Position numbers and translations under genes: made by a program
Source of the DNA: Candidatus Heimdallarchaeota archaeon
Lineage (GTDB): Archaea > Asgardarchaeota > Heimdallarchaeia > Hodarchaeales > Hodarchaeaceae
Direction: 5' to 3'
Assembly (NCBI GenBank): GCA_011364965.1
Contig: RDOB01000006.1
Span: 64,001 to 128,000, forward strand
DNA length: 64,000 nucleotides
Notes under the pieces: generated by a model
Seen by the model: only the letters and a program-made list of their open reading frames with translations
Database searches by the model: none
Told to the model about the DNA's origin: nothing
In this document: in pieces, positions 1-64,000 of the stretch
Numbering within the stretch: the first letter of the stretch is position 1
Layout of the letters: the number at the start of each line of letters is the position of its first letter

Positions 1-759
1 GGTACTCACCCCTGGATATGCCATATGGTCACACTCAAATTCCTGCTGTTTAAAATTAGGAATTTTAGCGACTTCAGAGGAACTAAAAAGTGCGCTTTCC
101 CTTGGTACTATCCTGTCATAAGTTGCTACTGCATTAATCCATCGAATATTAGGATTTAAAACAAGAGGTGTGTTAAGTCGTTGGATCAATTGACTCTTAT
201 GCGTTAATTGGACAAATCCTAATCCTAAATCTGGGGGAATGTTCAGAGGTTCTTCTCGTTTATCCGCGAGTAACATATTTCTAATTGATTTGACTGTAGT
301 CTCAATTTGAGATATATCTCCTGCCTCAACCCCATGATTAGGAACCGCGAGTAAAGCTATCCCATGGATCATTCTTTCAACTTTATTTAAGGGATAAGGA
401 TGTTTAAAATGAGGACTTGTAAATACTCGTGCTATAATACCTCCCATGCTATGGGCTATAATAGTGATTCGTTGGTTTCGGGTTGTAAAAATATGATGAA
501 CTGCTGTAAGTAATTCTTCGTGAGCTAATGTACTGATTTCACCCGAAACATCACTACTTAAATGCAGAGCCCAGCAATCATAACCTCGGTCTATGAAAAA
601 AAATCCAAGAGACGCATCATCAGAAAACCATACACTAGCACTTGAACCAAAACCGTGAACGAATAAGATTGGGTGGCCAGTTCCTTGGGGTGTCCGATGG
701 TACAACTTCGCTAGTCCTTGTTTCGTTTCAATCTCAAATATAATTTGTCTAATACTCAT
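1..759 (-). CDS. Alpha/beta hydrolase (lipase/esterase-like), 3' end runs off the window
   Basis: Manual translation from ATG at 759 (MSIRQIIFEIETKQG...PILFVHGFGSSASVWF...IIAHSMGG...CDH). HGF oxyanion motif, AHSMG nucleophile elbow and a probable catalytic His; the segments read by hand share one frame down to position 1. Confidence 0.85.
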   Translation of the reverse strand, partial: MSIRQIIFEIETKQGLAKLYHRTPQGTGHPILFVHGFGSSASVWFSDDASLGFFFIDRGYDCWALHLSSDVSGEISTLAHEELLTAVHHIFTTRNQRITIIAHSMGGIIARVFTSPHFKHPYPLNKVERMIHGIALLAVPNHGVEAGDISQIETTVKSIRNMLLADKREEPLNIPPDLGLGFVQLTHKSQLIQRLNTPLVLNPNIRWINAVATYDRIVPRESALFSSSEVAKIPNFKQQEFECDHMAYPGVST

Positions 760-864
760 CTTCAATCCCTCTGAAGAATTAGTTTATTGGTATAAATGAA
801 TGAAATGTATGTAAAAATCCTTTCATTGAAGGAAAGTCCCTCAAGACTCAAATTGTGTTTTATC

Positions 865-1101
865 CTAACTTGGTGAAATTGAGCTATTAGAGTTTTTTAA
901 ACTGAAATTAGGTGGGATGTTAGGTAATTTAAATGGCAGAATCATAAATTTCATTGTTTTTTCAGATAAATGAATCTCTGCGTTGCATTGGGTGCATTTA
1001 AAATAATTAGTTAGATTACCAAATCTGCTTCTTCTCATTTGTCCATCTTCACAATCTGGGCAACTGAAAAATATTATATTATTTAATTCCGAAGCACACA
1101 T
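865..1101 (-). CDS. Small Zn-ribbon protein
   Basis: CPDC...CTQC pair in a 78-aa ORF. Confidence 0.55.
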   Translation of the reverse strand: MCASELNNIIFFSCPDCEDGQMRRSRFGNLTNYFKCTQCNAEIHLSEKTMKFMILPFKLPNIPPNFSLKNSNSSISPS

Positions 1102-1185
1102 AATGACTATTATTAGTAGATATTCCTTTATAAAGTTTCAGGTTTAACTTATGATAAATAATATGAAAGTAATGTGATATAAGAG

Positions 1186-1434
1186 ATGGTTCAACTAAAA
1201 CACGATAGATGTTCATATTGCGGAGGTGGTTATAAGTACTATATTCTAGCAAGCGAGTATGAAAACGAAGGACGATTCGTTTTAAAGTGTCCTTATTGCA
1301 TGAAAAGCCACTATAAAATAATAGAAGATGGAATATTACTTTCAGAACACCTAGCAAACAAATCTCTTAAAAATCTTCCCCCCAAGCAAATTGAAGCGAA
1401 AGCTTGGATGGAACTGAAGCTAAAGGACAAATGA
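1186..1434 (+). CDS. Small Zn-ribbon protein
   Basis: CSYC...CPYC pair in an 82-aa ORF. Confidence 0.65.
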   Translation: MVQLKHDRCSYCGGGYKYYILASEYENEGRFVLKCPYCMKSHYKIIEDGILLSEHLANKSLKNLPPKQIEAKAWMELKLKDK

Positions 1435-2079
1435 AACTCGATTCAAGGTTTCTTTTATTACTCTTAATGGTTCGGGTAATCTATATTGGAGTAAGGGAAG
1501 AATTAATTGTGTTGCTGTGACTAATGTGATTTTATGTCCTATTGAAATGCAAATACCTCTTTTCCGCCCTTTTTTTAGAAGATAATTGCCAATCATGTCA
1601 TTTCCATCATAGATAGGAAATACTTTAACCTCAGAAGACGATAATATTTCATTTGGGCTGCTATTTACTTGTCCCCATAAATTTTTTCTGGTAATTCCTA
1701 TAGTTGGCATGCTTACTTCTACTCCAACCTCTGACGCAAGACCAAAACGCCGTGGATGTTGAATTCCCGCCCCTTCAATCAATAATACGTCGAACTCCTC
1801 TTCAAAATGTTCAATTACTTTCAAGAGAATAGATTTATTTCTTAAGCTGAGATATGTAGGAAGATATTTGTAGGATGCTCGTTCGATAGGTGAAATCCAT
1901 GTTCTTATCGTCTTAAAAGTATTAAGAGACAAGAGAAGTCCTCCTGCAATCAAATCATGATCCAATGCTTTAATAGCAACGGTTAGAAGGAATTTAAACT
2001 CATCTGATTGATCGTTTGCAATAACTGATGTAGATCGTTTAATTTGTTTCTTATCTATTTTTTTTAAATCAAGATACAA
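1420..2079 (-). CDS. nfi: Endonuclease V family protein, divergent active site
   Basis: YLPTYLSLR, LLIEGAGIQHPRRFGLAS, PTIGI, ISIGHKI and YRLPEPLR match EndoV signature blocks. Confidence 0.85.
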   Translation of the reverse strand: MYLDLKKIDKKQIKRSTSVIANDQSDEFKFLLTVAIKALDHDLIAGGLLLSLNTFKTIRTWISPIERASYKYLPTYLSLRNKSILLKVIEHFEEEFDVLLIEGAGIQHPRRFGLASEVGVEVSMPTIGITRKNLWGQVNSSPNEILSSSEVKVFPIYDGNDMIGNYLLKKGRKRGICISIGHKITLVTATQLILPLLQYRLPEPLRVIKETLNRVSFVL

Positions 2080-2180
2080 TGGATTTCTTCCATAATTTTA
2101 GTGAAAACCTAGTTTAAAAATTACTCATAAGTATACGAAATCTTTAATGCGACTCCTATTATCTGGTGGAGCTTTAACTA

Positions 2181-2221
2181 TAAAAGAAAAAATAAAACAG
2201 GGACACATTATTGCCCTGTTA
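2181..2221 (-). terminator. Putative terminator of the ferredoxin gene
   Basis: Inverted repeat AACAGGG...CCCTGTT followed on the minus strand by a T-rich run. Confidence 0.45.
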
Positions 2222-2251
2222 GAAAGATGTTCTAAAGATTTTTTATGAAAT

Positions 2252-2467
2252 CTACCATGAGCAATGGTCTAAGATGGCATCATTTGGGCAAACACCATCG
2301 CACGCTGCACATTCTATGCAGGCACCGATATTATCAGCTTTTACCTTACCATCTACTATTTCATAACAGTTCTCGGGGCAGACATCAACACATTCGCCAG
2401 CCCCTGTACATAAATCTAAATCAATATCAACCCATAGGTCTGAATCTTCAAATCTTGTTTTCGCCAC
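2252..2467 (-). CDS. Dicluster ferredoxin (4Fe-4S family, possibly 7Fe)
   Basis: CTGAGECVDVCP and CIECAACDGVCP motifs; likely GTG start at 2467 behind TGGAGA. Confidence 0.9.
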   Translation of the reverse strand: MAKTRFEDSDLWVDIDLDLCTGAGECVDVCPENCYEIVDGKVKADNIGACIECAACDGVCPNDAILDHCSW

Positions 2468-2481
2468 TACTAGCGTCTCCA

Positions 2482-2560
2482 ATTCAGTCGGTTCAACCAG
2501 ATTATGGGAGAACGGGACTGAATCTCTACTTATCTATGGAATCATATAAGTTTTTTTCCC
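2482..2560 (-). promoter_or_regulatory. BRE/TATA promoter plus structured 5' leader hairpin of the ferredoxin gene
   Basis: Minus strand GGGAAAAAAA-CTTATAT (2544-2560); hairpin ATTCAGTC/GACTGAAT, GTTC/GAAC, CCA/TGG at 2482-2523. Confidence 0.5.
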
Positions 2561-2719
2561 TAACCGTTCGTTTAAACCTCACTATAGAAAATCTCTCAGT
2601 TTTTCTCACCAAAACCAAATTTTGATGAATTGGGTTACGGGTCCGTCTGAAACAGTTTTTGATATTCCGTAATTGGGAGAGATATATTCATAAACCCTTT
2701 CTCTCATTAATGGAGTAAA

Positions 2720-3121
2720 GTGATTATTATGGTTGAAATACTTCGGAAATGTGTAAACGAATCGTTTGATGAAGCAGTAGAACATGTTAAAACAGTTATT
2801 GAGAATGAAGGATTTACTGTTCTTCTTGTTAAGTCCATTGATGAGATTATCCAAAAAAAACTTGGAGAAACGATTCAAAGATACACAACTATCTTGGCTT
2901 GTGCTGCGGATTTAGCGAAAATGGCACTAGAAGTCTCTGTAAATGTCGGTACGTTATTCCCGTGTTCATTTGTAATCTATGAGGATGGGAGTGAAGTCAT
3001 TGTTGCTCATGTTTCTATTATGAAAATAGCTGCTGAGCTGGGATTAGCTTCTCCTGAGAGTATGATCCCAGTTATTTTAGAGACAGGAAAACGCATACAA
3101 GCTGTTTGGCAGAAAATCTAG
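2720..3121 (+). CDS. DUF302 family protein
   Basis: SFDEAVEHVK, ENEGF, YTTILAC, VGTLFPCSFVIYE pattern. Confidence 0.8.
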   Translation: MIIMVEILRKCVNESFDEAVEHVKTVIENEGFTVLLVKSIDEIIQKKLGETIQRYTTILACAADLAKMALEVSVNVGTLFPCSFVIYEDGSEVIVAHVSIMKIAAELGLASPESMIPVILETGKRIQAVWQKI

Positions 3122-3732
3122 CAAGTGTTCAACTTATTATCAAGTAAATTATTAGAACAAATTTCAGTTTCAATAAACCAGTTATCTTGTCTAATTGTCT
3201 TAAATGCCATGTTAGTTAGTACAATCGTTGATAAGAGGGCTGGTACGCTTTTTAAACTTTTAATAAATATAATACAATCGTCAATCATAGATTGTAATGA
3301 ATCACCTTTCACTCCTATCCCCAGACAGGAATTTCTGTCCCCATCTTGGTTTAGCATTTTCAAAGCAGGTTCAAAGGTTATTACAATTCGATTCTCTACT
3401 ATTAAAGGGAATAAGGGATAAATTCGGCACCTCAGAGGTCGATTTTTATGAATAGTGCAATGAAATTGAGTTGATTCATTAAAAAAAATACATCTTTTAT
3501 TATTTCGTGAAACTTCAAATCTTCCATCCTTTATCTCATTTAATTGATGAAGGATATATCTGGGGAGAGGTGTGATCTCATTAGGAAGAAAGTAGGTATA
3601 GCTACAGCAATTAGTACATCCATCAATACACCGGAATTGTCCATAAAAGGATTCTAAGCTGAAATCTAACAAATAAGGTGAGTTTAAAGCGATTTTTAAT
3701 TCCTTAATCACATTTCTTTTGTTCTCAATCAC
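3118..3732 (-). CDS. YkgJ family (CxxCxxCC) Fe-S/Zn-binding protein
   Basis: FRCIDGCTNCC...CIFF...CTIHKNRPLRCRIYP. Confidence 0.85.
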   Translation of the reverse strand: MIENKRNVIKELKIALNSPYLLDFSLESFYGQFRCIDGCTNCCSYTYFLPNEITPLPRYILHQLNEIKDGRFEVSRNNKRCIFFNESTQFHCTIHKNRPLRCRIYPLFPLIVENRIVITFEPALKMLNQDGDRNSCLGIGVKGDSLQSMIDDCIIFIKSLKSVPALLSTIVLTNMAFKTIRQDNWFIETEICSNNLLDNKLNTC

Positions 3733-3829
3733 TTTCTTTTTCTATCCTTCAATATTCATGATTTCTTCAAAGATATTGATTAATACAACTTTTAAGGATG
3801 TTTTGAGATGCTTGAAATGTGATCGATAG

Positions 3830-4405
3830 ATGGCTTTAGATATTACTATTCGTAATTACATTCCTGAAGATTGGTCCTCAGTGAAATTAATAATATTAGA
3901 ATCTGAGTATTACTCTCCAAAAGATGTGAAGAGCGAAAAGAAAAGAGTGGAGTTTTATTCGGCTGTACCTGAAAAAGGTAGAGTCTTTGTGGCTGTAATG
4001 AAAAAAGATCTAGGTTCAGAAGAAAAATTTCCTGAAAATCTAGAAACAAAGGCGGAACTAGCAGCGAAGGAAGTTGTCCTTGGATTTGTTACCGTTGATT
4101 TCTTTGGTCGTGGTATTTTCATTCTCTCATTAGCAGTTGCCGCAGAATATCGTAGAAGAGGTATTGGAAAAGCTTTAGTGGAGTATTTAAAGAAATTTGG
4201 GGTGGATGATGCTCAATTCAACATCTTACGAGGGTTTGCGGATGAACGTTTCATGAATGCTCATGCGTTCCTTCTAAAACAGGGATTTAAGACCTGTGGT
4301 TTTATACAACATGACTTAGATTGGAACCATTCTGCAATCCACTACGTTCTTCCACTTCGGAAATTAGATGAGATAGATTCAGAAACTCCAGTTATATCAG
4401 CTTGA
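3830..4405 (+). CDS. GNAT family N-acetyltransferase
   Basis: LAVAAEYRRRGIGKAL acetyl-CoA motif; NAHAFLLKQGF. Confidence 0.85.
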   Translation: MALDITIRNYIPEDWSSVKLIILESEYYSPKDVKSEKKRVEFYSAVPEKGRVFVAVMKKDLGSEEKFPENLETKAELAAKEVVLGFVTVDFFGRGIFILSLAVAAEYRRRGIGKALVEYLKKFGVDDAQFNILRGFADERFMNAHAFLLKQGFKTCGFIQHDLDWNHSAIHYVLPLRKLDEIDSETPVISA

Positions 4406-4969
4406 AATTCCTTCATTGTACTTGTTGTAAAAAGTGAATTCGGATAATTCCTTCCTTTTTGGTCGTACAATTTCAGCTTTTTTCTGTCCTTCACTAAAAT
4501 CTTCGGGGATTGTATCTGCTTTTTTCCCTACAATGACTAGTGTAATTAAATTGAAGTCGTCTGAAAGGTTTAAAACTTGTTTTGCTTTCTCAGGATCGTA
4601 TCCTGCAATGGGATGAGCAACTAATCCCAGCTCTGTCAATCTTAGAATTAAATGCGCGGTAGCCATTCCTGTATCAAACAAATAATATTCTCTCTCCTTA
4701 ATTTGACAATCAAGATCAGCTTTTGAGAATACTGCGACGATTAAGCTAGCTCTTTTTGCCCAAACTTGATTTCCTCTTGTTAAAGTAGAAATTAAATCCT
4801 TTAAAACGGTTGGATCAAATACAAATATAAATCTCGCAGGCTGATTGTTCATACAAGAAGCTGCTAATATTGCATGAGTTGAGATATCCTCTAATAATTT
4901 TTCTGTTATTTTTGTTGGCTTTAAAGAACGATAAGCTCGTCTAGCATGGATAGTTTCAGTTAAAGTCAT
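4397..4969 (-). CDS. Nitroreductase family protein
   Basis: IHARRAYR, AASCMNNQP, DTGMATAHLIL, PKRK. Confidence 0.9.
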   Translation of the reverse strand: MTLTETIHARRAYRSLKPTKITEKLLEDISTHAILAASCMNNQPARFIFVFDPTVLKDLISTLTRGNQVWAKRASLIVAVFSKADLDCQIKEREYYLFDTGMATAHLILRLTELGLVAHPIAGYDPEKAKQVLNLSDDFNLITLVIVGKKADTIPEDFSEGQKKAEIVRPKRKELSEFTFYNKYNEGISS

Positions 4970-5102
4970 ATTTCAAATCCACCTCTGGATTTTTATTTCA
5001 TAATCAATAAACATTAGGGTTCTTATTTATTAATTAGGTGTTAAGTTTTCTATAATTAAAAATTCAATAAAGTTAAATGAAAAGAGGAGAAATTTTCTCC
5101 TT

Positions 5103-5350
5103 TCAATTACCCTTTGTTACCTTTTTTTGAAGTTTTGGGGTTTTCAAATCCTCTAAAAGATGTTGAAAGGCGAGAATAGGATGTTTATGCTGCATCTTGA
5201 GTCCAGCGTATCGCATAACAGCCTTTATTTGGTGTTACATATCTGGGTTATAACAATGAATTGAACATTTAGCACATGTAGTTTTAGTTTGGCCGTACGG
5301 ACATTTCTCCAACTGATGATTAGCAAATTTTAATAAATTCGGACAATCGA
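5103..5350 (-). pseudogene. YgbA-like (nitrous-oxide-stimulated promoter family) Cys-rich protein remnant
   Basis: Manual translation DCPNLLKFANHQLEKCPYGQTKTTCAKCSIHCYNPDM*HQIKAVMRYAGLKMQHKHPILAFQHLL; in-frame TAA at 5235-5237; 5' end missing. Confidence 0.75.
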
Positions 5351-5365
5351 ATTGAGGGAAATATC

Positions 5366-5767
5366 ATGATAACAGGATGTACAGATTCAGGTGGTTTTCC
5401 AATTCAATATTCATATTACTCAGAGAAAAATGGAAGTATTGATGGATTTTTTATGCAGGTATCAAAAACAGGTCAGCTGATATTCTCAAGTTATTTTGGA
5501 GGCCTTTCAAATGATTCTATCAGTGATCTAGCGTTTATTCTAAACAAACCTAATTCATTCTTATTAACAGGTCATAGTAGCTCTCGAAGTATCTCTTTAG
5601 TGAATCCAATACAGAATACATATGATGGAGGGGAATTTGATCTCTTTATATGCGAATTTACATGGATAACACCAGAATCCACTGAAGAAGTAAATTCATT
5701 TGGAATAATTCTAGCATTTTCAGGCCTCTTTATTTTTGTTCGAAATAGAAGTAAATTAAATAAATAG
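5366..5767 (+). pseudogene. C-terminal fragment of an SBBP/beta-propeller-repeat cell-surface protein with sorting signal
   Basis: ITGCTDS..FP, SSYFGG, LTGHSSS, GGEFDLFI repeats; C-terminal TM plus basic tail; no signal peptide, starts mid-repeat. Confidence 0.6.
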
Positions 5768-5818
5768 ACTTATGAATAATGAATATTCGATTCTCAAGAA
5801 GATGAGATATATTCATTT

Positions 5819-6136
5819 TTGAAGTACGAAGGAATTTATATGGAAGAAAAGGAATCAATATTATATGTTATCTTATTGAGCGTTTCATTGCTTATAATGC
5901 CAAGCCCTCTAGGAAGGAATAGCCCATTATATGCGATTTCATTATTTTTGATTTTAGGGGCAATAACACTTTTATCAGCGGCAATGATTTTGATTGCTGC
6001 TAAAAATATTCCATTTTTCACTCCCTATATTCCGATTGGTCTCGGAGATAATGTAATTAAATTATTAGCTTGGATTGGAGTCATCGTAGTTGGCGTTTTG
6101 CAAATAATTATCAATTTCCTTGCATTAGCGAGTTAA
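5819..6136 (+). CDS. Small membrane protein (about 3 TM)
   Basis: Three hydrophobic segments; likely start at MEEKES. Confidence 0.6.
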   Translation: MKYEGIYMEEKESILYVILLSVSLLIMPSPLGRNSPLYAISLFLILGAITLLSAAMILIAAKNIPFFTPYIPIGLGDNVIKLLAWIGVIVVGVLQIIINFLALAS

Positions 6137-6207
6137 ATTCACATTCCTTAAATCTGAATTCTATTTAATGCCCTTAGATTAAACTGAAATGACAAGTACA
6201 GTAATAT

Positions 6208-7563
6208 TTAAATCAGAAAAATAAGAAATGCTACATACAGAGCCATTCCAAATAGATGAAAGAGAGTTATAAATCCTCCATATCTAAAATATTCTAAAAA
6301 ACCAATTCTCATTCCTTGACGTTTAGTCATTTCGAGAATGAAGATTCCTTTCACACTGCTTATCAAAACAACTGAATCAGTAATATTCACTGCAGCTAAT
6401 ATAGCCCACCAAACAACTAAAGGGTTAGTTATTTGAGTACTGATAAGATCTATGAGAGGGCGGAGAAGAAAAATCAAAGGAATATTTTCAATGATTGCTG
6501 TAAGGAGTCCCAAAGTCCAGCTGAATCCAATAATTCCTAGAAAGGGAGATAGTGCTGTAAGATTTAAAACTGGTTCATTCAGAATCAGAGGTATATTAGT
6601 AATTTGAATTAATCCTGACATAATAAATATTCCACTTAAAAAAAACAACATAGGCCAATCAATAGATCTAATGAAAGATTCAACGTGATCTGAGAAAAAA
6701 ATAAGGACAAGCATTCCTCCTCCAAGGCAGATTATATCGATACTCAACCCCAAAGAGGTACCAAATGCTAGAAACCCTGTCACAACAGCGAAAATAATTA
6801 TTGCCCGATAAAATTCTTTACGAGAATCAACAAAACTCCAAGGATCTATAGTTTGTAATAATCGCTGTATTTGTAATCCAAATTTCTTCTCACGAGTTTT
6901 CATTTTTTCAATGTCTGATTGAAAGTATTTCCGTGTAATTAATATGGTTAAGAAGACCATTAGAGAAACAAAAGGTAAACTGATTAGAAGAAAGTCTAAA
7001 TAACTCCAATTCTGCTCTAAAGAAACATATGCAGCTGTATAAGAGGCGATTGGGGTAAGCATTCCACTTAAGTTAGCAACTACTAATTCTAAAAATAGAA
7101 TTGGTTTAACATTGATCTCAGCCACATCTGCGATTAATATGGTAATTTGGGCAACAATGATCAATGCTAGCACATTGGAGATTACCATGCTAAGAAGGAA
7201 GACTACAAGTGCAAGAAGTGACATTAATAGGTCAAAAGATCCACCTATCGATCTCAAAAAATAGAGTATGAAGACTTCTAGAATTCCAGATTTTTTAACC
7301 ATTTCTAATATCAATGTTATCCCAATAATGGTAATTAGTAAGTGCATATCGATCCATTGATACAAGACAGAAAAGTTGTCAACTAAATTAGTAGTTACAG
7401 CTAGTAAGATCGAAACTAGCACTCCTGCTAATGTAATAGATACCTTATCTGTTTTTTCAGACGCAATAACGAGCAAAACAGCTAAAAATACTCCAGTTAG
7501 TATGAGACCTATTCCTATATGCGGAATTTCTTGCACAAATTTAGAAATTGATATAAAATCCAT
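6208..7563 (-). CDS. ArsB/NhaD/SLC13 (ion transporter superfamily) permease
   Basis: About 12 TM; ISNV, ANLSGMLTPI, IDWPMLFFLSGIF and IENIP motifs. Confidence 0.8.
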   Translation of the reverse strand: MDFISISKFVQEIPHIGIGLILTGVFLAVLLVIASEKTDKVSITLAGVLVSILLAVTTNLVDNFSVLYQWIDMHLLITIIGITLILEMVKKSGILEVFILYFLRSIGGSFDLLMSLLALVVFLLSMVISNVLALIIVAQITILIADVAEINVKPILFLELVVANLSGMLTPIASYTAAYVSLEQNWSYLDFLLISLPFVSLMVFLTILITRKYFQSDIEKMKTREKKFGLQIQRLLQTIDPWSFVDSRKEFYRAIIIFAVVTGFLAFGTSLGLSIDIICLGGGMLVLIFFSDHVESFIRSIDWPMLFFLSGIFIMSGLIQITNIPLILNEPVLNLTALSPFLGIIGFSWTLGLLTAIIENIPLIFLLRPLIDLISTQITNPLVVWWAILAAVNITDSVVLISSVKGIFILEMTKRQGMRIGFLEYFRYGGFITLFHLFGMALYVAFLIFLI

Positions 7564-7653
7564 TTCGAAGCCATTTCCGACCTAAATTGACTGAAGCATA
7601 AGTATTTTTAAGGATATGTTCAAGATAAACAACCGAAGTTTACATGAAAATGA

Positions 7654-8703
7654 GTGTTTCCGTTGTACCGAGGTAATGGCATGAAAATAATCGATGAAGG
7701 TGAAGGGGAATTGGTTGGGTGGCGTAACCCTGATGAGAATCGAGAATGGATTTTAAAGAATAAATCACGATCTTTAACTGATAAAAGGATGGGTCTCAAA
7801 ACAGCGGTATCTAGATATGTTCAAAATGGCAGCGTGTTAGCAATGGGGGGATTTGGACATATTCGTGTCTCTTTTGCTGCAATTTATGAAATGATAAGGC
7901 AAAAAGTGCGAGATCTAACTCTTATAGGGAAAACCACAGTGCATGATGGAGATGTACTCATTGGGGGAGGATGTGTCAAAAAAGTTGAAGTTGCATATGC
8001 TTTTGGTCATGAATTGAGAGGTTTATCCCCCTGTGGAAGACGTGCAGTTGAATCAGGGCAAATTTCCGTAGTTGCAGAAATTAGTAATTCTGGACATCAA
8101 GATCGGTTTCTAGGAGGGATGCTAGGAGTACCTTTCATTCCTACACGCGCGATGCTTGGTACGGATACGTTTAAGAAATCCTCTGCGAAAATAATTGCGG
8201 ATCCTTGGACAGGAAAACCAATTTGTTTGGTTCCCTCTTGTAATCCAGATATTGTATTCATTCATGTTAATAGATGTGATATTTATGGTAATTGTCAAAT
8301 CGATGGAATATTAGTTGAAGATTTTGAATTAGCAAGAGCAGCACGTCGTTTAATTATCACAACAGAAAGAATTATTGATAATGAAATAATCCGTCAGCGC
8401 CCTTGGGAAACTACAATTCCTGGATTTATTGTTGATGGGGTTGTAGAACTACGGTATGGTGCTCACCCTGTTCATGTTCCAAACGAATATTATTTTGATG
8501 AGGAAATAATTGGTGACTGGTTAATTGCTTCAAAAACAGAAGAAGGAACAGAAGCTTGGTTGGAAAAATATGTATTTCAACCAACAGATTTTAATGAATA
8601 CTTAGAATTAGTGGGTGGAGAAGAAAAAATGAGATATTTGGCTGATATCGAGCATTATCGCGCAGAATTGAAAGCTCCCTGGCTAGATGAAAAGAGGAAG
8701 TGA
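7654..8703 (+). CDS. Family I CoA-transferase subunit A (glutaconate CoA-transferase-like)
   Basis: LAMGGF, PFIPTRAMLGTD, IHVNRCDIYGN, GAHP. Confidence 0.88.
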   Translation: MFPLYRGNGMKIIDEGEGELVGWRNPDENREWILKNKSRSLTDKRMGLKTAVSRYVQNGSVLAMGGFGHIRVSFAAIYEMIRQKVRDLTLIGKTTVHDGDVLIGGGCVKKVEVAYAFGHELRGLSPCGRRAVESGQISVVAEISNSGHQDRFLGGMLGVPFIPTRAMLGTDTFKKSSAKIIADPWTGKPICLVPSCNPDIVFIHVNRCDIYGNCQIDGILVEDFELARAARRLIITTERIIDNEIIRQRPWETTIPGFIVDGVVELRYGAHPVHVPNEYYFDEEIIGDWLIASKTEEGTEAWLEKYVFQPTDFNEYLELVGGEEKMRYLADIEHYRAELKAPWLDEKRK

Positions 8704-9485
8704 AATCCATTACAAATCAGAAATATTATACTGCAACACATTTAATGGCTGTTGCTGCAGCAAGGATATTACAGGATAATAAATCAGTTTTTGTTGGTAC
8801 AGGACTACCTATGATTTCAGCTATGTTTGCTCAACGTAGACACGCTCCGAATTTATTGATTATATTCGAAGCTGGAGCTGTTGGACCTCAGATGAAAGTT
8901 TTACCGATTTCCGTTGGAGATTCGAGAACATTCCATCGTGCAATTGCTGCTTCCTCAATGCACGACAATATGGCTTTTTCGCAAGCTGGTTGGCTGGATT
9001 ATGGTTTTCTTGGAGCAGCTCAGATTGATCGATTTGGAAACATCAATACAACCTTTATTGGAGGCACATGGGAACGACCGAAAGTGCGATTACCAGGTTC
9101 TGGAGGAGCAAATGACGTGGGAAGTTTTTGTCATAATACCATTATTATAATGCGACAAGATCAGAGAAAATTTATGGAAAAAGTGAATTTCTTAACAACT
9201 CCAGGCTATTTAAATGGACCTGGAGCCCGCGAAGCTGCAGGTTTGCCCGCTAATTCAGGTCCGTTGAATGTGATTACTCAATTAGGGATTTATGGATTTG
9301 ATTCGAAAACCAAACAAATGAAACTAGAGCAAATACATCCTGGTGTTACTGTTGCCCAGATACAGGAAAATTCAAGTTTCGAGATCTTGATCCCAGAAGA
9401 TATTATAACAACCGAACCACCTACTCTTGATGATGTGCATTTATTGAGAGAACTCGATCCTACAGGCATGGCGATAGGGAAATAA
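8700..9485 (+). CDS. Family I CoA-transferase subunit B
   Basis: FVGTGLP, IIFEAG catalytic Glu, GFLGAAQIDRFGNIN, LPGSGGAND; overlaps subunit A by 4 nt. Confidence 0.9.
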   Translation: MKSITNQKYYTATHLMAVAAARILQDNKSVFVGTGLPMISAMFAQRRHAPNLLIIFEAGAVGPQMKVLPISVGDSRTFHRAIAASSMHDNMAFSQAGWLDYGFLGAAQIDRFGNINTTFIGGTWERPKVRLPGSGGANDVGSFCHNTIIIMRQDQRKFMEKVNFLTTPGYLNGPGAREAAGLPANSGPLNVITQLGIYGFDSKTKQMKLEQIHPGVTVAQIQENSSFEILIPEDIITTEPPTLDDVHLLRELDPTGMAIGK

Positions 9486-9667
9486 GAATCTTCAAAGGTA
9501 TTCTATAGTTAGTAGTTTATTTCTTTTCTGAACTTATTTGAATAAACCTTCTTTATCCCTCTCAATGAATTTATGTAGTAATAGAGTCAGAGTGTTTAAC
9601 TTTCAATGGATTTTACATTAAAATACCGAAATAAAGAAGAAATAGCTATAAATAGGTAATTCATTTC

Positions 9668-11155
9668 GTGTATAATATTACTGGAGGTATTTTTTTGGTT
9701 ACTAAAACAAAGATTGTATGCACAATTGGACCAGCTTCTGAAGATATAATTACTCTCAAGAAGCTCATTCGTGCAGGAATGGATGTATGTCGGTTAAATT
9801 TTAGTCATGGAAATCACCCTGATCACCTTGAACGATATGAACGAATTCGCTCAGTATCTGATGATGTTGCAATACTTGTGGATCTTTGCGGTCCAAAAAT
9901 TCGTACAGGTGAAGTTAAAGAAGGAACTATTCTGAAATCAGGGCAAAATTATCGGATATCAGCTGAAATTGGACTGGAAGGAGATTCAAATGTATGTTCA
10001 ACTAATTACCCTCCTCTTGTGAATGATTGTGAGGTAGGAAATCATTTAGCGATAGATGATGGTCTTTTACAATTACGAGTGACCAAAAAAGATAATCAAA
10101 CGCAAGAATTGATCTGTAAAGTTTTGCATGGAGGACCTTTGAAATCAAGAAAAGGAATAAATGCTCCAGATGTCCCTCTCTCCCTCTATTTTCCTCTGGA
10201 AAAAGATCTAGAAGATATTAAGTTTGTTATAAAGAAAATGGACATTGATTTTCTTGCTGCTTCATTTGTCAGAAGAAAAGAAGATATTTTAACCGTAAAG
10301 AAAATTTTGGAAGAATCCGATTCTTCTATACAGATTATAGCTAAAATTGAGAACCGAGATGGGATCAAAAATTTTAACGAGATTTTAAAAGTTGCTGATG
10401 GAATAATGGTTGCTCGGGGAGATCTAGGTATAGAAATTCCAAGTGAAAAGGTTCCAATTGTTCAAAAAGAGCTCATTAAAGCCTGTAATATCGCGGGAAA
10501 ACCAGTTATCGTTGCCACTCAAATGCTTGATTCAATGACAAATAATCCACGCCCAACACGCGCTGAAGTATCTGATGTTTCCAATGCAATTATTGATGGA
10601 GCTGATGCAGTTATGCTCTCAGGAGAGACTGCAGTGGGAACATATCCTATAGAAACTGTTAACTATATGGAGAGAATTCTGAAAGAAATCAATCTCAATC
10701 AGCATTTAATACAAAGAGTAACTGCTGATTCATTAAGTGAAACTGAATCCTCAATTTCCGAAACTTTAGGAAGAGCAACTAACCTTATTAGCCAAACAAG
10801 AAAATTAAAGATAAAAGCTATTGTCACTAGTACTCGTACAGGATCAACTTCCAGATTAATTGCTAAATGGCGTCCAGAAAAACCAATTATTGCAGGTACT
10901 CCATATAAATCCGTACAGAGGCAATTGCAACTGAGTTGGGGAGTATATCCAATACAAGTTGATGTCGTACCTTCATTTGATGAATTAGTATATAATATTG
11001 TGAAGAAATCATCAGATGAAGGTCTTTTAGCATCTAAAGACGAAATTATAGTTGTTGGAGGTAGTTTATTGGGTTTCCCAGCAAAAACAAACATGATTCA
11101 AATCATGCAAGTTTATGATGTCCTCCTGTACGGCCAGAAGCTCCAGAGAGTATGA
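9668..11155 (+). CDS. pyk: Pyruvate kinase
   Basis: KTKIVCTIGPAS, RLNFSHG, IAKIE, MVARGDLG, PTRAEVSDV, MLSGETA; likely start TTG 9695 after GGAGGT. Confidence 0.97.
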   Translation: MYNITGGIFLVTKTKIVCTIGPASEDIITLKKLIRAGMDVCRLNFSHGNHPDHLERYERIRSVSDDVAILVDLCGPKIRTGEVKEGTILKSGQNYRISAEIGLEGDSNVCSTNYPPLVNDCEVGNHLAIDDGLLQLRVTKKDNQTQELICKVLHGGPLKSRKGINAPDVPLSLYFPLEKDLEDIKFVIKKMDIDFLAASFVRRKEDILTVKKILEESDSSIQIIAKIENRDGIKNFNEILKVADGIMVARGDLGIEIPSEKVPIVQKELIKACNIAGKPVIVATQMLDSMTNNPRPTRAEVSDVSNAIIDGADAVMLSGETAVGTYPIETVNYMERILKEINLNQHLIQRVTADSLSETESSISETLGRATNLISQTRKLKIKAIVTSTRTGSTSRLIAKWRPEKPIIAGTPYKSVQRQLQLSWGVYPIQVDVVPSFDELVYNIVKKSSDEGLLASKDEIIVVGGSLLGFPAKTNMIQIMQVYDVLLYGQKLQRV

Positions 11156-11182
11156 TTACTTGAAATTTGAGGTCTAATTATC

Positions 11183-13432
11183 GTGATAATCGTTACTGTT
11201 GCTGACGGATTTCAAGAGGATTACGGACAATCGATTGGGAGGATCGCTGAAAAGCACTTTCAGGAACTCGGGTTAGATATCGGAGAAATAGTGGAATTAA
11301 TAAGTGGTACACAGCGAATTGGAGTCTTTCTACGTGGATTGGAGGAGGTTGAGAACAGTAAAATACTTCAAAGATCCATATATAGGTCAGATGAAGTTTT
11401 CAAGAGAAGATCAGATGAAAAACCGATTATTCTCTATCTCAATGGCTTTCTAAGAGCCAGTTTAAAAATTGGTATAGGACAAAAGGTGAGGTTGGATAAA
11501 ACAAGCCCTCCAGAAGCCGATACAGTCTTAATTGCTCCACTCAATTCCGAAGATAAAGAGAAAGTGTATATAGAATATTTATTGAATCGTCCAGTTATTC
11601 GTGGACAAATCATCGAACTTCAAAATATTGGATACGATCTAAAAGCTGCAATATTAAAAACAAATCCTCCAGGGATAGTGAGGATCTCTGCTACTTCAGA
11701 TGTCAGGATTACAAATGACCCTCCACCCGAATTAGTAAAAAATAACGAAAATTATGTTTCATATGACGATATTGGGGGATTTAGAGAAATTATCCAAAGA
11801 GTACGAACTCTCGTTGAATTTCCTCTACGCTATCCAGAGGTTTTTGAATTGTTGAATATTGATCCGCCAAGAGGAATTTTAATAACTGGACCATCAGGAA
11901 TTGGCAAAACGTACTTAGCAAAAGCTATTTCGTGTGAGTCTGGTGTGACACGTTTTTTTGTTATGGCACCAGAAATTATCAAAGGTTGGTGGACTGCAGA
12001 ACAAGAGATGGATAAATACTTTCAGCATGTCTTAAAATTTGAACCTTCGATCTTAGTAATTGATCAAATTGAGACTCTAGCTCCTACTCCGACTCCCAAT
12101 CTCTCTGATCTTGAAATTAGAATGACGGAAAGATTTATTAGAAATTTAGATGCTTTAAAAGGCAGAAAAGTTGTGGTTATAAGCACTACTAGCAATCCTA
12201 ATGACATCCATCCAGCTTTGCGAGCTTATGGCCGATTCGAGATTGAGATTCCTCTGAAGATCCCAGATTTTAAGGATAGAAGTGAGATTTTAGCGATTCA
12301 AACGAGGGGCCTTCCTTTATCAGCTTCTATTGAGATTCCAACACTTGCTCAAGCGACAAGTGGATTTACTCCTGCAGATTTGGAACTTCTCGTGAAAGAA
12401 GCTGGAATGCATGCTCTGGAAAGAACGAATCTTTTAGATCTTGATACTAAAGTATCATCTACTGCTCAATTAATCAAATCAGAGGTTATAATGGTTGAGC
12501 TAGTCATGGAAGATTTTACTAAAGCATTAGCGACAGTTAAACCTTCAGCTGGTAGAGAAATAATAAATGAAATTCCAAAAGTGAAATGGAGTGACATTGG
12601 AGGATTAAATGATGTAAAACAATCATTGAAAGAAATGATTGAGTGGCCAATAAATCACACACATGTGTTTGAAGAGATGGGAATTCGAATTCCACGAGGT
12701 GTGCTCTTATATGGGCCACCAGGAACTGGAAAAACTCTTATAGCAAAAGCTATGGCAAATGAAATTTCTGCAAATTTTATTGTTGTTAAGGGTCCAGAAT
12801 TATTGTCCAAATGGTTTAGTGAAAGTGCTCGAATGGTACGCGAGCTTTTTAGTCGTGCGCGTGCGTTAGCGCCATGTATCGTGTTTTTTGATGAAATTGA
12901 CGCGATTGCGACTAAGCGTGGAGGAGGATTTTCAAGTTCCACCTCCCGAGAACGAGATAGAGTAATTAATCAACTATTAGCTTCTTTAGATGGAATAGAT
13001 AAGATGAAGGGAGTTTTTGTTGTATGTGCTACAAATAGGCCTAATATGCTAGATCCAGCTTTAATCAGACCTGGAAGATTAGATCGGTTGATATACGTAC
13101 CTGTACCTAATTTTGAAGGGAGAATCCAAATATTAGAAGTTCATACTCGTAATATGCCCCACGATCTGGCAAAAAAAGTCTCTTTGCATGACCTAGCGTC
13201 GAAAACGGATGGTTTTACTGGAGCAGATTTAGAAAATCTGTGTCGAGAGGCTGCTTACTCGTGTTTGAGACGAAATTCTTCACTAATTTCATCAGATGAC
13301 TTCGAAAATTCGTTGAAGATTTGCTCACCTTCCGTGAGTAAAGATCTTGCTAGATTTTATCAAATTCAAGAAGGAATTATGAAAAAGAAAAAATTGATTG
13401 AATATACTAAATACTATCAGGAGTATGCATGA
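11183..13432 (+). CDS. CDC48/VCP-like type II AAA+ ATPase, paralog A (D1 Walker B DQ)
   Basis: N-domain plus two AAA modules; D1 GPSGIGKT/LVIDQIE; D2 GPPGTGKT/FFDEID/RPGRLD; C-terminus EYA. Confidence 0.92.
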   Translation: MIIVTVADGFQEDYGQSIGRIAEKHFQELGLDIGEIVELISGTQRIGVFLRGLEEVENSKILQRSIYRSDEVFKRRSDEKPIILYLNGFLRASLKIGIGQKVRLDKTSPPEADTVLIAPLNSEDKEKVYIEYLLNRPVIRGQIIELQNIGYDLKAAILKTNPPGIVRISATSDVRITNDPPPELVKNNENYVSYDDIGGFREIIQRVRTLVEFPLRYPEVFELLNIDPPRGILITGPSGIGKTYLAKAISCESGVTRFFVMAPEIIKGWWTAEQEMDKYFQHVLKFEPSILVIDQIETLAPTPTPNLSDLEIRMTERFIRNLDALKGRKVVVISTTSNPNDIHPALRAYGRFEIEIPLKIPDFKDRSEILAIQTRGLPLSASIEIPTLAQATSGFTPADLELLVKEAGMHALERTNLLDLDTKVSSTAQLIKSEVIMVELVMEDFTKALATVKPSAGREIINEIPKVKWSDIGGLNDVKQSLKEMIEWPINHTHVFEEMGIRIPRGVLLYGPPGTGKTLIAKAMANEISANFIVVKGPELLSKWFSESARMVRELFSRARALAPCIVFFDEIDAIATKRGGGFSSSTSRERDRVINQLLASLDGIDKMKGVFVVCATNRPNMLDPALIRPGRLDRLIYVPVPNFEGRIQILEVHTRNMPHDLAKKVSLHDLASKTDGFTGADLENLCREAAYSCLRRNSSLISSDDFENSLKICSPSVSKDLARFYQIQEGIMKKKKLIEYTKYYQEYA

Positions 13433-13435
13433 CGA

Positions 13436-15808
13436 ATGGTGTTTTGTGAATTAATTGAACCCTTAGGCGCAGATTTTGGAGAACGAATAATACGACTTCC
13501 ACAAAATATCATCTCTAAACTTGACATAGAGGAAGGAGATATACTAGAAGTAATCTCGAGTGATGGAAAGCGCTTAGGTGTGTTTGCGTATCTAGATCAT
13601 CATTCTGCTGTACTTGATGAGATAAGGGGTATTGAAAAAAGATCCATTCCAGATTCACCGATAATTCCCCAAATTGCATCTCCTGATGATGGTTTACCAA
13701 AGCCAGAGGGAAAGCCATTTGTAGGAATTGAGGGTATTGAACGGGAAGGATTAGCTAAATGTCGTCTTGATGGTGAGGTTCGGTTGTCTCTAGGAGTGAA
13801 AATTGGTGATATAATTGAAGTAGATACCGTTCTGAAACCCGCTTATGCTAAAAAAATTTATTATTGCATTTTGGGTGTAAATCCATCTAGTTTGTCAGAT
13901 GAGGAAAAAGGGCTTATTTCCGATCAATTACGATATCAGATCTCTAAACCTCTCTCTGCGGGCATAATCATAAATATTAATTTCGCTTTTAAGCAGGAGC
14001 AGGTGTTAATCCAATCGTGTGATCCTGATACAATTGTTATTCCTTCCATAAAGACATCTTTCGAATTATTAAATACATTTGTTCCACAGAATAAAGAAGA
14101 GGCTCTCAAAGTCACTTATGAAGATGTGGGTGGTTATAAGGAGGCAATTCACCGATTAAGACACTTAGTTGAGATTCCTATCCTTAAACCCGAGGTTTTT
14201 AAAAAAATAAATCTTGTTCCACCAAGAGGAATTTTAATTGAAGGTTCTACAGGAGTTGGCAAGACTCTTATTCTTAGAGCTCTTGCGAATGAGACTGGTT
14301 GTCGTGTTATTGAAGTTCCTAGCAATTTATTTGCAGGAGTGGGACCTACTGAAAAGAATATTCGCGATCTGTTTGAGAAAGTAAGATCTGAAGCGAGGAA
14401 AAAACCTGTTTTGTTAATCTTAGACAATATGGAGTCATTGACTCCCGCTCCTAATGTTAATCTTCCATTATATATAAAGAGGTTTACCACGCAATTCGCG
14501 TTAGGATTTGATTCTTTACGGGGTACTAATACCATCATCATCGGCGCTTGTCACTCGACAGAAGATATTGACCCTATTTTAAGGAGGCCTGGCCGTTTTG
14601 ACGTTGAGATCGAGATTCCTATTCCATCTGAACTTGAACGACTCGAAATACTCAATATTCATCTTCGTCGAGTCCCTAAATCTAATGAGATTACTAGGGA
14701 GATATTACGTACTTTTGCTCATCGAATGGTTGGTTATGTAGGTGCAGATATCTCTCAATTTGTTAAAGAAGCGTGTATGCGCGCAGTTGGTAGAAATGTT
14801 TCTTTATTCAGTAATTTACCCTCTCAAATTCCAAGATCCATTTTACGTACAATTCAGGTAACCGTTGATGATTTAGAAGAGGCTTATAAGATTACAGAAC
14901 CCTCAGCTTATAGATCGATTCATTCTAAATTAGAAGTCCCAAATGTGACTTTCGATGATATTGGGGGATTAAAAGAAGTCAAACAGTTATTAAAAGAACA
15001 AATAAAATGGCGTTTTGAGGATCCTGATACATTAAAACAGATGGGGGTAAAACCATCAAGTGGACTCCTCCTGTATGGCCCTCCAGGAACCGGGAAAACA
15101 CTACTTGCAAAAGCGTTAGCGACAGAAATGCATGCAAGATTTATTTCAATAAAAGGCCCTGAGTTACTTAGTGTTTGGTTTGGGGAATCAGCAAGGATAA
15201 TTAGACAATTGTTTAAAAGGGCCCAAAAATTAGCTCCATGCATATTATTTTTCGATGAGATTGATGCAATGGTTCCCCGTAGGGGTAGTGATGCCGACAG
15301 TGATGGAGGACAGGAAATAGATGCAACTGTTAATCAATTATTGACTTTATTAGACGGAATGGACAGCTCAAATGATGAAATCTTTATAATTGGAGCAACT
15401 AACCGACCAAATGCTCTAGATACTGCTTTATTACGTCCAGGAAGACTTGATCGCTTGGTTTTAACTCCTCCTCCAGATTTAGAAGGTCGTAAAGAAATAA
15501 TTCGAGTACATACGAAAAAAGTACCTCTTGTTGGAGATCGTGAAGAGATGATCATAGATCTGGCTAAATTGACCGAGGATTTTTCAGGAGCTGACATTGA
15601 GAACTTAGTACGTGAAGCGGTTCTAGCTAGTTTAAGGGAGAACTTTAATCAAAGAGAGGTTTCCTATTCACATTTTCAAACCGCTCTTGCTTTAGTAAGT
15701 CCAAGTATAGATCAAGGAATTATTAAACATTATGAACAATTTGTGAGTGAAGTCTTGGGGAGCCCGAGGAATGTAATATCCTCCCAAAAACCATTTACTT
15801 ATGGTTAG
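13436..15808 (+). CDS. CDC48/VCP-like type II AAA+ ATPase, paralog B (D1 Walker B DN)
   Basis: D1 GSTGVGKT/LILDNME; D2 GPPGTGKT/FFDEID/RPGRLD; C-terminus TYG. Confidence 0.92.
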   Translation: MVFCELIEPLGADFGERIIRLPQNIISKLDIEEGDILEVISSDGKRLGVFAYLDHHSAVLDEIRGIEKRSIPDSPIIPQIASPDDGLPKPEGKPFVGIEGIEREGLAKCRLDGEVRLSLGVKIGDIIEVDTVLKPAYAKKIYYCILGVNPSSLSDEEKGLISDQLRYQISKPLSAGIIININFAFKQEQVLIQSCDPDTIVIPSIKTSFELLNTFVPQNKEEALKVTYEDVGGYKEAIHRLRHLVEIPILKPEVFKKINLVPPRGILIEGSTGVGKTLILRALANETGCRVIEVPSNLFAGVGPTEKNIRDLFEKVRSEARKKPVLLILDNMESLTPAPNVNLPLYIKRFTTQFALGFDSLRGTNTIIIGACHSTEDIDPILRRPGRFDVEIEIPIPSELERLEILNIHLRRVPKSNEITREILRTFAHRMVGYVGADISQFVKEACMRAVGRNVSLFSNLPSQIPRSILRTIQVTVDDLEEAYKITEPSAYRSIHSKLEVPNVTFDDIGGLKEVKQLLKEQIKWRFEDPDTLKQMGVKPSSGLLLYGPPGTGKTLLAKALATEMHARFISIKGPELLSVWFGESARIIRQLFKRAQKLAPCILFFDEIDAMVPRRGSDADSDGGQEIDATVNQLLTLLDGMDSSNDEIFIIGATNRPNALDTALLRPGRLDRLVLTPPPDLEGRKEIIRVHTKKVPLVGDREEMIIDLAKLTEDFSGADIENLVREAVLASLRENFNQREVSYSHFQTALALVSPSIDQGIIKHYEQFVSEVLGSPRNVISSQKPFTYG

Positions 15809-15896
15809 ATATTTCCATCTAAGATAAGAATAAAGGAGGTTTATCTCCTAATATCCTAATTTTATGAAAACCTATCACGAATTGGCGATTAATCTA

Positions 15897-18800
15897 TCAT
15901 TTTTCGTATGGTATACCATCATTTGCTGGAGGACGCATTCGTTTAGCTACAGTAGAGACTGCTATAATAGTTAGTAAGTATGGAAATACTTTAAATAACT
16001 TTTCAAAGCGCCAGATATATCCAAAAATCTGTATTGCCCATTTAATCCCTAAAGCTTCAATTTGAAAACGAAAAGCAATTGCAAAACCAAAAAGGAGACT
16101 TGCTAGACTAGCTCCGATAGGACTCCAGCCGCCAAATATTAATGCTGCTAAAGCTACAAAACCTCGTCCAGTAGTCATATCACGACCAAAGAGGGGAGCC
16201 CAACCCAAGGTTAATTGTGCACCTCCAAGAGCTGCAAGCATCCCAGATAAAATTACACAGACATATCTTGTTTGAAATACATTTATTCCAAGTGTATCTG
16301 CTGCTTTCGGATGTTCACCTACTGATCTTACACGCAATCCAAATGAAGTGTGTTCAATTACCCAGTAAGATATAAACATCAAGAAAATAAAAATATAAAC
16401 AAGGGGAGAAAGTCCAGCTGTTCCTCCTGACAAATTGAACAAGATTTCACCTACGATCGGAATATCTCTTAGGAAAGGAAATTTGATATTGGTTAATCCC
16501 TTCACAATTGGAGATGTACCTTTACTTTCTGGACCATATACTAATAACAATCCAAGTAAAGTTATTGCTGAAGCTAAAATATTAATAGCCACTCCGACCA
16601 CTACTTGATCCGCACGAAATTTAATTGAAGCCACAGCGTGCAATAATCCCATCAATGCACCTGCTATAAGTGCACCGAGGACTCCTTGCCACGGATCGCC
16701 TGTAGCGAAGGAAAACCAAACAGCAACAAATGCACCTGAAAGCATCATACCTTCCAAACCAATATTAACAACTCCTGATTTTTCAGAATACATTCCACCA
16801 AGAGCAGCAAATCCGATTGGAGCAGCTATTGATAAGGTTTGCGTGAAAAGTAAGAAAGGATTCATATCAAAAATCCAGGATAAGGAAACAAACGAAAATA
16901 CAAGAGCACTGACAACAAAGAAGAGCGGTAAAGACTGAATTAGAAATCGAACATCCTCTTTTGGAATTTTAATGCGTTTTAAGTAATAATAGGTAAAAGG
17001 TACAGATACTATTCCTATAAATCCAATCAAGGAGCCAAGATCATTAAGAGTAAAGAAAAATAATGGAATAGAAAAAGGCAACCTTATTGCTTCAGTAATA
17101 ACTACTGTAAATGTGAGTATGACATAAAAAGCAACCATAATCCCAAATATTTTACTAACCGTTTTTTCATCAAAAGGATGAGCTTCTTCAGTGATAATTG
17201 CTGTTTCTTTGGAGGGGGTTCGAACACGGAATTCTTGGAATAATATATAAGCAATTATCGCAACAAAAACAATCAAAAGTATAAGATCTTGTCCAAATAC
17301 ATTAATTAGGCTGAAAAACATTAGAATAAAGAAAATTGAGCTGAAGACCAATAATAACCTCTGCAAACCTTTGGAAAATCCCTGCTTTCGCATAAATAAA
17401 GCAGTGAGAACAAAACAAGCGGTGAATGCAATATTAATAATAGCTACATATATGTGGGTTGCTTGAGTGTATAGATCAATGCTCAAGTTCGATAAAGCAG
17501 TAGAAATAACTCCAATTAATGGTATTCCTACCAATAATCCTGCTAAACCTTGGTTACCAAATTTTACTGTTCCAGTGATATCCAAATAAAGTATGAAAGC
17601 TACTATAAACATGAAAATTGCTGTTAGTATATATTTTCTAATAATTATATAATGATATATTGCATTTAATACTGGTATAATGTTTGCTTTCAAAGAAAGA
17701 AACAGATGATATAGTGCAATCCAAATGAAAACTAATAAAATGATATGGATAAATTTATTCCATCTTGTGGGTTTCGATGCAATTCTATACTTATATGAAT
17801 CGACAGCTCTGTTATACCAGCCAGTTTTTCCAATATATGACATAATCATTTTTGAAAACAGTGGTACTGCAACGATTAAAACGATAAATCCCTTAAGTGT
17901 GTTCGCAACATCTTTAGGAATCCCATTTTGCTGTAATTTCGTACCACTGGCTTGAAGCCATCCAAACAATATTGCCCCTAAGATAACTCCGATAGGATGG
18001 TTCTCACCAATTAGAGCAATAGCTATTCCGTCAAAGCCCATTCCACTAGTAGAACCATATAAGAAAAATCCATATAAGGGCCCCATCACAACCAAAGCTC
18101 CTGCTAGCCCGCCTACTCCTCCTGAAATTAACATCACATATATTAGATTACGATTTACATTAATACCCCCATATTTTGCAGCAGAAGGACTGTATCCTAC
18201 AGCTCTGGTTTCATATCCGAGTTTAGTCCTCCATAACACAATGTAGATAATAATACAAACTACGATATTTAATAAAAATCCCCAATGTAAAGGAGAAACC
18301 TCTCTTCCAAAAATTGTTGGGATTCTAGTATTTGCAGGAATTGGGGGAGTTTGAGGTGAAGCATTCCCAGCAAGATTCTGATCGGTAAAAGGCCCACCTG
18401 CACCTATCAAGAATACCATCAGACTATTGGCAACATAGTTCATCATAATTGTGGTAATGACTTCATGGACACCCCTAGCCTTCAGCACAGCTGGAACTAA
18501 AGCCCATAATGATCCTCCTAACATTCCCGCCAAAATCATTGCTGGTACAAGTACTAATGGGGGTATATTGAGGCCAGCGAGTCTTATTGAAGAACCTAAC
18601 AAAGCTGTAGTAAACCCTCCTATTACTACCTGTCCCTCCGTTCCGATGTTAAACATCCCTGCCCGAAAAGCAATTGCTACTGATAAACCAGTTAATATGA
18701 GAGGTGTGGCATAAAAGAACACATTAGCAAGTGCTGTGATATCAATATTTCCAGTTTGATCGAAGAAAATGTCGATAAGCATACTTTTCAGGACTAGAAT

Positions 18801-18938
18801 TGGATCGAAATTCGTAATGATGAGTATAATGATAATGATAAAAAAGGAAATTAAAATTGAGAAGAGAGGGATTGATAACTTCCTTAAAGCCATTTCAAGT
18901 TTTGATTGGGTAATTGTTGATTCTACTTCAGTTGCCAT
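15897..18938 (-). CDS. Fused nucleoside/sugar ABC permease (NupB-like + multi-TM insert + NupC-like)
   Basis: Two BPD_transp_2 signatures: FRAGMFNIGTEGQ...HEVITTIMMN and EKSGVVNIGLEG...VGEHPKAADTLGI. Confidence 0.88.
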   Translation of the reverse strand: MATEVESTITQSKLEMALRKLSIPLFSILISFFIIIIILIITNFDPILVLKSMLIDIFFDQTGNIDITALANVFFYATPLILTGLSVAIAFRAGMFNIGTEGQVVIGGFTTALLGSSIRLAGLNIPPLVLVPAMILAGMLGGSLWALVPAVLKARGVHEVITTIMMNYVANSLMVFLIGAGGPFTDQNLAGNASPQTPPIPANTRIPTIFGREVSPLHWGFLLNIVVCIIIYIVLWRTKLGYETRAVGYSPSAAKYGGINVNRNLIYVMLISGGVGGLAGALVVMGPLYGFFLYGSTSGMGFDGIAIALIGENHPIGVILGAILFGWLQASGTKLQQNGIPKDVANTLKGFIVLIVAVPLFSKMIMSYIGKTGWYNRAVDSYKYRIASKPTRWNKFIHIILLVFIWIALYHLFLSLKANIIPVLNAIYHYIIIRKYILTAIFMFIVAFILYLDITGTVKFGNQGLAGLLVGIPLIGVISTALSNLSIDLYTQATHIYVAIINIAFTACFVLTALFMRKQGFSKGLQRLLLVFSSIFFILMFFSLINVFGQDLILLIVFVAIIAYILFQEFRVRTPSKETAIITEEAHPFDEKTVSKIFGIMVAFYVILTFTVVITEAIRLPFSIPLFFFTLNDLGSLIGFIGIVSVPFTYYYLKRIKIPKEDVRFLIQSLPLFFVVSALVFSFVSLSWIFDMNPFLLFTQTLSIAAPIGFAALGGMYSEKSGVVNIGLEGMMLSGAFVAVWFSFATGDPWQGVLGALIAGALMGLLHAVASIKFRADQVVVGVAINILASAITLLGLLLVYGPESKGTSPIVKGLTNIKFPFLRDIPIVGEILFNLSGGTAGLSPLVYIFIFLMFISYWVIEHTSFGLRVRSVGEHPKAADTLGINVFQTRYVCVILSGMLAALGGAQLTLGWAPLFGRDMTTGRGFVALAALIFGGWSPIGASLASLLFGFAIAFRFQIEALGIKWAIQIFGYIWRFEKLFKVFPYLLTIIAVSTVAKRMRPPANDGIPYEK

Positions 18939-20532
18939 TATGAGAACCTCCAGTTATAGTTTTACCGTTCTCTGTATGACCTGCCATTAATAATCCAAGT
19001 CGACGTTCGTTTGTTTGTGTAGGATCTTCAAATGCTACAAATTCTCCCTCAAAAATTACTGCAATTCTATCAGAAAGTGACAGAATTTCATCTAAGTCGC
19101 TAGATATTAATAAAATTGCTTTTCCACTTTCTCGTAACTCTACAAGACGACGATGGACGTATTGAATTACACCGACATCCAATCCTCGGGTTACTTGCGC
19201 AGCTAGAACTACAAAAGGTTCCTTTGAAAGTTCTCTAGCTACTACTACTTTTTGTTGATTTCCCCCCGAAAGGGATTGCATTGTTGTCATAACTGAGGGG
19301 GTTCTAATATCATAATTCACAATGTTATTTTTCGCATTTGAATTAATTGATGATCTATCATAAAATTTTGATAATATTCCTTTTAAAAACCAGCGTTTAT
19401 GGTGATGTAAGCCAAGAATCAAATTTTCTGCTACTGTGAACTTTCCTATTGTACCAGTTTTTTGTCTATCCTCAGGAATATATGCTAATCCTGCGTCATA
19501 AATCTCCCTTGTTGAAAAACCGCTAACATTTTTCCCATTAAGTATTATTTCACCTGATTTAACATCTCTTAATCCTGTTATCGCTTGTGCAAGTTCACTC
19601 TGGCCATTTCCTACAACTCCGGCTACTCCTAAAATTTCTCCTCCGCTCACACTCAAATTCACCCCTTTTACTGCTAGCTGCCCCCTATCATTTTCAACGA
19701 CTAAGTTTCGTATTTCCAATAACGGTTCAGATTTTGAAATGGGCTTTTTTTGGATTTTTATCAGCTTTCTTCCAATCATCATTTCCGCTAATTCTTCTGG
19801 TGATGTATCGACACGGTTTACTGTACCAACTACCCTACCTTTTCTTAAAACAGTAATTCGGTCTGCTAATGCCATGGGTTCCTTTAATTTATGAGTAATA
19901 ATAATAATTGTTTTCCCTTGTTCTTCTTTCAACGCTCTTAAAGATTTGAATAAAGCAGTAACCTCTTGGGGAGTAAGTACGGCAGTTGGTTCGTCTAAAA
20001 TAAGAATATCTGCTTTTCTGTAAAGAATCTTTAATATTTCTACACGTTGTTGAATACCTACTGGAAGATTTTCTATAATTGCATCAGGATCAATGTCTAA
20101 ACCATTTTCTTTGGAGATTTTTCGAATTTGCTTTCGTGCGAGTGGAAGATTTAGCTTCATTCCTTGAAAAGTAGGTTCAGCTCCAAGAATGATATTCTCA
20201 GTTACGGACATAATAGGTACAAGCATAAAATGTTGATGAACCATACCAATGCCATTATTCATGGCATCAATGGGTTCTTTTATTGCTACTTCTTTGCCAT
20301 GGATGAAAATTTTGCTTTCCTCGCTATCTGGACCATAAAGGCCATATAGAACATTCATCAATGTCGTCTTTCCAGCACCATTTTCTCCTAATAGGGCATG
20401 AATCTCCCCTTCTCGAATATTCAAGTTGATATTGTCATTAGCTAAAACCCCCGGAAATTTCTTTACGATATTATGCATACTGACCGCAAAGTCTTCCGAA
20501 TGTTTAGGGATAGCACTTTCACTCGCAATCAT
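18928..20532 (-). CDS. Nucleoside/sugar ABC transporter ATP-binding protein (NupA/CUT2 type)
   Basis: GENGAGKTT, ILDEPT, LSGGNQQK; two NBD halves. Confidence 0.93.
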   Translation of the reverse strand: MIASESAIPKHSEDFAVSMHNIVKKFPGVLANDNINLNIREGEIHALLGENGAGKTTLMNVLYGLYGPDSEESKIFIHGKEVAIKEPIDAMNNGIGMVHQHFMLVPIMSVTENIILGAEPTFQGMKLNLPLARKQIRKISKENGLDIDPDAIIENLPVGIQQRVEILKILYRKADILILDEPTAVLTPQEVTALFKSLRALKEEQGKTIIIITHKLKEPMALADRITVLRKGRVVGTVNRVDTSPEELAEMMIGRKLIKIQKKPISKSEPLLEIRNLVVENDRGQLAVKGVNLSVSGGEILGVAGVVGNGQSELAQAITGLRDVKSGEIILNGKNVSGFSTREIYDAGLAYIPEDRQKTGTIGKFTVAENLILGLHHHKRWFLKGILSKFYDRSSINSNAKNNIVNYDIRTPSVMTTMQSLSGGNQQKVVVARELSKEPFVVLAAQVTRGLDVGVIQYVHRRLVELRESGKAILLISSDLDEILSLSDRIAVIFEGEFVAFEDPTQTNERRLGLLMAGHTENGKTITGGSHNGN

Positions 20533-20610
20533 CTAAAAATCTCCAAAAATGAGCATAAAATAACTAATATTTAAATAAATTGAATAGAAAAAAAAAGAGG
20601 GAGGGGAAGA

Positions 20611-21744
20611 TTATCTCCGCCTTCGGATTTGGATTGTTGCAAGACCCAAGAGGATCAAAATAGAGAGCCATTCAAAACCTGGGACTGGGATACTCTCTTC
20701 AAATTCACTAGAATCATCATCGATAATGAGATGACCAGCTTCTATCTTGTCAATAATATCTTGAATATGCTCCCAGCGAGTTTTGTTTTCTCCATTGAAA
20801 TCATAGTATCCATTCTTGATTGCAGTTGTATAAGTCATAGGACTGATTCCTACACCACCTTCAGCAATACCTAACTCACTGTGACCAGATGTCCATGTAC
20901 CTTCCATTTTTGTTTGAATTGAAGTAAAAACAGCTGTTTCTACTAATTTTAACATTGAGCAGAGAACCTTTCCTGGGTATAGGTAATCTTGGTCAGAGTC
21001 AACACCAATTGCATAGGCTCCTTCTGTTTCATTTGCTGCTTGCATTACACCTATACCAGTACCACCAGCAGCTGCGAAAACAATATCGTTACCTGCACTG
21101 TAGAGTGTTTGGGCCGTGGATTTTCCTCCTGCGATATCGCCCCAAGGATTGGTTGGATCTGGGGAATATACAGAAGTGACAGTAATTTCTTCGTTTATAT
21201 ATTTAACGCCTTGTTCATAGCCATATTTAAATTTGTTAATCAAATAGATATCTAAACCACCGAGAAATCCGACTTTGTCGGTTTCCGTTACCATAGCGGC
21301 CATAGCTCCGACTAAAAAGCTCCCTTCATGTTCCTTGAAGGTTATAGAATTGATATTTGTTTTATTTATTACATCGTCAATCAGAACCCAATCTTGATTG
21401 GGGTAGGTGTTAGCGGATACATTTAATGCACTCGTTTGCAAGAATCCAACGCATATTATCAATTCATATTTGTCTTGTGAACCAAGATCATCCTGATAAG
21501 TAGCAAATTCAGGAATTGTCGCTGGTTCTACATAATCGACATTGATTGATTCACCATACTCGTCAATAGCCTGTTCCATACCTCTATAGGCAGCATCGTT
21601 GAAAGATTTGTCACCAAGACCTCCAGTTGCAAAAATGATTGCAAACTCCATAGGGTCTACGTTTACATTTGCTTGCGCTAGTTGAGATATTGGAAGAGCA
21701 CTAGTGATGAAAATGATGGTAATTAAAAATCTAATTTTCTTCAA
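20611..21744 (-). CDS. BMP/PnrA family nucleoside-binding protein with PGF-like C-terminal anchor
   Basis: GGLGDKSFND, FKEHEGSFLVG, AAGGTGIG, IGVDSDQ; signal peptide; VPGF-TM-RRRR tail. Confidence 0.92.
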   Translation of the reverse strand: MKKIRFLITIIFITSALPISQLAQANVNVDPMEFAIIFATGGLGDKSFNDAAYRGMEQAIDEYGESINVDYVEPATIPEFATYQDDLGSQDKYELIICVGFLQTSALNVSANTYPNQDWVLIDDVINKTNINSITFKEHEGSFLVGAMAAMVTETDKVGFLGGLDIYLINKFKYGYEQGVKYINEEITVTSVYSPDPTNPWGDIAGGKSTAQTLYSAGNDIVFAAAGGTGIGVMQAANETEGAYAIGVDSDQDYLYPGKVLCSMLKLVETAVFTSIQTKMEGTWTSGHSELGIAEGGVGISPMTYTTAIKNGYYDFNGENKTRWEHIQDIIDKIEAGHLIIDDDSSEFEESIPVPGFEWLSILILLGLATIQIRRRR

Positions 21745-21777
21745 TATTCTATCTCCAATAATGAATAGTGTTTGTAC

Positions 21778-21849
21778 TTTTTGTCAAAATCCTTATCAAG
21801 AATTATGACAAAAAATAATGATTTTTTTCGCTTCATCTGACGAAAAAAA
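21778..21849. promoter_or_regulatory. Two inverted repeats in the divergent promoter between the nucleoside ABC operon and the phosphorylase
   Basis: TTTTTGTCA...TGACAAAAA (21778-21814) and TTTTTTTCG...CGAAAAAAA (21822-21849). Confidence 0.45.
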
Positions 21850-22046
21850 ACATGGGTCAATTCACAAACACCTAGGTTTTATTACTTTTCATTGAGTTTT
21901 AAATTTTATCAGTAATGTCTAAGAATTCACTTTTGGTGGGAAGGTCTTTTACTAACATTAATAACACGTTACTTTTTTGTAATCCCAAAGGATTTGTAGC
22001 TAAAACCAAAAATTCTATTTCAATTATTAATTCTGAAGTGAGAGTA

Positions 22047-22916
22047 ATGACTAAAAAGTTAATTGGAGACATCGAAGGAGCAGAGATAGTTTCAGATAAG
22101 GAAGGAAGGCAATATCATATCGGATTAGCCAAAGGAGAGCTTGCTGAAAATATAGTTTTAGTGGGGGATCCTGAGAGACCAAATTTGGTAAAAAAAGTAT
22201 TTTCAGAGATATATATTGAAACACAAGTACGAGAATTCCACACAATAACTGGACAGATAGGAAAGACCGATGTTTCAATTATGAGTACTGGGATTGGACC
22301 CAGTAACATTGAAATTTGTATGGTCGAAATAATACAGGTCTGTGAATCACCTACGGTAATTAGGGCTGGGAGCTGTGGTGCTTTACATCACAAAGTAAAT
22401 GTGGGTGACCTAGTCATTTCTACTGGATCAGTTCGATTCGAAGATACCAGTACGTATTTTATTCCAGAAGGTTATCCTGCAGTTGCCGATTGGGAGGTAA
22501 TACTGGCTTTAAATGAGGCCGCGATGAGAAATAATCATAAATATCATATTGGTCTCTCTGCATCAGGATCAGGTTTTTATGGAGCTCAGGGAAGAGTCAT
22601 TCCCGGTTTACCTATAAGAAATCCCAATACCATCGATTATTTAACGCAGTTAAATGTATTAAACTTCGAAATGGAAGCCTCTACTCTATTTAACTTAGCT
22701 CAAATCTTTGGACTCAGAGCAGGTATGGTTTGTGCTGTTTTTACAAATCGATTAAGAGATGAATTTATTTCAAATGAGCTTAAAGCCAATGCTGAAATAA
22801 ATTGTGTGACAACTGCTCTCGATGCATTAAGAATTCTTGAACAAATGGATTCAATTAAAGCAAGACAAAAATCAAAATTTTGGTCACCTAGTTTTAAGTT
22901 ATCAAATCAAGTTTGA
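22047..22916 (+). CDS. udp: Uridine/nucleoside phosphorylase (NP-I family)
   Basis: QYHIGL, VGDPER, REF, STGIGPS, IRAGSCG, FYGAQGR, NFEME; start moved to ATG 22047. Confidence 0.88.
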   Translation: MTKKLIGDIEGAEIVSDKEGRQYHIGLAKGELAENIVLVGDPERPNLVKKVFSEIYIETQVREFHTITGQIGKTDVSIMSTGIGPSNIEICMVEIIQVCESPTVIRAGSCGALHHKVNVGDLVISTGSVRFEDTSTYFIPEGYPAVADWEVILALNEAAMRNNHKYHIGLSASGSGFYGAQGRVIPGLPIRNPNTIDYLTQLNVLNFEMEASTLFNLAQIFGLRAGMVCAVFTNRLRDEFISNELKANAEINCVTTALDALRILEQMDSIKARQKSKFWSPSFKLSNQV

Positions 22917-22933
22917 TCTTGAAGGTATAGAAG

Positions 22934-23902
22934 ATGACGAATCGTCGTATTTTTTGTTTAGGACATATTTCGATTGATGTTTTTATCCATAGAAAGGATT
23001 TAAACGATCTTAAAATCGGAGGATGTATATCATCACCAAATTTATCGATACAGAGCGGAGGAACGGAAGCTAATGTCTCCTTTTGGTTAGGTAAACTTGG
23101 TGTTAACGTTTCAATGATCGGAGTGATAGCAGATGACCCTCTAGGGCACTTTTTACAAAAAGATCTTGAACGTGCAAATGTAAAATGTTATTTAAAGAAG
23201 TCAATCGTCAATCCTTCATCTAGTATATTAATTGTTGTTGAAGAGACCGGGGAAAGATCTTTTATAATTAATGGTAAATGTTTAAATGAATTAGAGTTAG
23301 TTGATGTACCAATCAAAGAAATACAAGGAGGCAACTTATTTTACACATCTGCTTATAACATAGAGAATCTACCAATAAGAAACACAGTGAAAGAAATTAT
23401 TAAGATTTCCAAGGAAAATGAAGAACAGGCTTTTGAAGTAGCATTTAATTTGGCAGCATATACCACTGTTGAAAGAAATAACAATTTGCTTAAACAAGAT
23501 GTTCTTCCATATGTGGACATTCTTATAGGAAATTATAAAGAATATAAATCCTTATTAAATACCTATAAGAGTCAACCTCTTCCTCAAGATCTCCTAGAAA
23601 AAGCTTTAAATAAATTTCCAAACATCAAAATATTACTTCTCACTGATAGCGAGGATGGATGTTATTTTCGTACTCTTGAGGATCGGGGACACATTCCTGC
23701 TAATCAGGTGACCGTTATTGATACTACAGGAGCTGGTGATGGATTTTGTGCAGGATTTATATCAAAATATGTCATGAATTCATCTATAAAACAAGCAGTG
23801 AATGAGGGTAATAAATTGGGTACATATATTTGCCAAGGTTTTGGAGCTCATTACAACTCTGAGGATTATATACGGAAAAAAGCAAAATCAGGACTTGAAT
23901 AA
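22934..23902 (+). CDS. PfkB/ribokinase family kinase (probable nucleoside or pentose kinase)
   Basis: GGTEANVS and DTTGAGDGF signatures. Confidence 0.88.
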   Translation: MTNRRIFCLGHISIDVFIHRKDLNDLKIGGCISSPNLSIQSGGTEANVSFWLGKLGVNVSMIGVIADDPLGHFLQKDLERANVKCYLKKSIVNPSSSILIVVEETGERSFIINGKCLNELELVDVPIKEIQGGNLFYTSAYNIENLPIRNTVKEIIKISKENEEQAFEVAFNLAAYTTVERNNNLLKQDVLPYVDILIGNYKEYKSLLNTYKSQPLPQDLLEKALNKFPNIKILLLTDSEDGCYFRTLEDRGHIPANQVTVIDTTGAGDGFCAGFISKYVMNSSIKQAVNEGNKLGTYICQGFGAHYNSEDYIRKKAKSGLE

Positions 23903-24356
23903 TGATAAATTTCGTATGTTAATAGGTTTTTATCCCTTTAAAATAATCGTTCAAGTCTTGTTCTGAATCAGTAAGAAAAAAAGTCAAGATACAAATTGCA
24001 GTTTTAGCAATTGCGCTTTGAAGAGGGATGTGCAATCGGGGGAAATTTAAATTGTGAAATGGCATCCCAAAAGCGTATTACCGAAATTTTTTCTTTTTCT
24101 ATTTTTGTTGGATTTATTGTTTTCCCCTGTCAATGCAATTAGCATTAGTTCTAGCGATAAATAGTAAGAATTTGAATGGTGTTGAATCTGTCACCTATGA
24201 AGGCATTCCAGTATTAGTGGAAGCCACAATATCTATTGGAATTCATGTGATCAAAGTTATTGTCTGAAACTTTGATTTGGATACACCTGATGATCAAGAG
24301 GTAAGTGAATACACATCTGGTATTAATATTGTATCTCCCCCAAGCTAAAAAACATT

Positions 24357-24698
24357 CTACACTTTAGGAGAATATCGATTACTGTCCTCAAAAAAATCTA
24401 GTGCTTTGAATTGAGTATGAAATTCCGCTTTATGTTCAACTCCTCGTGGGATATGATAAGTATCACCTTTTACGTATTTATTCGTCTTTTCTCCAATAGT
24501 AAGGGACATTTCACCTTCTAGGACAACTCCGAATTGTTCTCCATGTGTATGAGGAGGAATGGATGTAATTGGATTGATATCAAGAAATACTATTTGAAAG
24601 TTCGATCCTTGGGCAATCCATGCGTTAATTCCTTTAAAAGGAATATCAGCTTCAGGTAGAAGTTTTTTTATAAATTCTGGGAGTAATTCTTTACTCAT
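24357..24698 (-). CDS. Cupin domain protein
   Basis: PPHTH..EQ...GE...GD.YHIPRGVEH. Confidence 0.88.
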   Translation of the reverse strand: MSKELLPEFIKKLLPEADIPFKGINAWIAQGSNFQIVFLDINPITSIPPHTHGEQFGVVLEGEMSLTIGEKTNKYVKGDTYHIPRGVEHKAEFHTQFKALDFFEDSNRYSPKV

Positions 24699-24736
24699 AC
24701 TTAAAACATCCTAAAAAAAAAGAAGAGTGAGGATTA

Positions 24737-25405
24737 CTACCTAAGAGTAGCAACCCATTTATATACTGGATCACAGAGCTCTTTGATTCTTTCCTTCTCT
24801 GAAGTCATAGGTCCTGGTTTCCAGGAAGGATCAGGTTCGAACCAGAAATCGATTAGATTTCCCACACGATCCTCGACAGGAACTATTTTGACGACAACTG
24901 GCATGTTTGTTTCAGTATGCCAAGGTTCAGAGATGTGTAGAATATTTGCAATAGCTGTCTTACTTTCTCCAATTAATACATAAGCCAAAACAAATGGTAA
25001 TTTTTTCAAAGCACTCTTCGCTGAGAATCCACATATAGTCCAAGCATGAAGAATGCCTTTTTTAGGCATTTCTACCCAATTAGTGATTTCTAAATCACAA
25101 TCTAAGTTCCAACAATTAACTCTAGGAGGGAAAGTGATATCTCCACATTTTGGACATTTAGTACCTAGTAATTTTCCATCTAATAATCCTTTGGAGTAAG
25201 GAGAAAGCGCTCCTAATCGAAAAGTGTATAGCATATCATAGTAGATCTGTTGTTCTACCCAAATTTTTCCTCCAGCTTCTCCACTACGAACATTTTGCCA
25301 TACCCATCCCTGTTCTGGAACCAAGGGTTGAATCTCTTTCCATGCGTTCCATCGGAACTCTTTATTGAATGGGGTTGGATGTAAGTCCTTTTTCATATTA
25401 TTCAC
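24737..25405 (-). CDS. DUF35 (Zn-ribbon + OB-fold) thiolase-associated protein
   Basis: GTKCPKCG..FPPR..C, PFVLAYV; 1 nt downstream of the thiolase-like gene. Confidence 0.85.
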   Translation of the reverse strand: MNNMKKDLHPTPFNKEFRWNAWKEIQPLVPEQGWVWQNVRSGEAGGKIWVEQQIYYDMLYTFRLGALSPYSKGLLDGKLLGTKCPKCGDITFPPRVNCWNLDCDLEITNWVEMPKKGILHAWTICGFSAKSALKKLPFVLAYVLIGESKTAIANILHISEPWHTETNMPVVVKIVPVEDRVGNLIDFWFEPDPSWKPGPMTSEKERIKELCDPVYKWVATLR

Positions 25406-25406
25406 C

Positions 25407-26675
25407 TTAAATCCTCCTCAGAACGAAATTGGATATACTAGTTCCAGTACCTGCATGGCTGTTTATCAAACCAACTTCTGCATCTTTCACCTCGTTTTCT
25501 GTTGACCGATGTTCGCGTGGGATTAAGCCTGTTAGTTGATAATAGCACTCAATAGTTGACATTAGTCCTGTAGCTCCAACTGGATGACCATAACCAATTA
25601 ATCCTCCACCAGGATTAGTTGGAATTTCTCCTTCCATCATTGGTAGTTTATCATTGATGAAATCCTTGACAGGGATAGATTCACACCACCCTAACGCGTT
25701 ATAAATCTGAGCTTCTGAAGATGAAAAAGCGTCATGTACCTCAGCTACATCGAGATGTTTGTAGGAATCTTTCCATGGGATATCAGCCATTTTGTACGCA
25801 ATTTCTGCCGCGTGACGACATGCTCCGAATTCTCCTAGGCCTGGATAGCCTTTTCCATAACGCTGAGTCCATCCTGGGAAATTATATCTATCACCTGCCC
25901 TGATGGTACATGAAGATAGACCTGCTCCTGCAATTTCAACACTATGATCAGGAGAATATTGTTTTGCAAACTTCTCATTAGTAACTAAGACTACTGCAGC
26001 ACCTTCAGACATAAAACAACAATCAAATTTCTTTAGTGGATAAGCTATCAACCTTGAATTCATTATGTCATCAACGGTAAGTTTTTTGCCAACTTTTCGA
26101 AAATGTTGGGTTTTTTCACCTGTGGCCATCGCATTATTCTTATTTTTCACAGCAATCTCTGCAAATTCTTCTTCTGTGACATTATGCTTTTCCATGAAAA
26201 CTCTAGCTAATCCTGCATAATAATTTGTGTAATTGGCTCCGAGCATTGCTTCATACCTTGTATCGGAAGCAATTGCAATAAATTCGGATCCCTTGGATTG
26301 GGATACACTTCCCATCAATTCATAACCAATAACAGGTACTACATCCGCTAAACCTGCACGAACGAGGGCGTAGGCCGCATATAGCGCACTGCCCCCTGTA
26401 TTACCTCCGTTGTCGATTCTAAAATGTGGAACGCCCACTAATCCAAGATGATCATGAAGAATCCAATAAGCTGTTAATTGGTGGCTAAAATGAACCGAGA
26501 AATGTGAGTAAACGACCATACCATGGTCTCGAACATCTCTAAGGTGAAATTCAGGCACATCATGATAGAGTTGTTTTATACAGTTTGCGGTCATTTCTTC
26601 AATTTGAAGATTTAGGGGGTAATCAAACGGTGTTGTGGTTCCACCCGCGATAAACACTCTTTGTTGTTCTGGCAT
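25407..26675 (-). CDS. SCP2/archaeal-type thiolase-fold protein lacking the canonical nucleophile Cys
   Basis: IAVKNK, SEGAA, EVHDAF, NPGGGLIGYGHPVGATG; nucleophile loop reads DNGGNTGG. Confidence 0.85.
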   Translation of the reverse strand: MPEQQRVFIAGGTTTPFDYPLNLQIEEMTANCIKQLYHDVPEFHLRDVRDHGMVVYSHFSVHFSHQLTAYWILHDHLGLVGVPHFRIDNGGNTGGSALYAAYALVRAGLADVVPVIGYELMGSVSQSKGSEFIAIASDTRYEAMLGANYTNYYAGLARVFMEKHNVTEEEFAEIAVKNKNNAMATGEKTQHFRKVGKKLTVDDIMNSRLIAYPLKKFDCCFMSEGAAVVLVTNEKFAKQYSPDHSVEIAGAGLSSCTIRAGDRYNFPGWTQRYGKGYPGLGEFGACRHAAEIAYKMADIPWKDSYKHLDVAEVHDAFSSSEAQIYNALGWCESIPVKDFINDKLPMMEGEIPTNPGGGLIGYGHPVGATGLMSTIECYYQLTGLIPREHRSTENEVKDAEVGLINSHAGTGTSISNFVLRRI

Positions 26676-26961
26676 GAAATTTATCCTCTTCTGTGCTTTT
26701 ACTACCCTTTTATTTTAATTAAAACTTAAAAAGCAAGTAAATAATATAAGATTAAGCTGAATATCCCAAAGCTTAACAAGTGTATTTTGAGTATAAACTA
26801 CTTTAAAATGCATTGAAACTACTAATTGTTCCAAGAAAAACCACGAAATTTCGTTATATGATGAAATGCTTTTTTCTTGTTATATTCATTTAATATTCTA
26901 ATATCAGAAAAAATTCATATAAAAGGATATTAGCTCCTTCATTACTCTCTTTCTTCCATCT

Positions 26962-28521
26962 ATGATACTATTTGGTGGTTTAATGAAATATATTCTCTCT
27001 ATCGACGCAGGTTCAACTGGAATAAGAGCGATGCTTTTCAATATGAAGGGAGAAATTGTTGTACGACAATATGAACTTACTTCTCCTTTATTACCGAACC
27101 CTGGTTGGATTGAGCATGATCCTGAAGCATTATGGGTAACTTTAAAGAAAGTAGTTTTTAAAATTCTAGGGAACCCAGAATATTCTATTTCCCAAATAGC
27201 TGCGATCGGTATAGCGAATCAAAGGGGCAGTTTTACAATATGGGAGAAACAAACAGGGAAACCTCTCTTGAATTTACTGAATTGGGCTGATATTAGAGCC
27301 AGTAAAACATGTGAGAAGATGAATAAGACAATAAGGTGGAGAATACTAAAAAAATTCGCTTTAATTGGCAGTAAAATAACCAAAAATCCAATGCTAATTG
27401 CAGCAGCCATACTAGAATTCACAACGGATCATACAACTGTTCGATTAAAATGGGCTCTCGAAAATATTCCATATCTGCAGGAACGATGTGAAAAAGGAGA
27501 AGTATTATTCGGTACTATTGATACTTGGCTTATTCACAAGTTAACTAGTGGAAGAGTGCATGCTACAGATTATACCAATGCAGCAACTGGAATGTTGGAT
27601 CCATTCAAATTAAAATGGAACAACATATTGTTAAAAATATTCAATATTCCCAAAAATATTTTACCTGAACTAAAGGACACGAATGGTGATTTTGGGGAAG
27701 TAGATCCTACCATTTTTGGAGGATCAATCCCAATTCGTGCTGTTATAGGAGATCAACAGGCTGCTCTCTTTGGACAAACCTGTTTTAAACCCGGGGAAGT
27801 AAAAATTTCTATGGGTTCAGGCGCTTTTGTGGATATGAATGTGGGTGAGAAAGGAAAAGTATCCAAAAGAGGATTATTTCCTCTCGTTGCTTGGGTGATT
27901 GATGGAAAGCCTACTTATATGCTGGAGGGATATGTAGCTACAGCTGGTACCCTCATTGATTGGTTAGGAAGTGGGATAGGATTAAGCGACAGTTCAATTG
28001 CGTTAAATGAATATGCAGCTCAATGTGAGGATACAGAGGGCGTGATTTTTATTCCTACTCCTTCGGGAATACGTTTTCCATATTTTTCTGCCTCTATTCG
28101 TGCAACAATACTTGGATTATCGCTCAATACTCATAAAGCTCATGTTGCGAGGGCTGTATTCGAAGGGATAGCCTCTAGGATTGTGGATATAATAGAAGGA
28201 TTGGAGAAAGATACAAAGATCAGAATTTATTCGATTAAAACTGATGGAGGGGTTTCTCAGTCAAATATCCTCCTACAAATTCTGGCGGATCTATCTGGAA
28301 AGAAAATTCAACGCGCTAAGGAGCTCGATATGACAGCTGCTGGAGCTGCTTACATTGCTGGTTTGAGTATCAAATTTTGGAAGGATCAGTCGGAATTATA
28401 CTCAATTTACACTCAGTCGAATCCTGAGGAATTTACTCCAAAATTTTTTGAGAATGAGCGACTTAAAAAAAGAAAAAATTGGAAGAAGGCATTAAAGGCT
28501 ATTTTATCAGTTAACAGCTAA
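26962..28521 (+). CDS. FGGY carbohydrate kinase, glycerol kinase (GK5-like)
   Basis: IDAGSTG, NQR, GTIDTWL, TDYTNA, GDQQAALFGQ, DGG. Confidence 0.88.
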   Translation: MILFGGLMKYILSIDAGSTGIRAMLFNMKGEIVVRQYELTSPLLPNPGWIEHDPEALWVTLKKVVFKILGNPEYSISQIAAIGIANQRGSFTIWEKQTGKPLLNLLNWADIRASKTCEKMNKTIRWRILKKFALIGSKITKNPMLIAAAILEFTTDHTTVRLKWALENIPYLQERCEKGEVLFGTIDTWLIHKLTSGRVHATDYTNAATGMLDPFKLKWNNILLKIFNIPKNILPELKDTNGDFGEVDPTIFGGSIPIRAVIGDQQAALFGQTCFKPGEVKISMGSGAFVDMNVGEKGKVSKRGLFPLVAWVIDGKPTYMLEGYVATAGTLIDWLGSGIGLSDSSIALNEYAAQCEDTEGVIFIPTPSGIRFPYFSASIRATILGLSLNTHKAHVARAVFEGIASRIVDIIEGLEKDTKIRIYSIKTDGGVSQSNILLQILADLSGKKIQRAKELDMTAAGAAYIAGLSIKFWKDQSELYSIYTQSNPEEFTPKFFENERLKKRKNWKKALKAILSVNS

Positions 28522-28607
28522 TCAATTTATCAAATCAACTTAGCAGCTTAATCAGCTATTTAACAAACACAATGGCAAAACGAACACCTGTAGATATTTA
28601 GGTTGAA

Positions 28608-29537
28608 TTGCTTATGGTGAGTTGTTCTGATTCCACGATAAAATTCAATACTTCTGCTCTGGAAAGGATTGTAAATGAACCTCAAAAGGTTTTAAATGAA
28701 GAACAAGCCTTTTGGACTAATGAAAAAGCTCAAATATATACTAAAAACTGGGCCAAACATGTGAATTACGAGATTCAATATGATGAATGGAGAGAAAGTC
28801 TGCTTAAATGGCTAGAGGTGCCTCTTGAACAGCGAAAAAGCCATATGCTTATGAAAATGACTCAGAAGATAATCACAAATAAACAGAAGTTCGTAGAGAA
28901 AGCACTTCCATTTCTTTGTTCTTATTCTCCAATAAATATTGATTATAGTATAACAATTCATTTTACTGCATTTATACCTGTAAATGCATTCGCGATGGGT
29001 GAGATTGTTATAAATGTCACAGCTTCTTCTTGGAAAGAAAACGCAGCTAACATTTTGAATACGTTGGTACATGAGCTATATCATATTTGTTACTCTGATT
29101 GCCGACAATATCATCCGCAAGAGAAATATTCCGAAAACCTGATTTATAGTTTTCTTGATAATATTCATAATGAGGGTATTTGTACATATATTGGCTATAA
29201 TGCTCTGAAGATGTTTCCCGCTCCAGATATGGAGGATTATCAGTTATTGGAAGATATTGATGAGGTTAATAAGGCATTTCGTGTTGTAAATGGAATTTTT
29301 TCTGAAATAAGTATTCAATCAGAAGAAGAAGTCAGGAAAAAAGCATGGAAAGAAGGAGTACTAGGTAGAGCTTTTTATATATCAGGTGCTTTCATGTGCA
29401 AAGTAATCGAAAAAAAGTGTGGTAGAAAGGGTTTGATGGATACAATAATAAAAGGTCCCCTCGCTTTTGCAGAATTGTATAATTCTATAGCTATTACCAA
29501 ACTCCAACTAAAAATTGAAGCTATAAATAGAGTATGA
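28608..29537 (+). CDS. Putative Zn-dependent protease (DUF5700-like)
   Basis: HELYH zincin motif, NEGICTY, FYISG. Confidence 0.7.
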   Translation: MLMVSCSDSTIKFNTSALERIVNEPQKVLNEEQAFWTNEKAQIYTKNWAKHVNYEIQYDEWRESLLKWLEVPLEQRKSHMLMKMTQKIITNKQKFVEKALPFLCSYSPINIDYSITIHFTAFIPVNAFAMGEIVINVTASSWKENAANILNTLVHELYHICYSDCRQYHPQEKYSENLIYSFLDNIHNEGICTYIGYNALKMFPAPDMEDYQLLEDIDEVNKAFRVVNGIFSEISIQSEEEVRKKAWKEGVLGRAFYISGAFMCKVIEKKCGRKGLMDTIIKGPLAFAELYNSIAITKLQLKIEAINRV

Positions 29538-29661
29538 ATCTAGATACCTGCTACAAAAAATACAATATTTTTCTTTATCCTAATCCTATCTTAAAGGTAA
29601 AATTTTTGAAGAAGAACTATGCATTAAAGCCATAATTTTTATCACTTTCTTAGAATTTGAG

Positions 29662-31380
29662 ATGAGAAATATGGTTCAAATGACTGGAGGAGAAGTATTA
29701 GTTGGCTGTTTGAAAAAAGAACAGGTGAAATTTGTTCATGGAATACCAGGCGATCAATTATATCCTATCTTAGATGCAATCTATAACGATGAGTCGATTA
29801 GTTTTGTTAGCTATCGGCATGAGCAAGCAGCTGCAAATGCTGCTGATTCATGGGCTCGTGTCACAGGACAACCAGGAGTTTGTTTAGGAACAGTTGGGCC
29901 TGGAGCAGCTAACCTTATCGCAGGGGTATATCCAGCTTATGCTGATAGTATTCCAATGATAATTATTTGTGCTCAAAATCAAACATGGAATATCTACCCT
30001 GCACATGGTATGACACAGGATTTAGATCAAATTAATCTCTTTAAACCAATTACTAAGTGGCAGGCTGTCATTTCACACTGGAAGCGTATTCCCGAGCTTG
30101 TCCATTGGGCATTTCGTGTTGCAATTTCAGGTCGTCCCGGCCCAGTACTCCTAGACTGTCCTTCGGATGTTTTATTTGCTAAAAATGATATAAGTGAGCT
30201 CACGCACAAAATACTTGAACCACAGCATTATCGTGGCCTGAATAATCCTGTTGCCTCACTAAATGTGATTGAAAAGGCAGTTAGTATTCTATTGCAGGCT
30301 GAATATCCATTAATTCATGTTGGAGGTGGGGGTCTTGCATCAAATGCCTCTCTTGAGATTGCAGAGCTTGCTGAATATCTCCAGATCCCCGTTACAAGTA
30401 GTGTGTTTGCTCGGGGGATTTTACCTGATGATCATCCCTTAGTATTACTTCCTGTAAGTTATGGTGCAATTGCAGCACAATCCTGTGCAGATGTTGTATT
30501 ACTTGTTGGGGGACGAATGGGGGACATGGAGAATTGGGGAAGAGCGCCATTCTGGAATGAAGAAGGTAAAATTATTCAGCTTGATATAGATCCCCAGAAT
30601 TTAGGATTGAATACTAAAATCGAATTAGGTATTATTGGTGATGCGAAATTTACGATTAAAAACATGCTAGACGTGTTAAAACAAAGGGTAAAACCCGTTG
30701 AAGCACGGCCTATCTTGGAGGAATATAAAGATGCTGAAAAATCTTGGTTGACTGAATATGAAGCTTTAGGGAAATCTGATCAAAAACCTATCCATCCTCT
30801 TAGAGCAGTAAAGGAAATACGTAATTTTTTTCCCAGAAACGCTATTACAATTGTTGATGGTGGAAATACAGGTATTTGGTGTCATTATTTAAATCGTGTT
30901 TATGAACCTCGGACATTTCTATGGCCCGGTGACTCAGGACATTTAGGTGTTGGATTGGGTTATGCAATTGGCGCAAAATTAGCCAAGCCTAATAACAAAG
31001 TTTTTGCGATAATGGGAGATGGGTCTTTCATGTTCAATATTCAAGAGCTAGAAACCGCTAGACGTCTTGGATTAAATATTATCATATGTATTTTGAATGA
31101 TAGAGCATATGGTATGATCAAAGCTGGTCAAAAAGAAGTTTATGAAAAACGGTACATTGGAGTTGACTTTTTCGATGTGCATTATGATGAAATAGCGCAA
31201 GCTATGGATTGTTTTGGGATCCGAGTTGAAAACCCTTCTGAAATTCAACCAGCTTTGGTTTCTGCAGAAGAATCTAATTATCCAGCAGTAATAGATATAA
31301 TAATTGACCGAGACATAAATCTGGAACCACCTGACTTTACTACTTTGGCTGGTATCTGGTTGGAAGGTTGCTTGGATTGA
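29662..31380 (+). CDS. Thiamine-diphosphate enzyme, acetolactate synthase-like
   Basis: GIPG, RHEQAA, GPGAAN, GDGSF...LND.AYGM ThDP motif. Confidence 0.9.
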   Translation: MRNMVQMTGGEVLVGCLKKEQVKFVHGIPGDQLYPILDAIYNDESISFVSYRHEQAAANAADSWARVTGQPGVCLGTVGPGAANLIAGVYPAYADSIPMIIICAQNQTWNIYPAHGMTQDLDQINLFKPITKWQAVISHWKRIPELVHWAFRVAISGRPGPVLLDCPSDVLFAKNDISELTHKILEPQHYRGLNNPVASLNVIEKAVSILLQAEYPLIHVGGGGLASNASLEIAELAEYLQIPVTSSVFARGILPDDHPLVLLPVSYGAIAAQSCADVVLLVGGRMGDMENWGRAPFWNEEGKIIQLDIDPQNLGLNTKIELGIIGDAKFTIKNMLDVLKQRVKPVEARPILEEYKDAEKSWLTEYEALGKSDQKPIHPLRAVKEIRNFFPRNAITIVDGGNTGIWCHYLNRVYEPRTFLWPGDSGHLGVGLGYAIGAKLAKPNNKVFAIMGDGSFMFNIQELETARRLGLNIIICILNDRAYGMIKAGQKEVYEKRYIGVDFFDVHYDEIAQAMDCFGIRVENPSEIQPALVSAEESNYPAVIDIIIDRDINLEPPDFTTLAGIWLEGCLD

Positions 31381-31398
31381 GTCCAAACAAATTGTGAA

Positions 31399-32631
31399 TC
31401 AATTATCATTAAAAGTAAATACAGCTTTCACCATATTGTACTTATCTTTATTCATAGAATATCTAATCGCTTTTTTATATTCATTTGGAAAACGAAAACG
31501 GTGTGTGATCATCCAAGATAAGTCTAAATTATTATTACTAAGCATATGCAACGCTGTATCAAAAGCATGTTCAGATTTGGAATTGAATGTTTCCATACAA
31601 GATCCAAATGATCCCATTATATTTAATTCTCTAGCCCAAACTAATGACCAATCTATAGGAATTTTATGGGGATTACCAATTAACACAAACTTGCCTCCCG
31701 CTTTTGTCAGTCGCAAAGCATCCTCAATAGTGTTTGGTAAACCAACACATTCAAAAACAAGGTCAGCTCCCCCACCGACTAGCAAAGGTTTTTTCTCTAG
31801 AATTGGATGGTATTCTCGTAACCTTAATCTTTTTGAAAGAACGGAAAAGTAATCTTTTTCCACTTTAGTATATTCTGTAGCTCCACATTTTTCAACGGCC
31901 ATTTTTCCCCTTACTTCATTGGTATCAAGAGCAATAATCTTCGCTTTACTCCCTAATGCTCGTAAAGCTAATAAAACCATTAATCCAATAACTCCAGTTC
32001 CTATAACTAAAACTGTATCAGAATTATTAGGAAAATGTCTCATTACTGCATGCAAACCAATTGTGAATGGCTCTACCAATACTGCATTATCATCGGTAAC
32101 GTACTTAGGGACTTTATGAAGTTGCGTATGATGTGCTAAATAGGCTGAACTGAATGCCCCACCCGTAGAATTACACCATCCCGTATCGAACCCTGGTCTG
32201 ATGTTTCCCCTATCAAAGTTATTACACCTAACAAAGTCCCCATTTTTACAATTCTGACATACTGGTACAATTCCTCTTACACGACAACTCAAGATAGGAT
32301 CTAAAACTACTCGATCTCCCTCTTCCAGATGCGCAACTTCTTCGTTTACTTCTGATACTAATCCAACACTTTCATGGCCTAAAACCGATGGAAAAGAGCA
32401 AAGAGGTTCTAACAAAGGACTTTCACGAAGCAAAATAGTGTTAATATCTGAACCGCATATCCCAGTTAAAATTGGACTTACTTTTACCCATCCAGGTATC
32501 GTTTTAGGTTCTGGAATAGTGTCTAATTTAGTAGGAGAGAAAAAATTATAATAAGCGAGGGAAGATATTTTACTTAAAGCTTTTGTAGTCAAATATCTTG
32601 GAATAGAGGCGTGAAACCGAAGCGCTTGCAT
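31399..32631 (-). CDS. Zn-dependent medium-chain dehydrogenase
   Basis: GICGSD, LGHE, Cys cluster, GTGVIG. Confidence 0.88.
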   Translation of the reverse strand: MQALRFHASIPRYLTTKALSKISSLAYYNFFSPTKLDTIPEPKTIPGWVKVSPILTGICGSDINTILLRESPLLEPLCSFPSVLGHESVGLVSEVNEEVAHLEEGDRVVLDPILSCRVRGIVPVCQNCKNGDFVRCNNFDRGNIRPGFDTGWCNSTGGAFSSAYLAHHTQLHKVPKYVTDDNAVLVEPFTIGLHAVMRHFPNNSDTVLVIGTGVIGLMVLLALRALGSKAKIIALDTNEVRGKMAVEKCGATEYTKVEKDYFSVLSKRLRLREYHPILEKKPLLVGGGADLVFECVGLPNTIEDALRLTKAGGKFVLIGNPHKIPIDWSLVWARELNIMGSFGSCMETFNSKSEHAFDTALHMLSNNNLDLSWMITHRFRFPNEYKKAIRYSMNKDKYNMVKAVFTFNDN

Positions 32632-32691
32632 AGAAATAATTGACTACATACTTTAATATAGATTTTTCTTACTTGAGTGCTTTCAAGTTAA

Positions 32692-33549
32692 TTATCTTTT
32701 TCCTTTTAGGAAGGAAATTAAACATTTATTATATTCTTCAGGATCATCTTGATGCACCCAATGGGACGCGTTTTCAAAAGTAATCAGTTTACAATCAGTA
32801 CACATATCCACACTTAGTTTAGCCATTTCATAGCTCAGATGGGGGTCTTTTTTCCCCCATAAAATTAGGGTTGGAATATCCACTTTTAAGGATCGTGCTT
32901 TGGTTGAGAACTTTTTTCCAAAGGCTCTGTACCAATTGATCATACTTGTAATTGCATTAGGTTGAGACCAAGCATCTCTGTATCGATCACGCTGCTCTTT
33001 TGATAATCCTTTGGCCATTGCTGTTGATAAAAATTTCCAGTTCCTTACTCGAAGTATTTTTTCTGGAATAATTGGAATCTTAAAAAAAAATGTATACCAG
33101 CTCTTTCTCATTTGTGAAAAATGACTTCTTAGGAAATCATTCATAATTTTGGGGTGGGGTACATTTGAAATCACTAGACTATCTACTCGTTCAGGATAAT
33201 ATATCGCTATCCACCAAGCAACCATTGCTCCAAAATCATGTCCCACTAAATGAAACGTTTTCAGATTAAGTTTCTCTGCTAATCCCAAGATATCCTTAAC
33301 TAGTAGTTCCATTCGATAATTTTCTTTTCCTCTTGGTTTATCGCTTCTGTTATAACCTCGTTGATCTGGAGCAATTACCCTGAATCCTTCAGTAGTCAAA
33401 GTAGAGATTTGAGATTCCCAACTAAACCACGCATCTGGAAATCCATGTAATAAGATTATAGGTACTCCATCCTCGGGACCAGCTAAGGCTGCATGAAGTT
33501 TGAGGTCTTCAATTTCAATATATTTAAGTTCGACTACCATCCATTTCAC
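32692..33549 (-). CDS. Epoxide hydrolase-like alpha/beta hydrolase
   Basis: LHGFPD, DQRGY, GHDFGA, SWY, ASHWVH. Confidence 0.9.
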   Translation of the reverse strand: MKWMVVELKYIEIEDLKLHAALAGPEDGVPIILLHGFPDAWFSWESQISTLTTEGFRVIAPDQRGYNRSDKPRGKENYRMELLVKDILGLAEKLNLKTFHLVGHDFGAMVAWWIAIYYPERVDSLVISNVPHPKIMNDFLRSHFSQMRKSWYTFFFKIPIIPEKILRVRNWKFLSTAMAKGLSKEQRDRYRDAWSQPNAITSMINWYRAFGKKFSTKARSLKVDIPTLILWGKKDPHLSYEMAKLSVDMCTDCKLITFENASHWVHQDDPEEYNKCLISFLKGKR

Positions 33550-33675
33550 ATACTTGGTTGTTTTATCAAGATAAAGTAATCCTTTTGCACTCTAAACACT
33601 TTTTTTAAGACATTCCTGAATCCTAAGATTAAAGTTCTTTTAAAATTTTATTATTAGATCAAAGGAAGTTGGAAA

Positions 33676-34989
33676 ATGAAAGGCCAAAATATGGAAGAAA
33701 CTCAATCAAGGATATCTAAGAGCCAAATACTCTACCCTTTTACCATTATTCTATTGATGTTGGCTGTATTTAATCTTGCAGGGAATATTTTTTCCTTGAT
33801 TTTCTTCCTTTTACAGTCTTCTGGATTTGCATTTACTGAGGACACAGCTACTCTTCTAAGTCTAGCTTTAAATCTCATTGCTGAAATAGGTCTCATTTTG
33901 ATATTCTTTTTTCTTCTATGGCGGAAGAAGCTTGAACCTGAGGAAAAAAACATGCCTGAGACAAAACCCTTACTCTTTACTTATTTGGTGTATAGTGCGG
34001 AGAGCTGTTTCTTATTTGGGGTTTTACCAATAATTGCTGAATTTCTCTCGAAATTTGAGGAAGTTACAAGTCCCTATGAAAGTTTTTTTCCCACTGTTAC
34101 CCTTCTCTCAATGCCGATCTATTACATCCTTTTCTTTGGAGTGCTTTCATTTGGAGCTGCAATTTCAGAGGAATTAGCATTTAGACGAACGTTAATTCCA
34201 ATGCTAGAAAGGCGAGGTTTAGGGACTTTTTGGGTTTTATTGATATCTGGACTGATGTTTTCTCTGATGCACACTCCTGCAGATTTATTGAATGGTACGT
34301 GGACATACGCAATAGTTCATTTTTGTAGCACGTTTATTGGAGGCGTTGCACTTGGTTTCGTTTATGTAAGGACACGCAATGTAATATATCCAATTCTCTT
34401 ACATGGATTCTCAAATGGGTTCAGTGGATTGCTGCAAATTGCTGTAGTACAACTTGAAATGGGAGAAACTACACTTTTTAACTTTGGGGCTTTGTGGATA
34501 GTGATAACAATCCTTTTAGGAGGTGTTATTGTTGGATACACATTAATTCAACTTTATCAACATCGTAGACATCCTAACGCACCTGCATGGATCCAATTAC
34601 TAACTGATCGAAAAGTAGTAATAAAAAATCTAAAGCTTATCTCTCTCTTTGCCCTGATCTTTATCTTAATTCAAGGAGGTTTTGATATCATTCTTGATCT
34701 TGTATTTAGCCTTTGGGAACCATCTCTTGAGGTTATTTTTTTTGAATCTGTTGCTAATTTATTGGTAATAATTGGTTTAATAGTTCTAACTAGTTATTTT
34801 ATTTGGTATATATCTTCACCACTTAAGATTCCAATATTTGTATCCGAGATTAGACCATATGAAAAAATGAGTATATATCAATATCCCAAAGAGGTATTTA
34901 GAAAGAATCGTTTATGTCCGTCTTGTGGTCAAGAAATTCCCAGTTATAATAGATTCTGTATTTACTGTGGCCAGAGCTTAAATGATTGA
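33676..34989 (+). CDS. CPBP (Rce1/Abi, CAAX-type) intramembrane protease with C-terminal Zn ribbon
   Basis: SEELAFR, FSLMH, LLHGFSN; CPSCG...CIYCG tail. Confidence 0.85.
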   Translation: MKGQNMEETQSRISKSQILYPFTIILLMLAVFNLAGNIFSLIFFLLQSSGFAFTEDTATLLSLALNLIAEIGLILIFFFLLWRKKLEPEEKNMPETKPLLFTYLVYSAESCFLFGVLPIIAEFLSKFEEVTSPYESFFPTVTLLSMPIYYILFFGVLSFGAAISEELAFRRTLIPMLERRGLGTFWVLLISGLMFSLMHTPADLLNGTWTYAIVHFCSTFIGGVALGFVYVRTRNVIYPILLHGFSNGFSGLLQIAVVQLEMGETTLFNFGALWIVITILLGGVIVGYTLIQLYQHRRHPNAPAWIQLLTDRKVVIKNLKLISLFALIFILIQGGFDIILDLVFSLWEPSLEVIFFESVANLLVIIGLIVLTSYFIWYISSPLKIPIFVSEIRPYEKMSIYQYPKEVFRKNRLCPSCGQEIPSYNRFCIYCGQSLND

Positions 34990-35013
34990 GAGAAGAAGGA
35001 CATTCTCCTCTTC
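34990..35013. terminator. Possible bidirectional terminator between convergent genes
   Basis: GAAGAAGGA...TCCTCTTC imperfect inverted repeat. Confidence 0.3.
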
Positions 35014-35021
35014 AAACACCT

Positions 35022-35525
35022 TCATTTTATTTTATATCCAATTGTTCTAAGGAAAGACTTTCTCTTTTGAATATCTAATTCAGTTTCAATTCCCTTGGGG
35101 GAATTTCCATCTATTACTCCTAGAATCGCTCCTCCCTGTTCCGAACGGGCAATCACGACCTGAGCTGGGTTCGCTGTTGCGCAAAATGTGCTTACAACCT
35201 CTGAAACAGCCTGAACGCGTTTCAAGATGTTTATAGGGAACGAGTTTTTAAAATAAATAATAAATGTGTGTCCTGCGCTGATTTTCATTAGCATTTCTGA
35301 AGCTACCTCTTCTAGCTTTGGATCATTCCCAGCATGCCTTATCAAACAAGGTCCTGAGGCCTCAGAGAAAGCTAACCCGAACTTGATTCCGAATGAACTC
35401 TCAATAACCGCTTCATATAGATCTTCAACAGTTTTTATAAAGTGAGACTGACCTAAGATAATATTTGTTCCGTCTTCAGGAAATTCTAATTCTATTAGGC
35501 TTAATTCAATCATTTTGATCACCAA
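35022..35525 (-). CDS. Adenosine-specific kinase (DUF355)
   Basis: NIILGQSHFIKTVEDLYE, FSEASG, CATANP, GVIDG. Confidence 0.93.
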   Translation of the reverse strand: MVIKMIELSLIELEFPEDGTNIILGQSHFIKTVEDLYEAVIESSFGIKFGLAFSEASGPCLIRHAGNDPKLEEVASEMLMKISAGHTFIIYFKNSFPINILKRVQAVSEVVSTFCATANPAQVVIARSEQGGAILGVIDGNSPKGIETELDIQKRKSFLRTIGYKIK

Positions 35526-35679
35526 AATTTATATGGAAAACATACTCACATCTTCTCTTGTACTTTTCGAATATTTGTCTTCCTAAAGACTCTGCCTAGT
35601 TTTTATTAACCACATAATTTTGTGGGAAAAATTACCTCGGAATCAGTTTTTCGTATTTTAGCATAAAGAGGTTTAAACA

Positions 35680-36978
35680 GTGAGTACCAATTCCCAGCAA
35701 AAAAGTCGGATTCTAAATTTTCTGCCATTTAAATACCCTAATTTTGGAAAGTTATTCTTCGGACAACTGATTTCAAACATTGGCTCTCAATTTTCATATA
35801 TAGCACTACAATTCCTTGTATATGATTTAACAGGGGAAATAGGTGCTATGGCCTTGCTAGCAATATCAGAAACAATTCCGATGATTCTAATTGGTCCATT
35901 CGCAGGAATTATTATAGATCGAGTTGATCGCAAATATGCAATGATATTTGCAAATTTATCCCAATCTATTATAATTGGCTTAATCCCATTTACAGCATTT
36001 CTCCCCAACCGAATATTTTGGGTTTTTCTTCTAGCTTTTCTCAATTCTACTTGTAATAGATTTTTTTTCCCTGCACGAGGAGCATCTATACCCAAATTAA
36101 TAGATAAAAAAGAAGATTTATTTGCTGCGAATTCACTGAGCGCAGGAGCGTATCAGGTATCAGCTTTAATCGGTCCAATGCTAGCTGGCATCAGTTTAGG
36201 ATTTATCGGTTATGATCTCCCTTTTATATTTGACTCTATCTCCTTTATTATTTCTGCTGTATTTATTTTCTCTATACCACTGAATTTAAAAGCTGATAAA
36301 CAATCAGAGAGTAGTCCGTTAACCGATTTAATCGAAGGTGGAAATTTTATACTTCATTATGCTCCCATTCTCTATCTTCTAGTAATATTTTCTATTTTAA
36401 TGTTTGCAGGAGGAGGATCACTGATACTGATAATCCCTTATTTAGAAGAAGTATTTGGTTTCACTGAGACTGGTCCCAGAGAATTTGTATATGGAGTAAT
36501 GACTGCTATGTCTGCTTCAGTTGGAATGACAGCTGCGTTGTTATTATCTCGTAAAAAACGGCTGAATAGGCCTATATTGGTCATTACGATTTCTTTAATG
36601 ATTGCTGGTTTTATGTTAATAGGGTTTAGTCTCTCGCCCAACATTTACGTTTTAGGATTTTTTTGGATTGGTTTTGGGACAATTGAAGTTTTGGTGGGTA
36701 TACCACTGCAAACACTAGCACAAGAAACCGTTCCTGATCAATTACGAGGAAAAACATTTTCTTTTATTAATTTAAGTATCACCATTTCTCAGATTTTGGG
36801 AATGGGATTAGTTGGAATACTTGCGGAAAGTCCTTTAGGAATCCGAGGTAGTTTATTTGCCAATGGGGTTTTTTTATTAATTGCATTTGTATTTGGAGTC
36901 AACTGGATTACAAGAAAAAGACTAGATGCACAAGCTGAAGAGAAGCGAGTTCTTTTTCACCAATCATCGGGTGAATAA
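35680..36978 (+). CDS. MFS transporter (DHA3/macrolide efflux-like)
   Basis: GQLISNIG, GIIIDRVDRK, about 12 TM. Confidence 0.88.
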   Translation: MSTNSQQKSRILNFLPFKYPNFGKLFFGQLISNIGSQFSYIALQFLVYDLTGEIGAMALLAISETIPMILIGPFAGIIIDRVDRKYAMIFANLSQSIIIGLIPFTAFLPNRIFWVFLLAFLNSTCNRFFFPARGASIPKLIDKKEDLFAANSLSAGAYQVSALIGPMLAGISLGFIGYDLPFIFDSISFIISAVFIFSIPLNLKADKQSESSPLTDLIEGGNFILHYAPILYLLVIFSILMFAGGGSLILIIPYLEEVFGFTETGPREFVYGVMTAMSASVGMTAALLLSRKKRLNRPILVITISLMIAGFMLIGFSLSPNIYVLGFFWIGFGTIEVLVGIPLQTLAQETVPDQLRGKTFSFINLSITISQILGMGLVGILAESPLGIRGSLFANGVFLLIAFVFGVNWITRKRLDAQAEEKRVLFHQSSGE

Positions 36979-38559
36979 TTATGAAACCTGTTCAATTTTA
37001 GCATCGGTTAGTTTCGCATATTCTTGGACTTTTTCCTCTTCGCTTGTACCTTTTAAAACCAATACATATTCTATGCAACCTCGTGCTCGTTCTCGTCTTT
37101 GAGTCATATCATCGAGGTTACTAGTTATATCTAGATGTATGACCACGTCAGCAGCATCTAAGTTGAGACCACGTCCCCCTACTGGAGTGAAAATAAGTAC
37201 ATTTGTATCTTGGTTCTGAAATTGATCTAATATTATCCGTCTGGAATCCTCTGGAGTTTTACCTGTCAAATACCTTACTCCAGGAAAACCTAGAGCTTTT
37301 GTAAGAAGCATATTTGTTTGTTCCCCCAAAGCAATATACCTTGTAAATAAAATTACTTTTGCTCCACGTATTAGATGTTCATGAATAAGATCTATCGCTA
37401 TATCAACTTTTGGATTAATCAAACCTCTCATTGTAGTTTCTTCAGGTTTGTCATAGCGCGGAAGTTCTGATCGATGTGAAATAATAACTGAAGCTAGATC
37501 AAGGAAGTTCTGAAATAGTTCTACGTTTTCATCAGCTTTAATATATTTCAAGAATTCTCCTGGAGTCGAATCGAGGAGTAATAGTCTAGCATGGGTTAAT
37601 TTAAAGAGTTGGACAAAAGCACTTATTAGTTGTTCACGGGATTCATTATCCTGTACGGTGTATTTTGCAATCCGAATCGGAAAGTTCATTTGTGGATCTT
37701 GAAGACGATCTAATACCCCTCCATATGATAATTTAATGATTTCAAGACGAGTGAGGGCTGGATCAAGGATTTCTTGGATAGTACCGATCGGTTTTGTAAG
37801 AGTAGAAGAAATCAGCTGGTCAATTTGACGGTAATCCTCTCGATTAATTTCCCTGATTTGAGTTAAGACTTCATAGGGACTAAGATCAGGTCTTTGCATA
37901 ATATGTGTTCCTTCTCCCAGAATTTTAGCGATATTTTCTACTCGGAATGGATCTCGTGAACCAGTCATTGCTAGAATTGGAAAGTTTCCTAATTGAGATC
38001 TTACAGAAAATAGTTCTTCAAAGAATTTAGACAGCCGAAAACCTGTCATGGATCGAGCGAGTAAATCAGTTGCCTCATCAATACATACTAAATCAATTGC
38101 CTTCAAAATGTCAACATTTAAACGAGATTTTATTTGAAAACGATCATTCATTAGACTAGTAATCGGTGTAAAGATGGCGGTTGATGCAGTATACATTTTT
38201 GTTTTTTGAGCCAATCCCAATCCTTTTCCCCCGGATCTTGGGTCAAAAATATAACCCAGTTGATCAATAAACCCAAATTTCTTTGCCATATCAAGTGCCT
38301 GTCTACATCGAAGTGCTGCAGCTTCTCGAGCTGAGGTGAAGATAAATTTGGCTTTTGGATTGGTTTTTCGGAGATATAGAAATGTTAATAAAGCGATAAT
38401 TGTTTTTCCAGTGCCATATGGATAATTTAATAAAACTGACTGGGGAATTTGACTTACTATTTCTTTAGTGGCTGTAATTTGGTATTCCCTATTATCTATG
38501 GTGAGTCCATGAACTATCTCTGAAAAATCTAACTTGTTTGCCATTATCGCCAAGCTCAA
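36979..38559 (-). CDS. Hef/FANCM-like SF2 helicase lacking a nuclease domain, divergent motifs
   Basis: REYQ, YPYGTGKT, DEAT, MTGS, NPKV, ILFTRY, VGGRGLNL, QRRERAR. Confidence 0.75.
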   Translation of the reverse strand: MSLAIMANKLDFSEIVHGLTIDNREYQITATKEIVSQIPQSVLLNYPYGTGKTIIALLTFLYLRKTNPKAKFIFTSAREAAALRCRQALDMAKKFGFIDQLGYIFDPRSGGKGLGLAQKTKMYTASTAIFTPITSLMNDRFQIKSRLNVDILKAIDLVCIDEATDLLARSMTGFRLSKFFEELFSVRSQLGNFPILAMTGSRDPFRVENIAKILGEGTHIMQRPDLSPYEVLTQIREINREDYRQIDQLISSTLTKPIGTIQEILDPALTRLEIIKLSYGGVLDRLQDPQMNFPIRIAKYTVQDNESREQLISAFVQLFKLTHARLLLLDSTPGEFLKYIKADENVELFQNFLDLASVIISHRSELPRYDKPEETTMRGLINPKVDIAIDLIHEHLIRGAKVILFTRYIALGEQTNMLLTKALGFPGVRYLTGKTPEDSRRIILDQFQNQDTNVLIFTPVGGRGLNLDAADVVIHLDITSNLDDMTQRRERARGCIEYVLVLKGTSEEEKVQEYAKLTDAKIEQVS

Positions 38560-38624
38560 ATAGAATAAGAGGGAGAGCTACTTTTAAAAGCTGTGGAAAA
38601 TTATGAAAACTTTAATTTACACAA

Positions 38625-39146
38625 ATGACAAAGGAATTGGCAATGGAGAAATTAATTGCTACATTGAGAGATAGACGACTGGGAATTCAATATATTTTGA
38701 AAATGGTACCTTTAGAGATCTGGGATTGGAAACCTTCCTCTGAGATGCGTAGTACTGCTGAGTTAGCAAATCATTTAGCTTGTGCTCCATTATCTCTTCT
38801 TGAAGGAGTAAAAGGTTATCTTGGAGATGAACAAAGCTATATTAAACTTGAAGAGAATAATTTGCCATTTAATGCTCAAGGATTAGTAAAAACTTATGAT
38901 GAAGGACTAAATAAATTACTGAGTTACCTCGAGGCTCACATTGATGATGCACATGAGAAAACAATTCAATTCTTTTATCAAAAAACAAAATCTTCATTGT
39001 ATAATGAAGTATTTGGCGAAATCGGGCATGAATGGTTTCATCTTGGGCAATTGTTTACATATTTGAAGCAAAATGGGGTGAATTTGGATATGGGAGCTTA
39101 TTATGGCTATAAGGATCCTGATCCTTCTCGATATCCGAATTCTTAA
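38625..39146 (+). CDS. DinB/YfiT family protein
   Basis: WDWKP..MRS..ELANHLA; HEWFHLGQLFTYL. Confidence 0.85.
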   Translation: MTKELAMEKLIATLRDRRLGIQYILKMVPLEIWDWKPSSEMRSTAELANHLACAPLSLLEGVKGYLGDEQSYIKLEENNLPFNAQGLVKTYDEGLNKLLSYLEAHIDDAHEKTIQFFYQKTKSSLYNEVFGEIGHEWFHLGQLFTYLKQNGVNLDMGAYYGYKDPDPSRYPNS

Positions 39147-39163
39147 AATATAACCTTAAATAA

Positions 39164-40108
39164 TTAGGATTGTTTAAGTTTAAAAAAATAAAGGGGTTTC
39201 TTTTCAATCAATTTTACTCTATCTGGGTATTTCTTTAAGCAGTAATTAGCAAGTTTTTCAAAAGGAGTGCTAAATGTAACTTGAGAAAATTTGAGTAAAT
39301 AAAGGACCCTTAGGGAGGACTCAAAAAGATAGTGGGCTATTGGACTTCCCCTGTATTCTTCTTTGACATGAAGTTGCCAGATTAACGCATTTTCCTCATC
39401 TATACGTATTATAATCTGGGTAGCAATAATATCTCCCCTATGTAAACAAACTAACGAAGCTTCCTTTATTATCCCCTGATTCGGGTAATTTTGTAGTTTG
39501 TTGAGATGAATCATTACTTGATCAATAAAAGTAAATTGTGGGAAAATTAAAGCTTCTATTGTGTTATAATATCCATCCGAAATTAATTTTGCAACGGGAA
39601 GAGCATATTCTTTTCTCCAAGAATCGATCTTATAGGATTGAGGAAGTTTTACTTGGATTTCTCTAAATAATTCCGTATTCGTACTGAATTTGAATCGTAT
39701 AATCGATTCAAACTGCAAATCTTCTAAATGTGTGTTTATATCCATAGCTCCGAGACTCGGGGATAAATATCTTATTATCCTGACATTTAAATCTCTCATA
39801 AAGTCAATAGATGAGTTTAAGAGGAGTTTTACAGTTCTAGGAGATTCATATTCTGGTATAATAAATAATAAATCTATATTTCCTTCTTTATATTTTTCTC
39901 CTTCTGTATGCAAAAACGTGAATCCGATTGGAGTGCTTTTCGGCGAAATAAGGCCGATTACATATGAATTTGGATTCTTAAGTTGCTGAAGTAATTGACT
40001 TGACGCTTTAGAAGCGATTAATCCCAATTTTTTGATAATCGCATGATGATATTGGTCAAGTAGGTCGCCAAAATGCTGTTCCAGAGAAAATTCAATAGTT
40101 GAGAACAT
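39164..40108 (-). CDS. Tandem (double) GNAT-fold acetyltransferase
   Basis: IDLLFIIPEY and IWQLHVKEEYRGSPIAHYL acetyl-CoA-type motifs, one per half. Confidence 0.7.
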   Translation of the reverse strand: MFSTIEFSLEQHFGDLLDQYHHAIIKKLGLIASKASSQLLQQLKNPNSYVIGLISPKSTPIGFTFLHTEGEKYKEGNIDLLFIIPEYESPRTVKLLLNSSIDFMRDLNVRIIRYLSPSLGAMDINTHLEDLQFESIIRFKFSTNTELFREIQVKLPQSYKIDSWRKEYALPVAKLISDGYYNTIEALIFPQFTFIDQVMIHLNKLQNYPNQGIIKEASLVCLHRGDIIATQIIIRIDEENALIWQLHVKEEYRGSPIAHYLFESSLRVLYLLKFSQVTFSTPFEKLANYCLKKYPDRVKLIEKKPLYFFKLKQS

Positions 40109-40226
40109 CAGATTATTTCCTTTGATTTAAGAAATTGGGATTAGGGAAGAAATAGAAAATCAATTCATTATTTAATTAATTTATTTCCGGAATTATCGTT
40201 ATTAATGGTTTCCCTCGGAATTTCTT

Positions 40227-41066
40227 CTATGCCAAATCTAATGGAAATAGTAGATTAATCGTATTTTGAGTTAACCAGGCTCTTCCGTTGAAATAAGCTG
40301 CAATATAGGATATGTAATGAGGGATCAGAGGATAATTTTTCAGTTTTGATAGACAAGTATCCTCTGGTATGCTTATACCAATGGATGCTGTCACTGGATT
40401 GATAATATTGAATTCTAGAAATATTTCCTCTGATTCTAACCATACAAGAAGAGTCGTTAGGAAATTTTTAAGGAAAAAATAATTCCCGAGAAAATTTAAA
40501 CTATTTTGTTTAAAAATTGATGGATTAAAGGGTAGATGGAAGTTAAGATGGATTTGACTAGGATTTGGGGTAATTAATCCATCTTGGATAATCTGTATAA
40601 GAGACGTTGAGTAAATTTCAGGAGGAGAAGTTAATAGTTGAATGAAATCAGATGCTATAAGAGTTGCAACTTTCTGACGTTTGCAGGATTGTATTACTGT
40701 CCTAATCATTTCTGGAGTGTTTTGATTATTTGAAATCAGGTATGATCCTAACTCAATTGTATGCGATGCTGTCCGTAATTCATGAATTATAAGATCCATC
40801 CACGGTTTATTTCTTTCAGAATGGGAGAAATGGGTTGGATTTACAAATATAAGTTTTGGAAAGCCTGAAATTGAAGTTTGAAAGAATGTCAAGTTAGAAT
40901 TTTTGATTGTAGCCACTGGAATTGATGGTGTGGATGGATGATAACCTGAAATCATTGCAAATACCTGAGAATAGTAAAGAACTTCATCGAAATTTGAGGA
41001 AAGAATACATAGTGGATTAAAAGGCAGAGTATCCCACTGACGGAGTCCTGACTCGGAGATGATCAG
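40227..41066 (-). CDS. PAS-like + HisKA + degenerate HATPase protein (histidine pseudo-kinase/phosphotransferase-like)
   Basis: Frame open from CTG at 41066 (after GGAGGTG) through the listed ATG at 40955; PLCILSS..EVLYYSQVFAMISGY (PAS-like), IIHELRT (H-box), SIGISIPED and IAAYFNGRAW...LLFP (CA remnants). Confidence 0.6.
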   Translation of the reverse strand: MIISESGLRQWDTLPFNPLCILSSNFDEVLYYSQVFAMISGYHPSTPSIPVATIKNSNLTFFQTSISGFPKLIFVNPTHFSHSERNKPWMDLIIHELRTASHTIELGSYLISNNQNTPEMIRTVIQSCKRQKVATLIASDFIQLLTSPPEIYSTSLIQIIQDGLITPNPSQIHLNFHLPFNPSIFKQNSLNFLGNYFFLKNFLTTLLVWLESEEIFLEFNIINPVTASIGISIPEDTCLSKLKNYPLIPHYISYIAAYFNGRAWLTQNTINLLFPLDLA

Positions 41067-41273
41067 ACACCTCCCTTTAGGAATTGTGAAGTATCTTGAC
41101 AGATGATATTATTGCAACATCCTATTTGGTTACCCCCATAGGTTTTCAAAAATCCCACTTGATGGAGTCCTGACTCAGAGATAATCAAACACCTCCTTGT
41201 ATGAATTCAGAATTATCTTGACAGATAATATTATTCTTGAATTCTAACCGTTTATTGCCATAGGTTTTTAAAA
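41031..41273. repeat. Diverged tandem duplication, unit about 121 bp, two copies
   Basis: 41031-41151 vs 41152-41273 share ATCCCACT, GGAGTCCTGACTC, ACACCTCC, TATCTTGACAGAT and CCATAGGTTTT in register. Confidence 0.92.
41063..41188 (-). CDS. 41-aa chimeric mini-ORF created by the duplication
   Basis: TTG start after GGAGGTG, overlapping the upstream stop; MIISESGLHQVGFLKTYGGNQIGCCNNIICQDTSQFLKGGV; its stop overlaps the CTG start of the next gene. Confidence 0.55.
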   Translation of the reverse strand: MIISESGLHQVGFLKTYGGNQIGCCNNIICQDTSQFLKGGV

Positions 41274-41517
41274 TTGCCTCACGATTATTAATAGCTTCAA
41301 AATAGAAGTATAAATCGGTAGTTTCCCTTAAAGCAGAGAGAAACGCGGTCAGCTGTGGTTGGATATTGGTAATATCTGTCTTGAAACGGTAATGAATACC
41401 TTTTTTTTTGATATAAAAATCTTTGATGAAAGTAGGTGGGAGGATAGCTAGAAGAATTGCAGCTTCCAGTCTATCGTCCGAAACATTAGTAACTTTTATC
41501 AAGGAGTTGTTCTTCAT
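41185..41517 (-). CDS. Hypothetical small alpha/beta protein
   Basis: 110-aa ORF 10 nt downstream of the peptide gene, in operon position. Confidence 0.6.
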   Translation of the reverse strand: MKNNSLIKVTNVSDDRLEAAILLAILPPTFIKDFYIKKKGIHYRFKTDITNIQPQLTAFLSALRETTDLYFYFEAINNREAILKTYGNKRLEFKNNIICQDNSEFIQGGV

Positions 41518-41527
41518 TTTTGTCCCT

Positions 41528-41677
41528 TTAATTTCCAGTGGGTGGAGGGGGAGGAATCAGTGTAGGGTCAGCTATACCGAGAGTGGTTTGGAGGAGAAAA
41601 AGTGTAACAAGGAACACAATAGGAATTAATTTTTGAAATATAGTCTTTTTATTCCATTTAAATATGGATTCTTTCAT
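41528..41677 (-). CDS. Secreted micropeptide precursor (signal peptide + DPTLIPPPPPTGN)
   Basis: Basic N-region, hydrophobic LIPIVFLVTLFLL core, GIA cleavage-like site, 13-aa Pro-rich tail; likely start ATG 41677. Confidence 0.6.
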   Translation of the reverse strand: MKESIFKWNKKTIFQKLIPIVFLVTLFLLQTTLGIADPTLIPPPPPTGN

Positions 41678-41843
41678 GGATTTTAAAATTAGCAAATTTA
41701 AACTCACCAAATAATATTTCATTTGATGAAAATTCATTTGGTGTTTTTTTTCTAAAATGGGATAGGAAATAAAAATGACAATATCAAAATTTTTTTTTGA
41801 CGTCTAATAGGTTAGATTAAGAGAAAAACATAGGGTTACTCAG

Positions 41844-43286
41844 TTGTCAGAATTAGAATTAAAAGATTTGATTGGAAAATTAGAAGAAGATGGATCTGTT
41901 ACCAATTTCATTCAAGATTTTATGAATTATTGGAGTAAAATCCGACATGGAGCCTCTATTAATGGAAATGTGACAGGATGGAAAGACTGGGATCAAACCA
42001 TGCGAGAACTCCTTCCAATTACCGAGGAACTGCATACAAAATGGAAAAATATTTTCAAAAGAATTGATGGATATATAGACACATTTTCTTCAATTCTTCT
42101 GGAGCTAAAAGGAGGATCAATACTATTTCCAAAACAGATTATTTTTTTTGAATCTGTAAGGGAAGAAGACCTACTTGCACAATTAAAAGCTAATCCTACC
42201 CTTGAAACCCTAGAAATGGTTTTGCTTTCTTTATCTAGTGGTTTTAATCTTAAATTACGTAAGAATGATCTAAGAATTGTTCAAAAAATAGCAAATCCAA
42301 GATTTTCCAAATCTTTAGATCATTTTCCAAAACATAAGGAACTTGCGTATTTCATTAGATCTGATGTTCGGACAGTTTCAAGCAGTCTTTCTTATTTAAT
42401 CCAGAATAATATCCTTTCAACCATTTATCTAATAGATACTGCAAGAATTGGTTATAAAACTTCAGTGTTCTATCATCTAAAATTAGATCAAGAAAAGAGT
42501 ATCTATCCACACATAATCTTATCTTTTCCCTTATCTACCGATAGAAAATTAAATGCAACTGTAGTTCAATACCCCTATAGAGGTACCAAAAAATACTCTG
42601 AGCTTCGTACTTTTTTCAACACAGATCAAATTCAATTAAATAAGGAGTATAGAGGGTGGAATTTTGCTACTCTTACCTCTTATCCTAGCAACCGTTGGAA
42701 TTATCGCCCACCATTAATTCAACCAGGGGGAAGTTGGACTAAAAGGGTTTTATCATCTAATGATGGAATTACTTTCGATTTAAACCCCGAATTTGATCCA
42801 TATGAATTAACATATCGTGAAGCAAGAATATTGGCTTATATCAGTAAATATGGAACCTTTTCTGAAACTGATCTTTCTAAACAGCTCAAAGTAACGAGAA
42901 GTTATATTACTTCTGACTGGAAAGCTCTATTAAGGAGGAAAATCATCTCTAGATTTCCAATTTTTTCTAATTTGGGTTTAGATTCATGGTTTTATATATC
43001 TATAAGAAATTTAACGCTTAACTCTATTTTGACTATGGAGGACATAATTCAACACCTAAAATTTTTCCCCTATTGTAATCTTATTTATAATGATAAGAAA
43101 GGTGATCTCCTCGGTTTAATTTGTCTACCATCGAAATGGGTTAGTTCTTTTATCTTTCAACTTTGCTACCTTCCTAAAATTGTCCCTGGATGCGCCTTTA
43201 ATTATTATATTGGCCCAGATATCCATAATCCATGGGGATTTGACATAGAGGGCACATATAATTGGGAGCTTTCAAAATCCTATTAG
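41844..43286 (+). CDS. Large transcriptional regulator with two wHTH/Lrp-AsnC-like modules
   Basis: LRKNDLRIV...HKELA...VRTVSSSLSYL...IDTARIGY and LTYREARILAYI...ETDLSKQLKVTRSYI...FSNLGL. Confidence 0.7.
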   Translation: MSELELKDLIGKLEEDGSVTNFIQDFMNYWSKIRHGASINGNVTGWKDWDQTMRELLPITEELHTKWKNIFKRIDGYIDTFSSILLELKGGSILFPKQIIFFESVREEDLLAQLKANPTLETLEMVLLSLSSGFNLKLRKNDLRIVQKIANPRFSKSLDHFPKHKELAYFIRSDVRTVSSSLSYLIQNNILSTIYLIDTARIGYKTSVFYHLKLDQEKSIYPHIILSFPLSTDRKLNATVVQYPYRGTKKYSELRTFFNTDQIQLNKEYRGWNFATLTSYPSNRWNYRPPLIQPGGSWTKRVLSSNDGITFDLNPEFDPYELTYREARILAYISKYGTFSETDLSKQLKVTRSYITSDWKALLRRKIISRFPIFSNLGLDSWFYISIRNLTLNSILTMEDIIQHLKFFPYCNLIYNDKKGDLLGLICLPSKWVSSFIFQLCYLPKIVPGCAFNYYIGPDIHNPWGFDIEGTYNWELSKSY

Positions 43287-43350
43287 CTACGAGCTAAAAA
43301 ACTAACTCTATTTCCAAAAGATAAATGAACTTTCTTTTCAGAGAGTACTT

Positions 43351-43680
43351 CTACTCATCGGTTGGTTTTTCAATTATTACAGAAATCTGTTTCCCTGTTA
43401 GTAATGAAGTCACTACTTTTTTTCGTGCAGCATCTAAGATACGCCAAAACGAGCTTCGACTTATTTTCATTCTTTCTGCAGCTTCTTCTTGAGTTAGATT
43501 TTCCTCATCTATTAATTTCAGAGCCTCGAGTTCTGCAGGCGTTAATTGTAATGTACTACCTCCTTCTATATGGTAAAAGTCGCTAGAAATTGCTGGGGTG
43601 ACTCTAGGACGACCTCCACGGAATCCACGTCCGTATCTTCCTCTTCCATGTCCTCCCCGTCCGCGTTTGAGTCTTGGCAT
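43351..43680 (-). CDS. DUF134 family HTH protein with RG-rich N-terminus
   Basis: ELEALKLID..LTQEEAAERMKISRSSFWRILDAARKKV. Confidence 0.9.
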   Translation of the reverse strand: MPRLKRGRGGHGRGRYGRGFRGGRPRVTPAISSDFYHIEGGSTLQLTPAELEALKLIDEENLTQEEAAERMKISRSSFWRILDAARKKVVTSLLTGKQISVIIEKPTDE

Positions 43681-43734
43681 AATTTATCAGTAAGTTATTT
43701 TTTATAATTTTTAAAACTTGGGTTCTTTCCGATA

Positions 43735-44916
43735 TTATTGTTCTTTCATTAGACTATCAAATAAGGCAATTAAGGAAACAATATGCCTGTGTTTGGTCTG
43801 TGGCATGATCACAAAGCGGAGGAAGTCATCTACGATTGAAGTTGTCCAACCTTGCTTCCAAAGAACATCATGAATGTAATTAACTGTGAGAGGTGAATCA
43901 AAGGGGGATTTTATCCCTAGAATATTAAGTGTAGGTTTTACTGGAATAAGAAAACCTCTTTTTCGTAATTCTTTCTCTAAGAAGAGAGTATTTTCGATAC
44001 ATTGGAGGACTGATTTTTGGTAACCTTCAAAATGAAATTTTTGCCATAAAAAAGCAAAAGAAATAGCTGAAGCGCCTGAGCGAGTTCCAGTTAATGTCTT
44101 TTGTTTCGGTATACCAGGTAAATATGGGAGTTTGAATTCGATTGCGCTAGGAAATGATGTATCGCGCCATAGCAATCCTCCTCCACCAGGCGCTACACGT
44201 CCCATTTTATGGATGTCAATGGTCATTGTACTTAATGCTTTCAAATCAAACGAGAGATTATATTTTTGTCTATCTCCTAAAAAAGGGATTATTAAGCCTC
44301 CAAATGCGGCATCAACATGAAAATCAAGGTTATATTTTAAACAGATGTCATTTATCTCTTTTAGAGGATCGATTGAACCTAATGCTGTTGTCCCTGCGAC
44401 TCCAACAAAGGCTAATGTTTTATCGGAAATAGTTTTTTTTGCCTCATGAATGTCGATTTTATATTCTGAATTCAAATTAATTTTTATGAGTTTCAAGCCA
44501 AGAAGATCACAAGCTTTATCGATAGAAATATGAACTGATCGGGGAGCTATAATTTCAGGAGCATAATTTAATTCAAGAAAGTTAGGAAATCTCCGATTTC
44601 TTATTGACCAAAGAGCGGTTATATTTGCTTCCGATCCCCCTGAAATAATTACACCTGTCCCTGTTGGAGGAAGATTGACTAATTTACCTAAAATAGTGAT
44701 TACATACGATTCAATCTCCTTAGTTCCAGAAAAAAGAGCTGGATCTCCTAAATTTCGATGGATATTTTTTGCAAAAAACTCCCGTGCAAGAGGTTCGCTA
44801 TTCATTGAACTTAAAACTTTTCCTGTTTGATACGAAAAGTCCTTTTCCAAGATTTTTGGCAGATTCAAATGCTTATCTGTCGTAGCGATCTGTTTGGGCA
44901 ATGAATTGAACTCCAT
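43735..44916 (-). CDS. mfnA: PLP-dependent tyrosine/aspartate decarboxylase (MfnA-like)
   Basis: VLSSM, NLGDPALF, SGGSEAN, HVDAAFGG, IDIHKM, GTRSG. Confidence 0.85.
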   Translation of the reverse strand: MEFNSLPKQIATTDKHLNLPKILEKDFSYQTGKVLSSMNSEPLAREFFAKNIHRNLGDPALFSGTKEIESYVITILGKLVNLPPTGTGVIISGGSEANITALWSIRNRRFPNFLELNYAPEIIAPRSVHISIDKACDLLGLKLIKINLNSEYKIDIHEAKKTISDKTLAFVGVAGTTALGSIDPLKEINDICLKYNLDFHVDAAFGGLIIPFLGDRQKYNLSFDLKALSTMTIDIHKMGRVAPGGGGLLWRDTSFPSAIEFKLPYLPGIPKQKTLTGTRSGASAISFAFLWQKFHFEGYQKSVLQCIENTLFLEKELRKRGFLIPVKPTLNILGIKSPFDSPLTVNYIHDVLWKQGWTTSIVDDFLRFVIMPQTKHRHIVSLIALFDSLMKEQ

Positions 44917-45242
44917 TCGAGGTTTAACTTAGGTACGAACGATTTTGTTAACAATGTGAAAAATCTTTATGATTTTACTTGTATACACACTATATACTGA
45001 CAAATTTAATTTTAAATATCAATCATTATCTAGGATTCTCCAATAGGGATTTGAAACACAAAAGTTACTGCTATAGAATTTCCTAAATCATTAGTTTAGT
45101 TGTCTTCTTAGAAGTTTCAGGTGAATTCTGAAGATTATAGTATTGATTAAGCTCTATGACAATAATTAGTTCCTTGACAACAACCAGTTTCTTGTTTCAA
45201 CTAGAGTTCAATCCTTTAAATCATCAAAAAAAGTAAATGGGA

Positions 45243-46019
45243 TTAATTAGACTTTCTTTTGACATCTAAAGCAAGTCTAACTAACATTCCTGCAATTATT
45301 ACTCCTGTTGCTAACAGGGCAATAATTACAACATCGTTTTGTCTATTGAACTGCTTTACTGCAATACCTATAAAAGCCCAAACAGGAACGAGAGCATATG
45401 CATAATCTCCTCTTGTAAAAGTAAGAATTAATGCAATTATTGTCGCAACAGTTATTACTAATGCAGTCCAAGTCACTTCATTTATACCAAGTCCATCCCA
45501 GTTGATAGATACGAGTAAAGCTGTAATATTAGCAACTGTGGCAACAGTTATCCAGCCTAAATAAACACTGAAAGGAATTTGAGATGTGATTTTTAATTTC
45601 CGACTTACTTTATCTAATCCGATTTCTAATCGAATATAGATTAGTATTAATGAGGCAAGAAGAATCAGCATTACTATTAATGATTCGAATAATCTCTCAT
45701 AATGCCAAAAAATAATCCAAGCTGAATTCGCAAGATTACTTATGATAAATAATATTGAGACTCTCTTAATAATATATTCATCACTATATTTCGGTACAGC
45801 TTGAAAAATCGTAAAGATAGCTAATAATATGTATATTAGTCCCCAAATGCTGAATACATATCCTGCGGGTACAAATAAGTTGGGAAACGAGTCACTGAGT
45901 TCTGCAGTTGTTTTGCCATTCAATGGAAGGATATTCGCTAAGGAATTCATTACAATAGTTAAAATAAAACTCAATATATTGCCATAAATTAAAAAGGATT
46001 TTTGTTTTATTATTGACAT
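45243..46019 (-). CDS. Tryptophan-rich sensory protein (TspO/MBR-related)
   Basis: PNLFVPAGYVFSIWGLIY, SVYLGWITVATVAN. Confidence 0.8.
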   Translation of the reverse strand: MSIIKQKSFLIYGNILSFILTIVMNSLANILPLNGKTTAELSDSFPNLFVPAGYVFSIWGLIYILLAIFTIFQAVPKYSDEYIIKRVSILFIISNLANSAWIIFWHYERLFESLIVMLILLASLILIYIRLEIGLDKVSRKLKITSQIPFSVYLGWITVATVANITALLVSINWDGLGINEVTWTALVITVATIIALILTFTRGDYAYALVPVWAFIGIAVKQFNRQNDVVIIALLATGVIIAGMLVRLALDVKRKSN

Positions 46020-46458
46020 TTATTTACACCTCGCTTGTATGTTTTCTATGGTAAATTAATTAATCCTATGGGATTCTATTATTTTAAATTTTTTTCAATT
46101 TATCCAAAGTGAAATTAACCCTACAATTTAAATTAACATTACATTGATATTGATTAATTCAATATTTTTTCTATCAAAAATGCTTTTCTCCTCTATGAAT
46201 GTAACTTTACAATCGGAATTTAATGACGAACCATGAAGAGAAATAAATGAAGACTCTTTTTTCTTTCTAATATTCCTTGATGAAGATTTAAACCATAGGT
46301 TATGTTTGTTCTTGATTCACTTTCTTTAATTTTGATATTGTATTTATCTCGGAGTATTTTTTATGGATGTAGTGCTTCTTAAAATCCTTTTCTCTAGGAA
46401 ATTTTATTTTAAAAATATTTAACCTGAAGGTATTTGAATCGTAAATAAGGGATTACTT

Positions 46459-47199
46459 ATGATTATTGAAGATAAAAAAATTTTGATAACAGGTGTGGCA
46501 ATAGGTGGGATTGGCGAGGCAATAATGAGAAAACTTTCGAATCAGAATAATAATATCCTTATTACTAGCCTAAATATGTCAAATGAACGGTTTCCTAATA
46601 TTAAGAATTTTTCAGTAGATTGTACATCTGAAGAAGGAATAAATAAGTTAAAGAAATGGATTCTAACTGAGGTTGGAGCTATCGATGTACTAATAAATGC
46701 TATAGGGGGATCACTAGCGTCTAAAAATATCTTTAAAGTCAGTGCTTCCTTTTTTAATCGTGTTTTAAGTGTGAATTTAACATCTGCTTTTCTCCTATCT
46801 AGAATAGCTCCTGAAATTATGCCTGAAGGAGGAGCTATAGTCCATATTGTTAGTTCTTCAGCATATGAACCATCAATTACGAAAATGCCCTATGGAGTAG
46901 CAAAAGCAGGATTAGTTTACCTAATCCGTTCAATGGCACAAGTATTAGCTCCTAAAATACGAATTAATGGCGTATCCCCTACCTATGTATTTACCAAACG
47001 ACATGAGGAAGAGCTGAAGAAAGAGGCTATAGATACTGGAATTCCAATTGAAGAACTAACCTCTAAACAGATTGCTAAACAACTCCTAAATTATCCATTA
47101 GTACCAGAAGATTTGAATGAGATGATAGAATTTGCAGCAACTACTAAATTAATGACTGGAAAAATCCTAGATGCATCATTGGGGCGAATTTTTTATTAA
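46459..47199 (+). CDS. SDR family oxidoreductase
   Basis: TGVAIGGIG, INAIG, YGVAK catalytic motif, RINGVSP. Confidence 0.85.
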   Translation: MIIEDKKILITGVAIGGIGEAIMRKLSNQNNNILITSLNMSNERFPNIKNFSVDCTSEEGINKLKKWILTEVGAIDVLINAIGGSLASKNIFKVSASFFNRVLSVNLTSAFLLSRIAPEIMPEGGAIVHIVSSSAYEPSITKMPYGVAKAGLVYLIRSMAQVLAPKIRINGVSPTYVFTKRHEEELKKEAIDTGIPIEELTSKQIAKQLLNYPLVPEDLNEMIEFAATTKLMTGKILDASLGRIFY

Positions 47200-47724
47200 A
47201 GTGTGAAAGGATTTTTGGAATTTATTGAGCTTTGGTGAAATCATCACACGACAGTATGTTTGTGTTTTATTCTCATTATAATAATCTTGGTGGTAATCTT
47301 CAGCTGGATAAAAGTCTTTAATTGGTGAAAGCTTAGTCACAATTGGGTTATCCCAGGATTTTAAGTCATTCAGTTCCCTTATTATCTTCTCTGCAATGGT
47401 TTTTTGTATTGGAGTATGGTAGAATATCTCAGATCGATATTGAGTACCTATATCAGGTCCTTGTTGGTTCAATTGAGTTGGATCATGAATAGAAAAGAAG
47501 ATTTCTAATATTTGACTGAAGGATATAATATCTGGATTAAAGGTAATTTGGACGACTTCTGCGTGGCCTGTTTTACCTGAACATACCTCCTCATAAGTTG
47601 GATTTTTTGTAGAACCTCCTGTATATCCGGATTCAATGCTTTCAATCCCATTCACTTGTCGGAATACAGCATCTAAACACCAAAAGCATCCTCCTGCGAG
47701 AGTAGTAATTTCTAACATTCCCAT
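47176..47724 (-). CDS. msrA: Peptide methionine sulfoxide reductase A
   Basis: GGCFWC, SGYTGG, TGHAE, HDPT, QYRS, AEDYHQDY. Confidence 0.96.
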   Translation of the reverse strand: MGMLEITTLAGGCFWCLDAVFRQVNGIESIESGYTGGSTKNPTYEEVCSGKTGHAEVVQITFNPDIISFSQILEIFFSIHDPTQLNQQGPDIGTQYRSEIFYHTPIQKTIAEKIIRELNDLKSWDNPIVTKLSPIKDFYPAEDYHQDYYNENKTQTYCRVMISPKLNKFQKSFHTLIKNSPQ

Positions 47725-47730
47725 GTGTAT

Positions 47731-49113
47731 CTATACCTCATTTAAATTCTGAAACATCATTATTGCCTGCTTTCTAGCCTTAAAATGATTTACAATTGGC
47801 CTAGGATACCCTAAATCCTTTATTGATGATTTCTCTAAATTATGGATTTCTTGAGTATCTAAGTCTCTCAATTCTGGAATATATTTTTTAATATATTCCC
47901 CTTCTGGATCGAATTTTCTTTGTTGAGTCCATGGATTAAAAATTCTGAAGTAGGGGACTGCATCGCAGCCTGTGCCACTACTCCATTGCCAATTTCCATT
48001 ATTTACGGATATATTATAGTCAATTAATCGCTGGGCAAAATATCTTTCTCCCCACTGCCAATTAATATGTAAATCTTTTGTTAAAAAGGACGCTACTATC
48101 ATACGAACACGATTATGCATGAAACCTGTTTGATTGAGTTGCCTCATTCCTGCGTCAATTATCGGAAAGCCTGTTTTTCCTTCTGTCCATAATTTAAATT
48201 TCTCTTTATCATTAAACCATTGAATTAGTCGATATTTTTCTCTGAATGAACTTTTGTATACAAAAGGGAAATGAAATCCTATATAATGATAAAAATCTCT
48301 CCAGTATAATTGTCTTAGTAACGGGATATTTCTACAATCATAGAAACGATGAAAAGTTTCTCGAATTGAAATCGTACCAAAATTTAAATGAGCAGATAGA
48401 TTCGTAGTAGATTCTTTTGCAGGAAAATCACGATCTATTTCATAGCTATCAAATTTATCGATCTTAGATAAAATCTTTAAACCAACATGCCTTCCCCCTT
48501 TGATATAAGTATGAGGGTTTGATATTAATTCATTTTTGCTATCTATAATTGCAAAATCATTGATTTTTAGAAAGTTTCCTTTTAATGGGTTTTCTTTAGG
48601 TTTTAGAACTATATTTTCAGTAGCTCTATTATAATATGGAGTAAATACAGTGTAAGGAGTGCCATCCTTTTTCAATATTGTTTCAGGCTCATTTAAAAGT
48701 AAGTCAGAGAATATTCTTAATCGTACATTTCTTTTTTGAGCCACTTCTGCTAGTAAATTGTCACGTTTTTGACTATATGGAGTGTAATCTCGATTGAGAA
48801 AAATAGAGGTAAAATTTTGTTGATGATCAGATAAAAGTCGATCTAAAATCACCCAAGGTTTTCCCTCAAATAAGAATAATTTACCTCCTACGCGTTCCAG
48901 CTGAGCTTCTAAATCCTTGATAGATTCTTGCATGAATTGTATTGCATTTTTACTTTTATTAGGACTAGTAAGAAGTAAAGAATCGTAAATAAAAACAGGT
49001 AAAACCAGATTTGAAGATTCTATTGCAGAAATTAGAGCACTATTATCATTAAGTCTTAAATCCCGCCTAAAAATAACAATAGAAGAATTATCCGAGGTTT
49101 CGTTATTCATCAT
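47731..49113 (-). CDS. phrB: Deoxyribodipyrimidine photolyase (class I photolyase/cryptochrome family)
   Basis: FRRDLRLNDN, LSAHLNFGTIS, WRDF, GKTGFPIIDAGMR, MHNRVRM, NNGNWQW. Confidence 0.93.
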   Translation of the reverse strand: MMNNETSDNSSIVIFRRDLRLNDNSALISAIESSNLVLPVFIYDSLLLTSPNKSKNAIQFMQESIKDLEAQLERVGGKLFLFEGKPWVILDRLLSDHQQNFTSIFLNRDYTPYSQKRDNLLAEVAQKRNVRLRIFSDLLLNEPETILKKDGTPYTVFTPYYNRATENIVLKPKENPLKGNFLKINDFAIIDSKNELISNPHTYIKGGRHVGLKILSKIDKFDSYEIDRDFPAKESTTNLSAHLNFGTISIRETFHRFYDCRNIPLLRQLYWRDFYHYIGFHFPFVYKSSFREKYRLIQWFNDKEKFKLWTEGKTGFPIIDAGMRQLNQTGFMHNRVRMIVASFLTKDLHINWQWGERYFAQRLIDYNISVNNGNWQWSSGTGCDAVPYFRIFNPWTQQRKFDPEGEYIKKYIPELRDLDTQEIHNLEKSSIKDLGYPRPIVNHFKARKQAIMMFQNLNEV

Positions 49114-50013
49114 CTAAATTTTCCCAATTTCAAGTAACCAATTGGCAACTTTAATAGCGCTTTGTTCTTTATCTCGTATTTCGAGCATCAGGTCAAAATC
49201 AAATTCTTCAACTTTATAGATAAACTCTTTAAATAGTTTAAGGTCAATTGAGCTGGCATGTCTTCCGATTCGTGCACTAGGTTCTTGATGACTCCAATCA
49301 ATCATAGGGATTCCATCTTCAGTATTCCAGTGATCCTGTAAAACATCTAATGATTCCACGACCGTCTCATTATTATTTTTTATTGAATGATGAAAGATGT
49401 CAAATACAACTGGAATCTCTAATTCAGTAGATATCTTTAAACAGTCTCTGTAATCAAAGGATCGGTCATCATTCTCAATCACTAATCGTTTTTTAATAAA
49501 TTCGGGTATTAGCTGAAAATTTGCAATAAATCGCTGTAGTGCCTTTTCTTTATTTCTATAAACCCCTCCCACATGAATTTGTACTTTTGCAGTTTCATCT
49601 AGGTTTAATTGCTCTAGTATCCAAGTATTCGCGTATAACTCCCTAACACTTTTCTTAACAATTTCCTCCTTAGGAGAATTTATAATTGTATATTGACCAG
49701 GGTGCATGTTAATCCTCAAAGCTAATTTTTTAATTTTTCGGCCAATTTCTATAAATAAATCCGAAAACGCATCTTCTATCTCAATCCACGGGATTGATAT
49801 GGAATGGGAAATAAAAGGGATAAAATCCGCAATTCTGTAAAAGTAAAGATGATTTTGTCCGCTAAACTCTATTGTTTTTAAAACGCATTGAAGATTGGAC
49901 TCAATTGTTTGCATAATTCTTCCTTTAGAATAGGAAGCTAAAAAAAATGATTTATCAGGTCTACAATTAATTGATGTATTTGCTGACCCAACAAATCCAA
50001 TTTTCACATGCAA
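49114..50013 (-). CDS. uvsE: UV damage repair endonuclease
   Basis: RINMHPGQY, IHVGG, LVIENDD, FDIFHH, MLEIRDKE. Confidence 0.93.
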   Translation of the reverse strand: MHVKIGFVGSANTSINCRPDKSFFLASYSKGRIMQTIESNLQCVLKTIEFSGQNHLYFYRIADFIPFISHSISIPWIEIEDAFSDLFIEIGRKIKKLALRINMHPGQYTIINSPKEEIVKKSVRELYANTWILEQLNLDETAKVQIHVGGVYRNKEKALQRFIANFQLIPEFIKKRLVIENDDRSFDYRDCLKISTELEIPVVFDIFHHSIKNNNETVVESLDVLQDHWNTEDGIPMIDWSHQEPSARIGRHASSIDLKLFKEFIYKVEEFDFDLMLEIRDKEQSAIKVANWLLEIGKI

Positions 50014-50107
50014 TTTCTCCTATTTTATTAGGTTCCTTTCTTAAAAATTGGATTTGGACTAAAATTGAATTTATTCTATTATAAAATAGATTTTCTCATC
50101 CCTTTAT

Positions 50108-50527
50108 TCACAATCCTAATTGTGTAAATATTATTCCTCCAATAACCACAGCTATTGTGATGATTAAAGCATTAATTATGGATTGGAAAATAATTTTGGT
50201 TGCTTTATTTCTATCTTTCATCTGCGATTCGTTATCTTCGATTTTTATAGTTAAGCTTAAACCACTAGAAACATTTTGTTGATGAGTAAATCCGTAAGCA
50301 GCGCAAAATTTATTTCTAGCTTGTATAAATCCGATGTTTAACATTAAAGCAGGGATAAAGATAAATATCCCTATGATTGGGTTTAATTGTATAAAATAAA
50401 TCAAACTCAAATAAGCGAAGATCGAAATTATCGTAAGAGCAAGTCCTAAATAGCCTATTCGACGCCTTTTTTCAATCTCTGCTTCTCCAATGTTACATAA
50501 TCCTGCTGTATATTGAATTTCAGACAT
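50108..50527 (-). CDS. Small membrane protein
   Basis: CNIGEAEIEKRRRIG, QARNKFCAAYG; 3 TM. Confidence 0.7.
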   Translation of the reverse strand: MSEIQYTAGLCNIGEAEIEKRRRIGYLGLALTIISIFAYLSLIYFIQLNPIIGIFIFIPALMLNIGFIQARNKFCAAYGFTHQQNVSSGLSLTIKIEDNESQMKDRNKATKIIFQSIINALIITIAVVIGGIIFTQLGL

Positions 50528-51555
50528 TATTTTACCTCGTTTCTTTTTTCTAAATAATTTTCGATTAATTTTTGTCGAATTCGACGATATTCGACTATTG
50601 GTCGATCCCCTTGGATAAGTTTTTGTCCCTGCATTTTATATACCGACTTCAAAGGGTGTTGAGTAATTACAACTCTTTTATCCTGGCCTGCAATTAATAA
50701 ATTTCCTCTCGCGCCGACTCTACCAATTATTGCACCAAGGAGAGGAATCGAAGATTTCAAATAAAACCGAAGATAGAGTAAGGTATTTTCTTCATCTATA
50801 GGAGAAAAAGCAATAAAAATTATTGTTGAATTACTTATCCTATTCATCCAGATATTAGGAAATCGAAAATATAGATATGTTTTCAGATTATCAGGAATTT
50901 CACTATATTTCAGAGGAATTGTAATTCCGTCATCTTTTACATTAAACGGTTGCACTTGGATTTCGATGAGACCATCATCTCCCTGACATTCTCTAATTCC
51001 AGGGCCATGAACCAATGTTCTATAGCCCCTACCTATAGTCCTTGAGTGTACAAAGGGGAGATGCACAACATCTAACTGATTTTCAATAACCAATGAATAA
51101 TGAACATTCCAGTGATCTATTTTTGTATAATACTTGAAATCTTTATTTAAAAGTTCCTCGAACATCGGAACAGCAGGAAGCTTCCCCTCATCCTCTGGCC
51201 ACTTACCCCAATAGATAAAAATCAGTCCACCCATCTCTCTAGTTATATAAGCCCTTTGTTTAAAGTAATGCTCGACAATAGCGTTTTTTCCTCTCGCTGG
51301 AATCACCTTCACCTCTCCAGTTTTATCATACTGAAAGCCATGAAATGGACATTCAAGGCGATGATTTATTACTTTCCCTTTTGATAGTTGAGCGCCTCGG
51401 TGGATACATTTGTCTAAAGTGCAGTGAACATCGCCATTCTGAATTCTCCAAAACACCAACTTTTCACCAAGACGGACAACTCCAATTAGTTGACCTTTTT
51501 TTACTTGTTTTGATTCTAAAACTGCATACCATTGATTAGGAATCATTTTGGACAC
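50527..51555 (-). CDS. Rieske non-heme iron oxygenase alpha subunit (VanA/KshA/PaO-like)
   Basis: CIHRG...CPFHG Rieske motif; ENQLDVVHLPFVH and QD mononuclear Fe ligands. Confidence 0.9.
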   Translation of the reverse strand: MSKMIPNQWYAVLESKQVKKGQLIGVVRLGEKLVFWRIQNGDVHCTLDKCIHRGAQLSKGKVINHRLECPFHGFQYDKTGEVKVIPARGKNAIVEHYFKQRAYITREMGGLIFIYWGKWPEDEGKLPAVPMFEELLNKDFKYYTKIDHWNVHYSLVIENQLDVVHLPFVHSRTIGRGYRTLVHGPGIRECQGDDGLIEIQVQPFNVKDDGITIPLKYSEIPDNLKTYLYFRFPNIWMNRISNSTIIFIAFSPIDEENTLLYLRFYLKSSIPLLGAIIGRVGARGNLLIAGQDKRVVITQHPLKSVYKMQGQKLIQGDRPIVEYRRIRQKLIENYLEKRNEVK

Positions 51556-51566
51556 CTATTTTAGTT

Positions 51567-52016
51567 TTAAGGACAAATCTTAACCAAAGTCTCAACTATT
51601 TCCTGCATTCGGTCAGAATAATTCCATTGAAATACATTTAGAGGGGAAAGCTCAATAGCAACCTCTGATACTCTTCGGTTCATTAAATTTCTTGCTAAGG
51701 AATTTTCAATTCCTCCTAAATAGCGATTCAGGAGTATTTTTAAAATCTCATCACCTTTAGATTCAATAATTTTTGCTTTAGCCTGTCCCCTCACCCCGCA
51801 ATAGGGAGGAGTGTCACTTGCGATCTCGAAAGCACATTTCGGGTTATAAAAAAGATATTTGATGACTTTAGCTGATTTTACGGTTGCTAAATAAATTTTT
51901 TCATCTAAATAGACATACCAGAGACTCACTATAAAGGGCCAACCTGTATTAGTAGTTCCAGATAATCTTAATGGTATTAAAGATTGAATGAGGTATTCTT
52001 TATAGGTTTCTAACAT
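51567..52016 (-). CDS. Pyridoxamine 5'-phosphate oxidase-like (split-barrel flavin-binding) protein
   Basis: GWPFIVSLWY, AKV...NPKCAF, GVRGQA. Confidence 0.8.
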   Translation of the reverse strand: MLETYKEYLIQSLIPLRLSGTTNTGWPFIVSLWYVYLDEKIYLATVKSAKVIKYLFYNPKCAFEIASDTPPYCGVRGQAKAKIIESKGDEILKILLNRYLGGIENSLARNLMNRRVSEVAIELSPLNVFQWNYSDRMQEIVETLVKICP

Positions 52017-52032
52017 TTATACTCCTCAAATT

Positions 52033-53232
52033 TTATTGATTTCCAGAAGTACTTGAATCTTTTACATTTTTAACATCCACTTTAGATATTTTTTGAATTA
52101 TAAACACAATCCCAGCACATAGGTATGCTAATGTGTACAGAACGATAGGAATCCAAAGAACCTCAAGTCGGAATAAATAAGTTAACTCTCGGCCATATCC
52201 AAATGGAAGATAAATCCAAAGAAGAAATCCTGCGAATGCTAGGAAAATTACCCATCGAAGGCTTGATTGCATTTTAAGTCCGTATAAATAGGTAAAAACA
52301 ACCATAAATATGAATCCTGACAAGAACATGGGCCACATATCTGAACTTCCTAACATGAGGGTGTTATTAATGGCTACTGCAACTGCATGAACACCAACAA
52401 ATCCTTCAAGTAAAATAATCCACTTCCGATTGAAATGAAAATTAGTATAAGATAAAGAAACTTGAATGAACAATAAGAACATGTAGAAAAATCCAGTAAG
52501 TAATTGGGGGTCATTATCCATCGGATGGAACCAAAATGTATATACTAAAGCCCAAGAAAAAACATACATGTGTAATTTCATAAAAACGTTAGCAACTTCT
52601 CGTGTAATTGGTTTACCAGCTTTTTTGCCAAGGATTATCCCTCGTTGTCTATTCTGCATGATTAAGAGAAAAACTAACATTAAGATGACTGACCCTTGGG
52701 ATGTCCAAATAGGTACATCTTGGGCTAATCCATCATACCAGATATGAGTCTGTAATAAGTGGAGATATATGAATATTCCATTTATAAGTAAGGCAATCCA
52801 ATTGTAGGTAGTAAGACCAAAGCGTGATTGTTCTCTCAATTGCGTTATATGTTTTTGAGCCCAGTAGATAAGAATCCAAAATGAAACTTGATGACTAAAA
52901 TAAAACAACCAAACAATAATTTGCGAGGTTATATCTGGAACTGGAAGTTGCCAATAGTACCACGTTGGCCCCAAATCTGGCCCCAATTCAAATCGTCGTA
53001 ATAAAGGCCCTAATATCCAAATCAGAGCAATGAAAAGTACACTGAATATTAAAGTAATAATAAAGGTATATTTTGGCATGTTTGAAGAACTTTTAACTGT
53101 AGAATCATTAAAAGACTGAATTCTCTTCTTTTCTTTCTTCTGTAAGATAAATAATCCAAAGAAGGATATAACACTAAATAAAATAGTCGTTCCTAATATA
53201 ATAATCATCTCTGAAGTTAAATCATTTGACAT
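52033..53232 (-). CDS. Uncharacterised His-rich polytopic membrane protein in the carotenoid operon
   Basis: About 11 TM; HQ, HLLQTH, FWFHP and VHAV motifs. Confidence 0.75.
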   Translation of the reverse strand: MSNDLTSEMIIILGTTILFSVISFFGLFILQKKEKKRIQSFNDSTVKSSSNMPKYTFIITLIFSVLFIALIWILGPLLRRFELGPDLGPTWYYWQLPVPDITSQIIVWLFYFSHQVSFWILIYWAQKHITQLREQSRFGLTTYNWIALLINGIFIYLHLLQTHIWYDGLAQDVPIWTSQGSVILMLVFLLIMQNRQRGIILGKKAGKPITREVANVFMKLHMYVFSWALVYTFWFHPMDNDPQLLTGFFYMFLLFIQVSLSYTNFHFNRKWIILLEGFVGVHAVAVAINNTLMLGSSDMWPMFLSGFIFMVVFTYLYGLKMQSSLRWVIFLAFAGFLLWIYLPFGYGRELTYLFRLEVLWIPIVLYTLAYLCAGIVFIIQKISKVDVKNVKDSSTSGNQ

Positions 53233-53260
53233 TGTCTATTTCACCATTTTTGTCCAAAAA

Positions 53261-54061
53261 TTATGATAAAATTCTGTTTAAAGTGTTTTTAAATCTGGTA
53301 ATGCTTCTTAAATCCGTAATTAATGTTAATCCAAAAATAATTAATATATTAGTAATAAGGAAAAAAACGAATTCTTCAATCGGTAAGATTCCTCCTAATA
53401 AAGCATTTATTGATGTAGAATTACTAATTATCCAGATTCCCTCTGAAATTGCTATGGCATCTGCGATAGCCAAGTACAGAGTCGAAATAGATATAGTAAG
53501 TATTAATTCTCTTTTGTGAGAATAAAGAATATTGGCACCATAAGTCAATTGAATAATAATTGGGGGAAATCCCCATAATACTATTAAATTTAAATATATC
53601 AAAGGTTCTATATTATTAAAAAAAGCAAATAAAGAAATAAACCAAATCATCAATAATGGGATAATAGAAAAAATCCTGATTGAGTTTAAACTGGAATTTA
53701 TCTTCTGAGTAATATCATTTCCTTTTAGCAAAATCCATCCTGAGATCAGTCCTATCAAAATAGTTTGGACCACAAAAAATGCATATTCCTCTATTGGTAC
53801 AAAACCGATTAAAATTCCCATTACTTTCTCTGGATCATAATACCATACATTATTCTCAACAAGATAATTATCCCAAGGAGTTGTATAAATTAAAGCAACT
53901 ATAATTAATATTATTATAGCAATAAATATTCTCTTCATCAATATTTTTTGCTTTTCTTCAGCTTCTTGATATCTTTTTATGTAAAAAAGAATGGTAATTA
54001 TTAAAGGAATTCCTATAAAGAGAATAAGGAAAGAAAAGTAAGTTAGCACTTTTTCTTCCAT
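53261..54061 (-). CDS. crtY: Lycopene cyclase (CrtYc/d fused, archaeal/fungal type)
   Basis: YTTPWDNYLV, two P.EE.FF motifs (VPIEEYAFF, LPIEEFVFF). Confidence 0.9.
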   Translation of the reverse strand: MEEKVLTYFSFLILFIGIPLIITILFYIKRYQEAEEKQKILMKRIFIAIIILIIVALIYTTPWDNYLVENNVWYYDPEKVMGILIGFVPIEEYAFFVVQTILIGLISGWILLKGNDITQKINSSLNSIRIFSIIPLLMIWFISLFAFFNNIEPLIYLNLIVLWGFPPIIIQLTYGANILYSHKRELILTISISTLYLAIADAIAISEGIWIISNSTSINALLGGILPIEEFVFFLITNILIIFGLTLITDLRSITRFKNTLNRILS

Positions 54062-54062
54062 C

Positions 54063-55628
54063 CTAATTGTGATTTGAATCCAATAGCTTGGAATTCAATA
54101 TAGATCCATCTCGAGAACCAAGAATTAGATCAGTTGTAACTTTTGCGCTTGAGACCACGCCAGGCAGTCCTGCTCCAGGATGTGTCCCAGCACCAACGAG
54201 ATAGAGTCCCTCGATATCCTCAGATTTGTTATGTGGACGAAACCAAGCTGATTGGGTAAATATTGGTTCCACGGAAAAACCAGTGCCTTTAAAACTATTA
54301 TAATCACGTTCAAAATCTAGGGGGGTTAATATTCGTTCTGTAACTAAATTCTCTTTCAAACCTGGTAAGTAATGTTCATCCAAAAAATCAAAGATTTTCT
54401 GTTTAAAAGGTTCAGCCAACTGTTCCCAGTCAATCTCAGAATCTTGATGAGGGACTGGAATTAAAATATAAAAGGCTTCATGGCCCTCAGGTGCTAAACT
54501 TGGGTCAGTACGAGTAGGAACATGCAGATAACTTGAGAAATCTTCTGTTAAAACTTTTCTCTTGAAAATATCTTCCAAAAGACCTTTATATCTTGGTCCT
54601 AAAATAATCGTATGATGTTTCATATCTGGATATTGTTTTTTTGTGCCAAAATATATCACTACTAAACCCATTGAATATTTTGCTTTCTTATAGCGCTTAT
54701 CACTATTCTTCTTGCGATATTTTGCGTCTATCAACCTAGTATACGTAAACGCGGGGTCAGCATTGCTTATTACGATTTTTGTAGGATAAAATTCATCTGA
54801 GATAGTTCTGACGCCAATAACTTGGTTGTTCTCAACCTCAATTTTCTTTATTTCACTATTTACTAAAATTTTTCCTCCAAGTTCTTGGAATAATTTTGCT
54901 AGCGCATGAACTAGGGCAGTGGTACCACCACGAGCAAACCATACGCCAAATTCCTTTTCAAGATATTGAATAAGGCTATAAATAGAAGGAACAGAGTAAG
55001 GATTACCCCCAATTAACAAAGGATGAAAACTATACACAATCCGAAGATTCTCATTTTTTATATATCGGGATACAAAATTATAATTAGACCTGTACGATTG
55101 TAATTTGATAAGTGAGGGAGCAACTTTCAACATTGAAGTAAATTTATGAAACGGTTCGAAAGATAGTTCTAGAAATCCTTTCTCATAAATTGGTTTGACT
55201 GCTTTTAGCATCCGTTTATATCCCTCTACATCATTAGGGTTTATTTCTTCAATTTGAGGAACATTTTTTTCTGGAGTCGAATAATCAAAAAACGTACCAT
55301 CACTAAAGTGTATTCGATAGAATGGCTCAACAGGAATTAAATCCACATAATCCGCCATTTTTCTACCCGCTAAAGTGAATAAATCTCTAAAGATGTCAGG
55401 GACAGTTATCACCGTAGGACCTGCATCAAAAGTAAAACCCTTATCATTAAATACCCGAGCACGGCCACCAACTTGATCTAATTTTTCTAGTATTATGACT
55501 TTGTACTTCCCTGTTGCTTGGAGTCTAATTCCAGCAGCCAGTCCCCCAAATCCTGATCCAATGACGATAATCGTAGAAATATTATTATTAAATAAGTCAT
55601 TAGCTTGTTTTATATAGCCATTATTCAT
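54063..55628 (-). CDS. crtI: Phytoene desaturase
   Basis: VIGSGFGGLA, FDAGPTVIT, HPLLIGGNP, QSAWFRPHN, LVGAGTHPGAGLPGV. Confidence 0.95.
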   Translation of the reverse strand: MNNGYIKQANDLFNNNISTIIVIGSGFGGLAAGIRLQATGKYKVIILEKLDQVGGRARVFNDKGFTFDAGPTVITVPDIFRDLFTLAGRKMADYVDLIPVEPFYRIHFSDGTFFDYSTPEKNVPQIEEINPNDVEGYKRMLKAVKPIYEKGFLELSFEPFHKFTSMLKVAPSLIKLQSYRSNYNFVSRYIKNENLRIVYSFHPLLIGGNPYSVPSIYSLIQYLEKEFGVWFARGGTTALVHALAKLFQELGGKILVNSEIKKIEVENNQVIGVRTISDEFYPTKIVISNADPAFTYTRLIDAKYRKKNSDKRYKKAKYSMGLVVIYFGTKKQYPDMKHHTIILGPRYKGLLEDIFKRKVLTEDFSSYLHVPTRTDPSLAPEGHEAFYILIPVPHQDSEIDWEQLAEPFKQKIFDFLDEHYLPGLKENLVTERILTPLDFERDYNSFKGTGFSVEPIFTQSAWFRPHNKSEDIEGLYLVGAGTHPGAGLPGVVSSAKVTTDLILGSRDGSILNSKLLDSNHN

Positions 55629-55693
55629 TTCGTTTGCACCTATTATTGTATCATTGTTATTTAAAACGATTTCAGCCTTTTTTTTAACTATCT

Positions 55694-55754
55694 TACATTT
55701 ATCAAAATGTATTTAAATACTTATTTCATGAAGTTAGTTCAATTCATGAAATAA
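55694..55754. promoter_or_regulatory. crtI/crtB divergent promoter with palindromic TATA-like element and candidate operator
   Basis: GTATTTAAATAC perfect palindrome 55709-55720; TTATTTCATGAA-N10-TTCATGAAATAA inverted repeat 55721-55754. Confidence 0.55.
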
Positions 55755-55770
55755 TAATGGAAGAACTAAG

Positions 55771-56715
55771 ATGTATACAACTCAAAAACCAACCGAATGG
55801 GGACTTGTTCCTGAAAATATGTTATCTAAATACAATTTACAAGAGAAAACTCTCGATGAAAGTTACCAGGTTTGTTTGGACTGGATGGCTGAGCATAGTA
55901 AATCTTTTTATTTCGCTAGTCGATTTTTACCTGATGATCAACGAAAAAGTGTTGCTGCTCTTTATGCAGTATGTCGCTTAAGTGATGACATCGTTGATGA
56001 AGCTCCCAGAGAAGTCACAATGGATCAAATTAATAGCAAACTTGATCAATTAAAGGTTACTATTGCTAAGCTCGCTAACGGATACAGTTCTACAAATCCT
56101 CTTTTACATGCTTTTGGAGATACGTTAAGAAAGCATAAGATACCAGTCAAATATATGCATGAGCTTATTGAAGGCATAAGAATGGATCTTACAAAAAATG
56201 AATATTATTCTGAAGACGAACTTGATTTGTATATGTATCGGGTAGCAAGTACTGTTGGATTGATGATGACTCACATTTTTATCAAAAATCCTCTAGAACG
56301 GACTTTAGCAAGAGCAGCAGATCTAGGTAAAGCAATGCAGTTGACCAATATTTTAAGAGATGTTAAAGAGGATTTTCTCAAGGGCCGAATATATCTTCCT
56401 AAACAGACTCGTGACGATTACCAAGTCACTCTTGACGACCTAAAGCAAAACAAAGTAAGCAAAAATCTTAAGGCGCTCATTCGATATGAATCTGAAAGAG
56501 CCAAGGCCTATTATAAGATCGCTGATCTCGGAATCGAAGAATTACCCTCAGCAGGCGCTTATACGGTGAAAGTTGCAGCTATTGTATATGGTGAAATACT
56601 TAACGAAATAAAAAGACGTAATTATGAAATTTTAAATCAAAGAGTTGTTGTTTCTAAAGTCAGAAAGGTGCTTTTGGCTACTAAAGTGCGTTTAGAATAT
56701 TTACGGAAGCTTTAG
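55771..56715 (+). CDS. crtB: Phytoene synthase
   Basis: HSKSFYFAS, DDIVDE, YMYRVASTVG, MQLTNILRDVKED, GRIYLP. Confidence 0.95.
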   Translation: MYTTQKPTEWGLVPENMLSKYNLQEKTLDESYQVCLDWMAEHSKSFYFASRFLPDDQRKSVAALYAVCRLSDDIVDEAPREVTMDQINSKLDQLKVTIAKLANGYSSTNPLLHAFGDTLRKHKIPVKYMHELIEGIRMDLTKNEYYSEDELDLYMYRVASTVGLMMTHIFIKNPLERTLARAADLGKAMQLTNILRDVKEDFLKGRIYLPKQTRDDYQVTLDDLKQNKVSKNLKALIRYESERAKAYYKIADLGIEELPSAGAYTVKVAAIVYGEILNEIKRRNYEILNQRVVVSKVRKVLLATKVRLEYLRKL

Positions 56716-56718
56716 ATA

Positions 56719-56746
56719 GTTCATAAAACAAAAATATGTCATGAAC
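56719..56746. promoter_or_regulatory. Second copy of the candidate operator, upstream of the CarH-like gene
   Basis: TTCATAAA (56720) and GTCATGAA (56738), same 18-bp offset as the TTCATGAA pair at 55725/55743. Confidence 0.45.
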
Positions 56747-56772
56747 AACAACAAAAGGAAACGAAATAGCGG

Positions 56773-57726
56773 ATGAACCCATTAATGGAAAAACACACGC
56801 TCCCCGCACGAGATCAGATTTTAAGCTATCTGAGAAGAAATCGCGGAAAAGAAGTCCCTGTTTCTGAACTCGCTTCTAATCTCAATCTTAAACGCTCAAC
56901 AATATCTAATGCTATAAAAGAACTTAATTTACAAGGTCACATCGAAATTGAACGTCGATCCCTAAAGCGAGGCCGGTATACTGTTGTTTATTTAACTGGA
57001 GATTTAATACAAGAATCCTACGTTCATAAAAATGAAATTATAAAGATTAAAAGAGAGTCGAAGTATAAAAAACAAGAAAAAAGGGTTCCTCTTTTAGAAA
57101 TGTCTTTTATTAATGAAATGATTTATATCCTCAAGTCTCCAGATTATAATCCAGAAAAATTCTTTGAAAAAATTGAATCTAGGTTTCCTAAAAGTATTGA
57201 ATTTATTACAGATTTTGTTACACCATTAATGCATGAGGTCGGAATAGGATGGACTCAAACCAACCTCTCAACTGCTGAGGAACATATAATCTCTAATCGC
57301 GTTGAGGAGCTCATCATTGCAAGAATGCCGATAAATGGGGACAATCAGGAGAAAGGAACAATAATTTTAGTACCAGTGGAAGGGGAAAGGCATGTTATCA
57401 GTTTATTGTCTCTCGAATATATATTTAGAGATTTAGATTACAAAATAATTAATCTTGGAAGATCTCTTCCCATTGAATCATTGGTTCAATATATTAAAGA
57501 TTTACCTGACTTACCTGACTGGATATTTATGTCTATCACACTCCCTACATATCTTGGAACCATAAGAAGAAATCTGGATTATTTACATGATGTTTTTAAA
57601 GACCAAATTCACTTCGCTATAGGAGGACAGGGTATATCAGAGAATGAACGAAATTTTTTTCCTCTGGCAGACATTGTTTCCATTACCAAAGAGGATTTAT
57701 TGAATTTTATTGATATTATGAATTAA
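56773..57726 (+). CDS. Cobalamin-binding transcriptional regulator (CarH/LitR-like) with a non-MerR wHTH
   Basis: N-terminal wHTH (VSELASNLNLKRSTISNAIKEL); W-x9-EH (WTQTNLSTAEEH); EGERH B12 motif; NLG, SIT, IGGQG. Confidence 0.85.
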   Translation: MNPLMEKHTLPARDQILSYLRRNRGKEVPVSELASNLNLKRSTISNAIKELNLQGHIEIERRSLKRGRYTVVYLTGDLIQESYVHKNEIIKIKRESKYKKQEKRVPLLEMSFINEMIYILKSPDYNPEKFFEKIESRFPKSIEFITDFVTPLMHEVGIGWTQTNLSTAEEHIISNRVEELIIARMPINGDNQEKGTIILVPVEGERHVISLLSLEYIFRDLDYKIINLGRSLPIESLVQYIKDLPDLPDWIFMSITLPTYLGTIRRNLDYLHDVFKDQIHFAIGGQGISENERNFFPLADIVSITKEDLLNFIDIMN

Positions 57727-57765
57727 AAGGGTGAAAAACTATTTCTAAAGTCCAATTAAGAAAAT

Positions 57766-59109
57766 GTGATCGGATCACTTAGGGGGAATTTAATGTTAAA
57801 TTACAATAATAATCGACAATCCAAAGCAATTATGGTCTTATTTTTAGCAGTTTTCGTCGACCTGCTCGAATTTGGGATTATAATTCCCCTCTTACCATTT
57901 TGGGCTCTAAATTTGGGAGCAACACCGTTTATTTATGGTGTTTTAACCAGCTTATATTCTTTCATGAGTTTTGCTTTAGCTCCTGTTTGGGGAAGGTTTT
58001 CAGATAAATATGGAAGACGTCCAGTAATCTTAGCTGGATTGATTGGAACTGTGGTAGGTCTTTTGTTGTTAGTACTTGCAGCTTCTGTATTTACTGACTC
58101 TTTAATTTTAATTTTCTTTTCACGAATTGTAGGAGGATTTTTCACTGCAGCAACCTTACCCACGAGTCAAGCATACATTTCAGATATGACCACAGGGAAA
58201 GATCGAGCTAGAGGATTTGGGTTACTTGGTGCAGCTTTTGGTCTAGGATTCGCAACGGGTCCTGCAATTGGTGGTATTCTAACAGAAATAGGAGGATATT
58301 TGTTACCTTCGGTGTTTGCTACTCTTATTGCACTAATTAATTTATTCGCTGCAATTAAATACCTTCCCGAATCGTTAACTGATGAAACTAGAAGACAATA
58401 TCAAAATAGAAAACTAATACTATCCGAAGATGGCAGAAATTCAATTAAGAGTATTTTAATAAATAATCCCTTAATAAGCCTAAGTATTTTTCTATTTGCG
58501 TTAATCTCTTTTGCATTTTCTAAAATGCAAACAACTTTAGCATTATTAGGAGAAATCCGATTTGGATTAAATGAATCACTGACTGGAGCAGTTTTCTTTG
58601 TTGTTGGATTAATAGTGGTAATTACTCAAGGAGGTTTAATACGTCCGCTAACAGGAAGATTTTCTGATTCGGCGCTTTTTACTTTCGGTCTATTCTTCCT
58701 TACAATTGGTTTTCTTGGTCTAAGTACAGTTAGATCTCTTACTGAAATGATCATATGGATTATTCCTTTATCAGTTGGATCATCAATATCAAACCCAACT
58801 TTAGGAGCTTTTTTATCGAAAAGGACTCCTTCCAAAAGTTCAGGAACGATTTTAGGTTTGAATCAAGGAATAGGATCACTTATGCGAGTTATCGGGCCAC
58901 TAATCGGAACTGCACTTTTTGAGATCAATGAGGCATTTCCATATTATCTGGGAGCTGTTGTGTTGTGTGCTGGGTTTGTTTTAGCTTTTAATATATGGTT
59001 TAAGTCTAAGAAAGAAATTCGGTACAGTCCATGTATAAATTGCGGCTTACAATTGCGTGAAGGGACAGCAGCTTGTTCTCAATGCGGAATTTCTAAATCT
59101 AACAAATAA
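57766..59109 (+). CDS. MFS transporter (TetA/DHA1-like) with C-terminal Zn ribbon
   Basis: GRFSDKYGRRP, AYISD, GLGFATGPAIGG, LPES; CINC...CSQC tail. Confidence 0.88.
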   Translation: MIGSLRGNLMLNYNNNRQSKAIMVLFLAVFVDLLEFGIIIPLLPFWALNLGATPFIYGVLTSLYSFMSFALAPVWGRFSDKYGRRPVILAGLIGTVVGLLLLVLAASVFTDSLILIFFSRIVGGFFTAATLPTSQAYISDMTTGKDRARGFGLLGAAFGLGFATGPAIGGILTEIGGYLLPSVFATLIALINLFAAIKYLPESLTDETRRQYQNRKLILSEDGRNSIKSILINNPLISLSIFLFALISFAFSKMQTTLALLGEIRFGLNESLTGAVFFVVGLIVVITQGGLIRPLTGRFSDSALFTFGLFFLTIGFLGLSTVRSLTEMIIWIIPLSVGSSISNPTLGAFLSKRTPSKSSGTILGLNQGIGSLMRVIGPLIGTALFEINEAFPYYLGAVVLCAGFVLAFNIWFKSKKEIRYSPCINCGLQLREGTAACSQCGISKSNK

Positions 59110-59117
59110 TAAGAAAT

Positions 59118-59258
59118 TTACTCCAATTCAAGATTTTCAAGTAATTTTTATTTTCCAGTTTATTTTTGCCTTACTTTTTCTAAAACAATTGCTTCTTTAA
59201 TTCGTATCTCATTTGACCAAGTAGTTCCATCAATAAACCAATCCTGAGGATCCCAAGA
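59118..59258 (-). pseudogene. Decayed 3' remnant of a paralog of 59338..60375
   Basis: SWDPQDWFIDGTTWSNEIRIKEAIVLEKVRQK*TGK*KLLENLELE* aligns with IWIPTDRFVEGITWSTEMRTKGAEVLEIVKDEEKKVFDLLDQVEM. Confidence 0.75.
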
Positions 59259-59337
59259 TTAATATCCACATCAAACGATATCAACACTGTTTCTGAAGTA
59301 TATTCTTTTAATGAGAATTATTGATTTAATGAAATAA

Positions 59338-60375
59338 TCACATTTCTACTTGATCTAAAAGATCGAATACCTTTTTCTCTTCATCTTTTACGATTTCTAA
59401 AACTTCCGCACCTTTGGTTCGCATTTCGGTTGACCAAGTTATCCCCTCAACAAAACGATCCGTTGGGATCCAAATTCTGTTCTCTTTTTCTTTTACCCAA
59501 AATTTGAATGGAAAATAGATCCAATTCTCAAATAAAATACTTTTTATATCCTCTAATGTTTCTGCAGCTTCTTTGATTACCTCTGCATCTGATTTACTGA
59601 ACTCTGGACAAACTCGGTTGAGATATTCAGCAGCTGCATGCCTAGCGTCTATTAAAGAGCTATAAATCCACGCATTCACATGCCATCGAAAATTAAATTT
59701 CTCTTCATCCAATTCAGTTATCTTCTCTTCATCCCTGAGCTCCTTGATCCAATATTCATACGCTTTAAGACCGCATGTATAATGAGTATTTATTGTATTG
59801 GTATAAAATAGTTTTACTGCATTCTTCAATGAGTTGTAAATACTATCTAGTAGTATGGGCGCTTCTTTATTTGGTTTCATTGTCATAATAATCCAAGGAA
59901 AGTTCTTTGCAATTGAATAATCTTTAGATGTATCATGATACGTTCTTCCAAGGAGTTTATCATCTTCAAATCCAGTGATAACTCCCCAATCAGGTGGAGA
60001 GATTAAATCAATGGCAAGTACTGGCCTATTGTCTGTAATTTCCTTCTGAATAATTTTTAACATCTTTTTCTTATTGAAGTCAGTCTTATTTTGCTGTTTT
60101 TTACCTTCTTCTAATAAATGATAGAATCTAAAATCATAACCGAACGCATTTGCAATATATTCAGGATAGGGACCAATTGAGTCATCAGGTGAACTAGGAC
60201 ACCAAGAAGTGTGAAACTTAAGGTTAAATGCTGCTGTAGACAATCCCATTAAGTCAAAGTAATCATAAGGTTCCCCCAAAAATTGTAAAGCAACTGTCAT
60301 TGCACCAAAAAATGTGCTTTCCATGCTGCTACCCCATTTCAAAGGAGCGATACTACGAAGAATTTTGGTAGTCAA
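59338..60375 (-). CDS. Hypothetical protein, BtrH-N/papain-like fold suspected
   Basis: LGEPYDYFDLMGLSTAAF, I..NRPVLA, DWGVITGF; no obvious catalytic Cys. Confidence 0.6.
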   Translation of the reverse strand: MTTKILRSIAPLKWGSSMESTFFGAMTVALQFLGEPYDYFDLMGLSTAAFNLKFHTSWCPSSPDDSIGPYPEYIANAFGYDFRFYHLLEEGKKQQNKTDFNKKKMLKIIQKEITDNRPVLAIDLISPPDWGVITGFEDDKLLGRTYHDTSKDYSIAKNFPWIIMTMKPNKEAPILLDSIYNSLKNAVKLFYTNTINTHYTCGLKAYEYWIKELRDEEKITELDEEKFNFRWHVNAWIYSSLIDARHAAAEYLNRVCPEFSKSDAEVIKEAAETLEDIKSILFENWIYFPFKFWVKEKENRIWIPTDRFVEGITWSTEMRTKGAEVLEIVKDEEKKVFDLLDQVEM

Positions 60376-60506
60376 TTAATATGCCTTCATATTATAAGTA
60401 ATGTAGATATAACAAAAGCCCTTTATAATGATTTTTACAGGATACCATATTTATGGTATAGCATTTTGTACGCTTAAATGGAATATTAGATGAGAGGAAT
60501 CACCGT

Positions 60507-62051
60507 ATGAATCCCAAAATTAGTCAAAAGTCTAGTTTCGCTCCTACTATGTTTTATAAGGAAAGAATGGGTGGATTGCTTCTTCATATTACTAGTTTAC
60601 CGGGAAAATACGGAATCGGTGATATTGGCTATGAATTTTACAAGATTATCAATTTTTTAAATAAATATGGCATGAAAATACTTCAAATACTACCCCTAGG
60701 TCCAACAGGTTACGGAAACTCCCCTTACTCAAGTATATCAGCATTTGCTGGTAATTCTCTTCTTATTAGTCCTGATCTTCTTCGAGAAGAAAATTTATTA
60801 TCTTCAAAAGAATGTGTACCTCCAAGATTTCCAGCAACTAGTGTTGACTTCGAAGCAGTGATTCCTTTCAAGAATGAGTTGTTAAAAACAGCAAATGAGA
60901 AATTTAAAGAGCAGTCAGGTACACTCTTGAAAAAGAGATATGTGAAATTTCTAACCGATGAATCTTTCTGGCTAGATGATTTTGCTTTATATATGTCCAT
61001 TAAGGATGCATATAATCAGAAAGAGTGGAGTAAATGGGATATTGCATTAAAGAAACGAAACTCCAACGCTCTAAAGGACTGGGAAAGAACTCATAAGGGT
61101 GAAATTGACTTCTACAAATTCTCACAATTTATTTTTGTCGAACAATGGGCTAAAGCAAAGAAATATGCCAATGAGAAAAATATTTGGATTATTGGTGACA
61201 TTCCTCTTTATTGTGCATATGATTCTGTAGATGTTTGGGCAAATTCTGAATTATTTCACTTAAATGAAGAAAAAGAGTTGAAATTTGTAGCTGGTGTTCC
61301 TCCAGATTATTTCTCTGCTACAGGCCAGCGCTGGGGAAATCCAATTTACAATTGGGAAAAAATAAAAGAACAAAAGTTTGGTTGGTGGGTCAAACGAATC
61401 AAACATCTTTTCAGATTTATTGATGCTCTTCGTATTGACCATTTTCGAGGATTAGAATCTTATTGGCAGATTCCTGCAGCAGAACCAACAGCTATCGTTG
61501 GAACATGGAGATCTGGGCCAGGGAAAGAGTTCTTTAAAGCTTTGGAAAACGAATTAGGAACTTTAGCGATAATAGCAGAGGATTTGGGGATAGTAACACC
61601 AGAGGTTGATAATTTGAGAGAAATTACTGGTTTCCCTGGGATGAGGGTTTTACAGTTCGCATTTGCTGATCAAGGTGAAGGAGGATATTGTAAAAATCCA
61701 TATCTTCCTCATAATTATGAAAAAAATACAGTTGTTTATACAGGAACCCATGATAATGCACCAACAAGAACTTGGTTCAAGAATGCATCAGATGATGTAA
61801 AAAACCACATATATGAATATATTAATCCTCGCATCGATGATATATGTGGAGAGATGATGAAACTTGCCTGGGCTTCAGTTGCTCATCATGCAATCGTTCC
61901 TCTCCAAGATTTACTAAGATTAGGTGTGGAATCACGAATGAACTTACCAGGAACTGGTGAGAGAAATTGGGAATGGCGTTTTACTTGGGATCAATTAACT
62001 GATGCTCATGGAAAAGAGATTCAGAGATTAAATAGACTTTACTGTCGTTAA
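60507..62051 (+). CDS. malQ: 4-alpha-glucanotransferase (amylomaltase, GH77)
   Basis: LHITSLPG, QILPLGP, GVPPDYFS.TGQRWGNP, RIDHFRG, AEDLG, YTGTHDN, RMNLPG. Confidence 0.95.
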   Translation: MNPKISQKSSFAPTMFYKERMGGLLLHITSLPGKYGIGDIGYEFYKIINFLNKYGMKILQILPLGPTGYGNSPYSSISAFAGNSLLISPDLLREENLLSSKECVPPRFPATSVDFEAVIPFKNELLKTANEKFKEQSGTLLKKRYVKFLTDESFWLDDFALYMSIKDAYNQKEWSKWDIALKKRNSNALKDWERTHKGEIDFYKFSQFIFVEQWAKAKKYANEKNIWIIGDIPLYCAYDSVDVWANSELFHLNEEKELKFVAGVPPDYFSATGQRWGNPIYNWEKIKEQKFGWWVKRIKHLFRFIDALRIDHFRGLESYWQIPAAEPTAIVGTWRSGPGKEFFKALENELGTLAIIAEDLGIVTPEVDNLREITGFPGMRVLQFAFADQGEGGYCKNPYLPHNYEKNTVVYTGTHDNAPTRTWFKNASDDVKNHIYEYINPRIDDICGEMMKLAWASVAHHAIVPLQDLLRLGVESRMNLPGTGERNWEWRFTWDQLTDAHGKEIQRLNRLYCR

Positions 62052-62053
62052 GA

Positions 62054-62640
62054 TTATTTTATTTCTATATTAAATTTAGAAATCACTTGAAATAGGGAAT
62101 CACTCAGATTATTCAATTCTTCCGCTGTTGCTGATAATTGACTCATGGAGGCTGTCTGTTCCTCTATTCCTGCAGCAACTTCCTCTGAAGATGCACTGAA
62201 TTCCTCTGATTGCGCAGCGAAATTTTGGAATGCTTCCTGTAATTCATTGACGTTTTTCATAAAATTATCAATCATAAACTGGTTTATGACGCGATATCCT
62301 CCACGCTTATCTTTGTACCCTCTGCTAAACGTCGAGTACTGCTCGTGACGACTGCAAAACCTCGCTCAGAGTCACCAGCTCTTACTGCTTCAATAGCTAT
62401 GTTGAGGACAAGAATGTTAGTCTGACTTGATATGTCACCAATCATTCAGAGGTGGCTCCGATATCCTGTAACGATTTTTTGAGTAATTCCAATGTAAGAC
62501 TTACATCTTTGAACCTTTTTTCTGCGAGCTCTGTTTAAGATGAAGCTCCCCTGCTGATTTGCAAAATTGTAACAGAACTTTCTTCAGAGAGCGCATTGAC
62601 TTCTTTTATTGTCTCTACTAATCATTTGACTGATGTTATA
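62054..62640 (-). pseudogene. Methyl-accepting chemotaxis protein remnant
   Basis: Signalling tip [38 protein letters not shown] (about 62290-62445) ends in TAA; the C-terminal methylation helix SEEFSASSEEVAAGIEEQTAS is a separate ORF; upstream boundary approximate. Confidence 0.8.
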
Positions 62641-62828
62641 ATATTTATTGCCACAAAAACATCAAGTCCTTTCACAGCAAATTTTTTCATTTGATCATAG
62701 AATGACACTTCTGTTGAGTAGTTCATGTTCTCGTACCTTCTTCCATCCTCTTTATTCAATCAAACACTCAAGGATATTCTCACTTAAATATTTAGTCTTA
62801 AAAATGAACATAAAGGAATTATTTCCAA

Positions 62829-63248
62829 ATGAAAAATATGTACTTTGCATTTATGCAAAGGAGTATTAATGTCGAATCTAGAACAAGTGGTGAGATAGAG
62901 TTGAGTGATGATAACCTAGAAGAGATTAAAACAGATCCAATTCAAAAGGAAATAATCGGAGAGCTCGCTAAGCTAATCTCTCAAAAATTAAATCTTAGAG
63001 AAATGGTTGTGAAAGGATTTTTATGGCGCGGGCTTAGAGAATGGCAAATTTCTCATGGCATAACTCACCAGCAGACCGAGGATGGGCTTCGTAGTTCGCC
63101 ACGAAAGCGGATGGAACAAATGACGGAAATATTGGAGCTGTTTGAAAAACAAGTAGTTAAAATTTTGAGTTCTGAAAAATCCAATGAATTGGATCATACA
63201 TTAAAGAGTGCCCTTCAAATGTATGAAGAGAAATATGCAAATCGATGA
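62829..63248 (+). CDS. Hypothetical helical protein
   Basis: 139-aa ORF with typical composition; no motif recognised. Confidence 0.6.
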   Translation: MKNMYFAFMQRSINVESRTSGEIELSDDNLEEIKTDPIQKEIIGELAKLISQKLNLREMVVKGFLWRGLREWQISHGITHQQTEDGLRSSPRKRMEQMTEILELFEKQVVKILSSEKSNELDHTLKSALQMYEEKYANR

Positions 63249-63397
63249 AGACACCTTTATTTGATGTCTTTTTTAACTATTGATTTTGCTTTTTGCCGAT
63301 ACTTATCAATCTACTGATATCGCTCTTAATTTTGCCAAGAATACAAGTTATAAAAACTTGTATGCTGATGAGTAACCAGAAGTGACATAGGTTAAGT

Positions 63398-63670
63398 GTG
63401 GTAAAATATATGAGCGATAAGAAGGAAATTCATGGGGGATATGGATTCGGGCTGGGAAAAATAAGTCAAAAAAAGCTCAAAGGGGTTTCCTCCTCCAAAG
63501 AAGCTTTTGATGAACATTTACTTCATAAAGATTTAGAACGAATTAAGAATAATGGTAAATCATCTCGTGTTTTGGAATTAGAGCGTGTTTATACTGGACC
63601 CAACATGCGTAAGGAACGAGATCAATTTCGCTCAAAAGCTTGTTCCTATATATTATTCAAATATTTTTAA
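63398..63670 (+). CDS. Hypothetical protein
   Basis: 90-aa ORF, likely start MSDKKE. Confidence 0.45.
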   Translation: MVKYMSDKKEIHGGYGFGLGKISQKKLKGVSSSKEAFDEHLLHKDLERIKNNGKSSRVLELERVYTGPNMRKERDQFRSKACSYILFKYF

Positions 63671-64000
63671 TGAATCAGAATATAACGGTTAAGAGGACGA
63701 AGAGGGGAGAGAGGTATATTTTTTTAAAATCTGATAAAGCTACTGTTTTTTAATTGCACTTATCTTAGTATTTATTTATTTTAACCACATTTCGGGATTT
63801 ATGCGAAAAACCGTAATTATCATTAGATTAACCATACTCTTCCTATTTCTCTCTTATTCGGTTGAAAATTTTAAAATTAAATCAATAACAGAAAATAATG
63901 GCTCGATTAATCAGTTGAGGATCTCTTCTCCTAGAAATCAAGGATTAAGTGAAGATATCATCACCAATATGCTTGAGGGTATAAATCAAAGCTTAATAAA

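Follow-up and report, generated by a model that had tools for sequence, protein, structure and literature searches.

Two adjacent genes for Cdc48/VCP-type AAA+ ATPases lie in the window, the 64,000-nt stretch of DNA that was analysed. The host belongs to the Hodarchaeales, in agreement with the Asgard-like archaeon supposed by the first-pass annotation. Gene A (11183..13432; GTG start, 749 aa) and its paralog gene B (13436..15808; ATG start, 790 aa) are both on the + strand, as are all features given below, and their products are 37% identical over 775 columns. The gap between them is 3 nt. An AGGAG within the 3' end of A is followed by the stop codon, the 3 nt and the ATG of B (13419..13438), and A and B are probably translationally coupled at this junction. 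A pyruvate kinase gene (9668..11155) lies 27 nt upstream of A. It is upstream of several orthologous A/B loci but not all of them, and is thus not an essential part. A scan with sigma-70 promoter and terminator models, which are ill-suited to archaea, gave no excess over shuffles.

Profile search matched CDC48_N, CDC48_2 and two AAA plus lid domains in both proteins. Profiles, AF2 models and Foldseek describe a single N domain, made of a double-psi barrel and a four-stranded part, and after it two AAA modules of the classic clade, which gives the order N-D1-D2. The N domain is ~190-220 aa long, and residues 62-97 of B form an insertion in it with low confidence in the AF2 model. Structure models and the complex prediction were made for cluster representatives 99-100% identical to the window's A and B. 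Both proteins are divergent members of the CDC48/VAT family and score below the TIGR01243 cut-off (A 661 bits, B 571 bits; cut-off 802.65).

The D2 modules are canonical, as had been claimed. All catalytic motifs were found in A (12713..13084), where the pore loop is Trp-Phe, and in B (15077..15451). Walker B, sensor 1 and the Arg fingers of D2 are invariant among A and B orthologs, and the D2 interface charges are unchanged in both. Both proteins end in an HbYX-like tail with a penultimate Tyr (A, about 13421-13432; B, 15797..15808). All A (25/25) and B (22/22) orthologs have Tyr or Phe at this position; the third-last residue of the A tail is often not hydrophobic. The genome encodes 20S proteasome subunits, on which the aromatic tails may possibly dock.

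The D1 modules are degenerate in both genes. In A, Walker A retains Lys-Thr (11888..11911), pore loop 1 has a conserved Trp-Trp (11981..11995) and Walker B reads Asp294-Gln295 (12053..12073). Sensor 1 has lost its Asn (sensor 1 and second region of homology, 12182..12238), and the second region of homology lacks the first Arg finger (12215..12238). In B, the region 14243..14434 contains a retained Walker A, a non-aromatic pore loop and the Walker B Asp330-Asn331 (14414-14434). Its sensor 1 has His373 (14543-14557), and both Arg fingers are present in the second region of homology (together 14543..14599). The losses described from the window alone, namely the Walker B Glu in both genes, the arginine-finger region in A and sensor 1 in B, were therefore all present, and the Walker B change is conserved across orthologs. 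The D1 catalytic Glu is absent in 24/25 A orthologs (Gln 22, His 1, Asn 1, Glu 1 at the second position, one ortholog carrying Asp-Glu) and 22/22 B orthologs (Asn 19, Asp 2, Lys 1). All 185 comparison Cdc48s have Glu here, but most were picked for a canonical Walker B, so this is not an independent test. The first Arg finger is lost in 25/25 A orthologs and the second retained; both are retained in 22/22 B orthologs. The second Trp of the A pore loop is found in 25/25 orthologs, and B has no aromatic D1 loop. The Walker A Lys of D1 is kept in 47/47 A and B orthologs.

B lies downstream of A at 13/13 loci where both are visible, three of which are near-identical copies from one soil study. The spacer is -1 to 17 nt at 12 of them, and the remaining locus has one inserted gene. 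The close spacing and linkage proposed at first thus hold across genomes. The first-pass annotation had also named unlinked orthologs with Asp-Glu kept in D1 as evidence against its reading; both the linkage and the D1 loss are conserved. The two genes are present or absent jointly. They occur in 7/22 genomes of the genus and were not found in 15/22 of its species. The pair was absent elsewhere among 400 Asgard genomes, where 6 candidates were scored per genome and weak homologs may be missed; a search of genome contigs for loci related to the A D1 gave no match. Gain and loss of the pair need 3-4 changes on the RpoA1 tree. Neither gene was seen alone in the surveyed loci and genomes. An apparent A without B in genome G015 was rejected, as a scaffold gap truncates B at residue 202. 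A and B also co-diverge (patristic r 0.94), but joint loss and co-divergence are expected from adjacency with or without interaction. The same genome carries three canonical Cdc48s, beside which the A/B machine is dispensable.

This dispensability, together with the scores under the TIGR01243 cut-off, could mean that two redundant genes are decaying in D1 toward pseudogenes, or that the D1 changes are assembly errors. The frames are open over their full length in dozens of separate assemblies, which argues against it. So do the group-specific invariant D1 residues and a D1 dN/dS of 0.04-0.06 in the closest genome pair, the same as for D2, which together refute this explanation; we give it practically no weight. 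By its dN/dS, D1 evolves under purifying selection, and this and the ortholog conservation indicate that the D1 changes are neither sequencing error nor chance.

A and B are sisters in the D2 tree (support 100/99). The D1+D2 tree, a quick tree, unites them with a single D1-degenerate Cdc48 (S) at support 99. On the eukaryotic side, the trees covered p97, NVL, Pex1/Pex6 and two AFG2A sequences. A and B are nested among archaeal Cdc48s, with a tentative place for the S+A+B clade. The sister group S occurs in Kariarchaeaceae (P0213, P0219, P0227 and kin). Like A and B, it has a canonical D2 and has lost the D1 catalytic Glu (Walker B Asp-Asp or Asp-Asn). In contrast, it has no adjacent partner gene, keeps both Arg fingers and the sensor-1 Asn (12/14), and mostly has the charge pair described below within one chain. 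The trees indicate that A and B derive from one D1-degenerate gene, which survives in Kariarchaeaceae, and the order of events can be read from them as loss of D1 catalysis first and duplication second. A degenerate D1 is no sign of a heteromer by itself, since the single-gene sister group already has one. The B D1 (Asp-Asn, both fingers) resembles this single-gene ancestor without an adjacent partner.

The evidence that bears on assembly comes from the D1 interface. The positions of p97 Glu218 and Arg424, which we take from AAA+ ring geometry and covariation to touch across subunits, hold Glu and Arg in most canonical Cdc48s (176/185) and in 9/14 members of the sister group S. No statement of this intersubunit contact was found in the literature searched. 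Among single-gene Cdc48s, 8 modules carry the swapped charges, base/acid, within one chain (Fisher p 1.7e-8, with no correction for kinship). By mutual information, each of the two positions has the other as its top partner (rank 97 among 32385 pairs). The positions are therefore coupled. In A, the first helix of D1 (11798..11818) has Thr209 in place of the Glu and the lid helix (12410..12424) has Glu413 in place of the Arg; this neutral/Glu pattern is found in 24/25 orthologs. The B pattern is reversed, with Lys or Arg in the helix (20/21 orthologs) and a neutral lid, mostly Ser, Ala or Gly. The window's B has His243, not Lys, in the helix (14153..14173) and Gly452 in the lid (14780..14794). 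The charges of A and B would thus be complementary only in trans, A-lid Glu against B-helix Lys, and this, with the pocket and finger losses described next, is the strongest sign of a mixed ring. Acid/acid or base/base pairs are tolerated in some single-gene Cdc48s, so the swap biases against homo-rings and need not forbid them.

The losses around the ATP site are also complementary. The Arg359 equivalent is present in 22/22 B and 0/25 A orthologs, and the Glu273 equivalent, the box-II Asp and the Walker B Asp-Gln, all kept by A, are variable or missing in B. The lid and the pocket of one subunit both face the large domain of a single neighbour (PMC10518020), so the charge swap and the pocket/finger pattern share one interface. 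The heteromeric unfoldase proposed in the first-pass annotation therefore gains sequence evidence from both patterns. A second candidate trans pair was observed at p97 Glu273/Arg287, where A has Glu and an acid for Arg, and B the reverse; its coupling is weaker (rank 351), and as a merely possible intersubunit pair it was left uncounted. A complex prediction for the isolated D1 modules (A 188-465, B 220-502) scored 0.19, which is below the mark and is evidence neither way.

We consider it probable, though well short of certain, that A and B form one accessory Cdc48-type unfoldase, a double ring in which they alternate (A3B3), and that a single D1-degenerate Cdc48 gave rise to both by duplicating in tandem. 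D2 of both subunits would hydrolyse ATP and pull substrate through six aromatic pore loops. D1 would bind ATP without hydrolysis and serve as an assembly collar; in VAT, a Glu-to-Gln exchange is the usual means of inactivation (PMC5423775). The tight D1 interface would set the A pocket and lid Glu413 against the B large domain with both Arg fingers and position 243. The loose one would set the more eroded pocket and neutral lid of B against the A large domain, which has a single Arg finger and no charge at the helix position. Two interface types would give a trimer of dimers, as in Pex1/Pex6, and the three Trp-Trp D1 loops of A may still grip or select substrate.

The two proteins could instead be co-regulated specialised paralogs, each forming its own homohexamer, a state presumed also for the single gene of Kariarchaeaceae, with differing N domains for different substrates, the interface changes being drift after loss of D1 catalysis. 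D1 degeneration is older than the duplication and so calls for no partner, the N domains of A and B are only 24% identical, the D2 faces are unchanged, and operon structure can explain adjacency and joint loss. However, each homo-ring would then have a conserved charge without its counterpart at one of two strongly coupled positions (24/25 A, 20/21 B), the Arg finger is lost in A and kept in B while the pocket residues are kept in A, and neither gene has been seen alone. We regard this reading as unlikely. We are similarly doubtful about non-obligate co-assembly, that is, variable or 4:2 mixed rings, one self-sufficient subunit, or a modulator of the canonical Cdc48 paralogs. SPATA5/SPATA5L1 is a precedent for 4:2 rings (PMC12019325), the genome has three canonical paralogs, the neutral B lid and A helix could take other partners, and the discriminating changes amount to one clear pair, confined to D1. 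However, A and B have each changed on both faces in a complementary manner, which fits alternation, and the acidic lid of A would face an acid on a canonical neighbour.

The A/B-like arrangement of Thermoplasma VAT, an archaeal Cdc48, is N-D1-D2 with a canonical D2 and a C-terminal aromatic tail, and VAT was the best PDB sequence match (563 bits; AFG2B 373 bits). VAT is one gene, a homohexamer with the catalytic Glu in both rings (E291, E568; PMC5423775), whereas A and B are a linked pair of paralogs, D1 is degenerate in each, and their interface changes complement each other. Eukaryotic p97/Cdc48 shares the fold (Foldseek TM up to about 0.75), the Trp-Phe D2 pore loop and D2 as main motor, but forms a homohexamer, and its D1 motifs are intact. 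Placing A+B as sister to p97/NVL/Pex was rejected on D1+D2 (p 0.0008) and not on D2 alone (p 0.41). NSF/Sec18 has an active D1 and a degenerate D2, the reverse polarity, and an NSF-like identity was rejected. AFG2A/AFG2B (SPATA5/SPATA5L1) and Drg1 are Cdc48-family paralogs with one N domain, and the AFG2A/B ring is heteromeric. The AFG2A/B-like reading offered earlier failed all the same. D1 is active in both AFG2 subunits, all ATPase centres of the 4:2:2:2 complex with cofactors CINP and C1orf109 contributing to hydrolysis (PMC12019325), and A+B+AFG2A was rejected on D1+D2 (p 0.0005; D2 alone, p 0.42).

Pex1/Pex6, like A/B, are two paralogs with degenerate D1 and canonical D2. Their D1 binds ATP without hydrolysis and alternates tight and loose interfaces (PMC10518020), which for A/B is predicted. 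Pex1 and Pex6 differ in having two N domains and about 1000-1300 aa, no D1 substrate contact (A has the Trp-Trp loop), a single-aromatic D2 loop against Trp-Phe, and a D1 much less preserved. PEX-1N had no match in A or B, while the yeast Pex1 control matched; the whole-genome PEX-1N search was uninformative, as no control matched. A Pro in the A sensor-2 loop was dismissed as a Pex signature, since it occurs in two yeast Pex sequences and is absent there in most others.

Pex1/Pex6 might have their archaeal source in the lineage of D1-degenerate Cdc48s that Kariarchaeaceae and Hodarchaeales carry (S, A, B), but we judge this quite improbable. The host order is often placed as sister of eukaryotes (PMC11188069), the D1 Walker B of yeast Pex1 shares Asp-Asn with that of B (N526 in PMC10518020), and with D1 included, forcing Pex1/6 beside A+B or A+B+S was not rejected (p 0.20, 0.12, 0.25). 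Degenerate D1s are long branches, however, which attract. Every free tree groups Pex1/6 with NVL and p97 (99/97 in the D2 tree), and the D2-only constraints were rejected (A+B+Pex, AU p 0.025; A+B+S+Pex, p 0.004; B+Pex1, p 0.0015). The last value and A+B monophyly exclude B as a one-to-one Pex1 ortholog, and as sisters A and B cannot be one-to-one orthologs of Pex1 and Pex6. The single N domain, the missing PEX-1N and the Trp-Phe D2 loop also oppose this source. The likeness is most likely convergent. The suggested relevance to the origin of eukaryotic heteromeric machines thus stands as a parallel and probably not as ancestry, given the mutual sisterhood of A and B, the position of Pex1/Pex6 and the failure to find the pair in most species of its genus. 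If the lineage were the source after all, a ring with non-hydrolysing D1, and perhaps its heteromeric form, would be older than eukaryotes and peroxisomes.

In the literature searched, we found no account of a prokaryotic Cdc48 that is heteromeric or has a degenerate D1. The heteromeric RFC of Lokiarchaeales is another homomer-to-heteromer step of an Asgard AAA+ protein, co-purified and with one subunit lacking Walker B; it differs in belonging to the clamp-loader clade and in being argued ancestral to the eukaryotic complex (PMC12680538). The A/B pair reveals no new activity, and it warns that an Asgard protein may look Pex-like through convergence. A mixed ring would be an independent homomer-to-heteromer step, like that behind Pex1/Pex6, Rpt1-6 and other eukaryotic AAA rings, which happened in the closest archaeal relatives of eukaryotes. 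All three stages would then exist in living archaea, namely canonical Cdc48s, a lone gene with degenerate D1, and A with B, and the two-residue swap would let one test directly what locks paralogs to each other.

Two Cdc48/VCP-type AAA+ paralogs, A (11183-13432, + strand, 749 aa) and B (13436-15808, + strand, 790 aa), lie 3 nt apart in the window, as the first-pass annotation had described, and all of the motifs it listed were found in the two proteins. A ribosome-binding-like AGGAG for B sits within the 3' end of A. Pfam, NCBIfam, PDB sequence search and AF2 with Foldseek identified both as N-D1-D2 Cdc48-family ATPases, which score under the TIGR01243 cut-off of NCBIfam. The PDB sequence search gave 563 bits for VAT, about 505 for p97, 477 for AFG2A, 390 for NVL and 373 for AFG2B. 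A and B share 37% identity, a distance similar to that separating them from the genome's three other, canonical Cdc48 genes. Ortholog labels place the host in Hodarchaeales, one ortholog being from Ca. Hodarchaeum mangrovi.

The number of Cdc48 paralogs in Hodarchaeales genomes reaches five or more. One of them (G000:C13:125385-127568, - strand), just downstream of a 209-aa ORF, has a canonical D1 and a D2 that is drifting, with a long branch and changes around Walker A and in the pore loop. In three congeners the Cdc48 matches lie inside open frames of 1209-1241 aa (G018:C112, G008:C9, G003:C36), which are perhaps intein-containing or fused. Among the representative proteins, P0222, P0275, P0307 and P0355 have three tandem AAA modules with canonical motifs.

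The A/B pair is real and conserved. In an ortholog set of 25 A and 22 B, 24/25 A lack the D1 catalytic Glu, 22 of them having Gln instead, and all 22 B lack it too, 19 of them having Asn. The D1 sensor-1 Asn is missing from every A and kept in only three B, and the D1 Walker A Lys is invariant in both. The D2 modules of both proteins show no variation in Walker B, sensor 1 or either Arg finger. Purifying selection on D1 equals that on D2 in strength, as measured on one unsaturated genome pair. Given what the Walker B change is known to do (PMC5423775), we infer that D1 of A and B probably does not hydrolyse ATP. B came after A at 13/13 loci where the sequence reaches far enough, with a spacer of -1 to 17 nt at 12 of them and an inserted phosphoesterase gene at the other. 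Unlinked orthologs retaining the D1 Glu, which had been proposed as evidence against a heteromer, were thus not what the relatives showed. Asp-Glu occurs at D1 Walker B in a single A ortholog (L220:7001-12983), and this is also the sole A parted from B; a metallophosphoesterase gene on the opposite strand lies between them.

The neighbourhood of the pair at orthologous loci gave no substrate hint; an upstream pyruvate kinase is frequent and other neighbours vary. Small-GTPase genes (an Arf/Rag-like 665-aa protein and Ras/Roc-like ones) lie nearby in some assemblies (L222:9797-11794, L223:1-562, L225:404-994), probably by chance; such genes are common in Asgard genomes. In the window, a 1013-aa ORF of two fused ABC permease modules (15897-18938, - strand) adjoins an ABC ATPase, a BMP-type binding protein and a nucleoside phosphorylase, forming a nucleoside uptake cluster. 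In four relatives (L031, L034-L036), B is immediately followed by a thiolase gene and the 222-aa gene that partners it; here the two (24737-26675, - strand) lie about 9 kb from B.

Among 400 Asgard genomes searched, the pair was present only in its own genus, in 7/22 genomes; A/B queries found neither gene in several congeners that are 91-99% complete. On the RpoA1 tree the carriers are scattered across the base of the genus, requiring 3-4 changes, which is most simply explained by an ancestral pair followed by several joint losses. A single Cdc48 gene with degenerate D1 and canonical D2, S, was found in 5/12 Kariarchaeaceae genomes (14 sequences; L037:7156-9525, L038, L039, L079, L081, L218, L227). 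Its D1 has Asp-Asp or Asp-Asn and retains both Arg fingers, and no neighbouring partner gene was found at the Kariarchaeaceae loci. In genus g6, S adjoins enoyl-CoA hydratase and PaaA/PaaC genes. At L219:5464-7788, downstream of a Ras-like GTPase, an in-frame stop cuts an S-type gene in two, by assembly error or real split, leaving the N domain in an ORF of 178 aa and D1-D2 in one of 595 aa. A and B are sisters (support 100/99 on D2, 98 on D1+D2), and S is sister to both (99 on D1+D2, 90/67 on D2). Therefore, the D1 catalytic residue was lost first and duplication came second, so degeneration alone does not imply a heteromer.

The first-pass annotation had likened the pair to Pex1/Pex6 or AFG2A/B. 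Pex1/Pex6 sequences, mostly fungal, came from a motif scan of metagenomes, two being checked against PDB; the tree set also included AFG2A, along with p97- and NVL-like proteins identified from their motifs and placement in the trees, with AFG2B and NSF left out. In every free tree Pex1 and Pex6 were sisters and grouped with NVL and p97, separate from S+A+B (99/97 on D2). AU tests on D2 rejected A+B+Pex (p 0.025), A+B+S+Pex (0.004) and B+Pex1 (0.0015). With D1 added, Pex1/6 with A+B or A+B+S was not rejected (p 0.20, 0.12 with motif columns removed, 0.25). D2 was given more weight because degenerate D1 domains are long branches that tend to attract one another, and a deep link with Pex1/Pex6 is disfavoured. 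A and B each have a single N domain, and PEX-1N is absent from both. The pair would resemble Pex1/Pex6 in working logic, with degenerate D1 and canonical D2, but probably stands outside that family. The AFG2A/B likeness fails: A+B+AFG2A was rejected on D1+D2 (AU p 0.0005). A+B as sister to the eukaryotic clade was also rejected on D1+D2 (p 0.0008, 0.005).

When all columns were searched for charge reversals, a swap between A and B appeared at two sites: p97 position 218, on the large domain's first helix, and position 424, on the helix of the lid. The two are Glu-Arg in 176/185 canonical Cdc48s and 9/14 S. In A, the first site is neutral and the second is Glu (24/25). In B, position 218 is Lys or Arg in 20/21, with His in the window's genome, and position 424 is a small neutral residue. 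In single-gene Cdc48s the two positions are each other's strongest covariation partner and reverse jointly within one chain in 8 modules. From AAA+ ring geometry, we take the 218-424 contact to span subunits. Consistently, the lid packs onto the neighbouring subunit in Pex1/Pex6 (PMC10518020). The reversal would be complete only with the A lid against the B helix, the other interface being neutral-neutral. The nucleotide-site residues split likewise: B retains both trans-acting Arg fingers (22/22) and has fewer cis pocket residues, and A is without the first finger (25/25) and has more of them, plus an aromatic pore loop. This split therefore predicts one tight ATP-bridged interface, formed by the A pocket and B fingers, and one loose interface, as in a trimer of dimers.

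These features point, with some reserve, to an alternating A3B3 unfoldase as the most likely assembly, in which the D2 ring would be the motor for translocation and the D1 ring a scaffold holding ATP; the Trp-Trp loops of A's D1 may be an entry filter. Separate homohexamers of A and of B, to which D1 degeneration alone is no objection but which would leave the reversed charges unpaired, are unlikely. Mixtures that are non-obligate or non-alternating appear at least as unlikely. The alternating ring may plausibly, if tentatively, feed the 20S proteasome, because a penultimate aromatic residue is kept in 47/47 A/B orthologs and 20S genes are present in the genome.

No description of this system was found in the literature searched; heteromeric RFC is an Asgard precedent (PMC12680538). 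In conclusion, the A/B pair would be an Asgard example, independent and open to experiment, of an AAA ring passing from homomeric to heteromeric.

Follow-up and report, generated by a model that had tools for sequence, protein, structure and literature searches.

A double-Lrp regulator paired with a divergent signal-peptide micro-ORF: an undescribed candidate for peptide signalling in Hodarchaeales

Introduction

In the RRNPP(A) systems of Bacillota and phages (Rap/Phr, PlcR/PapR, NprR/NprX, Rgg/SHP and AimR/AimP; PMC12700828), a short export-tagged precursor is encoded beside a cytoplasmic regulator, and in the ComRS-ComX system of streptococci (PMC6211226) a peptide drives the induction of an alternative sigma factor. 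In archaea, secreted-signal control is represented by DFS/QarABC of Haloferax volcanii (PMC12240190, PMC13464002), a two-component module that is described in terms of small-molecule signalling. No gene-encoded peptide signal in archaea was described in the literature searched, nor was any paper found that describes the cassette reported here. No protein of the Lrp family is known to sense a peptide.

The window analysed here is a 64,000-nt stretch of contig RDOB01000006.1, assigned to Candidatus Heimdallarchaeota. It contains a cassette that, judged from its sequence and that of its relatives, is a candidate for peptide signalling in archaea.

Results

Organisation of the locus

The original prediction described six genes in an Asgard-like archaeon as one signalling unit. 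All six ORFs were found at the coordinates given (Table 1), the 10-nt gap, the two 4-nt overlaps and the 118-nt gap were all correct, and the host is an Asgard archaeon of the order Hodarchaeales. The six-gene composition did not survive as a unit: the 41-aa ORF arose as a side effect of a duplication, and the GNAT and the pseudo-kinase are accessories that a cassette can do without. What is conserved is a core of three genes: the fused double-Lrp regulator, a divergent signal-peptide ORF of about 50 codons with a Pro/Gly tail, and p110, which encodes about 110 aa. The stop/start overlaps are TTGA (41185-41188) and CTGA (41063-41066), the second of which requires a CTG start for the pseudo-kinase; this start is backed by a PAS-like signal in residues 10-90 and by an identical CTG overlap in the relative L225. 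Positions 36000-47000 of the window were without cover in four metatranscriptome contig sets from the same study.

Table 1. Features of the cassette, in coordinates of the window
Feature	Position	Strand	Remarks
Regulator gene	41844-43286	+	480 aa, TTG start
Conserved non-coding block (candidate promoter/operator)	41759-41785		near-identical in window, L223 and L225
GGTGA Shine-Dalgarno-like box	41704-41708	-	aligns with box before L223 and L225 start codons
Micro-ORF	ends 41528	-	55 aa from TTG 41695; 49 aa from ATG 41677
p110 ORF	41185-41517	-	110 aa; usual first gene after micro-ORF
41-aa mini-ORF	41063-41188	-	duplication by-product
122-nt tandem duplication	41038-41159 / 41160-41281		p110-stop / pseudo-kinase-start junction, 76% identical
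Pseudo histidine kinase ORF	40227-41066	-	279 aa from CTG; accessory
Tandem (double) GNAT gene	39164-40108	-	accessory, lineage-restricted

The regulator consists of an N-terminal alpha/beta domain (about residues 1-135) followed by two HTH-RAM units fused in one chain, so that the Lrp/AsnC arrangement of a wHTH followed by a RAM is present twice. Foldseek with the predicted structure (pLDDT 91) returned NirDL as top match (E 1e-8), followed by Lrp/AsnC regulators; the VIA alignment with NirDL covered residues 140-470 (Z 13.1, rmsd 4.3, 262 aligned), and profile matches were to PH0140/AsnC. A TPR peptide-binding core is absent, with no TPR Pfam match and a model that is not a helical repeat, in agreement with the predicted non-RRNPP nature of the regulator. 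HTH1 is the most conserved domain of the regulator, while the peptide tails vary among orthologues. Together with the linkage described below, these data show that the regulator is an Lrp pseudo-dimer within one chain, with an additional N-terminal domain, and that the micro-ORF and p110 have accompanied it in inheritance and duplication.

Pairing of regulator and micro-ORF

The original prediction had hinged on a small export-tagged ORF and shared synteny being conserved beside regulator homologues, and both are: the divergent micro-ORF adjoins the regulator in 58 of the 71 informative copies, and all 23 Hodarchaeales genomes sampled have the pairing. Under a strict filter, a divergent peptide ORF was present at 52/70 regulators versus 4/1804 of the remaining genes coding for 200 aa or more in the window's genome (Fisher p about 1e-80, an overstated value because relatives are not independent). 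Nine of the 13 unpaired copies sit in multi-regulator arrays containing a paired copy. The window's genome encodes four regulator paralogues and four peptide ORFs, with no orphan peptide ORFs, and the pair was kept through rearrangement in L049 and L055. Among distant homologues, a set not used for training, a similar divergent ORF was found at six of nine informative loci, and was missing at three full-length homologues (L189, L195 and L198); double-Lrp proteins of 530-570 aa in other Asgard families have no divergent peptide. The next neighbour is not p110 for about 23/58 peptide ORFs and a convergent gene faces 8/58, which makes the regulator the peptide's constant partner.

The reading favoured here, to which about an even chance is given, is that an exported and re-imported peptide tunes the Lrp-type regulator, as in RRNPP/ComRS systems.

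The micro-ORF product

Translation of the micro-ORF probably begins at TTG 41695, which is preceded 8 nt upstream by a GGTGA box and is aligned with the start of the 55-aa L223 orthologue; ATG 41677 has no Shine-Dalgarno-like box of this kind. Gene callers left the micro-ORF uncalled in L190 and L194. The peptide has a basic n-region, a 13-residue hydrophobic core, a small-residue c-region and a 13-residue proline-rich tail, which is identical at 11/13 positions in L223. Purifying selection acts on the micro-ORF (dN/dS 0.31) and extends to the tail (0.35, p 2e-10). Among the 58 peptides, all have a net basic n-region and 54 have a predicted small-residue cleavage site, and no Cys follows the hydrophobic core in any of them; in distant members the tails reach 30-50 residues. 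The host genome encodes signal peptidase I (found with TIGR02228; PF10502 gave none), five oligopeptide-binding proteins (SBP_bac_5) and M50 proteases; the cassette itself has no linked gene for processing or transport.

The hydrophobic segment has a 21-aa KD of 2.24, compared with 1.90 for signal peptides and 1.87 for anchors of the host, which means that the peptide may remain in the membrane. This is the basis of the main rival, rather unlikely, in which the product is an uncleaved single-pass membrane micropeptide (MgrB/SafA-like): the regulator would sense a metabolite and induce this small protein, which, perhaps with p110, would tune a membrane partner or exert feedback, either on the regulator or on a two-component system. 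It agrees with the presence of Pro directly after the expected-cleavage Ala in nine DP-clade peptides, with the closer tracking of regulator divergence by the signal part (rho 0.63) than by the tail (rho 0.39, moderate), and with the genuine kinases and response regulators that come after p110 in L073, L192 and L196. It is harder to reconcile with a hydrophobic core of just 11-14 residues followed by a Gly/Ala/Ser c-region across the 58 peptides, with a tail that is constrained yet clade-specific, and with the lack of a conserved membrane partner gene nearby, the pseudo-kinase itself having no membrane segment.

Tail specificity and promoter motifs

Co-variation of peptide and regulator, which had been proposed as a check, was seen at the level of clades, as tail classes sort by regulator clade, but neither the RAM nor the N-terminal domains were preferred (partial r from -0.13 to 0.10, with HTH1 the highest). 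The ligand domains showed no excess co-variation, and the match between tail and clade is explicable by linkage alone. Co-folding of the regulator with the full precursor scored 0.02 against a mark of 0.32, with the controls not folded.

The lack of pocket-specific co-variation favours an improbable second alternative, in which the peptide is exported but is only the regulator's output (a surface or matrix peptide, or a signal for an unlinked membrane kinase) and the regulator's ligand is a small molecule. Regulators and their targets commonly lie head-to-head, and the characterised archaeal quorum system is a two-component module (PMC13464002). No peptide is among the known ligands of Lrp proteins, which are amino acids or small metabolites (PMC2995911); this also counts against peptide sensing. 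An output-only peptide nevertheless leaves unexplained why each regulator paralogue has kept a distinct tail of its own despite duplication, inversion and sequence divergence of about 80%.

The binding sites of Lrp activators lie immediately upstream of BRE/TATA (PMC2995911). The paralogous Gly-tail clade has a strong 21-bp operator-like motif, sited just upstream of TATA both in the clade's own promoters and before two tfb genes, that goes with the recognition-helix type. This motif was not found at the window's own clade, for which Gibbs sampling gave a CATTAA TATA-like box. Orthologues of the window's clade share the position of a GCA-N17-TGC dyad, which is weak at the window itself (3.2 bits), has genome hits mostly within genes and is only modestly enriched genome-wide. 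Sites of the Gly-tail motif before rpoB and actin are present in the window's genome only and were not counted as regulon members.

p110 and the duplicated junction

Homologues of p110 number 41 in the related loci and occur in 21/21 genus genomes, and p110 follows the micro-ORF in distant homologue loci too. It gave no convincing match in Pfam, PDB (Pcc1, E 1 only) or Atlas, and a V4R/Bet3-like fold found no support (hhalign probability <1% versus two single V4R proteins).

The position of p110, within 150 nt after 23/58 micro-ORFs, is compatible with a leader or arrest peptide (SecM/ApdP- or MgtL-like) in which proline-run stalling would control translation of p110 and downstream genes, as are the PP and PPP of 37/58 and 18/58 tails, some of which resemble RAPP-type motifs. 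This is nonetheless very improbable: in secretion-monitor substrates the arrest site has to lie >40 residues from the localisation signal (PMC7897499), whereas the distance from localisation signal to C-terminus has a median of 16.5 and a maximum of 33 residues here, no sec/yidC gene lies downstream (p110 or variable genes do), 21 tails are without PP, and some peptide ORFs face a convergent gene, as noted above.

The duplicated junction of p110 and the pseudo-kinase is single-copy in the closest relatives. The 41-aa ORF is a chimera of the first pseudo-kinase codons and the last ~28 p110 codons (61% by tblastn to the p110 tail), has no match in 17 related loci and shows no significant syn/non-syn bias (p 0.06). 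It was rejected as a second signal peptide, having no hydrophobic core and having arisen from duplication.

Accessory genes

DivL, ChpT and Spo0B are pseudo-kinases or phosphotransferases with a DHp and a CA-like domain without ATP-binding boxes. The pseudo-kinase of the cassette has a PAS-like domain, a DHp and a degenerate CA domain, and its model matches PAS/LOV-HK structures (Z 13.6, rmsd 3.8, 172 aligned), with DivL among the matches. The phospho-acceptor H-box (HELRT in the window) is kept in the 14 aligned members, and the N, G1 and G2 ATP-box patterns were each found in 0/14, with no HATPase_c Pfam match though the fold is kept, which bears out the predicted catalytic degeneracy. The His is kept in the window but is Arg in its two closest relatives, L223 and L225, and phosphotransfer is thus dispensable. 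No cognate receiver gene is present at the window's locus.

The GNAT protein matches PF00583 twice. It is found at the same position only in L223/L224 and L225 (60% identical) and is absent from nine orthologous loci, which directly adjoin dinB; motif A of its C-terminal unit reads GSPIA in three species versus GKGLG/GRGLG in distant homologues. The suggestion that it modifies the signal is unlikely, as most cassettes do without it, its motif A has a changed loop and the peptide's mature N-terminus would form extracellularly; as signal synthase or modifier it was rejected as a core function.

That the 480-aa protein is itself a NirDL/AhbAB-type or peptide-modifying enzyme, with the micro-ORF as substrate and the GNAT tailoring the product, is barely credible despite the siroheme decarboxylase NirDL being the best structural match, since HxYxR, the catalytic pattern of AhbA/B, occurs in 1/67 members, no haem or RiPP genes lie nearby, the GNAT is so rarely present, and both recognition helices are clade-specifically conserved and track a DNA motif.

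Discussion

If a re-imported peptide tunes the regulator, the regulator would bind between the two divergent genes, just upstream of TATA, and activate like Ptr2/LysM, as motif geometry in the paralogous clade suggests, the same site preceding two tfb genes there. The precursor would be exported by Sec, and archaeal signal peptidase would free a proline-rich tail of 13-15 residues, predicted from the window's sequence as DPTLIPPPPPTGN or two residues longer. By analogy, this tail may build up outside, re-enter through an Opp/Dpp-type importer and switch the regulator by binding at a RAM/N-domain cavity, each paralogue having its own tail. p110 could act as a cofactor dedicated to the system or as its first output, the pseudo-kinase and the GNAT may be degenerate enzymes that the operon acquired in an optional role, as modulators or outputs, and the 41-aa ORF possibly just maintains translational coupling after the duplication.

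A broader and more tentative proposal is that Hodarchaeales independently invented gene-encoded peptide quorum sensing, with double-Lrp proteins as cytoplasmic receptors of re-imported, paralogue-specific, proline-rich peptides, and that at least one clade turns on alternative TFB initiation factors as an archaeal counterpart of ComRS-ComX. If so, peptide signalling would exist in a lineage often placed closest to eukaryotes. Should the product instead be a membrane micropeptide, it would still belong to a family of archaeal membrane micropeptides that is new, regulated and often missed by gene callers. The cassette supplies candidates for ligand, receptor, operator and target genes, and with them Asgard cell-cell signalling could be tested on purified proteins with synthetic peptides, no culture of the organism being needed.

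Comparison with known systems

The cassette would share secreted-signal control with DFS/QarABC, which has neither a gene-encoded peptide nor an Lrp receptor. The fused double-Lrp fold is shared with NirDL/AhbAB siroheme decarboxylase, an enzyme whose catalytic motif is absent from the cassette regulator and which has no N-terminal domain or peptide partner. The window's pseudo-kinase resembles DivL, ChpT and Spo0B in its DHp and CA-like domain without ATP-binding boxes. As in archaeal Lrp/AsnC proteins (Ptr2, LysM, Ss-LrpB and FL11; PMC2995911), there are HTH-RAM units and, probably, autoregulation, and the paralogous Gly-tail clade has a candidate semi-palindromic site with an AT core close before TATA, but the cassette regulator fuses two units with a ~135-aa domain, and the described members are not paired with micropeptides.

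The likeness to RRNPP(A) extends to several paralogous pairs per genome, a variable C-terminal tail and an Opp-type importer in the genome. The cassette differs in its archaeal host, in a putative receptor that has no TPR core and instead fuses two Lrp units to an additional N-domain, in the conserved third gene p110, and in proline-rich tails of greater length (10-20 aa or more). ComRS-ComX has no homology to the cassette, and the site compared comes from a paralogous clade rather than from the window's regulator, its binding protein being inferred; in that Gly-tail clade, however, the site precedes both the regulator/peptide pair and tfb genes, a link that echoes the peptide-driven induction of an alternative sigma factor.

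A conserved three-gene cassette

The window covers G000:C15:64001-128000, and the names of homologues assign its source to Hodarchaeales. All the ORFs, gaps and overlaps of the original prediction were found at the locus, the core of which comprises the double-Lrp regulator, the divergent micro-ORF for an export-tagged peptide, and p110. The source genome carries four regulator copies, each with a divergent micro-ORF of similar build, and a search with the peptide profile found no fifth peptide ORF in this genome. Each of the other 21 genomes in the genus, like both of those from the sister family, has 1-12 full-length regulator homologues, and no strong full-length match was found outside the order among 400 genomes of the phylum. 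A micro-ORF adjoins 58 of the 71 regulator copies with sufficient flank, spread over all 23 genomes sampled, and nine of the 13 unpaired copies lie in multi-regulator arrays that hold a paired copy. A strict filter for a divergent peptide ORF was passed by 52/70 regulators versus 4/1804 other genes. The linked genes are under selection, with dN/dS over 18 disjoint pairs of 0.31 for the micro-ORF (signal part 0.31, tail 0.35) and 0.13 for the regulator. Rearranged cassettes at two loci keep the peptide adjacent. Upstream of the regulator at loci L080 and L035, in-frame stops or a frameshift surround a GIA or DP-Pro remnant; these are apparently decayed peptide genes.

Features of the cassette, its surroundings and related loci
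Feature	Location	Strand	Observation
Regulator (480 aa)	41844-43286	+	
Micro-ORF	ends 41528	-	
p110	41185-41517	-	
41-aa ORF	41063-41188	-	
Pseudo-kinase gene	ends 40227	-	no ATG, GTG or TTG before 40955; open from CTG 41066
Double GNAT gene	39164-40108	-	
SF2 helicase-like and divergent dinB-family genes	36979-39146		orthologous position marker in ten genomes
DUF134 HTH gene	43351-43680	-	Gly/Arg-rich N-terminus; convergent on regulator; also in L225
Photolyase-like and MsrA-like ORFs	45243-57726		
Rearranged cassettes	L049:2794-2934; L055:6207-6350		peptide and p110 behind regulator, same strand
p110-like genes without regulator	G000 C11:281842-285241; C11:415154-416320		at head of operons
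Replacements of pseudo-kinase	L073:649-3679; L192:1365-2237; L196:1955-2428; L197:1-2359		
First tfb paralogue (L128, L137-L155)	G000:C12:133886-134915		
Second tfb paralogue (L136, L226-L241)	G000:C9:46618-47662		
Best-scoring motif site of genome	L125:2261-2535 (G000:C2 ~31760-32034)		between convergent genes

Searched with a profile, a set of 1.8 billion proteins yielded many distant full-length relatives of the regulator. Beside six of the nine informative distant homologues (E 1e-43 to 1e-19) lies a signal-peptide ORF whose tail is rich in proline; two of these peptide ORFs were uncalled by gene callers. At five of the six an 81-124-aa gene comes next, with a p110 profile score in two cases (L194 and L197); the case with the 81-aa gene is labelled Odinarchaeota at NCBI. 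In other Asgard families (L119-L124), 527-565-aa double-Lrp-like proteins occur in conserved contexts with no peptide ORF.

The confidently predicted fold of the regulator consists of an N-terminal domain plus two HTH-RAM units, and it matches best the fused double-Lrp enzyme NirDL, followed by Lrp/AsnC regulators. Similar long folds from Thorarchaeota and Bathyarchaeota are present in the Atlas, so the double-Lrp architecture is widespread; its pairing with a peptide seems to be concentrated in Hodarchaeales.

Accessory genes and gene starts

No recognisable family was found for p110. The operons headed by regulator-less p110-like genes contain uncharacterised 125-160-aa paralogues and a gene of ~450-510 aa, with no Pfam match, and this operon also lies ~500 nt downstream of the peptide gene in one regulator clade (e.g. 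L043).

The original prediction had included the remaining genes in a signalling module. Its observation is confirmed and its interpretation supported in part: the three-gene cassette is real and a role in signalling may be credited to it, and the other genes are local accessories. The catalytic motifs of the kinase-like protein and the GNAT are degenerate. The 279-aa protein retains the PAS-DHp-CA shape and the H-box and has none of the ATP boxes; the histidine of the H-box is arginine in the two closest relatives, which makes it a pseudo-kinase for which phosphotransfer is dispensable. It was found in 15 of the loci. In some cassettes (L073, L192, L196 and L197) it is replaced by a true REC-PAS-HisKA-HATPase kinase and response regulators, or by Arf/Rag-like small GTPases, and a 145-aa longin-like gene, absent from the cassette of the window, occurs in many DP-type loci. 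Only in the window and its two closest relatives does the GNAT gene lie at this position, and all three copies have an altered motif-A loop; dinB directly adjoins nine orthologous cassettes, with no GNAT between, and distant GNAT homologues are located elsewhere.

The 41-aa ORF is, on sequence comparison, a by-product of the tandem duplication (76% identity) of 122 nt that run from the end of p110 into the start of the pseudo-kinase gene. Duplication of the stop/start overlap necessarily creates a short ORF with two overlaps, and the 28 C-terminal residues of this one correspond to the p110 tail. The junction is single in the two closest relatives, 17 other loci showed neither a match to the ORF nor the duplication at the corresponding place, and synonymous changes between the two copies are not significantly in excess (p 0.06).

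Residues 10-90 of the CTG-started pseudo-kinase are PAS-like in an Atlas search, its conserved columns reach upstream of the ATG, and the CTG overlap is shared with the relative L225. At L050 and L056 the open frame also runs upstream of the first ATG, GTG or TTG, which suggests that non-canonical starts may be used for this gene in other species. The micro-ORF could encode 49, 55, 64 or 69 aa, of which 55 aa is the best reading because a GGTGA box lies 8 nt upstream of TTG 41695 in the alignment with the closest relatives.

An operator-like motif in the Gly-tail clade

A 21-bp motif with the core CTAGA-N7-TCCG scores above 10 bits (leave-one-out) in 25/30 intergenic regions of a paralogous clade of regulators with Gly-rich peptide tails (the Gly-tail clade); shuffles reach that score in 0.3% of cases. 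The motif was not found at the DP-tail clades, to which the window's regulator belongs. Its presence tracks recognition-helix type, and proximal sites lie 4-6 nt upstream of the regulator gene's TATA-like box, the position used by archaeal Lrp activators (PMC2995911). In the source genome, 9/11 sites of at least 16 bits are intergenic (one being the training site), and column-shuffled matrices gave at most 2. The best-scoring site is accompanied by a short ORF resembling a C-terminal remnant of a surface protein.

The CTAGA-N7-TCCG site of the Gly-tail regulator promoters also stands before two tfb paralogues, immediately 5' of a TATA-like box. The first has it at the same place in all 19 orthologues (12 above 10 bits) and the second retains it in 7/17; other tfb genes, tfb genes of outgroups, and the orthologues of rpoB and actin showed no such site. 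We infer that the Gly-tail clade activates itself and controls alternative TFBs, of which the two paralogues form a possible regulon. In genome G052 (89% complete) the tfb sites are present and a Gly-tail-type regulator was not found; another factor could bind the site. The motif supports the regulator family being sequence-specific activators, and does not give the window regulator's own operator.

Possible mechanism

The reading we favour, at about an even chance, is that an exported and re-imported peptide tail binds and tunes the regulator. The precursor would undergo Sec export and cleavage, the genome encoding signal peptidase I, and the tail could re-enter by way of the five encoded oligopeptide-binding proteins. 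Tail binding is suggested by genetic logic: each regulator paralogue has one distinct tail, kept even without a gene after the peptide, and the tails have diverged between orthologues whose HTH1 has stayed constant. Against binding, tail distance is not linked preferentially to the RAM or N-terminal domains.

The peptide's hydrophobic segment is strong enough for a stable anchor, which counts against signalling and favours an uncleaved membrane micropeptide, a distinctly less probable reading. That the peptide is purely an output is unlikely. An arrest or leader peptide is very improbable, its spacing falling outside the criterion of PMC7897499, and an enzyme/substrate pair is the least probable reading; the regulator has no NirDL/AhbAB-type catalytic pattern.

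Comparison with known systems

Literature searches found no paper on the cassette, which is undescribed and is a credible candidate for a peptide-signalling device. Its layout is like that of RRNPP receptor/propeptide pairs, but the TPR core of their receptors (PMC12700828) is absent from the regulator, so it is not a member of that group. The characterised archaeal quorum system is a two-component module (PMC13464002), and the tfb link of the Gly-tail clade recalls the switch of ComRS-ComX (PMC6211226).

Follow-up and report, generated by a model that had tools for sequence, protein, structure and literature searches.

Can a frame of 49 codons that encodes little beyond a signal-like sequence be a gene, and, if so, does its product shed its short proline-rich end outside the cell or keep it at the membrane? 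The frame lies in the window, a 64,000-nucleotide stretch of contig RDOB01000006.1 from a Candidatus Heimdallarchaeota archaeon. A sequence-only reading had proposed that cleavage after G-I-A yields a secreted polyproline-II peptide suited to an extracellular signal or, alternatively, that the chain stays uncleaved as a single-pass membrane micropeptide. Here, we report the family, the gene neighborhood and the possible fate of this peptide.

Peptide gene

The minus-strand reading, MKESIFKWNKKTIFQKLIPIVFLVTLFLLQTTLGIADPTLIPPPPPTGN and then TAA, runs from a basic N-region through a 20-residue hydrophobic span ending in G-I-A to DPTLIPPPPPTGN and the stop (Table 1). The proline run had been described as a GC-rich patch in AT-rich surroundings, and this was borne out, as were the frame and the five Pro codons: local GC content was 0.35-0.40 at the peptide gene (200-nt windows) versus 0.215 in the 200-nt window just upstream. 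Genome-wide (34.8% GC), frames of at least 150 aa, 853,519 residues in all, contained only three runs of at least five prolines; because such runs are rare in the genome and two paralogous peptides of like build are found there, the feature is more than chance.

The start of the window frame is not certain. Alternative in-frame ATGs at 41722 and 41737, both inside the inverted repeat, would give 64 or 69 aa; judged by alignment, the N-region length of the family fits the 49-aa form only. The window copy has no GGAGG-like Shine-Dalgarno sequence. Many orthologues carry GGAGG ~8-10 nt before the peptide start, and a common promoter-like block, TTCATTAAnnTTTCTA, stands 60-75 nt before it.

TABLE 1 Features of the locus, in window coordinates
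Feature	Position	Strand	Remarks
HELRT cargo protein, ~279 aa	40227..41066	minus	Invariant HELRT (H-box-like) motif; ~280-300 aa in syntenic orthologues
41-aa frame	41063..41188	minus	Partial duplicate of the 110-aa gene 3' end; tandem duplication 41031-41273
Small triad protein, 110 aa	41185..41517	minus	10 nt 3' of the peptide stop
Peptide gene	41528..41677	minus	49 codons + TAA
Peptide n-region, aa 1-16	41630-41677	minus	MKESIFKWNKKTIFQK, first segment of the reading MKESIFKWNKKTIFQK / LIPIVFLVTLFLLQTTLGIA / DPTLIPPPPPTGN
Hydrophobic span incl. terminal G-I-A, aa 17-36	41570-41629	minus	LIPIVFLVTLFLLQTTLGIA, middle segment of the reading, 20 residues
Tail, aa 37-49	41531-41569	minus	DPTLIPPPPPTGN, then TAA
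Pro5 run	41540-41554	minus	Five Pro codons
Divergent intergenic region, 166 nt	41678..41843		Between peptide and double-Lrp genes; TATA-like block and inverted repeat
Inverted repeat, 23 nt, imperfect	41700-41722 / 41726-41748		78% complementary, 3-nt loop
Fused double Lrp/AsnC-like protein, 480 aa	41844..43286	plus	N-terminal helical domain of ~130 aa

Peptide family and selection

Thirty-three homologues of 44-56 aa were read (21 aligned members of subfamily 1 and 12 of subfamily 2), all from one Asgard genus and three of them from the window's own genome, where a six-frame search placed the two paralogues (51 and 48 aa) on contigs 11 and 14. The alignments of the two subfamilies are linked by hhalign (95% probability, E 2e-8). 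A profile of the three own-genome peptides matched 40/41 genomes searched in the genus at E<=1, with 3-11 matches per genome at that threshold (three clear copies in the window's genome), always inside open frames of about 50-70 codons. Only ten such peptides (44-69 aa) occurred in a large protein database, where the entry of 69 aa corresponds to the window frame begun at the upstream ATG; six members bear a name and are "hypothetical protein" entries from metagenome-assembled genomes labelled Heimdall-, Hod-, Hermod- or Promethearchaeota.

The family plan is a basic n-region of 15-23 residues (net charge, +3 to +8) with conserved KPxK and LK(I/L)(I/V)P(L/W) motifs (KPxK...LK(I/L)(I/V)PL in the subfamily-1 alignment), a hydrophobic span ending in L-G-x-A and a tail of 8-17 residues, the stop following at that distance in all 33 homologues. 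The alignment agrees with the earlier description of a gene that is almost wholly an export or anchor sequence of the n-h-c type with a short tail added. Leaders are conserved and tails differ between paralogues. Pairwise dN/dS of orthologues was 0.18-0.68; by part, pN/pS was 0.07-0.49 in the hydrophobic span, the best-conserved part, 0.22-0.76 in the n-region and 0.53-0.82 in the tail, where values below 1 indicate weak purifying selection and the comparison gave no sign of diversifying selection.

Because 33 homologues keep a conserved stop position under purifying selection and no longer homologue was found, the 49-codon frame is, by this comparative evidence, a real conserved gene, neither a chance frame nor a truncation. 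The sequence-only reading had named conservation of the frame and the length of its relatives as the points to check; searches of related genomes returned the same ~50-aa protein and not a longer one. That the frame is non-functional, a chance frame or the leftover of a longer gene, is scarcely credible: it is very short, and the window copy has an ambiguous start and no obvious Shine-Dalgarno sequence, but the 33 members, their conserved stop position and their purifying selection stand against such an origin, and several members had already been called hypothetical proteins by NCBI annotators. A truncated gene or pseudogene was considered separately and rejected on the uniform length of the homologues read and on the empty search for longer proteins, the latter being weak evidence.

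The polyproline fared differently. Tails of syntenic orthologues (DPTTTPPNP, DPGSSPPVPD, PPSSGPPGPTP) hold only PP, and those of subfamily 2 are rich in Gly, Ala and Ser (e.g., VVAGPNGSLID); a polyproline-II ligand, as had been proposed, is therefore not the defining property of the peptide. PPP is absent from 11/21 aligned subfamily-1 members, 7 of which are syntenic orthologues of the window locus, and from all of subfamily 2. As far as these alignments reach, the Pro run is a feature of some copies only and not a family hallmark.

Conserved triad

At every locus examined (13-kb loci, tblastn and ORF clustering), three genes stood in the same order: a divergent double Lrp protein of ~480-500 aa, the peptide and then, 10 to ~60 nt on, a protein of ~90-130 aa. 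By gene order, the peptide gene heads an operon and belongs to an invariable set of three. The triad appears genus-restricted; the literature searched gave no description of it and no paper on peptide signalling in Asgard archaea. Searches of Pfam, NCBIfam and PADLOC with the triad partners returned nothing above cut-off. Outside the window but in its genome, a fourth triad-type pair was observed, in which a 50-aa subfamily-2 peptide (G000:C15:141511-141660; L042:4511-4660:+) with the tail TGDPKRPAVD is divergent from a 491-aa double-Lrp paralogue, and a YbjQ-family gene downstream replaces the usual ~90-aa partner.

The profile of the 480-aa protein matched archaeal Lrp/AsnC regulators in two places (positions 136-259 and 319-435), with E 1e-5 for PH0140, an Lrp-type regulator of archaea (9w4v; 7fby), and E 1e-3 for LrpA. 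An AlphaFold (AF2) model (pLDDT, 86; pTM, 0.85) had NirDL (4ch7; E 6e-9), itself a fused protein with a double Lrp fold, as its top Foldseek match, followed by dozens of Lrp/AsnC regulators. The model and profiles together describe two fused wHTH+RAM (Lrp/AsnC) units preceded by an additional helical domain at the N-terminus; the protein is probably a transcription regulator, but because NirDL, the best structural match, is an enzyme with an Lrp fold, "regulator" is used here as a presumptive name. The protein was found in 20/20 genomes of the genus (1-5 matches each) and appears essentially restricted to it.

The small triad protein was modelled (AF2) as a helix followed by a beta-beta-alpha-beta-beta sandwich (pLDDT, 73.8; core, 87-95). 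Comparison with PDB sequences and folds returned generic alpha/beta sandwiches only (best Foldseek E 0.016), the best VIA Z score was 6.8, to designed proteins, and an ESM Atlas search gave no usable lead. By profile comparison (hhalign E 2e-6), the small triad protein has a homologue in the ~90-aa protein of subfamily 2. The family had 42 representatives among 1.84 billion proteins and was found in 15/20 genomes of the genus; 280 other genomes of the phylum gave one marginal match (E 2.4e-4), in a 320-aa frame. Of two further entries (P0016 and P0045), one, a representative of 204 aa, had two copies of the domain, and the other, a 2632-aa protein, had eight weak partial matches to the ~100-aa family.

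The inverted repeat lies just 5' of the peptide start, and its conservation in orthologues was not obvious; it may serve the Lrp-like protein as an operator or form a hairpin at the 5' end. On the other side of the gene, several orthologues (L015, L016, L017, L021, L025 and L030) have T7-T10 tracts right behind the peptide stop, ahead of the next gene; these may be archaeal terminators, in which case a short transcript of the peptide gene alone would result. In the window copy, the spacer is only 10 nt long and lacks a T tract. Read-through or frameshifting into the 110-aa gene was rejected, as the spacers of the paralogues range in length from 10 to ~60 nt and differ in sequence as well.

The same region bears on whether the frame is a regulatory leader, in which an aIF5A-dependent stall at the Pro run would control translation or transcription of the downstream genes. 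In bacteria, ribosomes stall strongly at PPPPP, DP and PPG, the window frame ends 10 nt before the next start, and oligo-T tracts follow the stop in orthologues. The general layout also recalls SecM, MifM and VemP, in which an N-terminal export or anchor element and a C-terminal Pro segment lie upstream of a regulated gene. A stalling role is nonetheless highly improbable: the 11 subfamily-1 members (7 of them syntenic orthologues) and the subfamily-2 members noted above lack PPP, conservation lies in the N-region and hydrophobic span and not in the C-terminus, and the Pro run comes only 5-8 residues after the helix, far too close for an export element to emerge from the stalled ribosome or for force sensing of the SecM/MifM type. 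In addition, the distance to the next gene is variable and the mRNA has no special structure (fold z = -1.1); an Rfam search at the window locus found no family, and no terminator-like hairpin was found in the window.

Variable cargo

The genes behind the triad vary by copy and include an H-box protein, PAS kinases, Rag/Rab-like GTPases, longin-like proteins and an ABC/FtsX transporter; compared across loci, the picture suggests a fixed regulatory core with changing signalling outputs. Behind paralogous triads (L032 = G000:C11:559000-572000, L036 and L040) lie a Rab-like GTPase, a 462-aa protein whose GTPase domain is Gtr1/RagA-like (Pfam E 2e-17), PAS-HisKA kinases, response-regulator fusions and an FtsX permease with two ABC ATPases; in some triad copies, a wHTH protein accompanies the permease and the ATPases.

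In the window, the cargo is the HELRT protein, which has no Pfam family; the only PDB profile match of its family is the DHp region of CpxA (E 0.009), and it may be a degenerate histidine-kinase-like protein. Family homology reaches ~37 codons upstream of the first ATG/GTG/TTG (first ATG at 40955), which implies a non-canonical start for this gene. Orthologous loci (L033, L035 and L037) have a 145-aa longin-like gene before the HELRT gene, at the place of the 41-aa duplicate, so the window operon copy, on this comparison, is a remodelled one that lost the longin-like gene and holds a duplicated fragment instead.

Cargo and synteny also bear on whether the peptide is a membrane-active small toxin or a bacteriocin-like product with immunity or regulation genes as neighbors. 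It is small, hydrophobic, multi-copy and lineage-specific, and an ABC transporter is among the cargo of some copies. The partners, however, are a regulator and signalling cargo, not immunity or lysis genes; PADLOC matched neither regulator nor cargo and gave the 110-aa partner one marginal match (PDC-S11; E 0.0038), and loci of the window type are in stable synteny with housekeeping neighbors, a helicase and a DinB-family protein. We regard a toxin as very improbable indeed.

Retained helix or cleaved signal

Our tentative reading is that the frame encodes a ~50-residue, membrane-retained micropeptide, N-in/C-out, that would act with the regulator and the small partner; we infer the topology, the membrane retention and the contacts among the triad proteins. 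In 13/22 subfamily-1 members scored, exactly 20 residues lie between the last basic residue and D/P, and Kyte-Doolittle 19-residue means are 2.0-3.0 (2.25 in the window peptide). As in single-pass and tail-anchored proteins, a segment of spanning length lies near the C-terminus with positive charges on its N-side. This span is the most conserved part of the chain, which runs counter to the usual fast evolution of disposable signal peptides. The n-region is long and bears motifs, versus mostly shorter n-regions (and h-regions of 10-16 residues) in ordinary signal-like N-termini of the same genome, a crude survey that is suggestive only. Pro stands at +1 after Ala in 7/21 aligned subfamily-1 members, and signal peptidases disfavour Pro at +1.

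Several features of the same residues also suit a cleavable Sec signal. A basic n-region is followed by an h-region whose hydrophobic core is 13 residues long in the window peptide (family range, 9-20), and G-x-(A/S/T) follows polar residues in nearly all 21 aligned members (T-L-G-I-A in the window). Relative to that Ala, the window peptide has Asp at +1 and Pro at +2, which signal peptidase allows; in the members with Pro after Ala, a cut after Gly would avoid it. Two or three members (L012, L017) have Arg or Lys within the 20-residue span, after 13 hydrophobic residues, a pattern closer to a 13-residue h-region with a c-region than to a transmembrane helix. The retained helix is further weakened by a conserved core that encodes no membrane partner, and by a putative regulator whose best structural match is the enzyme NirDL. 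An archaeal class III (pilin-like) signal was rejected: there is no conserved G or A before the span and hence no [KR]-[GA] site, and true pilin-like N-termini in the same genome look unlike the peptide family.

Because the span is the most conserved part and has a fixed length of 20 residues in most members, the n-region is long and Pro occurs at +1 in about a third of the members, the uncleaved single-pass micropeptide, the alternative offered by the sequence-only reading, is slightly preferred over a released peptide. Cleavage after G-I-A is not supported in the form proposed, given the members with Pro at +1; the small-x-small G-x-A ahead of the tail is indeed present in most members, and cleavage there is possible but unproven.

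If cleavage does occur, the first 34-36 residues would be a Sec signal, and a cut after G or G-x-A would free a Pro-rich peptide signal of 13-15 residues, sensed outside or re-imported and bound by the RAM-type domains of the double Lrp-like protein, in what would be a counterpart in archaea of the Rgg/SHP or Rap/Phr cassettes. This is possible, if doubtful. The n/h/c layout and the conserved G-x-A speak for it, as does a precursor that is "almost only a signal peptide": Phr and SHP precursors consist almost only of signal peptide. The peptide and regulator genes diverge, as they do in Rgg/SHP; each genome has several matches, with conserved leaders and differing tails; a T7-T10 tract after the gene would give an abundant short transcript in several orthologues; and some copies have an ABC/FtsX transporter as cargo. 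Against a released signal, about a third of the members have Pro at +1, the hydrophobic part and not the tail is the most conserved, and the tail gives no sign of diversifying selection. The candidate receptor has no TPR-type peptide-binding fold, the conserved core has no importer or external sensor, and the role of the ~100-aa partner would go unexplained. The further proposal that the triad is an archaeal peptide-signalling cassette, in which the released tail (or the tail with part of the helix) is recognised by the double Lrp/RAM protein, is judged unlikely.

Proposed mechanism

For the preferred membrane-retained micropeptide, the build would be a strongly basic cytoplasmic N-region, one 20-residue helix and a Pro/Gly-rich tail of 8-17 residues outside the cell. 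Since the whole 49-residue chain would be finished before the helix leaves the ribosome tunnel, its membrane insertion (or export) would be post-translational, as for tail-anchored proteins. As the membrane-bound member of the triad, the peptide would use its conserved helix and basic N-region to hold or modulate the soluble partners at the membrane, and thereby set how active the Lrp-like regulator is at the divergent promoter that the genes share, which in turn would govern expression of the variable signalling genes behind the triad. The short tail would be the sole exposed outer part and may be where an external cue or a protease acts. With its invariable place beside the regulator and the small protein, the peptide gene is a candidate for peptide-linked gene control in archaea.

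Comparison with known systems

By analogy, the triad layout would work most like the Rgg/SHP or Rap/Phr cassettes of Bacillota. It shares with both a very short precursor consisting mostly of a basic and hydrophobic export sequence and several diverged copies per genome, and with Rgg/SHP a peptide gene divergent from an adjoining cytoplasmic regulator at every locus inspected. It differs in its archaeal host, in a partner with a fused double Lrp/AsnC fold instead of a TPR fold, in its third invariable protein of ~100 aa and in having no Opp, PptAB or Eep equivalents linked to it. On account of this fold, the third conserved protein and the absence of linked transport and processing genes, it is not classed as a member of the RRNPP group.

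Small single-pass bacterial membrane regulators such as MgrB and SafA, which bind membrane sensor kinases, offer a second likeness: about 50 residues, one transmembrane helix, a tiny extracytoplasmic tail and a gene among signalling genes. They have no sequence relation to the peptide, however, and the conserved partners of the triad are predicted to be soluble, with a kinase-like cargo that varies. Tail-anchored proteins likewise combine a basic N-part in the cytosol with a single hydrophobic helix close to the C-terminus (8-17 residues from it in the peptide), and the peptide chain, like theirs, would be too short for co-translational targeting; unlike them, it has a cytosolic part of only 15-23 residues and no folded domain.

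Annotation routinely overlooks very small genes or labels them "hypothetical"; the one described here is a conserved, multi-copy partner of a lineage-specific regulator and heads operons for kinases, Ras-superfamily GTPases and longin-like proteins in Asgard archaea, the host lineage being the closest to eukaryotes. To our knowledge, peptide-based cell-cell signalling has not been described in archaea. If the cassette proposal were true, the diverged paralogous triads, with 2-5 regulator copies per genome and three clear peptide copies in the window's own, would be separate "channels", each switching a different signalling output, be it an H-box protein, PAS kinases, Rag/Rab-like GTPases with longin proteins or an ABC exporter. 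In a peptide-reading protein of the Lrp/RAM type, a regulator fold that is very common would, if true, have been put to a new use. Were the peptide to control the regulator, whether as a membrane tether or as a released signal, it would provide a concrete, testable entry into how Asgard archaea sense their surroundings.
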